Source of the DNA: Euglena gracilis
Lineage: Eukaryota
Direction: 5' to 3'
Assembly (NCBI GenBank): GCA_039621445.1
Contig: CP154954.1
Coordinates: forward strand, 31,086,012-31,150,011
DNA: 64,000 nucleotides
Below are positions 1 to 64,000 of this stretch, piece after piece; position 1 is the stretch's first letter, and every line of letters starts with the position of its first letter. Position numbers and translations under genes: made by a program. The notes beneath the pieces were generated by a model. That model was not told where the DNA came from. It ran no database searches and saw only the letters and a program-made list of their open reading frames with translations.

Positions 1-10
1 CTGACTCACA
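1..10 (-). repeat. Start of 3' LTR (TGTGAGTCAG), truncated by the window edge
   Basis: Identical to 11005-11014 and directly preceded on the minus strand by the PPT. Confidence 0.8.
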
Positions 11-21
11 CCCCCCTTCCC
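11..21 (-). promoter_or_regulatory. Polypurine tract (plus-strand primer) of the Gypsy element
   Basis: Minus strand reads GGGAAGGGGGG immediately before the LTR-initial TG. Confidence 0.8.
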
Positions 22-1167
22 GAAGGAGTTGTTTACAACTCTTCACAACTCCAACAGGAAGGGGTGCGGAGTGCACTCGTTGTGAGGAGGGGGCGAGCGA
101 GGGGACAGTTGTTCAGGCCCCCCCCCTCAGGGGGCTGTGCCGTTCAGGTTCGTTTTCTGACCGTGGGGCTGAGTCAAATGTTCTCCTTTGGCAGTTGGGT
201 CGGTTTGGTGTGTTGTCCCCCCTCCCAGCCCGCCTAGGGCTGTGTGGCGTTGGGGGGGAGGGGGCAGGCGACGTTGTGAACCAAGCGCCAGCCACGGGTA
301 AAAATTTCAGGAAATTCTAATTCCCAGGCCAGGTGAGTTGTTTTGTCACGGTCAGGGTCCTAGACAGCCGTTTTTGGTTCGGTTAGCCAATACGGTGTTT
401 GGGGTTGGTGTCCGTTCGGTGGGGGGTAGGTCCCGTTGGGGTCTTCAACCCCCCCCCCCCCCAGGCCAGGCGGTCAGGCTCCGGCCGGGGACGAATTTTT
501 ATAAGAATCAGGTGAATGCTGGGTTTCAGTTAAAAATAAGGCTGGGTCAAGGACAATGTTTTTTTTGTATTTTTGTTGTTTTTCTGGGGGGTAGACTGGT
601 TTGTGTGAGGTCAGGTGTTGCGGAGGGTCCTCGCCCCCCCCCCCCCCCAGGCCGGTGGCCCGGGGTCGGCCAGGTCTGCGTTTTTTGCGTTTTTGGGTCA
701 AAGTCAGGTTCCCCTTCCCCCGTTTGCCCAGTTTTGGCTGGCTGCTACGGTTGGGGTTGGGGGCTGTGTTTTGTTTTTTTTTTACAGGTAGGCTGGCCAA
801 GTCCAGGGGGGAAGGTTGGTTCTCCTCGGGGGGTCCCAACCCACAACAACAACGCTGAAGAATTGAAGAATGGATTGATTGGCTGTTGAGGGGTACTTGA
901 GGTCAGTGAATTCGGGTCGGGTCGGGTCTTGTTCAGGTCCGTTGGGCTGGATCAAGTTAAGCTGGCCAGCGGTTCAGGTTCAGGTGGGCTGGCCAGGGGT
1001 GCTGCCCGGGCCCGTTTTGTCGTTTTGGTTAAGCAGGTTTTGTATCAGGTATAATTGTTCAAATCGATTGAGGTTAATGTGAGCAGTAGGGTTGGGGTTG
1101 GCTTCGGGGTCGTTCGGGGTGTCGACGTTACGGTGTCTGTGAGGGGCCCACGGGTATGTGACATGCG

Positions 1168-1385
1168 TCACTCCATCCCATCAAGCAACACCCTCACATC
1201 CACAGCCAGGACCCGTTTTTTGCAGTATTGGACCACATCTTTGTTTGTTCGGAGGAAGAAGTCGTTCAGGGGTTCCCACTGAATATCAGATGGGTCCCAG
1301 TTTTTCCACTGAATCAAAAATTGAAGTTTTCCGACTTTTCTGCGGTGGTTCAGCACTTTTCAACATCCCACTCGTCCGGTCCGAC
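1168..1385 (-). pseudogene. Chromodomain at the integrase C-terminus (frameshifted)
   Basis: EWDVEK / LNHRRKVGKLQFLIQWKNWDPSDIQWEPL matches the chromodomain pattern (VE.I..hr...yLikW.g......WEP). Confidence 0.85.
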
Positions 1386-2400
1386 CTCCAACTCCTGTTC
1401 CTTGCCCCACCAAAAGTAGAGGGGGACAGGGGTTGTGTTGTAGAGGTCCTCCTTGTGGGGTTTGAGTTGTGAACGGTGGGCAGGTTGTCGGTTTCCAGGT
1501 CGTAGTTCAACCACGTAGGAGTGTTGTCCTACCCGTTCCAACACCACCGCAGGTCCTTTCCACTTCGGTTCGAGTTTGTCGCTGCCGGGTTGTCTTTCGG
1601 GTTGATACCAGACTTTGGGACCGATTTCCAAGGCAGGTGGTTCTCTGCGTTTTTGGTTCACCGTTTAACCCCTTTCACGCTGTTTTTCGTTCAGGACCAG
1701 ACTGACCCACTGGTCTTGTTCCTTCATCTTTTCCAAGAACGCTGTGGCCCCTTCCGCTTCCTTTTGTGGTTGGTATGGCAATCCCGCCAACGGTCTGTGC
1801 CTGCCAAACACAATTTCGTACGGTGACAATCCCGTTTCACCTGGGACGCAACCTTTTCTGCTGTGAGTCCCTTGGCCAGGTGGGGGGTTGCAACCATCCA
1901 CCCACTCAGCCTGTCCACACACAACGACAACGTGTCGTATTTCTTCCCTTCAAAGGTCGTTTCAGGTGGTGAGAACAAATCGATAGCAACACTGTCCATC
2001 AGGTGTGCAGGAATAGGTGGCGGTTCAATGGGGCACTTGTATGGTAGGTGGCTGGGTTCTGTGGCTTGGCAGGTTTCACACACGGTCATCATTTTGCCTG
2101 TCAGTTTTTTTGCATCCTGCTGGTGCGCAAACGCAAACCGCCTTCCCATCTGGTCCCACAGTCGGGCTGACCCTGGGTGCCCGGCTGTTTCGTGATGTTC
2201 CCAAAATACGTTTCCAGTCAACCCACTTGGTACACACAGAAGACCGTTTTTGTAGAGCCTGCCGTTATCGTATCGGTACCCGTCAGGCCAGTTTTTGAAC
2301 TCTGTTTCCTTCAGGTTCTTGAGCACAGGTCCCCACCTTGGGCAACTTTCGTAGTCGTTCTTCCATTCCCTGTCCATCACCCCTTTTGGTTCCCCCTGTT
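1386..2400 (-). pseudogene. Gypsy integrase, internally deleted
   Basis: HHETAGHPG...CETCQ zinc finger, VAIDLF, VDRLSG, TGLSPYEIVFGR and KLEPKWKGP (GPY/F). The sequence jumps from TAEKVASQ to TGLSPY, so the second D and the E are missing. Confidence 0.88.
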
Positions 2401-2636
2401 GGAGCTCCGGGGCGTGCACTCCCCTTGATGGAGGTCCAACGGGTGTCCCCGTTGAGGATGACGCACCTTGCGCGTCCTGTTGTTTTGTTGAGTCGGTTGT
2501 TGTTAGGGGTTCCACTGGGTCCTCTTCCAGGGGTCTTCGCCTTGGTGGGTCTTCCTCAGTGGATGGTCCCTCGGCCGTATTTGAATTTTCTGGGGTTTCG
2601 TTTTTTGGTTGGTCTGGTCTTATCAGGTTTCCTGCC

Positions 2637-3563
2637 TCATCCGTGGTCTCCCTTGGGGTTACTTCTGCCAGTCTTTTGCTTGGTTCCACCACAGTCGTTT
2701 CCTTCACAACCCATTTCTTTGTCGTTTTTGCAGGTTTTTGAGGTGTTTTTTGAACTTTTTTGAGGGGTGTCACCGTTTTCCGTTGAACCAGGCACTGTGG
2801 GCGAATCTTCACCCGTTTTGGCTCCCCCCCTTGTTGCGACGGCCACAGTGACGGGTTCCTGTTTTCGTGCCTGTGCCAGGTCTGCCACGTTGATCACCAT
2901 ACAAGTTTTCTGTTCCTTTTCCTCCTGTTTGGTGATTTCTTTCATGAGTCGGTCGTCCTCCTCACTCCCGCGGATACTCACGTCGGCGAATGCCTGTGTG
3001 GCGGGGTAGGCCCACCAACTCAAGGCATCGGCGACCGTGTTGTCTTTGCCAGGTACGTATGCTACAGTTATGTCGAACCGCGAAAGCAGTTCGTGCCACC
3101 TAGCCCTACGTCCAGCTGGTCCACTGGGGGTGTCCAGAGCTTCCGTTGCCCATGCCTCAATGGATTTGTGGTCCGTCAACACCAGTACCGGTTGCATTCC
3201 TATCCAGGAAGCCCATTTTTGCAGGGCCAGGATCACTGCGTAGGTCTCCTTCTCTCTAGGAGACCACGAGCGAACCTGCCCAGGTGTCAGCTTTCGTGAA
3301 CAAAAAGCTACAGGTACCATTTTTTTGGTCATGGCTGTCGTTGGGTCTGGTTTTTCTGCAGTGTCCTCCGCAAATTGTTCCAGAGCCGCACCCACTGCTC
3401 TGCCACTTGCGTCCACCCTGAGTATGAACGGTTTGTCGGGGTTCACCGTTTGCAGTTTCAGGCTTCCGAGCAGTTTTTCTTTGATGGTCTGGAAGGCTGT
3501 TCTTTCCTTTTCACCGAAAAACACAGGTGTCATGCTTCCTTTCTTTCCTTGTCCCCTTTTCAC
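2637..3563 (-). CDS. RNase H region of pol, followed by a low-complexity linker
   Basis: FILRVDASG, PVAFCSRKL, EKETYAV, LTDHKS, ARWHELL and YVPGKDNTVADALS are Ty3 RNase H motifs. Confidence 0.92.
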   Translation of the reverse strand: MKRGQGKKGSMTPVFFGEKERTAFQTIKEKLLGSLKLQTVNPDKPFILRVDASGRAVGAALEQFAEDTAEKPDPTTAMTKKMVPVAFCSRKLTPGQVRSWSPREKETYAVILALQKWASWIGMQPVLVLTDHKSIEAWATEALDTPSGPAGRRARWHELLSRFDITVAYVPGKDNTVADALSWWAYPATQAFADVSIRGSEEDDRLMKEITKQEEKEQKTCMVINVADLAQARKQEPVTVAVATRGGAKTGEDSPTVPGSTENGDTPQKSSKNTSKTCKNDKEMGCEGNDCGGTKQKTGRSNPKGDHG

Positions 3564-3572
3564 TTTCAGTTT

Positions 3573-4763
3573 TTACATCAGGTCTGCAGCCATTTCCGCG
3601 TACCCTGGTATGTATGAGGCGTGGTAATTTGTGAATCCCAGGAATGCCCGCAGGGCTGTGACCGTTTTTGGTTCCTCCCATTTCTCCAAGGCCATCAGTT
3701 TCCCAGGTGCTGGTTTTCGTTGTCCACCACCCAGCACATGTCCACAGAATTCAACCTCTTTCACGAAAAATTTGCATTTCTTGATGTCTGCCACGTGTTG
3801 CTGTTTTTTCAGTGCCTCCATCACCCTTCTGATGTCCTTGTCGTCTTGTTCAAGGGTTTTGTCTTCTGACCCCTGCCATACGGTTCCTACGATGATGTCG
3901 TCAACGTAGGGGTTTGCAATGTCCTGTACCTCCTCCAGGCTGTACTCGATCACCCGCTGTAAAATCGGTACACCGTTTTTCATTCCCATGACCACCACTC
4001 TCCACTGTTTTGTTCCATTAGGTGTGCTGCAGCAGGTGTAGGATCTGGACTCTGTTCTCAGTGGCACCTGGTGGAAGGCGTCTTTTAGGTCCAGTACGCT
4101 GTACAGGGCCCGTTGTCCTTGTTGAACTTGGATGTCTTCTATCCTAGGGAGGGGATGGGCGTCTGTGATTGTTGCCTCGTTCAGTGCTCTAAAATCCACC
4201 ACTCCTCTCCATTTTCCACCTTTTTTGGCCACCACGAACGTGGGACTGGACCAGTCACTCCTCCCGTCTTCCACTTTCAGGTCACTAACCCGTTCGTCCA
4301 CCATGTCGATGAGTGCCTGTCGGCGTTCTCCTGTCATGTGGATGGGTCTTTGTCTTTTCGTCACTGTTCCAGGTTTCAGTTCGATTTTCCCATAACCCAG
4401 AGGTCCACGTTCTGGGGGGTCTGGGAAGATTTTGTATGGCAAGACCACTCCTTCGTAATCCTGCCGCAGTTTTTTCACCAGTTCAGCCACCTTTTCGCCT
4501 TGTGTTTCCTGTCCTTCTGGCACCACCACAACACCGTGAACCCTGTCAGATTTCTTTGGCGATTTCTGAAGTTGTTTTGCCAGTGTTTCCAGTGTTGTTT
4601 CGTCTGCAAATAGTTTTTCGTCGTCCTGGCCCGCTTCAGCAGGAATCTGCAAATTCATTGCCCGCACTGCCGAAATGTTTTTCTGAAGGTGGTGTATTTT
4701 CCGTTCCCTGTGTTTTTGTTCCTTCAGCTGGTGCCAAACTGGACAGCAGCCGCAGTGGTTCAT
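3573..4763 (-). CDS. Reverse transcriptase (Ty3/Gypsy)
   Basis: WSSPTFVV, WRGVVDFRALN, HPLPRIED, LDLKDAFHQV, NPYVDDIIV, KCKFFVKEVEFCGH, LRAFLGFTNY. Confidence 0.95.
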   Translation of the reverse strand: MNHCGCCPVWHQLKEQKHRERKIHHLQKNISAVRAMNLQIPAEAGQDDEKLFADETTLETLAKQLQKSPKKSDRVHGVVVVPEGQETQGEKVAELVKKLRQDYEGVVLPYKIFPDPPERGPLGYGKIELKPGTVTKRQRPIHMTGERRQALIDMVDERVSDLKVEDGRSDWSSPTFVVAKKGGKWRGVVDFRALNEATITDAHPLPRIEDIQVQQGQRALYSVLDLKDAFHQVPLRTESRSYTCCSTPNGTKQWRVVVMGMKNGVPILQRVIEYSLEEVQDIANPYVDDIIVGTVWQGSEDKTLEQDDKDIRRVMEALKKQQHVADIKKCKFFVKEVEFCGHVLGGGQRKPAPGKLMALEKWEEPKTVTALRAFLGFTNYHASYIPGYAEMAADLM

Positions 4764-5140
4764 CTATGAGGGCCAGTGATTGTAGGTGTGAAAAAACCCC
4801 CAGTTGGTGTTGCTCTATCCACGGATACCCGAGGATGGCATCCACTTGGATGTCGGCGTCATGGAACGTTCCAATGGTGGACCATTCCCTTGTTCTGTCA
4901 GTGTTGTGCACCCGTGGTGAAAACTGCAGTTCCAGTGTGACTTCACGTAGTCCTCCTTCCATCCTTGTTCCGTGTGCTGTGATCAGGGCCAGGGGTTTTT
5001 GTGAACGTCTGAAATTTTGTTGTGGGATCAGGTTCTTTTTCACCAGGTTTGCCTGTGCTCCCGTGTCAATCAGGGCCTGTAGGAACATTTTTTTGCCGTC
5101 GGGCAACACAGCACGGACTTCGATGAGGAGTTGTTTTGCT
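4764..5140 (-). CDS. Retropepsin aspartic protease (ORF 4636-5109, frameshifted to RT)
   Basis: ALIDTGAQANLV and DAILGYPWI motifs. Confidence 0.9.
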
Positions 5141-5232
5141 TTCTTTCTGCTGATGACCTGCCCAGCAGGAGTTTGGACACCGGTTCACACAGTCGTTTTG
5201 GAAGCCAAATGTTTTGGTCTGGTTCTGTTTTG

Positions 5233-5928
5233 TCAGTTGAATCTGTGTTTGGCTGTTGACCTGTCAGTTCTGGGCTGGGCTGTGAGTTTTGTTCCACAGA
5301 ACAGGTCCAGCATTTTTGGTTTTGGTTTTTCAGCTGTGGCCCGTTCTGGTGTCGCTGTGGCTGCCTCCTGCAGTTTTCTGATGTTTTTCTGTGGTTTTTC
5401 TGTCCCCAAGTCGTTTTTCTGTTCACCACCCTCCGCCTCGTCCTCCACTGGCGGGTACTCGTGGGCTGTGCCGAACCTCACCTTGGATGTCGGGTGTAGG
5501 GGGGTGAAATGTTTGTGGAAACCTGGTAGGTACTTGCACCATGTTCCTTGTCCGCATACCAAAAACACTTCCACAGGCCACGGTGTATTCCTGCAGTTCT
5601 TGTCACCCTGTCCGAACAGTTTTGTTCCCGCTGGGATGAACATTGACATCACTGCCAGTTTTTTGATTTCTCCGTACCATTTTCTGTGAACCCATCTGGG
5701 TACCATGAGGAGTGCATGGGCCTCGTCTGTTTGAATTTTTCTCACCACCTGTGAAATTTTGCTGAATGGGGGGTTCATCCACAGCAGTTTTACGTGCCAG
5801 TTTTTTCCAAAGGCATCAGTTCCGTCTGGGCTGCCAGATCCCCACCATTGCGGGAATCTTTTGTTCTTTTCCGTTGCAAAGGCATCCAGCTGGGGCTGGA
5901 CCCCGAAGTGTGAGAGAATTTCTGCCAT
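5233..5928 (-). CDS. Dam-like DNA N6-adenine methyltransferase domain, ending in a C5-MTase-like motif I (MLDLFCGT)
   Basis: QLDAFATEKNKRF..WW (SAM-binding), DAFGKNW, LLWMNPPFSKISQVVRKI, LLMVPRW...WY. This is the layout of phage Dam-like and DIRS MT domains. Confidence 0.88.
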   Translation of the reverse strand: MAEILSHFGVQPQLDAFATEKNKRFPQWWGSGSPDGTDAFGKNWHVKLLWMNPPFSKISQVVRKIQTDEAHALLMVPRWVHRKWYGEIKKLAVMSMFIPAGTKLFGQGDKNCRNTPWPVEVFLVCGQGTWCKYLPGFHKHFTPLHPTSKVRFGTAHEYPPVEDEAEGGEQKNDLGTEKPQKNIRKLQEAATATPERATAEKPKPKMLDLFCGTKLTAQPRTDRSTAKHRFN

Positions 5929-8062
5929 TTTATCTTAATTCACGTGGTAGTTTTCAGACACCCACCGTGAAGCTGCTTTGCCGAACCTGCAGCTGACCTG
6001 TTCCCTTTTCGGTTCTGGGCTGTGGAGTAATTTGTTTGTCAGGATGTTTTTCTTTTGGGATTTTTTCTTACCTCCCTTACCCAGTGTGTATGACCGCTGC
6101 GGCTCTGGACCTGGTTCCCTTGTTTTGTTTTGTTGTTTCGGTTGTGTCTGCAGAGAGTCGCCCCTCTCGTTCCCTACCCTCAGGCAGGCTCACTTCCGTT
6201 CAGCGTTTTGAACTGGCTGCCAGAGATTGCTGGAAGATGCTTCTGCCTTTGGCTGTCCCTGTGGCTGGTTGGCTGGCTCCTGTAAGCTCGTTCGCTGTGG
6301 CTGTGGTTCGGTTTTCGTTGCTGCTGGCTGTGGCTGTGGCTGCCCTTTGCCTTTTCCTTTCCCGCTCTCCTTCCCAGAATTGTATCCTTTCCCAGAGTTG
6401 TATCCCTTTCCTGAATCGTAGCCTTTGCCGTAATTCTGATTCCAGTTCTGGTTCCAGTTTTGGGTTGAACCCCAGTTTTGACCTTTCCCCTTTCCTTTGC
6501 CTTTGCCTCAGTCGTTCTGTCCCCAGTCTGACCAGTTGGTGTGCCGTCCCTGGCCGGGCTGTTCTGAAACTGCCGTGGGCACCTGCTGGCGTGGAGAAGG
6601 GGGTCTGGGTTTTTCAGGTGTTGGGGTTCGAGGTCCAGGACAGTTGGGTCGGGATCTGGAATGTGGTGTCCGACTTCTGGATTTTGTTTTCTCCTCCTCC
6701 TTGACTTCCCTGACGTAACCCCTGCGGTCCGTCGACCGTGTTCTGTTTTCTCGTGGTTGGTTCTGCCAGCCGTTGTACCCCCTACCCAGGGCGTCTGACT
6801 GTTGTTGGCACCGGAGTTCAGTTTCCACACGTTGGAACAATTCGTCCAGTGTCAGTTTGGCCTGTACCTGTGTGAAATGTGGCTTGTGTCCAGTCAGCAA
6901 CGTTGAACCGTTTTTCATCAGGAGAAGTTCAGCAGCTCTGCTGCTGTGCAGTTGGATCCAGAAGTTTTGTCCGTCTCGTGCCACCTTAAAATTTTCACCT
7001 GTGCCCACAGGTGCTGCCACCAGGTCACGAACGTCTTCCGTTGTTGCATCTGGCACTTGTGTAATGTTCGTGACCCCTTTCAGTTTCAGTGTCGGTCTGT
7101 CCTGATTTCTGCGGTCCTGTTCCCTGATGCAGCTTCTGCGTTGCGTTTCAAGCATTTCTTCAGCCACCAGGTTGTAAGCGTCTTCCTCTGATGGATTTTC
7201 CAGCCTGCTGTAGAGGAGTTTGAAATGGGCTTCAAACTCCCTCCACGCTTCCAGTGTCAGTTTTCCTTCCATTTTTGGTCTCAGGTTTTTCAGTTCGTCT
7301 TTGATGGCTGATTGCGTGTCTCCACCCTATTTCTGGCACATCCAGTTCCAAAATTCCTGGTATTTTATTTTCTCACCTCGTTCCTGTCTGCGTTGTAGTT
7401 CCAGTTTGCTGGCACTGTCCAGGCTGCCCTCCAGCAGTAACAGTTTCAGGTCATCGGTCAGGGACCCCTGACCGGCTGACACACGTTGCAGGTACATTGG
7501 AAATTTCACGGCAAAATCTGCTAAATTCCCCTGCAGTGTTGGTCTTACCAGGTCTTTTGTCATTGCCGCGCCCACTGGACCCAGCAGCAGCCCGAAGGAT
7601 GCTGCCGGGGCCGTTGCCACGGGTGCCACCACTGTTTCCTCTCCTATGTGGTGGATGGCAGTTTGGGTAGACACCATCTGGGGACCCACCCAGGTTGTTG
7701 TGGCTGTGTTCTGAGTTTCTGTTTCGTCTGCCCACATGAACAAGCCCCGAGTCCGGGACTGTGAGTTTTGTTGTGTCGTCACTGGCTGTGAAATCTGTTG
7801 AGTCGGCTCGGTTGGCTGTGGTGATGGGCTTGTCGGGTTTGTCGTCAGTGCTGGGCTGGTCGGGACTGCAGTCGGCCGTTGTTCTGTTTGTCGAGTCAGT
7901 TGGGCAATTAACGGTGTCAAGGCAGTTTTTGGTTCTTGCTGGATGAGCTGCCCCACCAGGGAAGCCGGGTTAACGGTCCCCAGTGCTGCAGCTCCTCCTT
8001 CCATTTTTGGGTGTGGTGTTTCGTCCCCCCAGTGCTGGCTGCTCTGGCTGAACATACCTGTC

Positions 8063-8300
8063 AGGGGTTGTGGGTCCCCGTCCCCGTTTGACAGACCTGG
8101 GGTTCTGGGGTCCCCGTCCCTTGGTTTCCTGCGGGCTGGCCTCTCAGGGCTGGCCGTGGCTGGGCCAGGGGTTGTGGGGTCCCCATCCCCGTTGGCCAGA
8201 CCTGGGGTTCTAGGGTCCCCGTCCCGTGTTGTCTTCTGGGCTGGCCCCTCGGGGCTGGTGGGGGCTGGTTCTGGGGTTGTGGGGTCCCCGATCCCCGTTG
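8063..8300. repeat. About 105-bp imperfect tandem repeat within the gag-like ORF
   Basis: ggggttgtgg(g)gtcccc recurs near 8064, 8168 and 8272, with agacctggggttct in two units. Confidence 0.75.
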
Positions 8301-10189
8301 GCCCGCGGCCCTGTCTGCCCCCTGGGGGGGTTGTTCTGTTCGTTGGGCCGTTGTGGCTGACCCTCGCTGTCCAGCCTGGGTCCTCGAGGGAAACCCGCCG
8401 GCCAGGGAGCTGGCCCCCGTCTCTGGCCCGAAGGCCCCTGTGCAGGCTGGGCGAGAGGAAATGCTTAAATTTTCGAAAAGTTTGGGTATTTCAGCCAGGC
8501 CAGAGCTGGGGGTTGTGATTTGCTGGGTGTTTTGCCTTTCCAGTTTTTCAGTCAGGTTTTCAGTCGTTTTTGTCACAGTACTGATTTTTCTGTCCAGGGT
8601 CACCAGCTGTTCTGTCCTCCGTTTCTGCTGTGTTTGCAGTTCTGTGGTCAGAGAATGTAAATGCTGCCAAATGCCGTTGTCATGAGTTTCCCGTTCTGCA
8701 GTTTTTGTTGTCAGACAAGCCAGTTTTGCTTCCAGTTGACCGACCCTGGTTGTCATTGATCCAATGGCAGATGCCATTTCCAGCCATTTGGCATGTTCAG
8801 ATGTGTCATGTGTTCCTGTTTTAATGGTCCCTTTTTGTAGTTCACCCAGCAGTTTTTGAGTCGTTTGGGCTGTTTCGTCCACCCTGTGACCCAGGTTGCC
8901 AACCTCCAGGTTCAGACGTTCAGTGCGTTGTTTGTGTTTTTCTTCGTTGGAGGTCAGAGTTTCCACCTGTCGTTTCAGTCTGCCGATTTCCTCGTTCAGC
9001 CGTGTAGTCTGCTGCTGCTGATCTGGGATTTTCTGCAGTTCGACCAATTTTTTGTGCAGGTAATCACAGTTCTGAATGGTTGTTGTCGTTTTTGTTTCCT
9101 GCTGCTGAACCCGTCCTGCCAGATTTCCGATTTCACTGCCCATGTCCTTCTGAATTCTTTCCACCACACTGCTGATTTCGCCTCTGAGGTTTTCAACCTT
9201 GCTGGACACTGTTGCCACCGTTTCGTCCACTTTGCTGTTCACCGTTTGGACTCCGCCTGTGATTCCTGCGACCCGTTCTTCTGCCACGGCCAATCTTTGT
9301 TGCAGTTCTGCAGTTGGTTTTTCATTTTCTCGCTGTCGGTGCAGTAAACCAACCAGATGTTCACCCTGGTTCTGTGCGTTTCCACCTGCCTTCTGCAGAA
9401 AACTGTGAAATTCCCTGAGTTTTGCACCCAGTGAGCCAGACATTTCCCTGATTTCTGTGATCTGCTGTGACATTCCGTTGAAATGTACCTGGTACAGCCT
9501 GTTCTGGTTGACGGTCACCTGTTCCATGTTTGCCTGTGTTGTTGCCAGTACTGTTGTCAGTTCTTCGTGTCTGCCGTTTTTTTCTGTCATGAGTGCTTCA
9601 CCCTGTCTGTTCACTGTTACATGCAGTTCGCTGACCCATTCCGTCGTTGTTTGCTGTAGCTGCTGCACTGTTTCTGCCGTTTGCTGGTTCGTCTGTTCGG
9701 TTTTGCGTCTGAACTGTTGAAATTCCTGGGTCAGCTATCCAGTTTCGTATGCAAAGTTCGACCACCAGTCCCAGTCGTTCTGGTTCTGTGGTTCCGGCTG
9801 TGGAATCTCGTACGAGCTGTACGATGGTTCCTGGTACGAAGTTTCAGCTTCACCCTGGAGGCGGTCTGGTTGTTCCGGGCTCTGTCGTACCGCCACCAGT
9901 GCAAAACTCTGGGTTCCTGGTTGCTGCGCTGTTGCAGTTTGCCAGTTTTGGTCGTTCTGAGTGTCCGTTTCTGGCTGTTGGTACCAGTTTCGTGGTGCAA
10001 ACACCTGTTCGTCGAAGTACGGTTCGTTGTTTTCGTCCAGTTCTGTGTAATCTGGTGCTGGACCGGTCTGTTCGGTGTCGTCCTGGTCCATGTGCACCAT
10101 GGCAATGACACGTGGGCTGTCATTGCATGTCTGTGGCACTGTAATGTCTGTGCCGTTTTGTTCAGTTTCAGTCCACCTGTTGCTGTCCA

Positions 10190-10416
10190 GTGACTGGTAC
10201 ATGGCGGCAAAGCCATCTGCCGGCTCCAACACCCTAGCGATGGCGGTTAAGGCAGCTGGCATTTCCAGCGTTCGTTCATTGCTGGGAAACCATCCGCCTG
10301 CTTCACCACCCTAGCGATGGCGGTAAAGGCAGCTGGCACATCCAGTGTTTGGTACATGGCTGAGTTGCCCTCCGCCGGCTCCGCCACCCTAGCGATGGCG
10401 GTTTCGGCAGCTGGCA
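10190..10416. repeat. About 78-bp tandem repeat, 3 copies
   Basis: accctagcgatggcggt...ggcagctggca near 10231, 10308 and 10386 (peptide MPAA.TAIARV). Confidence 0.85.
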
Positions 10417-10855
10417 TGTCAGCGTCAGTGTTTTCAGTTTCTGGTCGTTTTTCAGCTTGTTGTTCGTAGCCGCATGTTGGAGGGGAATCAAAATTGGGCA
10501 GTCTACCTCTGCGACCATGTTGTAACCGTGGTACCTGCCCTGGAGTTTCCAGTCCCTCGGGGCCGGCACCCCTTTGCGTAGGATCTTTTACCCTGCCCAG
10601 GGTATTTTCAATTCCCCTCGCGGCTTGTTTTGAAAGTTGCATTTTCTTTGTTTTTATGGGTCTTTTTGGGTGAAAACAGGTGGTTTGGTTGGCTCACACC
10701 TTTCCTTTGATAAAAAATCCACAAGCAATCAGCAAATCCACCAGCACAATACAAGCAAACCACAAAGGATGAAAGTACCAAAGTCCAAACCAAGGGTAAG
10801 AGAATGATAGGTTCCAGATAATTGACCAGATAATTATTGGACCCCAAATTGACAG

Positions 10856-11014
10856 TGTGACAGAGAGACAGACAGAGGACAGAGCCCTGCACAGGGACAG
10901 ATGGAGTCAGTGATTGAAATTCCTAATAAGACTTTCCTAATCCTAACTGAAGAGTCATCAGGTTGGGTTGGGTTAGGTTGTGTTTTTTTGGGCACTCAGC
11001 TACCCTGACTCACA
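10856..11014 (-). repeat. 5' LTR, about 159 bp (TGTGA...TCACA)
   Basis: Starts TGTGAGTCAG; nearest matching inverted terminus CTGTCACA ends at 10856. The inner boundary is inferred because the 3' LTR is off-window. Confidence 0.65.
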
Positions 11015-11760
11015 CTAGTAGGGCCATCTGGCTACAAATTGGGCATTTTTGTTTGACGTCTGGGGAGGAAAAAAAATCTGTTACTAAGTTTATCAAATCT
11101 TTGAACTGCCGCCTTAGCCATTGAAAGAGCGGGGGGGTCCGGTGAGTCTGACTCCCACCTGCTTATGGGGTCTGCTAAGCATTCCTGCGAACGAACCCAT
11201 ATCACTTGTAGATTCATTTTTTTTCACGCACCAATTGAAAAATGGTCTCAGAATGCGTGGTTCCCCCCCCTTTTTCAGGTAATAAAAAATTGCACACGAT
11301 TGTCCACTGAAAGGGACACTATTTTCCCTGGCATGCTTAGACCTTTCACTGTGCTGATGGCTACACGTAATTCTTTTACATTCATATGTAAAATGTAATT
11401 TTCTCTCCAAAACTCTGGAAAATTTCTCCAGTTTTTGTGGCGGGGAAAATTCTGTTTTTTTTGTTGTTTTTTTCTGCAACGGGTCCTTGTCCTTTTTTTT
11501 TGAAGATCAGTGGTTCAAGCCTGACCCCCCCACCAAGCCATAATATCGGGCACCTTGGGGGACTCTGAAAAATCAGGTCTACGTGGAAAAGCCCCACCCC
11601 TTTCCTCCGACAAGCTAGTGGAACGGGTCTTTGGACACAAAATCTCAAAACGATTCCAAACAAAACCATCACTGGGCACTCTACCACGAAGGCCTAAGTC
11701 CCACGCTACCCCCTCAAAAAATGTCCTTTCTTTTTTCTTTTTGGCAGCTTTCATTCTGTG
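11015..11760 (-). mobile_element. DIRS-like relic (RT, RNase H and start of MT), interrupted by the Gypsy LTR
   Basis: NLQVIWVRSQECLADPISRW...PPALSMAKAAVQR and LRPFFNWC are homologous to 17810-18060. Confidence 0.8.
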
Positions 11761-11949
11761 AGAATTCCTTCGACACTGCCTCAGAAAACGAATCGTGTGC
11801 GCAAAAATATAAACATAAAACTAGGCATTCCTTTCCAATCTGGGACAGAAAAGGTGAAACGGTGAAAAGGTAATGGGTAAAAATAGGCAAACGGTGCCAA
11901 GATAAGACGGTTATATGGGGGAATAGTGCACAATGGGTGTTCAGCTTGG

Positions 11950-14900
11950 TGTGCGTGTGCAGTTGTGTGTTTTGTGTGTATGCACGCTCACTTCCTTGTC
12001 ATGCATTCCAACCAAAAATGACTGGGTCAACTCTTTTTGAACGCAAAGATAGAAGGGCTTCGCATTGGCCTTCAGCAACTTTATCACAAGGCTTTGGTCG
12101 CCCACGTGGCTTTTTTATTATTATTGGACCACACCAGGGCCTTTGGACGGGGGGGGGTCATCTCCATTCCAGGCCCCCCACCCGAGTTTGAATGTCTCCA
12201 AGCTGTGTTCCATGAAATAATGCCTTTTGACGCACAGCCATAATCCAAATAAAGCAAACTGAGTTCTGAACTCCCAACTCGTTTTTCATCCTCCAAAAAA
12301 ATCGTCAAAATCCCAGGTTTTTCCAACTCCTTGAATAAAAATCCTCCAGCAACAAAAAACCTGAAAAATTCAAAATTTGTGTGCAACCCACAAGTCCAGG
12401 GCCTACAAAAGCCCTCAACAAAATCCAATCGAGAATTCCAACCTGCCACATGAAATAAACAAAGTCCAACCAAGAGCAACAAACCAAACAGAAGCAACAT
12501 CCAGCAGCATACCGTTGCATAGGGGCCAGGCCAATCCAGCCCAACCGGGCGCCAAACCAAACATTGAAGTCATAAAATCCAACCAAACCGGCCTGCCAAT
12601 TAAAATTAACTGCCTCCCCCCAGTCACATTGCCAATTCAACGTTCAATTCGAAAATTCGGCAAAAGATGCATTCGAAAAGATGGACTGCCAATCGGATGT
12701 TTCTTTGCAAGGTTTGTCGTTTGAGATGAAAGACTTCAATTTTCTATTGGATTACCCATCGAGCGATTTTGCCGAGGTTTGGGAAAATTGGAACCATGGA
12801 AAGCTCAAGTCATCGACGATTGTTTGTGGTTCAAGGGCAAAGACAAACTTTTTTGTGAGCGAAAGTTGGCCATCCCCAAGGAAAGTCTTCCTCAAGTCTC
12901 ATTGTGGTTACACCGAGCTTATGGGCATCCCGGTCCCGAACGTACGATTTGGTCATTTCTCCAAAATTTCCATTCATCCATCTCAAGAAAGGATTTGTTT
13001 TTTTTATTTCGGAATGTTTTGGGTTCATGTCAAACGCGTGTCATGTCAAAGCCAAGTTCACAAGCCGATCGGGGACTTTTGGGTTGTTTGCCTATTCATC
13101 CCCTTTGCAACGATATCATTTTTGTCGATTTTTCCACCCTTGATGAATTCAATTCTTTTGATTATGCTTTGGGTATTGTGGATTGTTTGAGTCGGTTTTG
13201 TTTGTACCTCCCATGCCACAAAGAGGTGACGGGTGAAAAAGAATTGAAGATGATTTTGAAAGGATGGGTGAAAAAATGTGGTCGCCCCAACGAAGTTTTG
13301 AGTAACAATGACATTCGCTTCAAGTCAAGTTTCGGTTTTTAACAAGAGGCCATGAAATCACTCGGAATCAAGGTTTCGTTTTCTATTCCGTGGCTTTCTC
13401 ATCAAATGGTTTGATGGAAAGAGAAAATCGTTCGTTTGTGCAAACATTGAGATATCTTGTGCACGAAACGGGTACAAAAGATTGGCCAAAGTTGCTTCCG
13501 TACCTCAATATTGTGATGAACAGCCAGATTTCAAGTTCGACGGGAATGTCTCCATCGGAACTTTTCCTCAGTCGATCTCCTTGGAACTTCGAAAGTGTTG
13601 GAGAACCGTGTGAAAGTCCATCTGTCGAAAATTGGATTTTGGAACAGGTTTTTCTTCAAGAAAAGGCAGCTTTGGGGCTGAAACATCTCAGATCTTTGGC
13701 GATGGAACGGAAAAACAAGGTTCGGAAACCTGCAGTTTATGAAATTGGTCAATTTGTCCTCGTCCACAAATCTCGATGGCCCCAGAGAAAAGTCGAAAAG
13801 GTCGCCAGTCCATGGTTTGGACCCTACAAAGTTGTTCAAGTGCACCACAACTCTTTGCAAATTTTGGCATCTCCATCATTGGGAGGTTTGGTGAAAGTTT
13901 TGTTATCCCAAGTGAAACACTGGAGTTCTGTCCACGACCCACACAAGGACACTTCTTCTTTTTGTCAGAAGAGTGTGACGAATTTGATGGTGCACAACCC
14001 CCTGCTTCATTCACAGGTCACACAGACGACCGAGGAACAGGCGGCGAACGGCGAGGCGCAAGCGACGCACACAGAGGCACACGCGACGAACGCAGGACAA
14101 AACCAGAACACGACAGAACAAGGCCAGAGCAGGAAACGTGAGGCGAAAGGCCCAGAACAGCCGAACGAGCGCGCGACGCACGGCCGAGCGCACGCGACGA
14201 ACCACCAGAAAGACCAGAAGGACCCAACACCCAGAAAGACCAGTTTTCTTCTACTTTTTCTTCACAGATGGTTACCAGAAGCAAGGCCCGAGGGCCAGAA
14301 ACAAGTTTCAATTAAAAGAAATCAATTTTTGAATTTGGTCGACATGGAGGTGAGTCAAAGAGAATTTGGAAGAAAAAGGCGGAGTGGGAGAAAGAGAACT
14401 TGGAGGAGGGTGGACCTGAGGATCCTTTGCAGCAGGCTGCTGCAGCTGGTTGGACTTGCTGTTGATGTTCAAATGTTGATTTTCAAAATGTTGATGTTGA
14501 TCTTGCTGTTGTTGTTCCACAAGCTGAACTTCAACATGCTGATGTGTCTGGGCCTGTGGGCTCAGTGTTGCAGCCCTGTGCTGCAGACTTGTCTGCAGAT
14601 TTGGTTTTCCCAGTTTCACAGCCAGAACCAGAAAAAGTCAGCAATTTTGCTTCAGAATGTGTTTCAGATTTGCCCAAAACAGCCAGACAGTTTTCAGAAA
14701 TGGAGGCTGCAAAAATGGGTTTTTACAATGTTGAAGCCATTTTGGATCACAAGTTCAGAAAAGGTTGGAGGTTTCTGACAAAGTGGGAGAGTTACCCAGT
14801 GCATTCATCAACATGGGAACCAGTCAGAAGTATCATATTGCCAGGTGGAATAATGAACACAGTTTTTCAGAATTACATTCAGGACAATGGTTTGCAAGAG

Positions 14901-14972
14901 GGTTTGAAGAAAGTGCAGAAGAATGCGAATACCCAACCCAGTCCAGTTTTCACAGTCAAACTGTTTCCATGA
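11950..14972 (+). mobile_element. Second Gypsy/chromovirus fragment: decayed RNase H region, integrase and chromodomain
   Basis: HRAYGHPG, IFVDF, IVDCLSRF, SNGLMERENR, TGMSPSELF, WFGPYKV (12779-13930); chromodomain YNVEAILDHKFRKGWRFLTKWESYPVHSSTWEP (about 14720-14825). The left boundary is approximate. Confidence 0.88.
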
Positions 14973-15462
14973 AATTTGGTGCCTTGGGCATCAGAAACTG
15001 ACCCCAGCATCCACAACCAGCCAAGAAAGCAGAAATAACCCCTCACTTTTCTAAGTGCCAGCCCAGCTTCTGAGGAGTAGAATGTCTGGGTGCAGAAGCC
15101 ACAGGGCCAAGAGGCACTTAGGTCTTGCACCAAAGAGTGGAATCAGCCTGAATTCGAATGCCATTTTGGCCAGGCCATGATTCTACCACCAGGTTCGCCG
15201 CAGCACCAGACCACCAACCACAACAAGTCAGCTGATCTACTTCAACATCATGAACTTCTTCATCATGTTCAATTTCAAGGAGTTTTCATGTTCAGCACTT
15301 TGATGAAGATAGGGCTGTCGTTCACCAATTTCGTGTTCGTTGACTTTGATGTTCTTTGATTTGTTGTTCTTTTATGGACTTAAAGTTCATGTCTGTTGGA
15401 TTTCAGATGATGTTTAATTTTTGATTATGGCTTTTCCAGTTTTTGTGAGAGAGAAAAAGGCC

Positions 15463-15487
15463 AGAGAGAGAGAGAGAGAGAGAGAGC
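15463..15487. repeat. (AG)n microsatellite
   Basis: Direct reading. Confidence 0.9.
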
Positions 15488-16699
15488 AAACGGGAAAGAG
15501 AAAGAAAACCCCCCAGCAGCCAAACACACGACACAGACAGGCTGGCTGGTGTAAAACGTTTTTCTTTTCTCTTCCACTGCCCCCTGACCAAAAAAAAAGT
15601 GAACAATTGATGCCGAGATTTTTACGGCCCACGTTCACGAGTCCAAAAAAAAAAGACGTTAACCTGAGAACTCAGCCAAGTCTTTTGAGCCCCCTTTGTG
15701 TGTGCTTGGTGGGGCTTTGCTCCACAAAGGGGGGGGGATTGAAAAGGTGGCTTTGGCTACCTTCCCCCCCTGACCTCCCTGGGCAGTGGATGAAAGAGAC
15801 CCCCTTTGCTCATTGAAGAAAGGTGCACGACCCTTCACTCACTACTGGCCCATGTGTGCTTTATGGGGGGGCCTTCCACAAAGGAGTCTTTCCCAACGCC
15901 CCCCCCCACCAACCGCCCAACCACACCTACCCATTCCTACTATGACGTAGCGGAATTTTTGTGCACATATGTTACCTTTGTGCACCGGCTGGCCTTGGTG
16001 CTTTGTCATACAATGTGTTTTATGCTTGCTGAAGTGTTTTGGTGAAAGCGACCGAAGGGGGACTTGGAAAAAGGTCGAGAGAGAGGAGAGTTCAAAAAAG
16101 AAGGAGCCTACGCAAGCTGAGTCAAAGAAGAAGGACTAAAAGCTTTACAATCTTCAGGACCAAGATGGCCAGACCTCACAGGGCCATGCGTGACAAAGGG
16201 CTGGTCCAGAAATGGCCCCCCAGACGCTAAAGCCAACCTTATATTATAACAATCCATTCCAGCAGCCCCAGGATGAATGTCCCACAGAGGGCAAAAGAGG
16301 ACAAAGGGGATCAACCCAAACCCTGGGGTTTTTGATCCTTTCCAGAATGTAATTGCTGGGGGTGGTGTATGCACTCACCCTCTCTCTCGTCCCCCATCTT
16401 GTCATTGGGTTTGTCTGCTGGCAAACCATAGAGGGGCCTTTCAGTGTACCCCCCTTGATTTCCCTTTCCATGAATCCGTCTAGAAATGAGGGTTGTGAAA
16501 TGTCCCACAACCCCAAGGCATAGCAGTCAAAATGATTTTGATGAGGGATATAAATTCCATGCAGGAAAAGTGGGGGCACTCCCCCTTGCACCAGAGACTG
16601 CGAAAAAGTCCTGAAATGGTGGCTGAAAACTGCCCCCGCAAACAACCCCCAACTCATAAAAGATGGCTTTCACCAGTTTTGGGCCAAACCCCAAAAATT

Positions 16700-19300
16700 A
16701 TCCACACATCCGAAAACCAAAGCTAACCTTGACCTGAACCTGGCAGAAAAATCCTAGTGGATTTCGAAACGAAATGGGTCCATAAAGAGAGTTCAGCATT
16801 ATGGAACCGAAAATCTAATTCCCTGGTTCCTGAAATCAAGCAGGGAATTAACCCAAACATTTTCCCGTGAAAGATTTCTCGTCGAAATAAGATCACATTC
16901 AAACAATTTTCCCCGTTTTGGAGAAAGGCCAATTGGCGATAAAATCGACTTAAAAAACGCATATTTTCACATTACAGTTAACCCAGCCCTAAAACCCTTT
17001 CTAAGGCATTACGTAGGCGCGCAAACCTGGGAATTCAAGGCAAGCGGCTTTGGCCTAACTGTGATGCCCAAAATTTTTATGTCAGTAACGAAGACATTCG
17101 AAAAGCGTTGGAGGAAAAAGGGAATCCCGGTTTGCATTTACCTGGACGACTTTTTTACTGGTAGCCTCCACCAAATATGCATTGCAAAAACACTTGAACA
17201 GGGTTGTCAGAAACTTAATCGATTCGGGGTTCAAAACGTCAGCCCTAGATCCCACACAAGTTGTAAACCATTTGAAGTTCAGGTTATATTTCCAGGAGGG
17301 AAAACTGCAAATTCCTCCCAAAGGTGAAAAAAGTAAAAGAGAAGCTTGGAAAAATTAGTGAAAAAAGATTTCATGTTGAAGAGGAAGTTTACCACCATTT
17401 TGGTCCGAAACAGAAGCAACCTCATGCCCCTGCCCATTCCCAAATTCCCTAACAATATATTTGGGCAAAAAGTCTGCAGCACCATGGGACTCAAAGCGTT
17501 CCATTTCACAGGACATAAAAGCCCAATTGAGAGAAAGCAGAATAAATCTGCTGGACACCTGGGGGAGGAGACCTTTCAGCCAAAGTGCAACAAGGGTGGG
17601 GGGCTGGACATTCACCCTGGAGAAAATGTCCAGGAGTTTTTGAAAGAAAGCTCCATTTTACACATTAATGTAAAAGAATTACGTGCAGCCATCAGCACAG
17701 TGAAAAGTGTAAGCATGCCAGGGAAAACGGTTTCCCTTTCAGTGGACAATCACGTGTAATATATTATTTCTGGCATAAGGAGGGGGAAGGCAGAAAAAGC
17801 CCTGTCAACAGCCTTCTGAGACCATTTTTCAATTGGTGCATGGAAAAAAAACTTGAATCTACAAGTGAAATGGGTTCCTTCAAAGGAATGCTTAGCAGAC
17901 CCCATAAGCAGGTGGGCGGCAGACAGGGGGTATTACTCACCGGACCCCCCAGCTCTTTCAATGGCTAAGGCGGCAGTTCAAAGACTGCATAAATTTGGAA
18001 CCAGATTTATTTGCCTCCCCAGGCAACAGAACACTGCCCAATTTTGTGGCCAGATGGACCCGTTAGGAGGCCACAGCAGTGGATGCCCTGCAACACTGGA
18101 CAACTTGTCGGGTCTTTATGCCAACCACCCACCTGGCCAGTAATTCAAAATTTTCTCCCACGATTGAATATGTTTTCCCTGACCAAAGTTTTGATGGTCA
18201 CCCCCTTTTGGAACTCAGCCGCGTGGTGGCCTCAATTAGTAAATATGAGGCTGCCAGGGACTCGCTGCCTGAAAATAACCCCCTACAAGATCATGTTTAC
18301 CAATTGCAGGGGGGAACCAATGACACCCCCCAGGGGGCCCCTCCTTTGCATGATTTGCTCAGGAAAATATTCGAGGGTAAACAAATACAAAATAAAACCA
18401 TTGACTATTTCCTGGGGAGAAATTCCAGCTTGAGACGTTGTCAAAGCGCCTTTGCGTTTCTTTGGATTATTTTGAAGAGATGGGGTTGCCTTTCCCCCGC
18501 CTGAAGCCACCACACACCAAGTGGCTGAGGCCTTAATACAATTATTTCAGTTTTCAAAAGCCCAGGCCCGTAATGCATACAGTGCTATACTTTTGATCCT
18601 GGGTTTGGTGGACTGAGATTACAAACCATGTTAGCACCTTACAAAAGGCTTTGGAACCAAAACTTGGAGAACTACGGTGCATTTTGGGACCCCCTTCAAA
18701 TCGTCCCGTGGCCCGCCCAAGCCCCTTTCCCCAATGATATTTGTACACTGCGGACACAGCTGTCTTTTGGATCGTCAATTCTCTGTTTATATTGATCTTC
18801 TGATCTGAAAAGAATCATGCGTACAACCAGTGTCTTGCGAAAGGCGCCCTACATCAAAATTTGGCGTAAAAGCCAAAACTCCACAAGTGGGAGAGAGTTT
18901 TTGGCTATTCCCCAATGTCCACAAATCAGCCCGTTTCATTTGGTGATGTCCTCTGTGGCTTTTACACGTTCATTCGTCAGACCTGGGGGTCCCTCCTCAT
19001 TTCACTTTCGCCTGCCGTATATACCCATAAGTGCTGACACAATTGCTTCAATAACGAAAAAAAAAATGCAAGGATGGGGTACCCCCCAGGTGCGGGGGTC
19101 CAGCTCAACCAGAGGGGCGGGAGTTGGCTTACTCAAATAAATGGGCCTTTCTGCCCGAGAAGTTTGTGAAATTGGCCGGTGGAGGGGGTGGAGGCTTTAC
19201 AGCCCACATCAACGACTTAGTGCCAAAAGAGTTTTTTTAGTTTTGAGAAATGCCCTGGATTCCCCTAATTTTAGTGCAAAATAAGGCCTCACAAGGGCGA
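16700..19300 (+). mobile_element. DIRS-like tyrosine-recombinase retrotransposon (RT, RNase H, MT, YR), pseudogenised
   Basis: RT: DLKNAYFH, FGLTVMPKIF, IYLDD (16945-17155). RNase H: HINVKELRA, VDN, LADPISR. MT: DLFASP, frameshifted YAN..PP/WPVI, MVTPFW...WWPQL (18000-18260). YR: ISADTIA, SSTRGAG, EIGRW (18400-19220). Confidence 0.88.
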
Positions 19301-20166
19301 AGTGCGGAGCCCGAGTTGACTCGTACTCCCTCAAAAAAGAACGACACCGGAGGACGGCCGAGGGCGAAGCACAAAGACTCTGTGATCCCGACACCCCACC
19401 CATAGAAGAAAATTTGTCTTCGGCAGCCCTCGGGATGCGGTGCCTGGAGGGCGAGAGGAGGGGGACCCACCCCAGGGGCAAGCAGCCACGTCGCCGCGTC
19501 GGAGCAGCATCGTCAGCCAACTCCGGCGAGGCGGCAGTGTTGTGTGATTGTTCGTTGCGCTGCCAAAACCTTCCGCGGCACACGAGGTCACAAAATTTCC
19601 GCTGCCGCGGCGCACCGATTGAACGTGTGGTGTTTAGACCTTTCGTCCAACATCATTCAGCAACTATCCAGCCCAGCGTTCAAAGTTTGTTGGAAAAGGT
19701 GGAAGAATTTGCCGCCAAAAATGCAACAACAGTTTCTTGAAGAAAAAAAAGGCTACAATCCTTTTCTGAAGTCTATTGGCACAAAAGCCTTTCTTAAACA
19801 CCTAAATCCGCAAATAAAACCCGAAAGTATTGGCCCACAAACAAAAGAATACCGCTTTTTTAATGCACGTCGAAAAAAAAACCAATTTTTGCTCAACTCA
19901 GCCACTTCCGCACAAAAATTGTTCATTTAACTGGGTGTAGGTGCCTCTCAAGGCTGTCACGCAAATCACACAACGATTCAAAGATCGCAATAATGACCTG
20001 TGCCGCAGAAAGCAACTTGGCGTTTAGTTTGTTTTTTTTTCCCTTTTGTGACAGCCATAAGGACAGGGAAGGTAAGAAAGTGGAAATTGTTGGCAGCACT
20101 CAATGACACAATGGGCGATTATCCAAGCCGACCAGCAAGGCAGAAATGCGGCTGGTTGGGCAGCTC

Positions 20167-21671
20167 TTGGTCATTTCTCCAAAATTTCCATTCATCCCTC
20201 TCAAGAAAGGATTTGTTTTTTTTATTTCGGAATGTTTTTGGTTCATGTCAAACGCGTGTCATGTCAAAGCCAAGTTCACAAGCCGATCGTGGACTTTTGG
20301 GTTGTTTGCCAATTCATCCCCTTTCCAACGATATCACTTTTCTTGATTTTTCCACCCTTGATGAATTCAATTCTTTTGATTATGCTTTGGGTATTGTGGA
20401 TGGTTTGAGTCGGTTTTGTTTGTACCTCCCATGCCACAAAGAAGTGACGGGTGAAAAAGACTTGAAGATGATTTTGAAAGGATGGGTGAAAAAATGTGGT
20501 CGCCCCAACGAAGTTTTGAGTAACAATGACATTCGCTTCAAGTCAAGTTCCGGTTTTTAACAAGAGGCCATGAAATCGCTCGGAATCAAGGTTTCGTTTT
20601 CTCTTCCGTGGCATTCTTCATCAAATGGTTTGATGGAAAGAGAAAATCGTTCGTTTGTGCAAACATTGAGATATCTTGTGCACGAAACGGGTACAAAAGA
20701 TTGGCCAAAGTTGCTTCCGTACCTCAATATTGTGATGAACAGCCAGATTTCAAGTTCGACGGGAATGTCTCCATCGGAACTTTTCCTCAGTCGCTCTCCT
20801 TGGAACTTCAAAAGTGTTGGAGAACCGTGTGAAAGTCCATCTGTCGAAAATTTGATTTTGGGACAGCTTTTTCTTCAAGAAAAGGCAAGTTTGGGGCTGA
20901 AACATCTCAGATCTTTGGCGATTGAACGGAAAAACAAGGTTCGGAAACCTGCCGTTTATGAAATTGGTCAATTTGTCCTCGTCCACAAATCTCGATGGCC
21001 CCAGAGAAAAGTCGAAAAGGTCGCCAGTCCATGGTTTGGACCCTACAAAGTTGTTCAAGTGCACCACAACTCTTTGCAAATTTTGGCATCTCCATCATTG
21101 GGAGGTTTGGTGAAAGTTTTGTTATCCCAAGTGAAACACTGGAGTTCTGTCCACGACCCACACAACGACACTTCTTCTTTTTGTCAGAAGAGTGTGACGA
21201 ATTTGATGGTGCACAACCCCCTGCTTCATTCACAGGTCACACAGACGACCGAGGAACAGGCGGCGAACGGCGAGGCGCAAGCGACGCACACAGAGGCACA
21301 CGCGACGAACGCAGGACAAAACCAGAACACGACAGAAAAAGGCTAGAGCAGGAAACGTGAGGCGAAACGCCCAGAACAGCCGAACGAGCGCGCGACGCAC
21401 GGCCGAGCGCACGCGACGAACCACCAGAAAGACCAGAAGGACCCAACACCAAGAAAGACCAGTTTTCTTCTACTTTTTCTTCACAGATGGTTACCAGAAG
21501 CAAGGCCCGAGGGCCAGAATCAAGTTTCAATTAAAACAAATCAATTTTTGAATTTGGTCGACATGGAGGTGAGTCAAAGAGAATTTGGAAGAAAAAGTCG
21601 GAGTGGAGAAAGACAACTTGGAGGAGGGTGGACCTGAGGGTCCTTTGCAGCAGGCTGCTGCAGCTGGTTGG
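20167..21671 (+). repeat. Duplicate of 12949-14453 (Gypsy integrase segment)
   Basis: Near-identical sequence and translations, including the same in-frame stop (GF*QEA). Confidence 0.95.
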
Positions 21672-22200
21672 TTTACCACCATTTTGGTCCGAATCAGAAG
21701 CAACCTCATGCCCCTGCCCATACCCTAAGGGCTTTCACAAATTCCCTAACAATATATTTGGGCAAAAAGTCTGCAGCACCATGGGACTCAAAGCGTTCCA
21801 TTTCACAGGACATAAAAGCCCAATTGAGAGAAAGCAGAATAAATCTGCTGGACACCTGGGGGAGGAGACCTTTCAGCCAAAGTGCAACAAGGGTGGGGGG
21901 CTGGACATTCACCCTGGAGAAAATGTCCAGGAGTTTTTGAAAGAAAGCTCCATTTTACACATTAATGTAAAAGAATTACGTGCGGCCATCAGCACAGTGA
22001 AAAGTGTAAGCATGCCAGGGAAAACGGTTTCCCTTTCAGTGGACAATCACGTGTAATATATTATTTCTGGCCTAAGGAGGGGGAAGGCAGAAAAAGCCCT
22101 GTCAACAGCCTTCTGAGACCATTTTTCAATTGGTGCATGGAAAAAAAACTTGAATCTACAAGTGAAATGGGTTCCTTCAAAGGAATGCTTAGCAGACCCC
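21671..22200 (+). repeat. Duplicate of 17387-17903 (DIRS RNase H segment)
   Basis: Near-identical, with an extra short segment near 21721. Confidence 0.95.
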
Positions 22201-22644
22201 CGTATGTGAGAACCCAACTTTCATCCTGGAAGAAAAATCCAAAGTGCAAAGATGTTTCTCCCCTATCCTTCCAGGTCACAGGCCAGTTTAACCAACCACA
22301 GGGTCACACACTGGCTCGCACAACCTTGCAAACAAACGGTCATTCACCTTTCGGGAGGCGCAGGGGCTATGTGCGGTCATAGCGACTCCTCGCACACACT
22401 CCCCCCCCTTTTTAGCGCTCAGACAGACATTGAATCCCCCCCCCGTGGGGATGCCCAGAGGCACATTTCTTCCGCCTCGGCAGGAGGCACCCAAGGACCT
22501 GCCCCCCCCCAAACCTCAGGAGGGGCGGGACAATTTCTCCTCACTCTTCACATTGTTCGCGGGATGAGCGGAATCACCACGGGAAGCCTCACCCCCCCCT
22601 TCAGCGGAGTGGGTGTTCTGCCGGCAGGTTTCCCGGACCCCCCA
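22200..22644 (-). repeat. Inverted duplicate of about 30338-30790
   Basis: Reverse-complement identity (shared ORF MFLPY.SRSQASLTNHRV). Confidence 0.93.
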
Positions 22645-22647
22645 ACA

Positions 22648-24264
22648 GCTGACGATGCCGCTCCGACGCGGCGACGTGGCTGCTTGCCCCTGGGGTGGGT
22701 CCCCCTCCTCTCGCCCTCCAGGCACCGCATCCCGAGGGCTGCCGAAGACAAATTTTCTTCTATGGGTGGGGTGTCGGGATCACAGAGTCTTTGTGCTTCG
22801 CCCTCGGCCGTCCTCCGGTGTCGTTTTTTTTGAGGGAGTACGAGTCAACTCGGGCTCCGCACTTCGACCTTGTGAGGCCTTATTCTGCACTAAAATTAGG
22901 GGAATCCGGGGCATTTCTCAAAACTAAAAAAACTCTTTTGGCACCAAGTCGTTGATGTGGGCTGTAAAGCCTCCACCCCCTCCACCGGCCAATTTCACAA
23001 ACTTCTCGGGCAGAAAGGCCCAATTTTTTGAGTAAGCCAACTCCCGCCCCTCTGGTTGAGCTGGACCCCCGCACCTGGGGGGTACCCCATCCTTGCATAT
23101 TTTGTTTTGGTTATTGAAGCAATTGTGTCAGCACTTATGGGTATATACGGCAGGCGAAAGTGAAATGAGGAGGGACCCCAGGTCTGACGAATGAATGTGT
23201 GAAAGCCACAGAGGACATCACCAAATGAAACGGGCTGATTTGTGGACATTGGGGAATAGCCAAAAACTCTCTCCCACTTGTGGAGTTTTGGCTTTTACGC
23301 CAAATTTTGATGTAGGGCGCCTTTCGCAAGACACTGGTTGTACGCATGATTCTTTTCAGATCAGAAGATCAATATAAACAGAGAATTGACGATCCAAAAG
23401 ACAGCTGTGTCCGCAGTGTACAAATATCATTGGGGAAAGGGGCTTGGGCGGGCCACGGGACGATTTGAAGGGGGTCCCAAAATGCACCGTAGTTCTCCAA
23501 GTTTTGGTTCCAAAGCCTTTTGTAAGGTGCTAACATGGTTTGTAATCTCAGTCCACCAAACCCAGGATCAAAAGTATAGCACTGTATGCATTACGGGCCT
23601 GGGCTTTTGAAAACTGAAATAATTGTATCAAGGCCTCAGCCACTTGGTGTGTGGTGGCTTCAGGCGGGGGAAAGGCAACTCCATGTCTTCAAAATAATCC
23701 AAAGAAACGCAAAGGCGCTTTGACAACGTCTCAAGCTGGAATTTCTCCCCAGGAAATAGTCAATGGTTTTATTTTGTATTTGTTTACCCTCGAATATTTT
23801 CCTGAGCAAATCATGCAAAGGAGGGGCCCCCTGGGGGGTGTCATTGGTTCCCCCCTTCAATTGGTAAACATGACCTTGTAGGGGGTTATTTTCAGGCAGC
23901 GAGTCCCTGGCAGCCTCATATTTACTAATTGAGGCCACCACGCGGCTGAGTTCCAAAAGGGGGTGACCATCAAAACTTTGGTCAGGGAAAACATATTCAA
24001 TCGTGGGAGAAAATTTTGAATTACTGGCCAGGTGGGTGGTTGGCATAAAGACCCGACAAGTTGTCCAGTGTTGCAGGGCATCCACTGCTGTGGCCTCCTA
24101 ACGGGTCCATCTGGCCACAAAATTGGGCAGTGTTCTGTTGCCTGGGGAGGCAAATAAATCTGGTTCCAAATTTATGCAGTCTTTGAACTGCCGCCTTAGC
24201 CATTGAAAGAGCTGGGGGGTCCGGTGAGTAATACCCCCTGTCTGCCGCCCACCTGCTTATGGGG
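22648..24264 (-). repeat. Inverted duplicate of 17900-19517 (DIRS MT and YR)
   Basis: Mirror ORFs, e.g. 23660-24085 vs 18079-18504 and 23386-23610 vs 18554-18778. Confidence 0.95.
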
Positions 24265-25108
24265 CCAGAGTCATTTTCCAGAGTGTGGGACCTGGGGGAC
24301 AGGGCGCAGGAAGAGAGGAGGGAATGACGCCAAAGGTAGGGAGTGCCTTGGCATAGGCTCCTATCCTAATCTGTGGCCCTGCCTAATCAGTAACCTTCCA
24401 ATAACCCAGCCAGCACATGCATAAGTGTGAAAAGTGCAGGGGGCAGTATTGGGAGGTGGGGGTTGGTATGGCACATAGTCTCATTGAGTTGCCCGCGTTC
24501 TGCACATTTGTTTTTCATGTTCCACTTTCCACAGTGAGTTTCCCAGTTTCCAAAGTTTTCTCAAAGATGCGAGTTGTCAAGATTCTTGCACTATGAAACG
24601 TCATTGAAAGAAGTCAAGCAATTCAATCAAAGACATTGTCAGAATTTGAAACCGCGGTAAATTTCATTGGCTGAACGGTCACTCGTGAACCTCCATCACC
24701 TTTGTTTTGTTTGGTTGAGAAGTCAGGTTGTTTTGCCTGTTTGTTTGGGTTTTGTTTTTCCAACACAGGCCTTGGATTTATCCAGAAACAGGCTGGAAAT
24801 GTTTCACCCGGGAGGAATGGTGTGGGGTTGGGAAGGAGTCCAGATGGTGGGGAGTTCTTTCCCCCCCCCTGGACCTGACAATGGGGTTGGGTAGGAATCA
24901 GGGACCTGAGCCCACCCTGGTTTTACCCAGAAGAGACCCAAGTATGTTTGGGGATATGCAAGGGGGGGTATGCATGGAGCTTGAAGGGATTCGAGTTTGT
25001 GTTGGATCTCCTGAAAATGAGGAGGGAAATAAAGATCCTACGCCGCCGGAGGTCGATCCCGGGTTCCCCCTCGGGGGAGCGGACACGGGGTGGGCGTCCC
25101 GCGTTAAC
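24263..25108 (+). repeat. Direct repeat of 30797-31639
   Basis: Both start ggccagagtcattttccagagtgtggg and remain near-identical to gcgttaac. Confidence 0.95.
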
Positions 25109-28100
25109 GTGGTCGCAGAGGTTTGTGATTTGACCATGTCCGTTCACATGGTCGCAGATGTTGGTGCAAGTACTGTGTCCTTGGACAAGGTTGCACAGTT
25201 TGATGCAATGATTTTGTCCCTGGTGGACATGTTTTCAGCAGGGGTTTATCCAACTGACATGGTCCTTTTGGAGGTAATTATGGAAGGGTCATTTTTGCCT
25301 TTGCCAGAAACAGAAATTTGTTTTTTTCTTACCCCACCACCATCAATGGTTCAAGACACCCCCACCGAATCATCTGTGAATTCCCAGGTGCTGCGAGAGG
25401 GCCTAGAGGACCGAGGCCCTGGCCTGGAGGCCACAAGTCCAATTGGCAGAGGACCAAAATATTTTCAATTGAACGAGGAAGGCCGACGGGACCAGAAGCC
25501 CAGCAAGCAAGACGACGAAGTGGCAAGGTGTGACGCTGGTGTTCAACAATTTTCAGTCCCAGGGGGTCTGGAAATTAGGGGGGCTGAGTCGCAATTTATG
25601 ATTGGAATTGCACAGCCCAGCCCAACGCCAGCTCAGTGCCAGCCACAGCCAGCAGAAATTAGTCAGCAAGTTTTTGCCCACGACAGTTGGGGAGTTGAAG
25701 CCCGTTTGCAATTTTAATTGGGAATTGCATTGGCAAACGCAGGGCCAGCCCAGCCCCCGCCAGCAGTTGGTGGGCCAGCCCAGCCCCAGCCAGCCGTTGG
25801 GGGGCCAGCCCAGCACCAACCAAACGCAGGGCCAGCCCAGCCACAGCCAGTGGTCGGGGGTGCAGCCCAGCCCCAGCCAGCAGTCGGGGGGGCAGCCCAG
25901 CCCCAGCCAGCAGTCGAGGGGGCAGCCCAGCCCCAGCCAGCAGTCGGGGGGCCAGCCCAGCACCAACCAAACGCAGGGCCAGCCCAGCCACAGCCAGCGG
26001 TCGGGGGGGCAGCCCAGCCCCAGCCAGCAGTCGGGGGGCCAGCCCAGCACCAGCCAAACGCAGGGCCAGCCCAGCACCAGCCAAACGCAGGGCCAGCCAA
26101 ATCCACCGGCCAGCAGTTTTTGGGTCAGAGAAGCCCAGAAATTGCAGTGCCCCAGCCAATTACGCACGGGCCAGCCCAGCCCATCATGCAGGGGCCGACC
26201 CAGTCAACCGGCCAGCAGTTTTTGGGTCAGAGGAGCCCAGAAATTGCAGTGCCCCAGCCAATTACGCACGGGCCAGCCCAGCCAATCATGCACGGGCCAG
26301 CCCAGCCCATCATGCAGGGGCCGACCCAGTCAACCAGCCAGCAGTTTTTGGGTCAGAGGAGCCCAGAAATTGCAGTGCATCAGCCAATTACGCACGGGCC
26401 AGCCCAGCCCATCATGCAGGGGCCAGCCCAACCCATCATGGAGCCACCCCGGCCCATGATGCAAAAGCCAGCCCAGCCAGCCCAGCCCATCATGGAGCCA
26501 TCCCAGCCCATGATGCAAGAGCCAGCCCAGCCCATCGATCCAGCCCAGCCCTTGATGCGAGAGCCAGCCCAGCCCATCATGGAGCCAGCCCAGCCCTTGA
26601 TGCGAGAGCCAGCCCAGCCCATCATGGAGCCAGCCCAGCCCATGATGCCAGAGCCAACCCAACCCATCACGGGGCTAACCCAGCCCATGATGCAATTGCC
26701 AACCCAGCCCATCATGGAATTGCCAACCCGGCACCGGCCAATTGTCGTGGGGCCAGCCCAGCAGCAGTCAGTGGTCGACAGCTCAGCTCAGCCACAGCCG
26801 ACTGTCGACAAGCTAGACCAGCTCCAGTCAGTTACACAAAAGACAGCTCAGCCGACCAGCCAGCATTGTTTTGGTGAAAGTGGTCTGGGATTGGCAGAGT
26901 TGGGGAGGGTCCGTGGGCCAGTTTCAGAGAAGCAATTTCAACTGGGAAGTGCATGTCCAAATAATCATGGTCCGACCTCTCCCCAATCAGTTGCTCCAGA
27001 GTCAGTGCGGTCAGCCAGTGAACAACCTTCAAGTCCAGTTGTGGAGCCAGAATAAGAGTTGCAATTTCAGGCAGGGTTTGCAATGTCGGCAGGGGTTGGC
27101 ATGTCACCCAGTGGCATAGTCACAGACGTCAGTCCTGCTGGCTGGGCCAACAGAATGCGTCTGGCTTCTGAAAGGATGGAAAGATTTCGTGCGGAGGCTG
27201 AAAATTGCAGGAAAAAGAGGTTGGCATGGTCTGAAATGTTGCGGTCTTGTTCGGATCGCATGCATTCTCTGATGGAATTGGGTGAGCAACTTCCGAGTCA
27301 CAGTCCACCTGGTCTTTTTTCCCCAGCCACCCCTTCTGCGATTTCACAAGACATATGTCACGGGTCGAGTGGGCAGGGGGCAGCCCAGCCCTTACCAACT
27401 CAGCCCGAGCAAGCTGCAGAGGGGCCAGCCCAGCCAGAACCGACGGCTCGGCCAGAACCGACAGTTCAAGAGCTAGTCCAGTGGGGCAGCCAGCAGAATT
27501 TCAATTTTCCATCCAGGGAATGTCCTGCCGTCAAAGGACGATTTCCTGTGATAGGAATCGGGGTGAAGGCAGCAGGGAGGGGGGAGGATTTAGTGGGGGT
27601 TGAGGCCGAACCCCAGCCCCCCATTCCATTGGTTTCAGCTTTGCCCAAACCCACCGCGAGTTTGATAGCCCAGCCCAGCATGCCCACCGGGGGTTCGGGA
27701 AACCCACAAGATTCCCCTGGGTGGGACAGGTCTTGGGCAGAGTCAGGCATCGAACGTGTCACGCATGTAGCAGACGCTCGGATAGCAGTGTTGATTCCCC
27801 ATTTCCAGATCATGGGGGTTCCGCAAGGGGATTTGCCGACGGCACATCCTCCCCCGCCACCGTTGGATGCCCAGGAGTTCCCGTGGGATGGGGGGGGGAG
27901 GGTTTATTTTTCTGCCATCAGTGACTCTGAGTCCAGTGTTTGATGGGGGGGATGAAGATTTTCGCATGAGGTTGAAAATCGCTGGTGTGGGAGCCAGAAC
28001 CCCCCACGCCCAGCCAATTTTGGGCACGTCCCTTGGGACTTTTGTAGAAAGTTCCATGTGTTTGGGGTCTGCCACGTTTTGGGATCCCTCAACAGCCCAG

Positions 28101-28232
28101 TTCAGCTGCCAGGGAGATCAGAGTGCATCAAGGAGGGTGTTTGTCAAAATGAGACGGCAGGATTGTGTACTCGCCCAAAAAGGAAAAGGCCAGCACCGGA
28201 GGGGGGGGTCCCCCCTGCAAAGGCCTGAGTAG
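24728..28232 (+). pseudogene. Long interrupted ORF with Pro/Ala/Gln repeats; possibly the ORF1/gag-like part of another retroelement
   Basis: Same-frame ORFs 24728-25717, 25718-27055 and 27059-27943 separated by single stops; no catalytic motif recognised. Confidence 0.45.
25735..26770 (+). repeat. Coding tandem repeats: 30-bp GPAQPQPAVG, 117-138-bp STGQQFLGQRSPEIAV units and 21-bp EPAQPIM
   Basis: Repeated ccagcccagccc core and repeated translations. Confidence 0.92.
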
Positions 28233-28454
28233 GGGGGTCGCAGCCCTGTGGGGGCAAGTGTTGTGCAGTCTCGAATCCAGGTCAGGAGTTGAGAGGTATT
28301 GTCCGTCATTTTGTTTGCTTTGTCCATGCGAAGAATCGGTGAAAGGTGAAGAAAGCTCTCCCAGCGGAGGGAGCATCCAGCGTGTGTTGAGTCCTCCAGG
28401 GGGGGAGACACTTGGCTTGCATGAAGTCTTCCCAGCGGGGAAGCCCGTTTTTGG

Positions 28455-28720
28455 TGAGTCCTCCCAGCAGGGGGGAACACCAACCGATGAAAGAGGCCTC
28501 TGGGGGGGGGTAGGCAACTGTTTTCAGGGAGACCTCCCAGTGGGGGGGGGGTGTCTTCCGGTGGTCAGTCCTCCCAGCAGGGGGGAACACCAACCGATGA
28601 AAGGGGCCTCTGGGGGGGAGGCAACTTTTTTCAGGGAGACCTCCCAGAGGGGGGGGGTGTCTTCCGGTGGTCAGTCCTCCCGGGGGGGGAACACCAACCG
28701 AGGAAAGGGCCCACCTGGGG
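28455..28720 (+). repeat. About 108-bp tandem repeat, about 2.5 copies
   Basis: agtcctccc...ggggaacaccaaccga near 28457, 28567 and 28673. Confidence 0.8.
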
Positions 28721-29249
28721 GGGGGGGGGTGGCTGTGACCTTGGCAACCCCAGGTGGTGCAGCCCGAGAAACAGCATTTTGTGGTTGTGAACCTCTGGGG
28801 AGGGAGTTCACCCATCCTGGAGCAAGGTTGGCGTGCAACCACGGACCTGGGGTGGGCGTCGAAGATTGTCGAGGGGGCATTCTTGTGTGGTTGGTTCTGC
28901 AGCTCTTCCGAGTTGGATTGCATGTTGTGCCCAGTTGGGGATCTTGTGTTGGGTGACGTGGAAAAGTTTGATTTGAAGTTCGGTTCAAACATGGAGTCCT
29001 TATTCCCCTGGAGGAGGGGACCCTGCAGAGCTCAGGTTGCAGAAAAGGTGAGTGCCGGACTTCAAAGGGTGCCAAGCCTGGGGCTGGTCAATTGGGAGTC
29101 CCTACCCCGCCTGCTGAAGCAGGTCGGAGTGAAAAGGGTGCGACCCCCCCAGTCTTTCAGTTTTACAGTTATTCCGGAGTTGGGATCTGTGATGTGCCCA
29201 AATTCGGTGGAGACTCGGATTCAGAACCGAAGCACGCTAGGAATAAAGA

Positions 29250-29845
29250 AATGGTCCTGGGGGAGGGGGTCCCGACAGCACCCCCTGCCTGACCCAGTGG
29301 CCAACGGAGTCAGAACCCCCGGAGGACGATGGGGGGGGGGGGAATCATGCGGGAAGCAGGGCTGTGGGTGAAAACCCTAACGGCAGGTTTCGGGTTCACC
29401 TGTGAAAACCCCACCCTGTGACCAGAATGGTGTGGTCAACGGGAGGCATCCGGCGAATGGTCCTGGGGGAGGGGGTCCCGAGAGCACCCCCTGCCTGACC
29501 CAGTGGCCAACGGAGTCAGAACCCCCGGAGGACGATGGGGAGGGAACCATGCGGGAAGCAGGGCTGTGGGTGAAAACCCTAACGGCAGGTTTCGGGTTCA
29601 CCTGTGAAAACCCCACCCTGTGACCAGAATGGTGTGGTCAACGGGAGGCATCCGGCGAATGGTCCTGGGGGAGGGGGCCCCGAGAGCACCCCCTGCCTGA
29701 CCCAGTGGCCAACGGAGTCAGAACCCCCGGAGGACGATGGGGGGGGAACCATGCGGGAAGCAGGGCTGTGGGTGAAAACCCTAACGGCAGGTTTCGGGTT
29801 CACCTGTGAAAACCCCTCCCTGTGACCAGAATGGTGTAGTCAATG
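29250..29845 (+). repeat. 202-bp tandem repeat, about 3 copies
   Basis: gtgaaaaccc(c)..cctgtgaccagaatggtgt at 29402, 29604 and 29806; units are near-identical. Confidence 0.95.
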
Positions 29846-31640
29846 TGATAGCCTTCCCGGAGGGAGGCATCCGGCGAACCTTCCCGGGGGGGGGGTCCTC
29901 GAATGATCAGGCTTTCCAAGCGGGGGAGGCCGCTTGCACGTTGAGCCCTCCCCACGGGGGGGGGGGAAATTTGTTGAGAACGGTGCCTTCCTAGCGGGGG
30001 AGACATCTTGAAAATGTGGGGCCCTTTCTGCGAGGAGGTCCGTCAAGACCTCCCAGGGGGGGGGGCAAACTCCAGTGAACGAGCCGTCCCAGGGGGGGGG
30101 GGGGCAGCCCCTGATGAACAGGTGAACAGGTTTTCCCAGCGGGGAGATCGCCTGCATGTGGAGCCTTCCCTCGCAGCAGGAGGGGGGGCGTCCCGGAAGT
30201 GTCCAGGTGAAGGTGTCGGTGCTTCGGGCCGACATCAGATTTTTTTTTGGTGGAGTGAGGCAGGTTTCCGGACCTCGCCTCCCTACGGTCGGTTGAGTGT
30301 AGAAGTTTCTGGGAGAAACTTTTTGAGTAGGGGGGTGTGGGGGGGTCCGGGAAACCTGCGGGAAGAACATCCACTCCGCTGAAGGGGGGGGTGAGGCTTC
30401 CCGTGGTGAGTCCGCTCATCCCGCGAACAATGTGAAGAGTGAGGAGAAATTGTCCCGCCCCTCCTGGGGTTTGGGGGGGGGGGGCTGGTCCTTGGGTGCC
30501 TCCTGCCGAGGCGGAAGAAATGTGCCTCTTGGCATCCCCACGGGGGGGGGGGGGATTCAAGGTCTGTCTGAGCGCTAAAAAGGGGGGGGAGTGTGTGCGA
30601 GGAGTCGCTATGACCGCACATAGCCCCTGCGCCTCCCGAAAGGTGAATGACCGTTTGTTTGCAAGCTTGTGCGAGCCAGTGTGTGACCCTGTGGTTGGTT
30701 AAACTGGCCTGTGACCTGGAATGATAGGGGAGAAACATCTTTGCACTTTGGATTTTTCTTCCAGGATGAAAGTTGGGTTCTCACATACGGAATAATGGCC
30801 AGAGTCATTTTCCAGAGTGTGGGACCTGGGGGACAGGGCGCAGGAAGAGAGGAGGGAATGACGCCAAAGGTAGGGAGTGCCTTGGCATAGGCTCCTATCC
30901 TAATCTGTGGCCATGCCTAATCAGTAACCTTCCAACAACCCAGCCAGCACATGCATAAGTGTGAAAAGGGCAGGGGGCAGTATTGGGAGGTGGGGGTTGG
31001 TATGGCACATAGTCTCATTGAGTTGCCCGCGTTCTGCACATTTGTTTTTCATGTTCCACTTTCCACAGTGAGTTTCCCAGTTTCCCAAGTTTTCTCAAAG
31101 ATGCGAGTTGTCAAGATTCTTGCACTATGAAACGTCATTGAAAGAAGTCAAGCAATTCAATCAAAGACATTGTCAGAATTTGAAACCGCGGTAAATTTCA
31201 TTGGCTGAACGGTCACTCGTGAACCTCCATCACCTTTGTTTTGTTGGTTGCGAAGTCAGGTTGTGTTGCCTGTTTGTTTGGGTTTTGTTTTTCCAACACA
31301 AGCCTTGGATTTATCCAGAAACAGGCTGGAAATGTTTCATCCGGGAGGAATGGTGTGGGGTTGGGAAGGAGTCCAGATGGCGGGGAGTTCTTTCCCCCCC
31401 TGGACCTGGCAATGGGGTTGGGTAGGAAGCAGGGACCTGAGCCCACCCTGGTTTTACCCAGAAGTGACCCAAGTATGTTTGGGGATATGCAAGGGGGGGT
31501 ATGCATGGAGCTTGAAGGGATTCGCGTTTGTGTTGGATCTCCTGAAAATGAGGAGGGAAATAAAGATCCTACGCCGCCGGAGGTCGATCCCGGGTTCCCC
31601 CTCGGGGGAGCGGACACGGGGTGGGCGTCCCGCGTTAACA

Positions 31641-32299
31641 CAGCCAACTCCGGCGAGGCGGCAGTGTTGTGTGATTGTTCGCTGCGCTGCCAAAATCTTC
31701 CGCGGCACACGAGGTCACAAAATTTCCGCTGCCGCGGCGCACCGATTGAAAGTGTGGTGTTTAGACCTTTCGTCCAACATCATTCAGCAACTATCCAGCC
31801 CAGCGTTCAAAGTTTGTTGGAAAAGGTGGAAGAATTTGCCGCCAAAAATGCAACAACAGTTTCTTGAATAAAAAAAAAGGCTACAATCCTTTTCTGAAGT
31901 CCATTGGCACAAAAGCCTTTCTTAAATACCTAAAGCCGCAAATAAAACCCGAAAGTATTGGCCCACAAACAAAAGAATACCGCTTTTTTAATGCACGTCG
32001 AAAAAAAAAACCAATTTTTGCTCAACTCAGCCACTTCCGCACAAAAATTGTTCATTTAACTGGGTGTAGGTGCCTCTCAAGGCTGTCACGCAAATCACAC
32101 AACGATTCAAAGATCGCAATAATGACCTGTGCCGCAGAAAGCAACTTGACGTTTAGTTTGTTTTTTTTTCCCGTTTGTGACAGCCATAAGGACAGGGAAG
32201 GTAAGAAAGAGGAAATTGTTGGCAGCACTCAATGACACAATGGGCGATTATCCAAGCCGACCAGCAAGGCAGAAATGCGGCTGGTTGGGCAGCTCTTGG
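31641..32299 (+). repeat. Duplicate of 19514-20170
   Basis: Near-identical from cagccaactccggcgagg to gcagctcttgg. Confidence 0.95.
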
Positions 32300-33124
32300 A
32301 CCGTGCCACTTTTCCCGAAGACCTGGGGGAAGTGCTTAAGGGTTAAAACTCATAAAACCGCATGGCGGAGGGGTTGGGGGTTAAAGGGTTGGGGGGGGGG
32401 GGTTGAAGGGTTGAATGAGGGGGCTTGGCCCCTTCCATGCCAGAAGTTAGCTGTCGGCCTCCCCCCTGAAGTTAGCTGTCGGCCTCAATTGTGATTTTGG
32501 ACTCTAGTTCTGGGCCTTTTGGATTTGCAGAGGGCAATCCGTATCCGTATCCCACGGCAATCCATCCCACGTGGTCCAACGAGCACTCAGGTGATAAAAA
32601 TTGCGGTGGTGTTCACTGGACAAAAGGGTTTCGAACAGACAAAATTCCATTTTACAATGGCAAAAATTGCGGTCGAATAGGGGGTGTTCGTTGGACCAGG
32701 GAATTTGGGCAACGGGGGGGGGGGGTGGCCCAAAGTTGGCTTCAATGCTGGGGGGAAAGGTTATTTTTATCAGGGTTTTTTTTGGATCACAACTGACAAT
32801 TTCCAAAGGAGCGGCACTGCCCACCAGGATCAAACGAAGCAACAAAAGATGACTTTCTGAAACATCCATTTCTTGAATGCTATTAAGCCAATTTTTAGGT
32901 CCAAACAACCACATGGCATATAGTGGAGCCGCACTTAAATGTGAGGTGCTGTGGGGGGTATGTGTGGGGGGTATTGGGGGTTGGTGCCGGTGTCTTGCAC
33001 ACAGTTTTTGAAACCGTGTATCAGAGGCTCTGGGTTCACGCCCGGACCGGTGTCTAGGAACGCACGGTCACGTATTCCTATCCTTGGCAGGTTTTTTCTT
33101 AATGTACGCCGGCCAGGTTACTTA

Positions 33125-33304
33125 CCTCCCCCCCCCCCAAGCCCAATGAACGCTAAGGTGACAATCTAGACGGTCCGAACGGGGGGTGTTCATTGGGCTT
33201 TGGGTATGGTTTCTGTGTAGATAAGGTATATGGTGCCAATCTAGACGGTCCGAACACCCCCTGTTCATTGGGCAAGGGTGTTCATTAGGCATGGGGGGGG
33301 GAGG
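33125..33304. mobile_element. MITE with TA target duplication (Tc1/mariner-like)
   Basis: TA|CCTCCCCCCCC..AAGCCCAATGAAC ... GTTCATTAGGCATGGGGGGGGGAGG|TA; internal repeat caatctagacggtccgaac occurs twice. Confidence 0.75.
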
Positions 33305-33799
33305 TACCACCGTCTGCACCAGTGCGCTGCCCCAACCCCCCACACCAGCAGAATTTTTGGCTGGTCTCGAGGCTGTAATGTGGGGGTGGGGGTGGGGGTG
33401 GGGGCATGGTGGGTGTCTGGAAACATTGGCTGTTGCATGCGGCTGGTTGCACACTAAAGGGGTCTTGTTTCATCAGGTGTTGTTCATCAGATCAGGCGTT
33501 GTTTTTCTTCGATGAATTTATTTTTCTTCAGCTTATTGTTGCGAAGCAGCATTCATGCAATGGCGGGGGATTTTATTTTGAAACCTGGATCCGGCTGCCG
33601 GCCATTCCCCTCAAGGGTGGAGATGCCTCCCTTCCCCAAACGTATCTCCAAAGCCAAAGCCTTGGGTGGGTGGGTAAGTGGGTGCGTAAATGCCCTTAAA
33701 TTACAACTTTTGATCAAACCAGGGCACGAGAGGAACTTTCGATGACCATTTGAAAAAATGGTCCAATGTCTGCCCTGTGATTGAATGCGAACCTATGTG

Positions 33800-34800
33800 C
33801 TGGGGATCACTTTCATTTGAACCAATATCAGCCGTTCTATTTCCACTTCCATCCCCGGGGGGGGGGGGGTCTGTTGGAGCCAAAATGCTCTCACTCACTA
33901 AGAAACACTCAAGCTCAAAACCCTTTTCATTCCTTTTGTGCTTTGGGGTGGAAGGTAATGCCCACCCACTAAACCACCACATGCTCACATACACACCACC
34001 CTTTCGACGTGTTGTGCTCACATCCTGGCCACAGCCCAAGTGAGTTCCGTGAACTGCCAAGGGAATTGAGGAGCCAAAAGGGGGAGGGGTGAGAAGTCGA
34101 TGTAAACTGCTGCGGGTAACATATAAATGAATGAGGTGGTCCCGTGGGGCCGGTCGATTTGGCTCAAAGGCAGGAGCCCTGGTTTGACCTTCATCCGGTA
34201 TTTAATGCAGTCACAAGTCAATGCCGCAGGTCAACTTTAAGGATCCTTTGCTCGTGAGGAGGGGGTCAAGAGCATTGGGAACCCCGATCGAGGCTCGGAT
34301 GCAACGGGGTCCAGTCCAAATCAATTTTCCAAAGGGGGAATGCCAATGCATTCCCCCTTTGACAAGACATGAGACATTGACCATGGATTGCAAATTATCA
34401 CAGGGGACGTAAATTTGGGGCAGATCTGCTGCACCTGAGGAACAGGTCAGGAATGTGGTTTTGTGTCGACGACTAACCCCGATGCACCCCCCTCCCAGCC
34501 TGGGATGCAAGCCATCCCCTGGCCGCCAGTGCAAGCCAAGGTGTGGGTCAGGCCTGGATCAGGTTTCTCCAACCTGACTACCCCGGGGGTGACAACGGTG
34601 AACTGAAACGGGATGCGACCGGTGAAGGTCACCCCCATACCATTCACTTGTTCATGCTGTGTCAGAGGCCCAGGACGTGAGACAGAAAAAAATCTGGAGT
34701 TGGTCGTGAATTTCTTTTCCAGATTGGAAACTCTGAGGGATAAGGCCCTCTGTCTGAAGGGCTGATCCCCACTTTTAGCCGGACAAACACTTTGGGGCGC
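33800..34800 (-). pseudogene. Heavily decayed piggyBac-like transposase relic
   Basis: Ordered minus-strand fragments VNGMGVTFTGRIPF (cf. DE.M..F.GR..F), IYVPCDNLQSM (cf. DN.Y.S) and DVSTTRRKGGVY (cf. YN..KGGVD). Confidence 0.4.
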
Positions 34801-35155
34801 CCCCCATTGCGTGCACTTTAAAAATTTCTCGGAGAAGCAGGGGGGCACCCAAACAAGCATCCAGGCCTGAAACTGACGACTCTTTGTACAACATGGGGAA
34901 CCAGCAGAGAAGAGAGGTTTGGGAGGAGGGGCGTAAAAGCGGGGTACCCTGCAGTCCCAGGAGGGATGCAAAAAGGGTGGAGGCAGCCAGTGCTGGCCAG
35001 GGGGGGAGCAAAGGCATTCACTTAGGGGGGTGGCTTAAATTATACCCTAATGATCCATCCGAGAAACAGAAGGGTGATTGAGGATGAGTTGAAATATGAA
35101 TGCCTCTGGTGTGGTGTTTTATCATAATTGATTGATTGAAGATCCCAACCAAATA

Positions 35156-35218
35156 AACACACACACACACACACACAAACACACACCCACCCACCCACCC
35201 ACCCACACACACACACAC
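35156..35218. repeat. (CA)n/(CACC)n microsatellite
   Basis: Direct reading. Confidence 0.9.
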
Positions 35219-36324
35219 TGGCTTTTTTCTGGTTATCTGTGCCAAATGTCACCAGCAAAAATTCTTGAACATTCCATCTCTTGTTTGAACGTTTTCCTGG
35301 CTCGTCCATTGCGGAGGCGAGCCTCCTTCACTTCCAGTGCTTCTCGGAAGCTGCCCTCTCCTACCAGGGTGGCCACATGGGGTCTCATCCCGCTCAGTGC
35401 CTGCCGCGCCACACAGACACACCGAACACAGCAGCTGGGGCCGCAGCACATCGCTCCGACCAGGCTTCGTTGTAGCGACCCGGGGGTCTGCCCACAATTT
35501 TCCGGGGGGGGGGGGGTTGGATGTGACTGAGAAAGTTGAAGAGGAAATAGTTATTGTCAGCCCTCAGGTGGGTGGGGCGTTGCACCCTGCTTAAATGCTT
35601 TTCATGTGCCACAGCAAAACGGGGTATGTCTGGGATTTCTCCCATAAATTTACCCGGCGAACCCTGGGAGAGGGGGTAGGTACCCACTTTTTTTGGAAAC
35701 CCACCACAATTCCATACGCACCCGGCCTGTCCATGTTCATCTCCATCCATCTATTTGCTCAATCTCCAGCTGGGTTCGGCAACACATCCCCTGGGGGATG
35801 AGGGGCCCCAAAACCACCACACTCTTAAAAAACTCAAAATCCGATGGGGGGGGGTCAAGAAAACGAGTCAAATTATTGCTTTCAAAAAAACAAAAATGGA
35901 TGCAAGAAGCTATGGAATGTCGGTTTATGCAAATTAATCAAACAGGTGTGCACCCCCACCTTCCCTTCGGGGCCAGACATTTTTTTTCTTTTCAAGAGAA
36001 AGAAGCCTGATTCCGACCAGCAAGTGGACCACTCGTGAGTCAAGCCGGCCCACACAGCACGGTGGAACGACCCACCGAGGCTACAGCTCCGCACGGGGGG
36101 GAGGGGCAAAGTCGGCCGTCACCCCCACACCCTACACACGCCGCACACCCTGCCCAACAGGGCAGAAAAGGTGGATGGACGTTCACAGGGCAAGAAATGG
36201 CACGAACCCGGGACCCCCCCCCACCCTGCCACCTCCTACCCCTCAGACCCCACACCAAACTTTGTGTAGTGATGTGCCTGATTGCCAGGAGGCAGCAGAA
36301 GCATACGGTTGCTGGCGGCCTTGT

Positions 36325-36430
36325 AGCCCGGCCCGGCCCAGCCCAGCACCTCGGCCCGGCCCGGCCCGGCCCAGTGGCTCAGCCCGGCCCGGCGGCCTGG
36401 CAGCCCGTCCAGTGGCCGGCACGGCCGGCG
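36325..36430. repeat. GGCCC pentamer-rich repeat
   Basis: (cggcc)n runs. Confidence 0.7.
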
Positions 36431-38995
36431 GTCTGGCAGCCCGACTGGGTTGAGTGCCTGTCGGTCTGGGGTTCAATCGCGGCGGAATCAAAATAACGCT
36501 AGATAGCCCGCTCTAAGGGATTGGCAATTATTTTGGGGATACTTTGATAATTTTGATTTTTGGAACCCTGAAACAGGCTGAATTTGGGGCCAAGCGTGCA
36601 GCTGTCCTGGGAAGCCTATACAAATTGGTGCAAGGTCCCTGGGGCTTGATTTCAGTTCCCAGTGATTTCCTTTGGTTCCGCAACATTTTATTTTGAAATT
36701 TTCGGTCTTTGACCCAAAATGGCATGTATTTGGGGCCAGACACGCAGTTGGCGGCCTGTCCGGGGTGATAGAGACCCAAGGGCTTTATTTTAAGTCCCCA
36801 TTGATTTCCTTTAATTGGCCATCATTTTGGAGTATTTTGAAAATTTCGATTTTCTTGACCTCAAAGTGGCCCCAAAAGGGCTCAACCAAACAGGCCAAAT
36901 GTACAGTATTTGGCTCGCAATGGTCATTTTATGGCAATAAATCAGGCTATCCGTGGAGTTACGGGGAAAACAAAGTATGGTTGGAAAGGCCGTTCCAAGG
37001 GCTTCATTTTTGGTCAGACATTTCCTTTGACTTCGCTTCATTTTCGAGATATTTTTAAAAAATTCGATTTTTTTACCAAAAAAAAACAGCCAGAAACTCC
37101 CAAAATGGCCGTTTTGGGCAACAAAACCGAGCTGAAACACGGGCAAGGCGTGCCGGCGTGCAAAACTGGCGAATGGGGGGTGTTAAGAGTCTCCAGGGGT
37201 ACATTTGGTCTGGCAGACACTTTCAGAAATAATGCACGTTTTCTCGAGATATTATTGGAAAGTCAGTTTTAAAATCAATTTTCGGTCAAAAGTTTTTGAT
37301 CGAAAAATTTCACCTGGAGAAATAGCACAGTCAAAACGGGGGGGGGGGTTGGCTAATCCACCCAGTTTGGGCCCCTTGTCGGCTAAAGAACTGGGGCCTG
37401 GAAGGGAGTTGGGGCTCAAACGGAGGTGATCCAGAAAGTTGGGATCCAATTCCTTGTAGCTGAAAAAAAAAATTGGGAACGGGGCCAGGGTCATGGTGAT
37501 TATAATCCGCGGTTTTCATCGCAGGGGCATGGTGGTCAGCTTCACTCGGAATAGAGAAGAGCTTAGCGACCCCACCCTAAACCCCCAGCGTCCCACCGGA
37601 AATGGCATCCCCATCCCACAGCCACCCCCTCCCAACCTAACCCCCTCCCACCCTCACCCGAGTTCGTGCCACACTGTGCACACAGCGGCGATGAGGGTGG
37701 CTGGCAACGCTCTTCACGCGCCACACGGGAGCGCGGACACGGCGGACAGTGGTTGGGGCGGTGGGGGCCGCTGACAGGAATGGCGGGGGGGGGGGGGGAT
37801 GGGGTCCGGTCCTGCCAGCGGGGAGGGGGGGACAACAGCAATCCTCCTTGATGCACCCACAATACCTCGAAGTCACCCAGCAACACACACTGACCGTCTC
37901 CCCCCCCTCCACAGGGCTGTTACAGGAAGGCGTGGTGGGGGAGGGGTGGTCAGACCTACCAGGGTGGGGGTTGGGGGTCACCACCTATGCGTCTACAGTC
38001 CTGCCTCTTCGTGCCAACACCCCCGCTTGCTGTCGCCCCCCCCCCAGTCCCCCCTTGGTCAGCCCCCCTGGACAAACGAAATCTGACCTTACACCATCGT
38101 TACAGCCAGAGGGGACATGGGCACCGACCGATGACATCATTCATGGATTCACTTTTCAATTACCTTCAGACCTCATTTCCAGGCATTATTGTTTGAGGCG
38201 CCTTAGAAAAGCCTTAAAACCCCTTTAAAAAACCTCAAAAAATCAGTCTGGCAAAGTTTATCTCCACCTGAGCAAAATTAAAATCTCGGCAAATGGCCCA
38301 AAAAAACAAAATAGCCAGCTCTGCAGGGAAAAAATGATGTGTGGCATCGCTGGAACGTTATCTTTCCGCCCAAATTCAACAAATGGGTGTTTCAACTCTT
38401 TTTTGATTGCACCCCATTCTCTGACAGAACGCCCTTGGACCACCCTTGAAAAATAGAACCTTAAAAATCCTAAAAACCTTAACAAACCTTAAAACGTCTC
38501 AAAAAAACTTAAAAAGTTTAAGAATGTTTGCTTAAAAAATAATGGTTGCTCATCATCATTTCCTGACCATTCCACACTCTTAAAACAACCAGATCCCTCT
38601 TTGCTTGTCCTCTTTCTTTGCACTTTAATAATCGTTTTTTTTGTTGAAAAATGCCTCGTAAACAGCTTTCCCTCGTAAAGAGAGTCATTATTACAAGATA
38701 CCCGAAGGGATGAACATAAATGGTTATGTTTCGTGCCCAGAGGAGGTGCCCCCAGGCCATGATTGGAGGTAAGGCCGGGGGGGGGGGGGGGACAACATCT
38801 GAGATTGTCCACTTCACCCTTAACAAATGACAATGGACTTAGCTCACACATTTGGGCAGTTGAAATTAAAAAAAAATAATGGCAGTTTGGCGGTTTTTTT
38901 TTTGGCATTTTGGAGTTGTTTTAAGGACAGATTTACTGGGATGCAGTATGTGTCCCAAACCTCGTGTATGCGTCCAAAAAATTGTCAGTCTGTGA

Positions 38996-39333
38996 CAGGC
39001 TTTTGCTTAAGGACACGGGGGGGAGGGTACTGGCTAGCCAATCGGCTAGACACTGGAAAAAATGGACTAGCTAGACCCCCCCTCCCCCCCGGGGGGGTGT
39101 CCCGGGGTCCCCCCAACTGGAAAAAAAAAATTCCTCCGGCGCTGTGCGCCGAGGTGGAAATGAGTTTTTTTGAAGTTTTTGGCTGATTTTGTTCCAAAAA
39201 ATCCCAAATTTTTTTCCACTAGCTAGCCCTGCTAGCAGCCCCCCCCCGCCCCCGGGCCCACTAGCCAAATTTGGACTAGCTGCAGTCCAGCCCCCCCCCC
39301 CCCGGGTACTGCAATCCCTTAAGCAGAAGCCTG
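38996..39333. mobile_element. hAT-type MITE
   Basis: TIR CAGGCTT(T/C)TGCTTAAGG; flanks GTCTGTGA / GTCTGTGT (7 of 8 match). Confidence 0.85.
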
Positions 39334-39836
39334 GTCTGTGTCCCAAGAACCACCCATACAAAGAGAATTAACAACAAAAGATCACTCGAAACTTCAATCT
39401 GTACCCCCTGTTCTCACAAACTTTTGGTTCGGAGTTTTGGAAGTCATCCGACATCAACGTAAATTTGCAAATACGGTGGTGTACGCCACGGTGGTGTACG
39501 CCACGGTTATTACCGGGTCCCATTTACACCACTCCTAGGGCCAGGGAGTTAAGCCATTCTCGGTCGTTTAAAATGCCTCTGTTCAACCCCCTTTTGCAGA
39601 GTGAGTTTCGGGTGCTCACCGTGCCCTTCATTCAGTTGTTTCGCAGGCCGGCGTCGTACACTCTTGATTTCCACTAAAAATTTGAAGAGGCCATCAGTCA
39701 ACGGAAAGACCAGGGCCACCGGTTTGTTTTCACACATCGGAACAAGTGCTCTCTTGTGCAGCATGTCATGGTATGTGTATGAGGTGTTCGCGAAGGTATG
39801 TGAAAACTCTGTTTCTATGGGGAATTCCTTAAAATA

Positions 39837-40136
39837 CCCCTGGGGGGGAGGTCCAGCTGGCCAGCTGGAAAAAAAGATGCTGGCTGGACCCCGGGTGGGG
39901 GTCCAAAGGGGCTGCCAGGCTGTAGCTGACTGCCACCTGAAAATAGCCAAAAAAAGCCCAAATCCAGCTTGGTTAGACTTTTTTTGGCCAAGATTTTGTG
40001 AAGCTGCCCAAAAGCACCAAAAAATGGCCATTTTTGGCTATTTTCGATACTTTTGGCTTCGCTGGGCTGCGCACAGCCCAGCTGGGAACTGCTGGCTGGA
40101 AAAGTGCTGGCTGGCTGGACCCCCCCCCCCCCGGGG
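39837..40136. mobile_element. MITE with TA TSD
   Basis: TA|CCCC.GGGGGGG.GGTCCAGC ... GCTGGACCCCCCCCCCCCCGGGG|TA. Confidence 0.7.
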
Positions 40137-41503
40137 TAAGGTGGGGTCTGGCTTTACTCTGGAGCCGGGGTTGAAGACGTGCAGAAAGACCCTTTCAGGG
40201 TTTTTCAGAGGAGGGAAATTTGTGACTGCGTGATCTTTTGCTTTTCAGAAATTGATGCATGACCGGTGTCATCTAGCATGTTCCCCTGAGAGACATTTTA
40301 AACCTTGTTACACATCTTTCCTCCAGCCGTCAGACAGGAGCAAGATTTCGATGTCTTACAGCCTGACAAGAAACCAGGGAATATCTAAACTTCCCCCATG
40401 TCCGGTCGTTAGCACTGAAACTGGTTCCCTCACCTCTCGGTCGCTCTGTCACTCCGAAAATGCCTGCAACTCTCCCCTCCTGCCGACCTCAACTTATCAA
40501 ACCGGTACACCATGGATTTTCTTCCCTGATGCCAATCTCCTATTCCAAATGGCTGTGCAGGTGAAAACAAAAAAGGATTTTTTTTGAAATTCCTTTGGTT
40601 GGATATTTGTCAGTTTGGAAAACAGGAATGGGGTACTGTTTTCACAAGGCTTTGGGGACGCTCCGAGGGCTCCAGCAGGGAATCCCACAAATTCGCGCTG
40701 ACGACCCTGATTATCCGTGATTATTCGTGCTGCCAAAAAAAGCGTCTGGTTTTTCACGTTTCCTGAATATACATTTATAAAAAAAAAATAGAGTTTTGCA
40801 GTATTTTGTGGAATTTTGCAGGAATTTGTGAAAAATTGCTGAATTTTGCAAAAAACTTCATTCTCTGAAGGATGGTCTAGGTGCCTGGGTCAAGCTCAAA
40901 GAGGACTGCAGAACAAAACAAAAAAGATACCTATATTCCAAAGTTGACTCAAAATGCCCGAAATGGCCAATAATGGCCCAATAATGGTAGAAAATGATTG
41001 ACAACTGGCCAAAATTTACAAACTTGGATGGAAAGGGCACAAAATTGCGACAATAAGCCAAAAAAAAAAAACGGCAAAGAGTGCCAACATGCCAAAAAAA
41101 AGATTGATGATGCCCCATTCAGCATGCCATCTTGCCGAACACCATCCACCTGTTCTCCAATCCCATAAAATTTTCATCAGGAAGAAACAGGTGAGGGGAT
41201 GACTCTGATAATGATGATGGTGCTGGTTCGTGATTATTCGTGATTATTTGTGGCACGAATTTGTGGGAATCTCTGGCTCCAGTGTCAGGCGTCAGGCAAA
41301 AAAAAAGTGCTGAGCTTGTCAATAAGGCCCCTTTTTGAGTACTTCACGTGTTTTAAATGATACTCGAGCTGCAAACCATCATTTCTGCACATCGCCAAAA
41401 ATGTGCCACCAGGTGAAAAGACCCAAACAGGGGTTTTTTCGACGAGGATTGAAGTGCAGAAAATCTCAATTCGTTTGAGCAATTGTGCAAAAAAAGGTAA
41501 AAA

Positions 41504-41529
41504 GCTTAAGTGCGAAATAGACCACCTAA
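41504..41529 (-). repeat. Orphan right-hand TIR related to those at 44360, 57575 and 60131
   Basis: Reverse complement TTAGGTGGTCTATTTCGCACTTAAGC; a degenerate palindrome tttgagcaattgtgcaaa lies just inside it. Confidence 0.55.
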
Positions 41530-41624
41530 AAACCTTGGGGCATAAAATTTTTCGAATGAACAGAGGAGGGGACATAAAAAGTACATTTTTTATAGGAAAA
41601 CAACGCGTTAGGGGTTTTCTATTC

Positions 41625-41750
41625 ATATGCATAATATATATGTCTACATACATACATTCACATATATACATACTTTTATACACACGTACATATATGCATA
41701 CATACATACATACAAACACACACAACACACACACACACACATGTGTGTGT
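41625..41750. repeat. (TACA)n/(CA)n simple repeat
   Basis: Direct reading. Confidence 0.85.
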
Positions 41751-43710
41751 GTTGAGGACCAAATTCTGGCGCACTAGTACCACAACAAACGATGGCCAAC
41801 GATGGTAAAGAAAAATCACATCCCAGCACGTTCAATGAAAAATCCGCAGAGAAAATGGACAAAAAATGTCCATATTTTGGGCAAATGAGCCGAGTTCCGG
41901 GGAAAAAAGTGATTTCTGGCATCCTTAGGACCATCCCCCCAAAACGTCAAAAAATGGGTTATTTCAATTTTTTTTTGATGCCCAGGTCGGCCGTTGGCCG
42001 CCCCTAAAGGTAATCTTTAACAAAAAAAGAGTCTGGTTCCTGAAAGACCGGCCCTGTGCCCGAACGTCTAAATGGACGGGAGCAAATAAATTGCGACCAC
42101 AACTGGCAAGCAGCAATTTGCCAAGATGCCCAGCCCATTCACAACGGCGCCATGCGTTCCCCATACAATATATAGCAAAAAGAGGAGAGATGCTCAAGGC
42201 TGTATGGGAAGGCCTTCCGCACCAAGGAGGTGGGTGGAGTCGACACCCCACCCACCACAGCACCTGCGGAAAGAAAACTCCTTCGGTTCCGAAGGCGCCG
42301 AAATTTTTGACTTAAAAATTGGAAATACGGGAAGGCCTGGTGGGAGAGGTCAGACCCCCCTACCCACCAGGATGGGGGTGGGGGGGTCTGACCTCCGCAC
42401 CCACCACCCATAGGGTTGCAGGGATTCCCGTACAGTCCTGCATATGCTGTTGCCATGCTGTTGCATATGTTCAATGGGAACAGCAAGCAAGCAATGCAAT
42501 TGGTGGCTGCATATAAGCAGCAATCAACCTCCTGTAAGTTCAGGATTCTGCTCAAAAGAAACTCTGAAAGGTCCTCCGTTCTGGCGGGCTGGACTCCCAG
42601 ATTATCTGTCTACGGCCGTAAATATGTGGTGGGGGTAATTTGACGTTGTCTCCCCCCAAATTCGACAGGCCAGCCAAATCTCGGGGTTGGGAAAAAATAA
42701 CTGGTCTGTCACACCCTGCATTCGGCACTAAACAGCCTTAAATCAGTGTTTTATACACCCCCCCCTTCCAGGTGTTGGCCAACAGCCGAAACCAGGTGGG
42801 GGAAGAAAGCCAAAAATCTTCGAAATCCCCGTGTATATTCCAAAAAAGGCACAGCCAACTTTAGTCGAGGGAAAATAAAAATACCCCTCGATCAGCCCCC
42901 CCCCCCCCCAAGCACGGTTCTGCAAAATCATACTCAGATTGGGGACCGGGATTCGCAAAATAATCTGATCCCCCTCCATTCTGGCTCGAACAGCTGGCTG
43001 GACCTGGCTGGTTCCCGAAACCTAGCAAAGCCACTCAATCCCAGCTGGCTCAGAATCTTTTTTTTGCCAAAACAAGTTAAGTTGATTGGATGTTTTGCAC
43101 AAAAAGCAGCACTTTCCCGACTATTTTGACCCCTTCCACCTTCCCTAAAATCGGTTTTGCAGCTGGGAGCTGCTGGCTGAAAAGGGGACTGGCTGGCTGG
43201 ATACCCCATCCCCTTCAGGCTGAATTCGGCTTGGGGGGTCTCAGAGTGCTTTGCCACGCAGGCACTAACGCCCCCCTCCAAATAACTTTGCCTCTTGGAA
43301 AATTGGTGGGCCGTTTTTTGGCCCCTGCCCACTGGGCAGCTAATTGGCAGTTCCCAAAACCATTTATGGAACGATTGACCACTTTTCCTAAAGCAATTGT
43401 TGTCAAATGCTGTTTTCATTAATAATTGTAACATGATTTGATGCTTCATACGGTGAAGCATTTTGGAATGATTTTTGTGATTAACGCCTCCTGATTTTCC
43501 AAAAAAGACCATTTTTTTCATGTTATTCCTTGTGAAGGGGGCAAAATAATTTGGACGGATCTTTTCGACCTTCCCCCCCGCAAAATTACTTGAACATACA
43601 AAATTTGAGGGGATTGTGCCAATGGTCGTTTTGGCACCGTTCACCGGCCAGCTGTGGAAGCAGCAGCCAAGTCTCTTTCCAGGCCAAGGGCAAGCTGGCT
43701 GGACCCCCAC

Positions 43711-43968
43711 CATAGATTCACCTATGACCCTGGGGGGGGGGCACTGCTTCCCGCATGCAAGCCCACCCACCCACTTTTTCTCTCGAAAACCCCACCCATC
43801 CACCCACCCAAAATCACCCAAAATCGGCCGAAACCCTTTGAAATTCTGGTGGGCCAAAGACCAAACCATGGCGCACCCCATCACAAGGGGGTGGGGTCCA
43901 GTGGCCCCAGCCACCCACTCTCAAAACCCCTGGGGGGTAAGGTCACAAAGGTGTTGAGCGAATCTATG
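43711..43968. mobile_element. hAT-type MITE
   Basis: TIR CATAGATTC...GAATCTATG; flanks ACCCCCAC / ACCCCAAC (7 of 8 match). Confidence 0.7.
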
Positions 43969-45955
43969 ACCCCAACCCTGGAGTTAAGGAATAATCCAGG
44001 GTGGGAAACACGATTGAAGCACTTCTCATTTTTGGGGGCGCCACAATACTTCCAAAAATAATTCACCGCCAAACCCATGTCTGCGGCAGCTTCCCCGACC
44101 CCCTCTGGTCAAGCCGGAAGGACCGGCATCCTGGGGATGGCACCGGTTTGGCAAACCGTCACCCAGCAGTGGGTTACACGCAGGCAAGCGCAGCAGGCCC
44201 ACCACAAGCCTTTGGGTCAAGCGGCCCCAGGGCACCTTTGGCTCTGTGACCATTTGGACGGGGGTTGGGGACGCCGTGTGGGGTGAGGCTGGGAAGCTGG
44301 CAGGGGACTGACACGAGAAGCCAGAGGTTGGCAGGACAGGAAGGGGGTCAGATCTCCTCTTAGGCAGCGCATCTCGCACTTAAGGGTTTTTTCTTTGTCG
44401 AGGTGCGCAATAACGCAAAACCCCGAATCCGCTCATTGCCTCCGCCGAAATTATTTCTTGGTATGTACGAGAATTAGAAGGAAGGTTCTAATTCACGGAA
44501 GGTTCAAATACACGATCCTAACTGAAATCGCGACTGGAGTGTTCCACCAAATGTGTGTTGTCTGTTCTCCCACAAGTTGTGTTTTTGCGCCCTCACCAGC
44601 GGTACGGGGTATAGCCTGGGGTGTATGAAAGCTACCCCTGGTGGTTGCGCCGGCCAGAATCGACGGGTGCGGATTTTTGGGTTTTTGACCCGGCATGACC
44701 CGTTGAAAGTGACGGATTTGGATGCCTGTCCAAATGGTGTGAGGAACTGTATGCCGTCCAATTTATTTTGGAGGGTCTGAAAAACGTTAAAAATTGTCAC
44801 TTTTAAGAAAAATGGAGACGTTTGGGGAGTGTGGGGGGACCCTTATTACTTGAGTTGTAGAAGGGGTTGGGCAAACATATCACTATGAATTAGAACCTGG
44901 TTCTAATTGGAATGTGGAAATTGGAACGATGATTTGTGTCGATGTGAGCAATTGCGCACATCCACACAAATCATCGTTCCAATTAGAGGGTGGGATGAGT
45001 GGCAGGGTTACGTGATTTTGGGTGATGTGAAATAAACACGTAAAATTTAAATATCAATGTGCGCAAATGCGCACATCGACATTTGAATTTTGTAAGTAAC
45101 GACTGACCTGATAAAATGTGTAGGTGACTGTCGTTTGTGGTGTAGGGAAAATGGAATAACGACGCCCATACGTATTGCATTTAAAGAACCCTTTTTTGGG
45201 TTATGTTTGAAACTTTGAAAGACAGGCAACTGCTGTGAGAGTGTGAACAGCCGACAAGGCTGCTTTTGGGGCAAGGGGAAAGAAAACCGATGGGAACACA
45301 TAGCAGACGTAATACGACGTTGTGTGTCGATGAACTCAACGAGAAAATAAACTCGTGTGTGCCTGTGCCTTTGTGGAACCAATTTTTTGCATGTGCTTGG
45401 TTGGTGTGCGCAATTGCACACACCAACCAAGCACATGCAAGTAGAACAATTGTTTTACTGTGTGTTGCGGTGTTGTAGTTGGATGGGTTATGTGTCGGTG
45501 TGTGCAAATGCGCACATCGACTCCTACTGAATTGAACCAGACGTACAACGTGGTGTGGCATATGGAACAGTACTGTGTCAGTGATGTGTGGAAACACTGG
45601 TGGCAGATGGTGTTTGTTCATTAAGTGTCCTGAATTGCCTCCGGATCAGTTTTGTTTGATGAACGTTTTTTTGACACACAGAATCGACAACATAATTTGG
45701 AAAGGTGACAGCAGGTGCTACGACTGTTATGTACAACCAATTATGCTTCACTTTGTAGAATATTCTGTAAAATTGAAATGATGGGTGCAAACACAGCTTA
45801 TTTGAATACAAATTTTTTTTGTGTTTTCGGTTGATGTGCGCATTTGCGCACATCAACCAAATGAATTTTGAAAATAATACACTGTTTGTATGGGCACATC
45901 ACGGTCTCCGTAAATTAAAGGAAGGTGACAGTCCGCAGCACAGTGCACCGATGAT

Positions 45956-48416
45956 GTGAAGGATGTCGTCGCAGGGCAGCAGCCAGTCCCACCAGCGACA
46001 AATACAGGGGTATTCGGAGGACACCACCCTCTGCGCAAAAGTGGGCAAAATCATCGGACGCTGTGTACGGGACAACTACGTGGCCACGTCCAGGACTTCG
46101 TGGCCGACGTGGTGACCCCCAGCAATCCGCTGATCAACGTGGTAGTGCAGGTGGCCCACACCCACGTACCGCTGCGAACGGAGGGTGGTGCAGCCCTGCT
46201 GGCCGAGCTGCAGGCGGTGCCACGCCGGCAACGCACGGAGCTGCTGCTGCGTGACGCCTGGGCGCTTTACCGTGCCGTGCGGCACCATGCCTGCCCGATG
46301 GCCCCCGCAGCCGGTGGTGGCCCCGGAGGACGTGCCCCTGGAGATGAAGCTACCCCGGCCCAGTGGCATCCACCCCCCGGAGCGGTACTGGAGCGCGCGG
46401 TCTCGGCAGGAGCGGGAGGACCAGAAGGTGAAAGACATCTGGGACCAAATGGCGGGGAAAGCCTGCGTCATGTGGTACGACAACTTCTGGAAGCGGACCA
46501 CCCACTCCAGCGTGCGGGAGCCGATCCGGATGCAGGACTGCACGGCGATGGCCATTATGCAGACCACCCACGCCGCGAACCCGGAGTTACCCGGCTACCC
46601 CTCCCTGAAGCAGGTGCTGGAGTGCGTACCACAAGGGTGGCCAATCGGCTGGTGCGGACCGATCTGCCCGAATTTGCCCAGCTCATCAAGGACGTCACGG
46701 TCAACCCGCTGTCTGCAGAGGAATTCCGCTTTTCCCCTGGATGTGTCCCATACAGAGTGCTCATTTGGGGTGGTGCAATTGACGGAAACGACGTGCTGAT
46801 TGAAAGTCAACAGGTCAATGTGCTTCATGTCGTGAACGAATATGCAATTCTGGAATGAGATATGAAATGTTGGTGTGCGCAAATGCGCACACCGACATTC
46901 TGTATCTCATTCCATGAACAAAATATGTTGGTGTGCGCAAATGTGCACACCAACATATTTCAGAACGATGATATCAATTTTGTACGGTACCAATGGATAC
47001 ATTGTTTGGGGGTGTTTTTTTGTTGAGTGACATAGGATGGGTCGGTGTGCGCATTTGCGCACACCAACCCATCCTGTATGTAGTTTTATTAACAAATTGT
47101 GTGACTAGTATGCAACGTACGCCGCGATGTGTTACATAAAATGGCTGGTGTGCGCAATCACCAGCCATTTTATGTGTTTGTACTGAATTCTGTGGCATCC
47201 CAATTTAGGAACGCGCGGTGAGCGCTGTGCAGTTGAACTGCAGCTCGCTCTCCTGTGTGGCTACCCTTCAGCCTCACGGAGGACAAGGTTTCGTCCCAGG
47301 TGGGCAGGCTGCGGGTGCTACGCTTCCGGGCAGACGGAGCTGGTGCCCCACGTGCAGGCCCCGCTTCCGCTGCTGGTGGACGTCAACCTGTGGTACCAGC
47401 AGCTGAAGGTGGTCTACGGCCGGGAGTGCCAGCGGTGTAACGGCTCGGAGAGTCTGCGGCAGCTGCCCCCGCTGAACGGCATCTGGCACCTGTACAAGCA
47501 GGTGCGGTACGTGCTGTACCATCACCTGCTGCCACTGTTCCTCTTTCTGCAGAGGGGCACCCTGACCCCGGGCTCACAGTGGTCCCAGAAGCCGAAGGTG
47601 CGGACACTGGAGATGTGGGTGGGGGCGATGCTGATTATCCCGGTGGACCGACGTGCCAAGCTGTGTCAGCTCCTGGACACACTGTGCCGAAGGCTGGCCA
47701 TCCTGCAGCCGGAGGTGGCGGGCACGACGCTCTGCCGGCCTGCTGCTTCTCCGAGGAGATCAACGAGGCGTCCCTCAGCCGGCTGGGCACTGCCATGCAG
47801 CAGCATCCCGACGCCACCACGGTGGACGAGGTGGTGAACCTGTTCCTCCTGGTGAGACCCGGAAAGCCCGGGGAGAAGGAGCTCGAGGCTGGTGGGGTGG
47901 ACCAGAAGTGGCTGCAAGGCTGCCTTCACAATCTGGACTACCTCCTCGACCGCAGTGCGGCCGAAGCCCCTCGCGGTACGCCGCCACGACTGGTCTCCGA
48001 CATGGTCACGTTGGTCTCCATGAAGCAGGCGCCTCCCGCTATCCGCGAGAACGTGGAAGACCTGGATGCCGACGAGGCGCAGCAGGAGGAGGACCAGGCG
48101 GCTGTGTCGGAGTGGCCGACCACCTGGACCTGTCCTCCGTCACCGTTGGACCCGCGCTGGACCGAAGGGCGAGCACAAGATCCGTCACATCTTGGAGAGC
48201 ACCTTCAAGACACTGCTGAAGGACAAGCCGCCGACAGCCGACGCAATGCACAAACTGGACCAGCGCTGTGGCAGACGACCTGATGGTGCAGTGGACGAGC
48301 ACTTCAGGAGGTGGGACTCCGTCACTGGTCGACGGGCACCACGTCCAAAGAGACCGGCAAGAGAGAGCAGATTGTCGGTGACACAGTTTGATTGCCTCTG
48401 TGATATACACCTATGA
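45956..48416 (+). pseudogene. Multi-exon, frameshifted gene; possible Academ/DUF6589-like DDE transposase
   Basis: GC3-rich coding blocks about 46050-46740 and 47210-48400 (acceptor ttttag near 47209); motifs VMWYDNF, LLVDVNLW, LNGIWHLYK and FSEEINE in order. Confidence 0.4.
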
Positions 48417-51400
48417 ACACTTTTTGGTCGGTGTGCGCATTTGCGCACATCAACCAAATTTTTAACTGCGCATTTGCGCACTCCGACCACCAGTTAAAAT
48501 TTTGGTTGATGTGCGCAAATGCGCACACCGACCAAAAAAATGTGTCTGAGTTGGTGTTGAAAAGAGCTGGTTTGCCCATTATTTTGCCTTAGAAAGGGTC
48601 TGTGAAGAGTCATACACACATGAAGGACTTACGTAAAATATTTCCGCCATTGAATTTTTTCCAATTTCCACTCCATTTTATCATGCGTTCGGTTTTGCAT
48701 TTCTGCTGTATTATGAGTAATCCAAATGGTTCTGAGTACCTGGGTTTTGAAATGAATGAAATTTGAAAATCAACCAGAATTCTATTTCTGTCAGGAGTAT
48801 GCTTAAGGAATTTCTTCACCAGCGTTCTGTGTGCATCACCGTACCCACGGAGAGGTGATTGTCATTTGATCACGTCTGGCACACCGTTCAATGATCCGCA
48901 CGATATGTACATTGGATGGTCGATGTGCGCATTTGTGCACATCAACCATTTTCTCCACAATTCAAGCGCAGGTTTGAGTCCCGATATCTGGCTGCGGCTG
49001 CTGCTGCGGAGTCGTCCTCGGCGGAGTCGGCCGGAGAGCGGCCCACTCGGCGCTCTCGCTGGGAGATGGTTCCCACAGGCCCTGCTGCTGAACATCCGGT
49101 GCGGCAACCTGTGGCACACCACCGGGCGGCGGTGACCAGCAGCAGCGTGGTGAGCAGTGGCACTGGCTGGTGGGGGGTCCACCTGCCGTCGGACCCCGTG
49201 GAGGAGTCCGACCGAGGACACCTTTCGTGAGCAGACATCCATTTCCAAACTTTTGATACACTTTTGATACACATCCCAGAAAAAAATTAAGGGGTCCTGG
49301 AATGCACATTCTGGTGCGAAACACCCCTGTAGAAGTGGTTTTTTCCAACTCGACAGGGTACCCGTTTTCATTTTCCAGTCCGGGGTGCAGTACTGGCATT
49401 GAAATCGCGCACTTCAGTTGGGGGTTGCGCGCCCAGAATCGACGGCATATAAACCCCGTCTAACGGTATTCTCCACCATGGTGTATTTCCAAATTCCAGA
49501 GTGGCACACATTCATTCCCCCTATTAGCCCAGACCTGTTTCCGTGTTGGGCGTCCGCTGTTGCGTTGGTTCATTTTCTGACTGGAAACCAAAAAAAATGG
49601 AATGTTTGTGTACATTTTCGGTGGGTTGGGTACTGGGGTTTTGGTGCACCTTCGCCCAGTTGATTCCGCTCACGCCGGAATGCATTCACAACTGCAGGAA
49701 CGCCGGTGCCATCTGGAATGAATGTCTGTCTGCAGGCCTGAGTACCATGGCCGAACCCGGGGGCCCTACCCTGGTTGAGGAGGAGAAGGTACAAGAGGAG
49801 CCAGGGGTCCCCGCGGAGGCCCCGGCGCAGGAGGCTGGCCAGGAACAAGACGAGCCTGCGGCGGCACAGCCGGCGAAAGCGAAGCCCCAGCAGGCCCCGG
49901 CGGTCCCGGAAGAACATCGGCCGGTGTCAGGACGACAGTGGACATGGAGGCCCTCAGCATCGACCACGACCTCCGGCTGGGCCAGATCTGGGCCCCGAAC
50001 AACAACGTCGTGGACGCCAAGGTCAAGCAGATCGAGCTGAACCCGCCCCGGGAGCCGTTCAAAGTGGTGCTGTGGAATGTTTGGCGTCATCATGTGCAGT
50101 GCTTTTCTGTACTGGTGATTGGTGTGCACATTTGCGCAAATGGTACACTTTTGGTTGATGTAGCATTTGCACAAATAGTATAGATGTGGATGATTGCATG
50201 TTTGATGGATATTTTGAATATACCGTGTGATGTTGTGATGTTCATTTACCTGTCCCTCACAGACGGGGACTACATCGTGCTGAGCGGACAGCACGATGTG
50301 TGTGCGCGCTGCGGCGACGAGGAGAAGCCTACGCGCAGCGCCTCCTGAACATCCCCTACGACTCAGGGGACTGTTTGGTTCTGTTTGGGTTGGTTTGCAG
50401 CCCCTCTCGTGCAAGATATTGTGCGTTCAGCCCCTCTCGCGTCTTGCCCCACTCATGACAGCCCCTCTCTACAGCTCCCTCTCGTGGCACCCTTGTGTAG
50501 ACCCCTCCTGTGCACCCCTCCCTTTCAAAACCCCTCTCATTCACCGGCCCGCAGCAAGCCCGCGAACTGCGGGATGCTGACCGCCACGACGGTGGACTGG
50601 GCGGCCTGAGCATCGCCCGCCGCCATCTGGCGGACAGGCAGTGGCGCCTCCGTCGCCAGGATGGTCGCTGACACCACCGTGCATTGGACACACGGGGCTG
50701 TTTGTGTGTCGTCTGGACTGGGGGGTGGGGGCCTAGCTGGCGGAGAGCAGCGACCCGCAGCAGCGGCTGGTGAACGCCTACCGAAAGTCCAGCTGGGACA
50801 GGACGATCCCGAAGGTGTGAAACCTCTCATTTCCCCTGGCTTATGAATGCGATATGTTTTTTTTGTTGGTCGGTGTGTGCATTTGCGCAAATGGTAGGAT
50901 ATGATGCTTAAAGATGGATTCGCGGGGTGAGAGATGATACAGGCATTTCGTTTTTCTGTGCATTTGGCATGCCGCCTCCCCTGTAGGCGGAGGTGATGAA
51001 GACCTGGGGCCCCCTGCAGCGCCTGGTGGAGGAGACGGTGGCGGCCGTGCCGGCGCTTGATGGCCGTGGAGAGCGCCCTGGCCGCCCGGGGCAAAGTGCT
51101 GCTGCCCAGCCACCTCCGCAGCCTGTGGGGACTGCCGACACCGACCGCCCGGAAGGCGGTGGTGGCCGCCTTGCAGCAGCCGGGGGTCGGCCATGGAGGA
51201 CGCCATCAACGCCGCCATCCACGACCAGTGGGTGGACTTCTGCTAGAGGAAGGACAACGACCAGCTGCCACCCGCAGATCGGTGTGCTGTCCTTTCCGGT
51301 ATTTTTTTTTAAAAGCTCTCCACCCTGTAAAATGAACCATCTTTTGTAATAGTCTGTGAAGGATGCCTCACCATCATCGTGTCATTCCCTTCATAATCAC

Positions 51401-52027
51401 TGTTCCCCACTCCCCGGTACTGCCCTCCTGCACAGTGGAGCAGGCGGAGGAGAAGGCTCGCTTCAAGCGGATGGTGCCGCTGCGGGCCATCCAGGTGCCA
51501 AGCCTGGGAAGCTGGACCTGGAGTCGGCAGGAGGAGCGACCCCCCATCAGCCTCGTGCTGGCTGGTGCCTCCTGGAACAAGGTGCAGTACGCGGAGCTGC
51601 GGGGCTCGTTCGCCAAGGTGGTGTTCCCGCCAGAGATCATCCAGAGGGGAGCCAGCCAGCTGATGGAGGTCGTCTGTCCGAGACCAGTGGAAGAAGCCCC
51701 CCGTCGGACCCTTCTGTACAAGGCGGGAGGGCAAGTGGCGGAAGAGGCGCTGAAAGCAGGGGTGGCGCTGGTACTGGTGGAGGCGTCCCCAGCAATGGGC
51801 TCAGCATTCAGTTTCACACGGTTTCAGGTTTCGTTCTAGACTGTCTCATTTGGAAACAGATCCCTGGACAGTGCATGCTCGTTTCCTACATTTGTTGATT
51901 TTGGTCGGTGTGCGCATTTTCGCAAATCAACACATATTTCATTCTGTTTCGGGGTTAACCGGGTAGTGCACAAGTTGCTGTCAATTGAGCAAAATAATTT
52001 TGGTCGCGCAAATGGTTCATTCACTGC

Positions 52028-52592
52028 CATACTTGTAGTTAGTAGTGCGCCGCGGCGCAAATTTTTTTTTTCCGCGGTGGTCGCGGCGCACAAGAAAATT
52101 TTTGCCGCGGCTGTCGCGGCACAAGCAAAATTCATTGCCGCGGTGGTCGCGGCGCAAGGGGAAAATTTTTCCGCGGTGGTTGCGGCGCAAAAAAAAATTT
52201 CTGCCCGGAAATCAAGAACGTTTATGTGGTGGTCTCGCTTGACATGGTGAAAGCTTATGTGAAAACAAACAGGAACGCTTGCACAAAAGATCACTCCCTG
52301 CCGCCAAATACCCTTCTCGGCCATGGTCGAGAATGTATCAAAGAGGCCAGGCAGGGGAAGGGGCCGAAGGAAGTATATGTGGGACACAATTTAAAAAGAC
52401 AATTGCCGCGGTGGTCGCGGCACAAACTTCAAAAGTTTCCGCGGCAGTCGCGGCGCACACATAAACCAGTGCCGCGGCATTCGCGGCGCACAGAAAATTT
52501 TTTGCCGCGGCGCTGCCGGTTACAAAAAAAATTTTCCGCGGTGGTCGCGGCGCACGGAAGCATTTTTTCCGGTCGCACTAACTGCAAGTATG
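52028..52592. mobile_element. hAT-type MITE with internal CCGCGG-NN-GTCGCGGC repeats
   Basis: TIR CATACTTG(T/C)AGTTAGT; perfect 8-bp TSD TTCACTGC (52020-52027 and 52593-52600). Confidence 0.92.
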
Positions 52593-52930
52593 TTCACTGC
52601 AGAGAATGATCAATGGCTGGCAAATCGAAAACTGAATCCTGCTGCCTCCTGTCCCACCAGGTACTGCAGGTGGCGAGGGACGCCCCGGTGGTTCGGGGAG
52701 GCGGGGGTGGTGGAGGTGGTTGGGCAGGACGTCCGCAGGGCGGCGGTGGGGAAGGAGGTGGCCCACGTGGAGGTGTGGGTGAGAAGGGGTCCCAGGGTGG
52801 CCCGGCAGATGGAGAAGAAGCCCATGCTGCTGCTGTTCAGTCCGGGGGACGTGGAGAGGGCCAGGGTGTGCAGCCCTCTCACCTCTCTGAACTAATGTGG
52901 TGAGCATGCAATTAGAATGTGCTGTTTTTA

Positions 52931-53182
52931 CCCCCCCCCCTAGTCGTATGACCGGGTTCCTGCAACCTGTGACCGGGGGGGGTCATAACACCCCCATAAC
53001 CTGCAACCTGTGACCGGGGGGTGGTCGTAAATGAGGTGGCGGTCATAGGTAAGGTGGTGTTAAATTTTTCGCAACCTGCAACCTGTGACCGGGGGGGGTG
53101 GTCATAACACCCCCATGACCTGCAACCTGTGACCGGGGGGTGGTCGTAAATGAGGGGTGGTCGTACGACTAGGGGGGGGGGG
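52931..53182. mobile_element. MITE with TA TSD and internal tandem repeats
   Basis: TA|C10-TAGTCGTA(T/C)GACC inverted at both ends; four copies of cctgcaacctgtgaccggggg. Confidence 0.85.
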
Positions 53183-53588
53183 TACCTTGCATTATCACAA
53201 ATATTGTTCATATGTTTTGGTCAGTGTGCGCAATTGCGCACGTCGACATATTTTTTAAAATATTTGTTGAGTGGTTCTCGCCCCGTCTCAGGTGCTGCCC
53301 CTCCTCATCTGGGACGTCGAGAGCTGTGGCGGGGAAAGTGTCCATTGCGTGGTGGTGGAGTGGCTGTGGAGACGGGTGTTGAGGAAGGAGGCCGCCAACG
53401 CCCTGCTGCTGCAGACGCAGGACGCCACCCTGGCCGCCCGTGTCTCCCTCTGGGGGACCAAGCCCCCGGAGGTCACCGTCGTGGTAGACCAGTCCCCCCT
53501 CACCGTCGACGAGGTGTCCCAGCAGGTGGCCCACGCCGTGGCGCTGCCCATGACGGTGCCGACGGTCATGCCGCCCCTGATGCTGAAC

Positions 53589-56500
53589 CATACATCTCTT
53601 TAAGGACCCCGAGGGGGGGGTTGCTGGGCTAGGGCTAGAAATTTGGGCTGGCTAGAAATTTGGGCTGGCTAGCCCGCCCCCCCCCGGGGGGGGGGGGGGG
53701 CTGGTCCCCGACCAAAGTGAAATGCGCCTCCGGCCGACAAAACGCAAGCAACAAGCTGGACACATAGCATGGGAGAGGTGTTCGTGCTATCATTGTTCAT
53801 GGGGGTCAGAATCGGAATGCGATCCGTCGTGCGAAATTTTCACACGCTTCGGAGCGGAGGTGAGATAGCGAGGCAAACGGAAATGGATTGGTGGTCCCTT
53901 CCCTCCTCCTTAGTGAAAGGGACCACCTGCGTGACCATTTCACATTGGTGCGAAGCATCTCCAGAATGGGTTTATAATTGTAGGCATGCCACGGAGTGCT
54001 GTCCAGGGCAACCAGCAGGAGAGACTCGACAGTGTCCGGAGTAGCGGCACGACAGTTTACGGCAGTATCCAAACAACAAGCAACCAAAAATAACAGCCAC
54101 ACCACCTGAAATTATGCAAATGTTAAAGAACCAACGTATCGCATCGCTAATTTGGTACAAGGCGTTGGCGCCTGGAGGATAATATAAGGCCGAGGCGCGA
54201 GAAAGCGCGCTCCACGGCACTGTTTGAGGGGGTGATGGCCAGAGCCATGCGAAGCACATAATGCATGTGCGGGAAAGTGGCTTTGTTGCATATGACCTTT
54301 TTCCGCTGTCTGGGAAAGGCCGGCCGCCTCCTGGACATTCCCAGAATAGAAGGCAAGCGAATCGGCAACAGGGTGGTCACAAGTTAACCAGAACACATTA
54401 ACTTTCTCCAAATCCGACTTGATGCCCTCCCAGTTGACGCCCAAGCTGACCAGCCGCGCGCGCCAGTGTTCGAAAAAATTCTCCACCTTCTCCGGGAGGT
54501 CGGTTTGGGGCCAGGTGCCGACATCCAGCCAGCCCAGCTGACTCAGGATGGACCGGTTTGCAAACCTCTCCTTCATTTCCTGCAGGATGACCTTCCGAAC
54601 TTTCGTCAAAATATCCAAGGCCCCCAGGTCCTTCTTCAACAAAATCTCCCTGTATTTTGTTGCGCTTCCATCCACAGATTTCATAGCACTTTTTGCTGCC
54701 CAATACCTTCCACCCTCAGCAACTGGCTCTTCCAAATACTTCTGCAGTTTCTGAATGGCTGCATCCCGACTGTGGAACCCAACGTCCTTTTCTTGGAGAA
54801 CTTTCTCTGCGTCTGCCACTGCGCTCATTATGTCAATGAGGCCCGCCACCAGAAGCACAAATTTTGTTGTTCGCCAATACTTCTGCACGTTTCCCCAATG
54901 ATCCACCTTCCCTTCAGCTGCCGGTTGATCCCGGCTTTTCAGCATGCTGTCGATGTGCGGGGTCATAGCTGGGTAGCCATCCAGCAGGGGCTGCAACAAT
55001 AGGTTCACTTCACATGAATTTGACCCACAGGTAACCCAGGGGTGAAACTGACCCACAGATGAAACCAACCAACCGAACCCAAACATGCAACCAACAGGTG
55101 CAACCAACCCCCACAGGTGGCACCAACCCACAGGTGCAACCAACGAAGTGGAGCTACGGATGCAACGCCGCCGTTGCACTTTGGGCCCAGCGTGTTGTAG
55201 AAAACGTTTTCAAAGTCTTTGGACACTGCAACTTGAGTTGCATTGATAATATTTCCGCTTTCCGGAAAACTTTGATGACAACTCGAACGGCCCCAATAAT
55301 GTCCCGCATAGGATCAGTTCGGAGTGCATGAACCACGGCACGTTCAATTTGATGACAGTCATCCACCCCAGGCAACAATTCGTGCAACCACCGCGAACGT
55401 ATATCCAATTGCATTTTTTGCATCACGCTGGCGCCGTCACTAGCAACCTGCAGCAGGTTGCGCATGCAGTCCGGAAGGAAGTTCAGATGGTCCTTTGCGC
55501 CATCGCCGAACCGCTCTTGCAGTTCGTCTCGCAGCCGGCGCCACTGCGCCTCCGCTCCGAACGGCTTCAAGCCGATGCGAAGGTATTGGGCGAAGTCCTG
55601 CTCGCTGAGGAAAACCATGCCGAGTGTCCGCAGAACGACTTCCCCAGTTTCGTCCACATGCCGCATGATGCACAGTTCTCCTTTTGTCTGGTAATTGCCC
55701 TTCGTATTGCCATCAATAAGTAATACCCAACCAGGTGTTTCCTTCAGTTGGGTCTTCGTGATGCTGATTTCGTGAGTGGCAAATAAAGACACGCAATTGC
55801 CGAACACATTGTGTCCATCACCTTGAAAAGTTCGTTCCCCAACTTCTTTTCCAGACAAGTCACAATAATTCGCGTACTGCACCCTCATGTGGTCATAGAA
55901 TCTACTGGATGGTGCCAACCGTTGAATCAAACTCAATGCCGTCCGCAATTCCAACCGCTGCCACACGTTTGTGTCCTCGTGCACGACCACCACGCCCCCC
56001 GCATCCACCTTGAACCCAAAAGGCCAGTCATCTCCATCTGGACGTGGCCCTCCCTCGGCGTGGAGCAACAATGCTCGTAGGCGTTCTTGTGGCCACTTCT
56101 TCAGCTGCCGCGCCCACGAGTAGGCATTGTTGTTCATGATTTCCAGCAACAAAATGCACAACAGCAAAAGTTTGGGTTAATTTGGCCTTTGAGCCATCAA
56201 AGGCTGCATGTTTCTTCAATCAAAATGCACAACAGCAAAAGTTCTGGTTAACCGGACCTTTTTGTCACATTGTCATGACAGGGACGCGCGCAAAAAAAAT
56301 GGAATGAAAGGTGCATTTTGGCCTTTGAGCCCTCAAAGGCTGCAACTTTCTTCACGGCACCCAAGATGCCGTAGTAGTCCACAGAGCGCGCAGTTGCAGC
56401 CGGGGCGTCATCGGCGGGAGGCACTTCTGCACCAGCATCTGCACCTTCTTCATTCGGCGGAGCATCTTCAGCAGCAGGCGCAACTGGTGGTACAGCAACA

Positions 56501-57032
56501 GGGGCGGGCTGTCCAGGTTGCAGGAACGTGGCCATCTGTTGCGCCGTGCGGCGTAGTGCCATCCGCTCGCGGTGACAACGCCAGGCTACAATATTGCAAG
56601 AGTTTTGGCAACTTCACACACCAGCCTACAACTTTGCAAGACATTGGGCAGGAGAAGAAAGATGCACACAATTCACAGCCGTTGCACCGCGTGTGCTTTG
56701 TTGCCTGTCTCCTTCCCCTTGCGGTGGGCAGCTACAGCAGGTCCATGCACCGGCAAGGGGAGTGGCAGCGGACACTTTTCTGCCCCCAACTAGAAAAATG
56801 TCCGTCTCCACATTCACAAAGACGTGCCATGTTGTGAGGTATGCGGGAAAAGCGGAAGAGCCTGCGAGAGGACGACAGTGCTAGAGCGAAAAAAAATGGG
56901 CTGGCTGGCTGGCTAGCAACACCCCCCCCCGGGGGGGGGTGCTGCTGCGGCTAGGCTGGGCCCAAATCGGGGCTGGCTGCAGCCGCCCCCCCCGGGGGGG
57001 GGGGGGTTCGCAAAACCTTAGAGAGATGTATG
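53589..57032 (-). mobile_element. hAT DNA transposon, 3444 bp
   Basis: 17-bp TIR CATACATCTCT(T/C)TAAGG; perfect 8-bp TSD TGCTGAAC (53581-53588 and 57033-57040); encodes a transposase. Confidence 0.96.
54112..56830 (-). CDS. hAT transposase (split by probable introns and frameshifts)
   Basis: LLIDGNT (D1), ASDGASVM (D2), DDCH, TTRW, and dimerisation domain ITPSNSAVERAFSRLGLILSSRRQRL (E). Confidence 0.9.
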
Positions 57033-57494
57033 TGCTGAACACCCTGGAGTCTGGGACGCCCTGTTGGTCCCGGTGGAGAATGCGGGCGTGCAGGACCGCC
57101 TGCGGCTGACGGAGGCCGAGAGCCAGCGCAGGGCCAAGGAGGTGGAGGACCGCAGGAAGGCGGCCCAGGAGAGGGAGAGGCTGAAAGGCCAGCAGCGAAG
57201 GAAGCGGGAGGCGAAGCCCAGTGGGGAAGAGGGGGAGAAGAAGAAGAAGAAGAAGAGAAAGAAGGCGGTGGATCCCAAGGCGGTGGAGCAGGCGGCGGTC
57301 ATTCCCTGGGAGTACCAAGATGAGGGGGAGGGGGAAGAGGGGGAGGTGGAGATGGCACCACCCGGCCAGCGCGACACCCCCACCCTCACCCACCGGACCA
57401 GCTCGCCGAGACCCCGGAGTCGCCAATCATCGTGCCCCCGGCGGCGGACCGCAGCCAGGCCATGCCTGTGGCTGAGGAGAACAACAGCAGCGAA

Positions 57495-57496
<2 letters not shown>

Positions 57497-57530
<34 letters not shown>
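57497..57530 (+). repeat. (GCA)n trinucleotide repeat (poly-Ala or poly-Gln depending on frame)
   Basis: Direct reading, inside an exon-like block. Confidence 0.9.
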
Positions 57531-57531
<1 letters not shown>

Positions 57532-57574
57532 CCGAGGAGTCCTCGGACGAGTCGGAAGCCGGGGCGGGTGAGCC

Positions 57575-60131
57575 TTAAGCGGCCGGATTCGCACTTAAGG
57601 TTTTTTTTGAAATGGCGCATTTGCGCAAATCAACAATTTTTTCGAAATTTCTTGGACCCTGTACCCTGACAGTCGGAAAACAGTTTATGAACAATGACAA
57701 TCCTCTATTGGAGGCGATTAACTCCAGGTGGTTTGGTATGCATGCTGCTTACCGAGTGACGCGAAGAGGGCCGAGGGCTCTCGTACATAAAACAGGTTGG
57801 AATCACACACCCACTGTTACGACTATTGGCACTGGTGTTGATGTGCTGACTGAACTGACTTGGATACTGACAGCCGCCCGTAAGAACACACGGAGCCTTA
57901 TTACATCACATACTACAGACTACGTCAGCCAGACGTCACGCAACTGATATGTGTTTATGCGCGCATTTGTGCAAATAAACACAACATGTTTATTTGCGCA
58001 TTGGCGCAAATAAAATGAAAAACATTGAAGGTAAAAATACATGTTTATGGGCGCATTTGCGCGCACCAACATCTTGGGGAAACTGGTATGTGGATGGTTT
58101 GTGCAATGGGAGACAACGAACAACATGCCCATGTTAAAACACACTGATGAGGACATTGGGTTTACAAAGCCTTTGAACGTGATAGGCGTGTTGGTGCGCG
58201 CATTTGCGTAAATAAACACAATTTTGTTGGCGCGCATTTGCACAAATGCGCAAATAAACATATAATTAATCACTTCAAAATAATGTGTTTGAGCGAGCCT
58301 CAGTGCATACAAACAAAATTTGCTTGTGCGCGCAAATGGGCGCACCAACACACATCAGTTGTGCGACACCATCTCCTCGTCCGTGACGGCTGGCAAACAC
58401 AACTCCTCACACCAACCATTGATTTGCACCACGGTTGCGTGGTGATGAAATTTGTGGTGAGAGGTAGTGCGTAATGTTCATTTGAACATGGCATCTGACT
58501 GGCCAAAATTTGCCTGCCTTATGTGTGCACATTTGCACTGCTGTTCCCCGGCCCACACGGCCGGTTGTTTTGGCATCATTCATTTGGCAGTAAGCGTAAT
58601 GAATTGATGACGTGCAACGACCTGCGACTGTTCAACGCTTTTTCTGCAACAGTGCTGCGTTACAAAAAGACAAAATTTGGCATGTGTCGGGCTGGAGTCC
58701 GTTTTCTGGTTATTCTCCACCATTTTCCCCTTGAAAAACGTAAAACACACCAGTTTTGCATAATTTGGGGGGAGCGAGTCCCACGGCTTTCATGCAACCA
58801 ATCCAGTCGTAAAGGTTCACCACTTCCTTGCACCCAAAATAACGGGTGTTTGAGGGCTACCTTTCTTAAGCTGTCGGTTGCCATGCACTGGCAACACGTC
58901 GTCCCCCCAGTCTCACTCCCCGGCTGTTGGAGGGCCAAATGAAGCCACTTTGTACGCCTCCATCGGTGGTTCATTTGCGCATTTGTGCGTATCACGTTGT
59001 TTGTGGGCGCAAATGCGCAAATGAACCAGATATAAATTGCGCTTTTTTTTCCATGTTGTTCATTTGTGCATTTGCGCCCACAAACAATGTGATGCGCGAA
59101 AATGCGCAAATGAACCACATCTGCTGCTGATGTTTGACAGTTGTGTTTTCGTCACACCCTTGCGCATTTGCGCCCACCAACACAAATTGTGTTGGTGGGC
59201 GCAAATGCGCGCATAAACATTGTTTTGTTTGTGCGCGCATTTGCACCCATAAGCTTGCGCCGTCGACAAACATTGTGACAAACCCCCCAAAATATATTTC
59301 TGGACGGCCTGCTGGTCCGCGCCGTCACGGCCCCTTTGTTACACTGTTTATCGACAGCGTAAGCTCATGGGCGCTAAAGCCCAAGCCTTGAAGAACAAAT
59401 TCGTGTTTATTTGCGCAAATGCGCGCACCAACACAATTATGCTGCTGCGTGCATTTGCGCAAATAAACACAATTTTGTCCTTCAAGGATTGGGCTTCTTC
59501 TGCCGGGTTCTTTGCCACAAAACTGGTTGTGCGAATCCCGGGTATACGTTGGGTTGTAGACCCCTGTCCCCTTCATTCCCTGTGGACCCTATTTCTTCCC
59601 CTCTGCGCATCCCTTGTCAAACAGCCCGCACTTACCTTCCTTTCCCTATGCCCTTCCCGCTGGCTTGGTCACACCACACTCACCCCCCCCCCCGGCACTT
59701 CCTCCCCATGCTTTAACAAACAACCCAAAAACTGCACACTGGCGTGCCGCAAGCAAAGCAGTCCGGCAAAAACCTAGGACGCACACCGCCGGCAGCTTGG
59801 GGACACCCGGGGAAACAGCCGAAAGGAGCAACAAGGGCAGCAAAGGTCCCGTTCCTCTGCCGCTTTTTTGTGTTTTCTTCACTTCCGGAGGGGAAGGTCC
59901 CGTGGGTTTCGACGTGCAAAGCCCATTTCCGGACCCTCCCCAAAACACCATTTTTAGCCAAAGTCCCAGGGGTCACACCGCCAAAAACAGAATTTTGCTC
60001 ATTTTTCGCACTCTCTCGTCACCATGTTTTCAAACCCCCCGGGGCCACACAGCTGAAATGAAAAATTTCGGAAATTTGCGCAAATGCGCAAATCAACATA
60101 AAAAAGCTTACGTGCGAATCCGGCCGCCTAA
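57575..60131. mobile_element. Non-autonomous TIR element, about 2.56 kb, rich in TGCGCA-NN-TGCGCA palindromes
   Basis: 26-bp TIR TTA(A/G)GCGGCCGGATTCGCAC(T/G)TAAG(G/C); TGAGCC on both flanks (57569-57574 and 60133-60138); interrupts an exon-like block. Confidence 0.85.
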
Positions 60132-61103
60132 ATGAGCCCGGTCCACCACCAGGAGAGGAGGAGGACTCCGAGATCGAACAGATCGCCCGACCCCCGCCCA
60201 ACCCCAAGTACCAGAAGAGGGGGGAGGGGGCGGAGCAGACGGAGGTGAAGGGGAAGGAGGTAGCAAAGAAGCAGCCCATGAAGGAACCGAAGAAGGCCCC
60301 GCCGGGGAAGGAGAAGTGGAGGCTGCTGGGGTTCACCAGACCCCCGGGCCCGGGCCCGGGGGAGGCGCTGAAGGGGCCCAAATCAGCGCAGCTGGTCTGG
60401 GAGATGAACGCTGCGCAGCAGCAGATGCAGCATGATGCAGCGGATGGGCCTGGGGGGTGGCGGCCAGCAGCACGGCGGCGTTTAAGGCTGCGACCGGGGC
60501 CGCCATGCCAGCGCGCAGTACAATGAAGCGCGGGCCGAAGCCACCGGCGGCGGCGTCACCGGCGGCTGCAGCGCTGGCGGCCGGCGCGGCACAGGCGGCC
60601 GAGACGCTCGCCAAGCGGCTCAGGCGCCACAAGGCGCCGCAGAAGTGCTGGTTCAGGATTGGGATCTATCTTCTGAATGATTTTTTTGAGTGAGGGGAAT
60701 TGGTAGTAAAGGAAAGCGATTGTACCATTTGTGCAAATGCGCACAATGACCAACGAAAATGTTGTATAGAGAATGTTGTATAGAGAATAGAGTGACCTGA
60801 AGGGAGGGGATTGCAGAGAAGTATTCAATTTCATTTGATTGCACGCATGTGTTGGACTGTTTGCGCATTTGCGCACATCGACACAAATTAAATTTGTAGA
60901 AATACTGAAGGGCATTCTGAAACTGTGTATGTTGCATATGTTGTGGCACAGTTCTCCAAAAAGCAGCAGTGCCAAATACACTTACAAAGAAAACTGTGTA
61001 CAAAATTCATACAAAGGAAGGAAGACCGACCCACTGACAGGGGGGCATCCCCTCAGCGGTATGCGCTGCGCGGCGCGTCAGGCGGTACAGCGGAAACCCT
61101 GAC

Positions 61104-61412
61104 CATACAATTTTTACCGACCCCCGGGGGGTCACTCCACTTTTTGAAAAACCAGTCAGTCACTTTTTTTCGGGAAACCAGTCAGTCACTACCCCCCCCC
61201 CGGGGGGTTCGGCCACTCTGGAATCCAAAAAAAAATTGACCAAAAACATGCAAAAAAGGCCAAAAAAATTCCGGCGCCGAAAGCTTTAATTATATTTTGC
61301 CGACCCCGCCCCGGGGGGGGGGGGTCCGGGCCAAAAACCAGTCAGTCACTCCGAAAAAACCAGTCACCCACCCCGGGGGGGGGGGGTCGACCAGTGCTTA
61401 AAAAGTTGTCTG
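61104..61412. mobile_element. hAT-type MITE
   Basis: TIR CA(T/G)ACAA(T/C)TTTT; perfect 8-bp TSD ACCCTGAC (61096-61103 and 61413-61420); internal aaaaccagtcagtcact repeats. Confidence 0.9.
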
Positions 61413-63648
61413 ACCCTGACCATGCCGGCCGCAGCGCAGCCACGCCGTGAGGGAGAGAGGAGAGAACCCCCTGCTGGGGGTTCGTCTTAAATTGTCATTT
61501 TTTTGGTCTTCAAATGTTCACCAAATTGGTTCTTTTTTGGAGTGTTTTCGACTTGTGCACTGTTTCACAATGGTGTTGTTTTTTTTTCAAAAAAAACAAA
61601 TACTGTTCTATGGTTCACAACATTTATCCCTTGTTTTACACTCCCAATAATTCAAATCCCCTCCCTCATCTATATTTCCCATACTTGTTTGGTTGGTGTC
61701 GGTGTGCGCATTTGCGCAAAGCGCACAACTTCCTTTCCTTTTTTGTAACATATAAATTATTCAGTCGGATCCCCTCGCCGTCCTCGCCGCGCACCGCTCG
61801 CCACCCTGCAGCAGCCGCTACACCCTGTACCTCCCTGACCCGCAGGGGGTGTGGCAGGTGTGGCAGGTCACTGGTGTTGGTGGGTTGGTTGTCGGTTGGG
61901 TTTAGGGTTAAAGTTTCTCACCCGTGTTCCCATCCCCAAATGCCAACAAACACACAGACACACCCCCACTGACAACGACCCCCGCGCCGCGTGCTGCCCC
62001 GCCTTGGAAGGAAGCTTAATAATCCTTAAAATTCTCAAAATGCCTTAAAAAACCCAAAAAATTTCAAAACCCCCCAAAAAAACGTAAAAGTTCTTGAAAA
62101 TTTTCGCTTAAAATTATGAATGGTCACAGTTGGGCTGGTCCTGCATCTGCTGGGTGACTATCCTTTTTTCCCTGGTGATACACATTCTATGGCCCAGGAC
62201 TAAACGGGTATCCCGACAACTCCCCCTCCCCATGAACCCAACGTCGACCTCCCTGCACATAATTTGTCGTCCATCTATGGTCTGTCACCCACTGCAGCGT
62301 GAGCAATTGCGAATGCAGTGAAAGTGGAGGGATGGGAGAACCTGTACCAAGAGAAATTACCCCCCCCCCGGGCGCTTGGCCCGGGCCACGATTGAAGGTA
62401 AGGCCAGGGGGCCAACCTTAGGGGGGCCAAGTTTGCATGTAAGGAGGAGGGGGTCCAAGCGCCCGGGGGAGGCATGCAGGTTTCTGGGGGGCAGGGGTGC
62501 AGGACAGGGGAGTTCTGGGGATGGAGAGCCAGCGGCCTACGAATGGCAACGGCCCCAACCTCCACAGCAGGGGTCCTGTGGAAAAGAAGCCCACCAAACG
62601 CGGTGCCAGGTGGGGGACAGCAGGGCGGGTAGGTCGGAAGGTACCAGGTATGCCGATGGGGAGACGGGAGGTAAGGCCGAGGGAGATAAATGGCAGGGCC
62701 ACAGAGCGGGCCGCCTCACCCCTCTGTGTGGGGGGCGGTTGCCTGGCTGAACAGGGAGAGGACAAACTATGGCATCAAGGCAAAATTAAAGCGGACGTTG
62801 AGCATGCACACACAAATAATGCACCTCACACAAAATAAAAAAGTCTTCGCAGATGGCCGGTCGAGTTGGAAGAAGATCTGTGGCACAGAAATACCACTTG
62901 AGGTAATGCCTCTCGTCAGGGAGGTGAGGGCTGTTTGGCCGGCCACTGCAGTATGGGTCGCCGGCGGTAAACTGTGGTTGGCATCGGACAGAGGTGCGGC
63001 AGGGGCGAAGCTGAGATGGGGCCCACAACCAGGTGCAGGGGGTCGCTGAACGAGCCTCCCCCCCCCCCCAGAGGTCAGCTCAGTGGCCTAAAAAGTTGGG
63101 CTGCTGTCTCCCCCCGGTTGGTACTGGGCCCGACTGGGGTTCACATTGGAACCAAAAAAAAAGCAAAAAACCCAAACCCCCACACAATTTTTTCGACCCA
63201 ACAGGGCTGGGTAGCCCATCCTGGGCCCATTTTCCCACCCATTGTCGCACCTCGGAAAGCGAAACAGCCTGTCACCACCCTGCCAAGTGGACAGGAGTTT
63301 TAATTTTGTCGATAGGGGAGGGTGGCCAAAGGTTGGAAGACGGCTGCTAACTGGCTTGGCTTTCCCTGTGGGGGGATGGTGACACGGGAATGGTGTTCCG
63401 TCCGACACGAGCGACGCCGGGGCCAGGAGAGCCGTGGCCGGGCGGCACGTGTGACAGCGCCGCTCAGCCGGCGCCGCGCAGGCAGCGCAGGGGGAGGTTG
63501 GGATGCCATTTGGGTCTCAAACGGATCGGGCAGAGCCCACAGTGCGGAGGGGCTGGGCCCGAGGTCAGGGGATTCCTCTGGGTTATCCCTCTAGGGGCAG
63601 GGCGGGGGGTGGTGGCACCCCTGGGCCCCCCGTGGGATAATATGGGGG

Positions 63649-63748
63649 AGGGCATTTCTTTAAGAACCCAGGGGGGTTGCTGGGCAAGGGCGAGAAATTT
63701 GGGCTGGCCAGCCCCCCCCCCCTTAGTTGCACTAAGGCTTCTTGTCTG
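63649..63748. mobile_element. Short derivative of the hAT end at 53589
   Basis: catttctttaagaacccaggggggttgctgggc.agggc.agaaatttgggctgg resembles 53593-53652; no TSD found. Confidence 0.5.
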
Positions 63749-64000
63749 TTTATGGCGGGCGCTAACTTCGCTTCTGGCCCAGTTTGCTGCGTGGTGAGTG
63801 GCCAGGGACCCCTTACACCAGTCCTCTTTTGTTGCTCCCCCTGGCCGGGTGAGTAACTCTGGTGTAATTCCAGCGCTGTAGGGACATACACTCACCTTGT
63901 GTGGTTGGTGTGGTTCCCGTGGGTGGGTCTACACCCTTGCGCCCCAGTCCTGCTCTTGCCTCCTGCCCTCTTCCCACTTTTCTGTGTGGGGGCTGCATGG

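What the first reader, a model, noticed from the sequence alone, without database searches (positions are those of the whole stretch)
5500..5960. N6-adenine methyltransferase domain embedded between gag and protease of a Ty3/Gypsy chromovirus
Seen: an uninterrupted domain with DAFA (SAM-binding) and WMNPPF (catalytic) motifs on the element's coding strand, between the gag-like region and LIDTGA, inside LTR/PPT boundaries. Known: Dam-like MT domains are a regular part of DIRS tyrosine-recombinase retroelements, where they follow RNase H; they are not part of the standard Ty3/Gypsy domain set. Inference: this is an integrase-type LTR retrotransposon that may methylate its own cDNA or target DNA, combining a DNA-mark writer with a chromatin reader (chromodomain).
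Basis: partly seen in the sequence, partly recalled or inferred. Interest (0 to 1): 0.9.

Follow-up and report, generated by a model that had tools for sequence, protein, structure and literature searches.

The report
Dead retrotransposon carrying DNA-methylase domains
This is a broken copy of a very abundant Ty3/Gypsy-type jumping gene whose family carries an adenine methylase and a cytosine methylase just ahead of its protease, a real but rare design that a 2026 preprint has already described in other hosts.

Summary
The core observation holds. On the minus strand, 5934-5530 encodes a Dam-like N6-adenine methyltransferase domain (Pfam PF05869, 29.6-31.1 bits, cut-off 28.1). It has the DAFA and WMNPPF motifs and lies upstream of PR-RT-RNaseH-IN-chromodomain.

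Three parts of the observation do not hold. No LTR pair is in the window. The upstream "gag" matches no known family. A TAA at 5935-5937 cuts off the domain's conserved N-terminal ~20 residues.

A 91%-identical relative (P0001), and contigs from an RNA library and a DNA run, carry a compact C5-cytosine methyltransferase directly after the Dam domain. This copy lost it in a ~0.65 kb deletion at 5286|5287. It also has six in-frame stops and at least five frameshifts, so it is dead.

The family is hugely repeated in its unnamed host. Of the 120 closest RT relatives, 74 carry Dam and/or DNMT modules, in many different orders.

bioRxiv 10.64898/2026.05.21.726589 (May 2026) already describes "DAM-LTRs" and dual-methylase "EpiLTRs". 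I file this as a new member of a known kind: a distinct RT and DAM clade with the order DAM-DNMT-PR. Whether the domain methylates DNA is untested. Its best solved structural match is the RNA cap methyltransferase PCIF1.

The parts
5530..5934 (-). Core of the Dam-like N6-adenine methyltransferase domain. DAFA lies at 5886-5875 and WMNPPF at 5781-5764.
   Evidence: Pfam PF05869, 29.6 and 31.1 bits against a cut-off of 28.1. AlphaFold model from alignment A1: pLDDT 92.2, pTM 0.87, folded over residues 1-~135. D17, F19, N54, P55 and P56 are at least 90% conserved in 149 sequences.
5935..5937 (-). In-frame TAA that separates the domain core from its conserved N-terminal ~20 residues (about 5938-6000).
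   Evidence: tblastn of P0001 reads through it, with '*' where P0001 has a residue. Stop list. Residues 55-84 of frame 6189-5938 match the start of the DAM domain in 5 relatives.
5314..5529 (-). Linker after the DAM domain, predicted disordered.
   Evidence: P0001 model residues 145-205 have pLDDT below 50. The stretch is about 90% identical to P0001.
5287..5313 (-). Remnant of the C5-cytosine methyltransferase: its first nine codons (MLDLFCGTK, motif I).
   Evidence: Sequence. Alignment to P0001 residues 217-225. Motif I is conserved in A2.
5286..5287 (.). Deletion junction. About 0.65 kb, corresponding to P0001 residues 226-443 and nearly the whole C5-methyltransferase, is missing here.
   Evidence: tblastn gap. 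Loose ends of RNA-library contigs at 5286, 5287 and 5294 run into sequence that translates as both ends of P0001's DNMT segment. A DNA-run contig (X1, record 5) also stops at 5287 with 61 unmatched letters.
5161..5286 (-). DNMT-to-PR linker, out of frame with both the DAM and PR frames. A one-base length difference lies near 5160.
   Evidence: tblastn HSP in another frame. Sequence. Indel table.
4636..5184 (-). Retropepsin (ALIDTGA).
   Evidence: Weak Pfam hits: gag-asp_proteas at E 7.8e-4 and RVP at E 2.4e-3. Matches the PR of relatives at 26-54% identity.
3573..4763 (-). Reverse transcriptase. A frameshift against PR lies near 4736.
   Evidence: Pfam RVT_1, 84.5 bits. Most contig depth lacks one base at 4736.
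2637..3572 (-). RNase H, in the same frame as RT after an in-frame stop at 3573-3575.
   Evidence: Pfam RT_RNaseH, 77.8 bits, and RT_RNaseH_2, 70.5 bits. ORF borders.
1350..2893 (-). Integrase, broken into three frames. It contains an H2C2 zinc finger, a core remnant and an SH3-like C-terminus.
   Evidence: Integrase_H2C2, 24.9 bits (cut-off 25.5); SH3_Tf2-1, 25.4 bits (cut-off 30). 29-53% identity to the IN of relatives that carry Pfam rve.
1171..1359 (-). Chromodomain, frameshifted from the IN C-terminus near 1360.
   Evidence: Pfam Chromo, 31.2 bits against a cut-off of 25.1. Frames.
5938..8490 (-). Upstream frame in the gag position (proline-rich, then a folded-looking part, then GK-rich). 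It is one frame with the DAM domain but is interrupted by stops at 7327, 6508 and 6190.
   Evidence: No Pfam family at E<=10 and no CCHC knuckle. Calling it gag is an inference from position only.
8061..10693 (-). Further upstream coiled-coil and repeat-bearing frames that belong to the same repeat unit.
   Evidence: Summed contig depth is flat from 1 to about 11200. Most contig depth has one more base at 8071, which would join this frame to the next (the joining is my inference).
1..1170 (-). Non-coding 3' part of the repeat unit. No LTR can be shown.
   Evidence: High contig depth. No match to any upstream part of the window.

Best explanation
Window 1 to about 10.7 kb (minus strand) is a dead copy of a very high-copy, chromovirus-like Ty3/Gypsy retrotransposon.

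In intact family members, two small DNA-methyltransferase modules sit in tandem upstream of protease, separated by disordered linkers. The first is a ~135-residue phage-Dam-like N6-adenine methyltransferase. The second is a ~220-residue compact C5-cytosine methyltransferase. The order is (upstream ORF)-DAM-DNMT-PR-RT-RNaseH-IN-chromodomain.

This copy keeps the DAM core but has lost the DNMT to a ~0.65 kb deletion. It also carries in-frame stops and frameshifts. All of this is shown.

The following is inferred. In live copies the methylases are made as part of the polyprotein on the Gag side of PR and are freed at the linkers. They then mark the element's own cDNA, or the RNA:DNA intermediate, with 6mA and 5mC before or at integration. 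Meanwhile the integrase chromodomain steers insertion into marked chromatin. The new copy would thus arrive already carrying the host's DNA marks.
For: Domains and order.

Relative P0001 (91% identical over the DAM part):
- Pfam Dam 31.9 bits, DNA_methylase 22.6 bits (cut-off 22), then the start of PR.
- Phage profiles: phrog_757 'DNA methyltransferase' E 1e-13 on the DNMT part and phrog_111 'DNA methyltransferase' E 7.6e-9 on the DAM part.

Deletion at 5286|5287.

Folds:
- DAM model, pLDDT 92.2. It matches adenine-N6 methyltransferases: PCIF1 Z 10.1, E. coli Dam Z 8.2, T4 Dam Z 8.1.
- P0001 model: two folded domains with linkers at 145-205 and 443-473. The DNMT part matches DNMT3A/3B, DNMT1, M.HaeIII and M.HhaI at E 3e-8 to 5e-7.

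Constraint:
- DAFA and NPP columns are at least 90% conserved in 149 sequences that are 27-91% identical to the window's domain.
- DNMT motifs I, IV (PC) and VI (ENP) are conserved in 34 sequences.

A regular part of the family:
- Flat contig depth and bridging contigs.
- 74 of the 120 closest RT relatives carry DAM and/or DNMT.
- The window's RT sits in a 6-row clade (99*) with P0181, which has DAM-DNMT-PR-RT-RNH.
- Its DAM sits in a 14-row clade (98*) made mostly of DAM-DNMT(-PR) rows, again including P0181.

The mechanism follows the model in bioRxiv 10.64898/2026.05.21.726589 (Discussion read).
Against: - No activity is shown for any member. The preprint's expression of DIRS, DAM-LTR and adintovirus DAMs in dam-deficient E. 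coli did not raise 6mA.
- The best solved structural match is an RNA enzyme, PCIF1.
- Iyer et al. 2016 (PMC4738411, passages read) place the DIRS1 methyltransferase domain in the PCIF1 clade and call it probably inactive.
- No LTRs, PBS or PPT were found in the window, and the gag identity of the upstream ORF is unsupported.
- Pfam scores are marginal (29.6 against 28.1; 22.6 against 22).
- Cleavage at the linkers, packaging and timing are pure inference.
- Trees are FastTree only, built on segments picked by blastp.
Confidence: 0.62

Rival explanations
1. The 'Dam' module is a PCIF1-type adenosine-N6 methyltransferase that acts on RNA rather than DNA. Its target would be the element's own transcript (cap-adjacent or internal adenosines) or the RNA strand of the reverse-transcription hybrid. 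It would tune stability, translation or packaging of the genomic RNA. Only the DNMT would write on DNA.
For: - The best solved match by two independent aligners is the cap-specific adenosine methyltransferase PCIF1/CAPAM. Foldseek: E 5.8e-5, TMq 0.65. VIA: Z 10.1 with 137 of 149 residues aligned, against 101-105 residues for T4 and E. coli Dam.
- KsgA, Dim1 and Erm rRNA adenine methyltransferases fill the next ranks.
- Iyer et al. 2016 put the DIRS1 polyprotein methyltransferase in the PCIF1 clade.
- The preprint's DNA assay in E. coli was negative, and its authors themselves suggest an RNA-DNA hybrid substrate.
Against: - By sequence profile the domain matches only phage-type DNA methyltransferase families: Pfam Dam PF05869 and phrog_111. 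At E<=10 only Dam is listed for the window's domain.
- A profile of 149 relatives finds no PCIF1 chain in the PDB sequences.
- The domain lacks PCIF1's WW and helical cap-binding parts.
- No member of PF05869 appeared among the solved chains, so the PCIF1 rank may only reflect which folds have been solved.
- The preprint reports more 6mA on DAM-LTR copies than on other LTRs in three species.
Confidence: 0.15
2. The Dam-like module is catalytically inert and serves as a binding or mimicry module, as Iyer et al. proposed for DIRS1. It is carried along without methylating anything.
For: - Iyer et al. 2016.
- Negative heterologous assays.
- The domain is minimal and has no target-recognition domain. 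The preprint says CD-1, TR-1 and the hairpin of bacterial Dam are missing.
Against: - The catalytic NPP and the Asp of DAFA are at least 90% conserved across 149 sequences that are 27-91% identical to the window's domain.
- 112 of 149 still match Pfam Dam.
- The module has been kept through at least 6 changes of position on the RT tree, which would be costly for a dead domain.
Confidence: 0.08
3. The methylase block does not belong to the Gypsy-like element. It is a nested insertion of a DIRS-type or other element, or an assembly chimera.
For: - The preprint notes that nested insertions and chimeras are possible in Euglena.
- One X1 contig joins 5277 to 5950, skipping 672 bases, with 28 letters on the shorter side.
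Against: - The block shares strand and frame with the upstream ORF.
- Contig depth is flat across it.
- Contigs bridge 5742-7041, 5775-6574 and 5287-5762 and run on into DNMT sequence.
- Many independent predicted proteins from other sources carry DAM and/or DNMT in one ORF with PR, RT and IN.
- No tyrosine recombinase is present, and no repeat bounds the block.
Confidence: 0.02

Closest known systems
EpiLTRs / DAM-LTRs (Fernandez-Moreno et al., bioRxiv 10.64898/2026.05.21.726589, May 2026; Results and Discussion read, figures and supplements not seen)
   Same: Ty3/Gypsy-like LTR elements that encode a DIRS-type DAM domain. A subset also has a DNMT and a chromodomain. NPP is conserved in the pocket. 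A Euglena gracilis transcript (P0212, source label EG_transcript_113), with the order DAM-PR-RT-RNH-IN-chromo, falls among the window's 120 closest RT relatives.
   Different: - In the text I could read, the Cymbomonas type has its DNMT at the 3' end of pol, and the order in the Euglena type is not stated.
- Here the order is DAM-DNMT upstream of PR.
- The window's RT and DAM fall in clades separate from the one holding the E. gracilis transcript, whose neighbours are DNMT-DAM-PR.
- The window copy itself is dead and lacks the DNMT.
DIRS1-type tyrosine-recombinase retrotransposons (methyltransferase domain after RNase H)
   Same: The same Dam-like domain family (Pfam PF05869). The preprint derives the LTR-borne DAMs from DIRS elements.
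   Different: No tyrosine recombinase here. Instead there is a DDE-type integrase with an H2C2 finger and a chromodomain. The methylase lies before PR, not after RNase H.
TE-borne cytosine methyltransferases: SymbioLINE-DNMT, SymbioDIRS-DNMT3 and Gypsy-DNMT3, as named in the preprint; de Mendoza et al. 2018, PMC5890265, seen only as a search listing and abstract start
   Same: A retrotransposon polyprotein carrying a C5-methyltransferase.
   Different: Those elements carry no adenine methyltransferase. The DNMT here is a compact ~220-residue form with a conserved Cys/His cluster. It is best matched by phage family phrog_757 (E 1e-13) and by a 238-residue DNMT next to a phage-type primase on L001 (33% identity).
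PCIF1/CAPAM, cap-specific adenosine-N6 methyltransferase (PDB 6irv-6is0)
   Same: Best solved structural match to the DAM model. Iyer et al. 2016 group the DIRS1 methyltransferase domain with it. That PCIF1's catalytic motif is also NPPF is recalled, not checked here.
   Different: No sequence-profile match. No WW or helical cap-binding domain. PCIF1 is a cellular RNA enzyme.
Phage Dam family (Pfam PF05869; phrog_111)
   Same: The only sequence families that the domain matches. It has the DxFA and NPPF motifs.
   Different: The match covers only profile positions 24-120 of 169. The domain is embedded in a eukaryotic retroelement polyprotein. No target-recognition part is evident.

Membership tests
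Pfam Dam (PF05869) N6-adenine methyltransferase | Profile match at or above the gathering score | tested here: met
   29.6 bits for the 233-residue ORF and 31.1 bits for the 149-residue piece, against 28.1. P0001 scores 31.9 bits. The margin is small.
Pfam Dam (PF05869) N6-adenine methyltransferase | Catalytic (D/N)PP(Y/F) motif after strand 4 | tested here: met
   N54-P55-P56-F57 is present. N, P and P are at least 90% conserved in A1. The strand at 50-53 precedes it in the model.
Pfam Dam (PF05869) N6-adenine methyltransferase | SAM-dependent methylation of adenine in DNA | not testable with these tools
   The preprint's E. coli assays of related domains were negative. The window copy is in any case cut by a stop at 5935-5937.
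Ty3/Gypsy chromovirus (LTR retrotransposon) | PR-RT-RNaseH-IN order with a chromodomain at the integrase C-terminus | tested here: met
   Relatives carry Pfam rve and Chromo.
Ty3/Gypsy chromovirus (LTR retrotransposon) | Flanking long terminal repeats with PBS and PPT | tested here: inconclusive
   No direct repeat links 1-1170 to any upstream part. The copy may run off the window start and looks truncated or replaced at its 5' end (another repeat starts at 11021; loose ends at 10725). PBS and PPT were not searched for formally.
Ty3/Gypsy chromovirus (LTR retrotransposon) | Gag with capsid and nucleocapsid features | tested here: inconclusive
   No Pfam family at E<=10 for 6508-7326 or 7330-8490. 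No CCHC pattern in 5900-11200. No match to any of the 296 fetched proteins except the ~20 residues that belong to the DAM domain.
EpiLTR (DAM + DNMT + chromodomain LTR element) | DAM, DNMT and chromodomain in one Ty3/Gypsy-like element | tested here: met
   Met for the family, not for this copy.
- P0001 has DAM-DNMT-PR.
- P0181 has DAM-DNMT-PR-RT-RNH, and P0179 has DNMT-PR-RT-RNH-IN-chromo.
- The window keeps DAM, 9 codons of the DNMT and the chromodomain.
EpiLTR (DAM + DNMT + chromodomain LTR element) | Belongs to one of the two published EpiLTR lineages (Cymbomonas, Euglena gracilis) | tested here: inconclusive
   It is not the Cymbomonas layout, where the DNMT sits at the 3' end of pol. The one E. 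gracilis-labelled protein is 56% identical in RT and sits in a different RT and DAM clade.
DIRS tyrosine-recombinase retrotransposon | Tyrosine recombinase instead of a DDE integrase, with the methyltransferase after RNase H | tested here: not met
   Integrase_H2C2, SH3_Tf2-1 and IN homology are present and there is no Phage_integrase hit. The methyltransferase lies before PR.
PCIF1/CAPAM | Sequence-family membership and the accessory WW and helical domains | tested here: not met
   At E<=10 only Dam is listed for the window's domain. No PCIF1 chain is found by the A1 profile. Only the catalytic fold is alike: Z 10.1.

The most novel reading that the evidence does not exclude
The Dam-like module of this clade is not a DNA 6mA writer. 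It is a minimal PCIF1-like adenosine-N6 methyltransferase that marks the element's own RNA or the RNA:DNA replication intermediate. It is paired in one polyprotein with a phage-type compact C5 DNA methyltransferase and a chromodomain. The retrotransposon would then write on both its RNA and its DNA. The pair has been reshuffled into at least eight different positions within one RT clade, a far larger radiation than the two species in print.
Probability: 0.15. Interest if true: 0.75.

Novelty: new member of a known kind. Interest (0 to 1): 0.38.

Why it matters
Retrotransposons that bring their own DNA-mark writers turn the usual picture around: normally the host methylates the transposon to silence it. 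This family shows the design at scale.

- It is hugely repeated in its host.
- Both an adenine and a cytosine methylase sit on the Gag side of protease.
- In the wider RT clade the modules have been moved around repeatedly.

The principle is already in a 2026 preprint, so the window adds a further clade and domain order rather than a new idea.

The open and testable point is the substrate of the Dam-like domain: DNA, hybrid or RNA. The only published activity test was negative, and the closest solved fold is an RNA enzyme.

Tried and rejected
- **Whole-genome search:** no genome is held for this window.
- **Earlier findings of this scan:** nothing by place, sequence or words.
- **ESM Atlas with P0001:** no usable hit.
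- **Rfam and tRNA scans of the window:** nothing, so no PBS-tRNA lead and no taxon marker.
- **Cluster look-up of P0001:** a single member with no name.
- **Metagenome scan with P0001:** only two distant DNMT loci, L001 and L002, and no further family copies with DNA. dN/dS on DAM therefore could not be computed.
- **PDB by sequence:** nothing meaningful with P0001 or with the DAM profile. The DNMT profile gave only weak DNMT1 hits, E 2e-4.
- **-1 ribosomal frameshift at an A-run before the end of the frame following the deletion:** considered to explain the one-base length difference near 5160. Rejected because the PR-frame translation upstream of that run is 100% identical to P0001, so the PR frame is the coding one there.
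- **Share of genomic copies carrying the deletion:** could not be read, because too few rows are shown.
- **Joints 5277>5950 and 583>8697:** each rests on one contig per run with 25-28 letters on the shorter side, so I draw nothing from them.
- **RNA evidence:** runs X15-X19 are only guessed to be RNA, and contigs cannot show transcription. I claim presence in RNA libraries, not expression.
Full report
**What is at the coordinates**

The element lies on the minus strand. Stop-to-stop frames and Pfam give this order from high to low coordinates:
- Upstream frames with no known family: 10693-8061, which is coiled-coil and repeat-bearing, and 8490-5938.
- A Dam-like domain, frame 5934-5233. PF05869, E 6.7e-7, 29.6 bits against a gathering score of 28.1, residues 8-104.
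- Protease, 5184-4636 (ALIDTGA; weak RVP and gag-asp_proteas hits).
- Reverse transcriptase, 4763-3573 (RVT_1, 84.5 bits).
- RNase H, 3572-2637 (77.8 and 70.5 bits).
- Integrase, 2893-1724 (H2C2 finger, 24.9 bits, just under its cut-off), with an SH3-like C-terminus at 1664-1350.
- A chromodomain, 1359-1171 (Pfam Chromo, 31.2 bits against 25.1).

By my count on the translation, DAFA is residues 17-20 (5886-5875) and WMNPPF is residues 52-57 (5781-5764).

**Is the domain more than chance?**

A full HMMER scan of 1.84 billion representative proteins with the 149-residue piece found 2568 proteins at E<=1e-3, 304 at E<=1e-10 and 22 at E<=1e-30.

I aligned 149 sequences (alignment A1): the window, P0001, seven DAM-bearing proteins, and 140 of the 147 new best hits. 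The last 7 were dropped to fit the size limit. The columns D17, F19, A41, W46, W52, N54, P55, P56, K66, P79 and W81 are at least 90% conserved, while identity to the window ranges from 27 to 91%. Of the 149, 112 match Pfam Dam at E<=0.001.

AlphaFold on this alignment gives a confident model, pLDDT 92.2 and pTM 0.87.
- Foldseek's best solved matches are the cap-specific adenosine-N6 methyltransferase PCIF1/CAPAM (6irw_B, E 5.8e-5, TMq 0.65), then KsgA, Dim1 and Erm.
- A Foldseek-independent search gives PCIF1 Z 10.1 (137 residues aligned, rmsd 3.7), E. coli Dam Z 8.2, T4 Dam Z 8.1, ErmC' Z 8.1, M.TaqI Z 7.1 and DpnM Z 6.7.

The fold is that of an adenine-N6 methyltransferase.

A word-indexed search for longer proteins found a single relative, P0001 (544 aa, 91% identical; 1 hit among 42 candidates).
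- It carries Pfam Dam (31.9 bits), C-5 DNA_methylase (22.6 bits, cut-off 22) and the start of the protease.
- Against phage families, its DNMT part matches phrog_757 'DNA methyltransferase' at E 1e-13. Its DAM part matches phrog_111 at E 7.6e-9. The same holds for four relatives.
- A model of P0001 built on 34 sequences has two well-folded domains, residues 10-140 and 212-430. Disordered linkers lie at 145-205 and 443-473.
- The second domain matches DNMT3A/3B, DNMT1, M.HaeIII and M.HhaI at E 3e-8 to 5e-7.
- Motif I (LDLFxGTGS), motif IV (PPCTEFS, with the catalytic Cys), motif VI (ENPR) and a Cys/Cys/Cys/His cluster are conserved across the 34 sequences.

tblastn of P0001 on the window aligns residues 1-229 and 445-544 and nothing between. 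The window keeps only MLDLFCGTK (5313-5287) of the DNMT.

In the leaf-litter metatranscriptome run X20, contigs have loose ends at 5286, 5287 and 5294. Their sequence translates as the two ends of P0001's missing segment. An X1 DNA-run contig also stops at 5287 with 61 unmatched letters. So the DNMT-bearing form exists in both DNA and RNA-library contigs, and this copy has a deletion of about 0.65 kb at 5286|5287.

**State of this copy**

The copy is dead.
- In-frame stops lie at 7327 (TAG), 6508 (TGA), 6190 (TGA) and 5935 (TAA) in the frame that runs from 8490 into the DAM domain. Two more lie at 3573 and 1665.
- The TAA at 5935-5937 separates the DAM core from about 20 conserved residues. 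These are ExYxV in the family consensus, and residues 55-84 of frame 6189-5938 match the start of the DAM domain in 5 relatives.
- Frames change near 5160, 4736, between RNase H and IN, inside IN, and near 1360.
- At 4736 and 8071, most of the laid contig depth differs from the window by one base. I infer that typical copies read PR-RT, and the two upstream frames, as one frame.

**LTRs and gag**

- No direct repeat of 25 nt or more links 1-1170 with any upstream part.
- blastn with word size 7 finds none either.
- A different repeat begins at 11021, matching 18060-17870 and 24104-24264.
- Contigs diverge from the window at 10725.

The copy is therefore probably truncated or replaced at its 5' end and may run off the window start. 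'Inside LTR/PPT boundaries' is not confirmed.

The upstream frames have no Pfam family even at E<=10 and no CCHC knuckle. They match none of the 296 fetched proteins, apart from the DAM extension. 'Gag' is inferred from position only.

**Is the domain a regular part of the family?**

Twenty public runs hold the stretch. Contigs from four runs were laid on 1-12000 at 88% likeness or more: X1 26,856 contigs, X2 20,415, X15 189 and X20 91.
- Summed word depth in X1 is about 300,000 and roughly flat from 1 to 11,200, then falls three- to four-fold.
- Bins 5201-5600 and 5601-6000 are as deep as their neighbours.
- Contigs bridge 5742-7041, 5775-6574 and 5287-5762 and run on into DNMT sequence.

The DAM block is part of a very abundant repeat unit, not a private nested insertion. 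Contigs cannot give copy number or prove transcription.

**The wider family**

The DNMT part of P0001 found 31 proteins at E<=1e-3 among 400 candidates of 299-952 aa. A local blastp map of those 31 shows:
- DAM in 8, PR in 14, and RT or RNase H in 4.
- Orders DAM-DNMT-PR, PR-DNMT-RT-RNH, DAM-PR-DNMT (an NCBI record labelled Genlisea aurea), RNH-DNMT and DNMT-DAM.

Of the 147 new best DAM hits, 128 show DAM only (median length 221 aa, mostly fragments). The other 19 show PR, DNMT or RT beside it.

The RT frame found 211 proteins at E<=1e-3 among 5068 candidates of 694-2000 aa, of which 120 were listed. Among those 120:
- 41 carry DAM, 56 carry DNMT, 23 carry both, 6 carry both plus a chromodomain hit, and 74 carry either.
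- 46 show neither. Of these, 33 show no PR hit (they begin at or near RT) and cannot be judged.
- Among the 23 with both, the orders are DNMT-DAM-PR-RT (8), PR-DAM-DNMT-RT (6), DNMT-PR-DAM-RT (3), DAM-DNMT-RT (3), DAM-PR-DNMT-RT (2) and DAM-DNMT-PR-RT (1, P0181).
- The layouts PR-RT-RNH-DAM-IN and PR-RT-RNH-DNMT-IN also occur.

**Trees**

A FastTree of 112 RT segments was built. Nine of the 120 listed relatives were dropped for RT hits under about 200 residues.
- The window sits in a 6-row clade (support 99) with P0179 (74% identical; DNMT-PR-RT-RNH-IN-chromo, starting inside the DNMT), P0180, P0181 (DAM-DNMT-PR-RT-RNH), P0182 and P0183.
- The position of DAM relative to PR and RT changes at least 6 times, counted on the 35 rows that can be judged.
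- The position of DNMT changes at least 2 times, counted on 48 rows.

A FastTree of 59 DAM segments was built from rows with a DAM hit of at least 106 residues and at least one other domain.
- The window groups with P0001 and P0033 (support 100).
- These sit inside a 14-row clade (support 98) made mostly of DAM-DNMT(-PR) rows, again including P0181.

RT and DAM therefore agree for the window's clade. The order DAM-DNMT-PR is inherited there, not a recent capture. Elsewhere the trees disagree. The DAMs of PR-DAM-DNMT and DNMT-DAM-PR elements are sisters (support 99), while their RTs lie on opposite sides of the RT tree. That fits module exchange. These are quick trees with local support only.

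**Host**

The runs' organism names are coded, and I did not try to decode them. One relative, P0212, comes from EukProt with the label EG_transcript_113. This naming is used for Euglena gracilis: 10 papers hold both terms. P0212 has the order DAM-PR-RT-RNH-IN-chromo, is 56% identical in RT, and sits in a different clade from the window.

No EukProt protein appeared among the close hits. The window has GC near 0.5. Its CpG observed/expected ratio is 0.39-0.65 over 1-44 kb, with an excess of TpG/CpA, as expected in a genome with CpG methylation.

I judge a euglenid host plausible but not shown. If the host is E. gracilis itself, the finding is already known.

**What is in print**

bioRxiv 10.64898/2026.05.21.726589 (22 May 2026) was read as abstract, all of Results, Discussion and term passages. 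Its figures and supplements were not available. It reports:
- 10,030 eukaryotic DAM proteins, 53.9% of them with retrotransposon features.
- The 'first identification' of DAM domains in non-DIRS LTR elements.
- Five DAM-LTR lineages.
- 'EpiLTRs' with DAM, DNMT and a chromodomain in Cymbomonas tetramitiformis (DNMT at the 3' end of pol) and in E. gracilis (a 'structurally distinct' layout).
- More 6mA on DAM-LTR copies than on other LTRs.
- No gain of 6mA when DAMs were expressed in dam-deficient E. coli.

Two literature searches found no earlier paper placing a Dam domain in a Ty3/Gypsy element.

Iyer, Zhang and Aravind 2016 (PMC4738411; passages read) place the DIRS1 polyprotein methyltransferase in the PCIF1 clade, derive it from cellular PCIF1 and call it probably inactive. 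My fold result agrees with the PCIF1 likeness. My conservation result (NPP and the DAFA Asp at 90% or more) argues against inactivity in this clade. The sequence profiles (Pfam Dam, phrog_111) argue for a phage-type DNA methyltransferase origin.

**Mechanism**

Shown:
- The family's domain order.
- Two independently folding methylase modules joined by disordered linkers upstream of PR.
- Conserved catalytic motifs.
- A chromodomain on the integrase.

Inferred:
- The modules are translated with the upstream protein, cut free by PR, and act on the cDNA or hybrid in the particle or pre-integration complex.
- The chromodomain directs integration. This rests on established knowledge of chromoviruses and is recalled, not checked here.
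- New copies thereby carry 6mA and 5mC on arrival.

The main functional rival is an RNA substrate for the Dam-like module.

**Verdict**

The copy is a fossil. The kind is already described in a 2026 preprint. The window adds a separate clade with the order DAM-DNMT-PR, a very high copy number, and a view of how freely these modules have been reshuffled.

Noticed in passing
window 10186-10420: Three tandem copies of a 77-80 nt unit (74-83% identical). In the minus-strand frame they encode a repeated peptide of the form MPAA.TAIARV.EPA.G..AMYQ.LD, near the start of the element's upstream frame.
   Followed up: partly
window 8072-8281: Two 105-nt tandem units (83% identical) in the proline-rich part where the two upstream frames overlap.
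   Followed up: no
window 8061-9734 (-): A 557-codon open frame with coiled-coil character, belonging to the same repeat unit. Its only Pfam hits are sub-threshold (Apolipoprotein, 18.2 bits against a cut-off of 90). An N-terminal region this long is unusual for a Ty3/Gypsy element.
   Followed up: partly
window 12725-14778 (+): Open frames with integrase-like wording (an HxxxH...CxxC-type finger, then a long frame) from a different retroelement on the other strand. The 488-codon frame has no Pfam hit.
   Followed up: partly
window 11021-11200, 17870-18060, 24104-24264: Three copies of another dispersed repeat, 78-80% identical over 163-193 nt. The first abuts the 5' side of the element.
   Followed up: no
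window, whole: The CpG observed/expected ratio is 0.39-0.65 over 1-44 kb and 0.77-0.82 over 44-60 kb, with an excess of TpG/CpA throughout. This fits CpG methylation and deamination in the repeat-rich part.
   Followed up: partly
L001 319-2838; L002 1458-2102: The nearest non-retroelement relatives found for the compact DNMT are phage-like.
- L001 carries a 238-residue DNMT (33% identical; phrog_757, E 5.5e-18) next to a phage-type DNA primase (phrog_1156, E 2.2e-46).
- L002 carries a 214-residue DNMT (phrog_757, E 8.5e-8).
This is a lead that the DNMT module may be of phage origin.
   Followed up: partly
window ~5160: A one-base length difference relative to P0001. By contig depth, a minority of the DNA runs carry the P0001-like form (17% in X1, 37% in X2), against 42% in X15 and all of the depth in RNA-library run X20. 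Many genomic copies may therefore descend from a frameshifted lineage.
   Followed up: partly
P0027 (NCBI M569_12700, labelled Genlisea aurea): A DAM-PR-DNMT polyprotein fragment is filed under a carnivorous plant. The preprint finds no DAM-LTRs in streptophytes, so contamination of that assembly by a protist seems possible.
   Followed up: no
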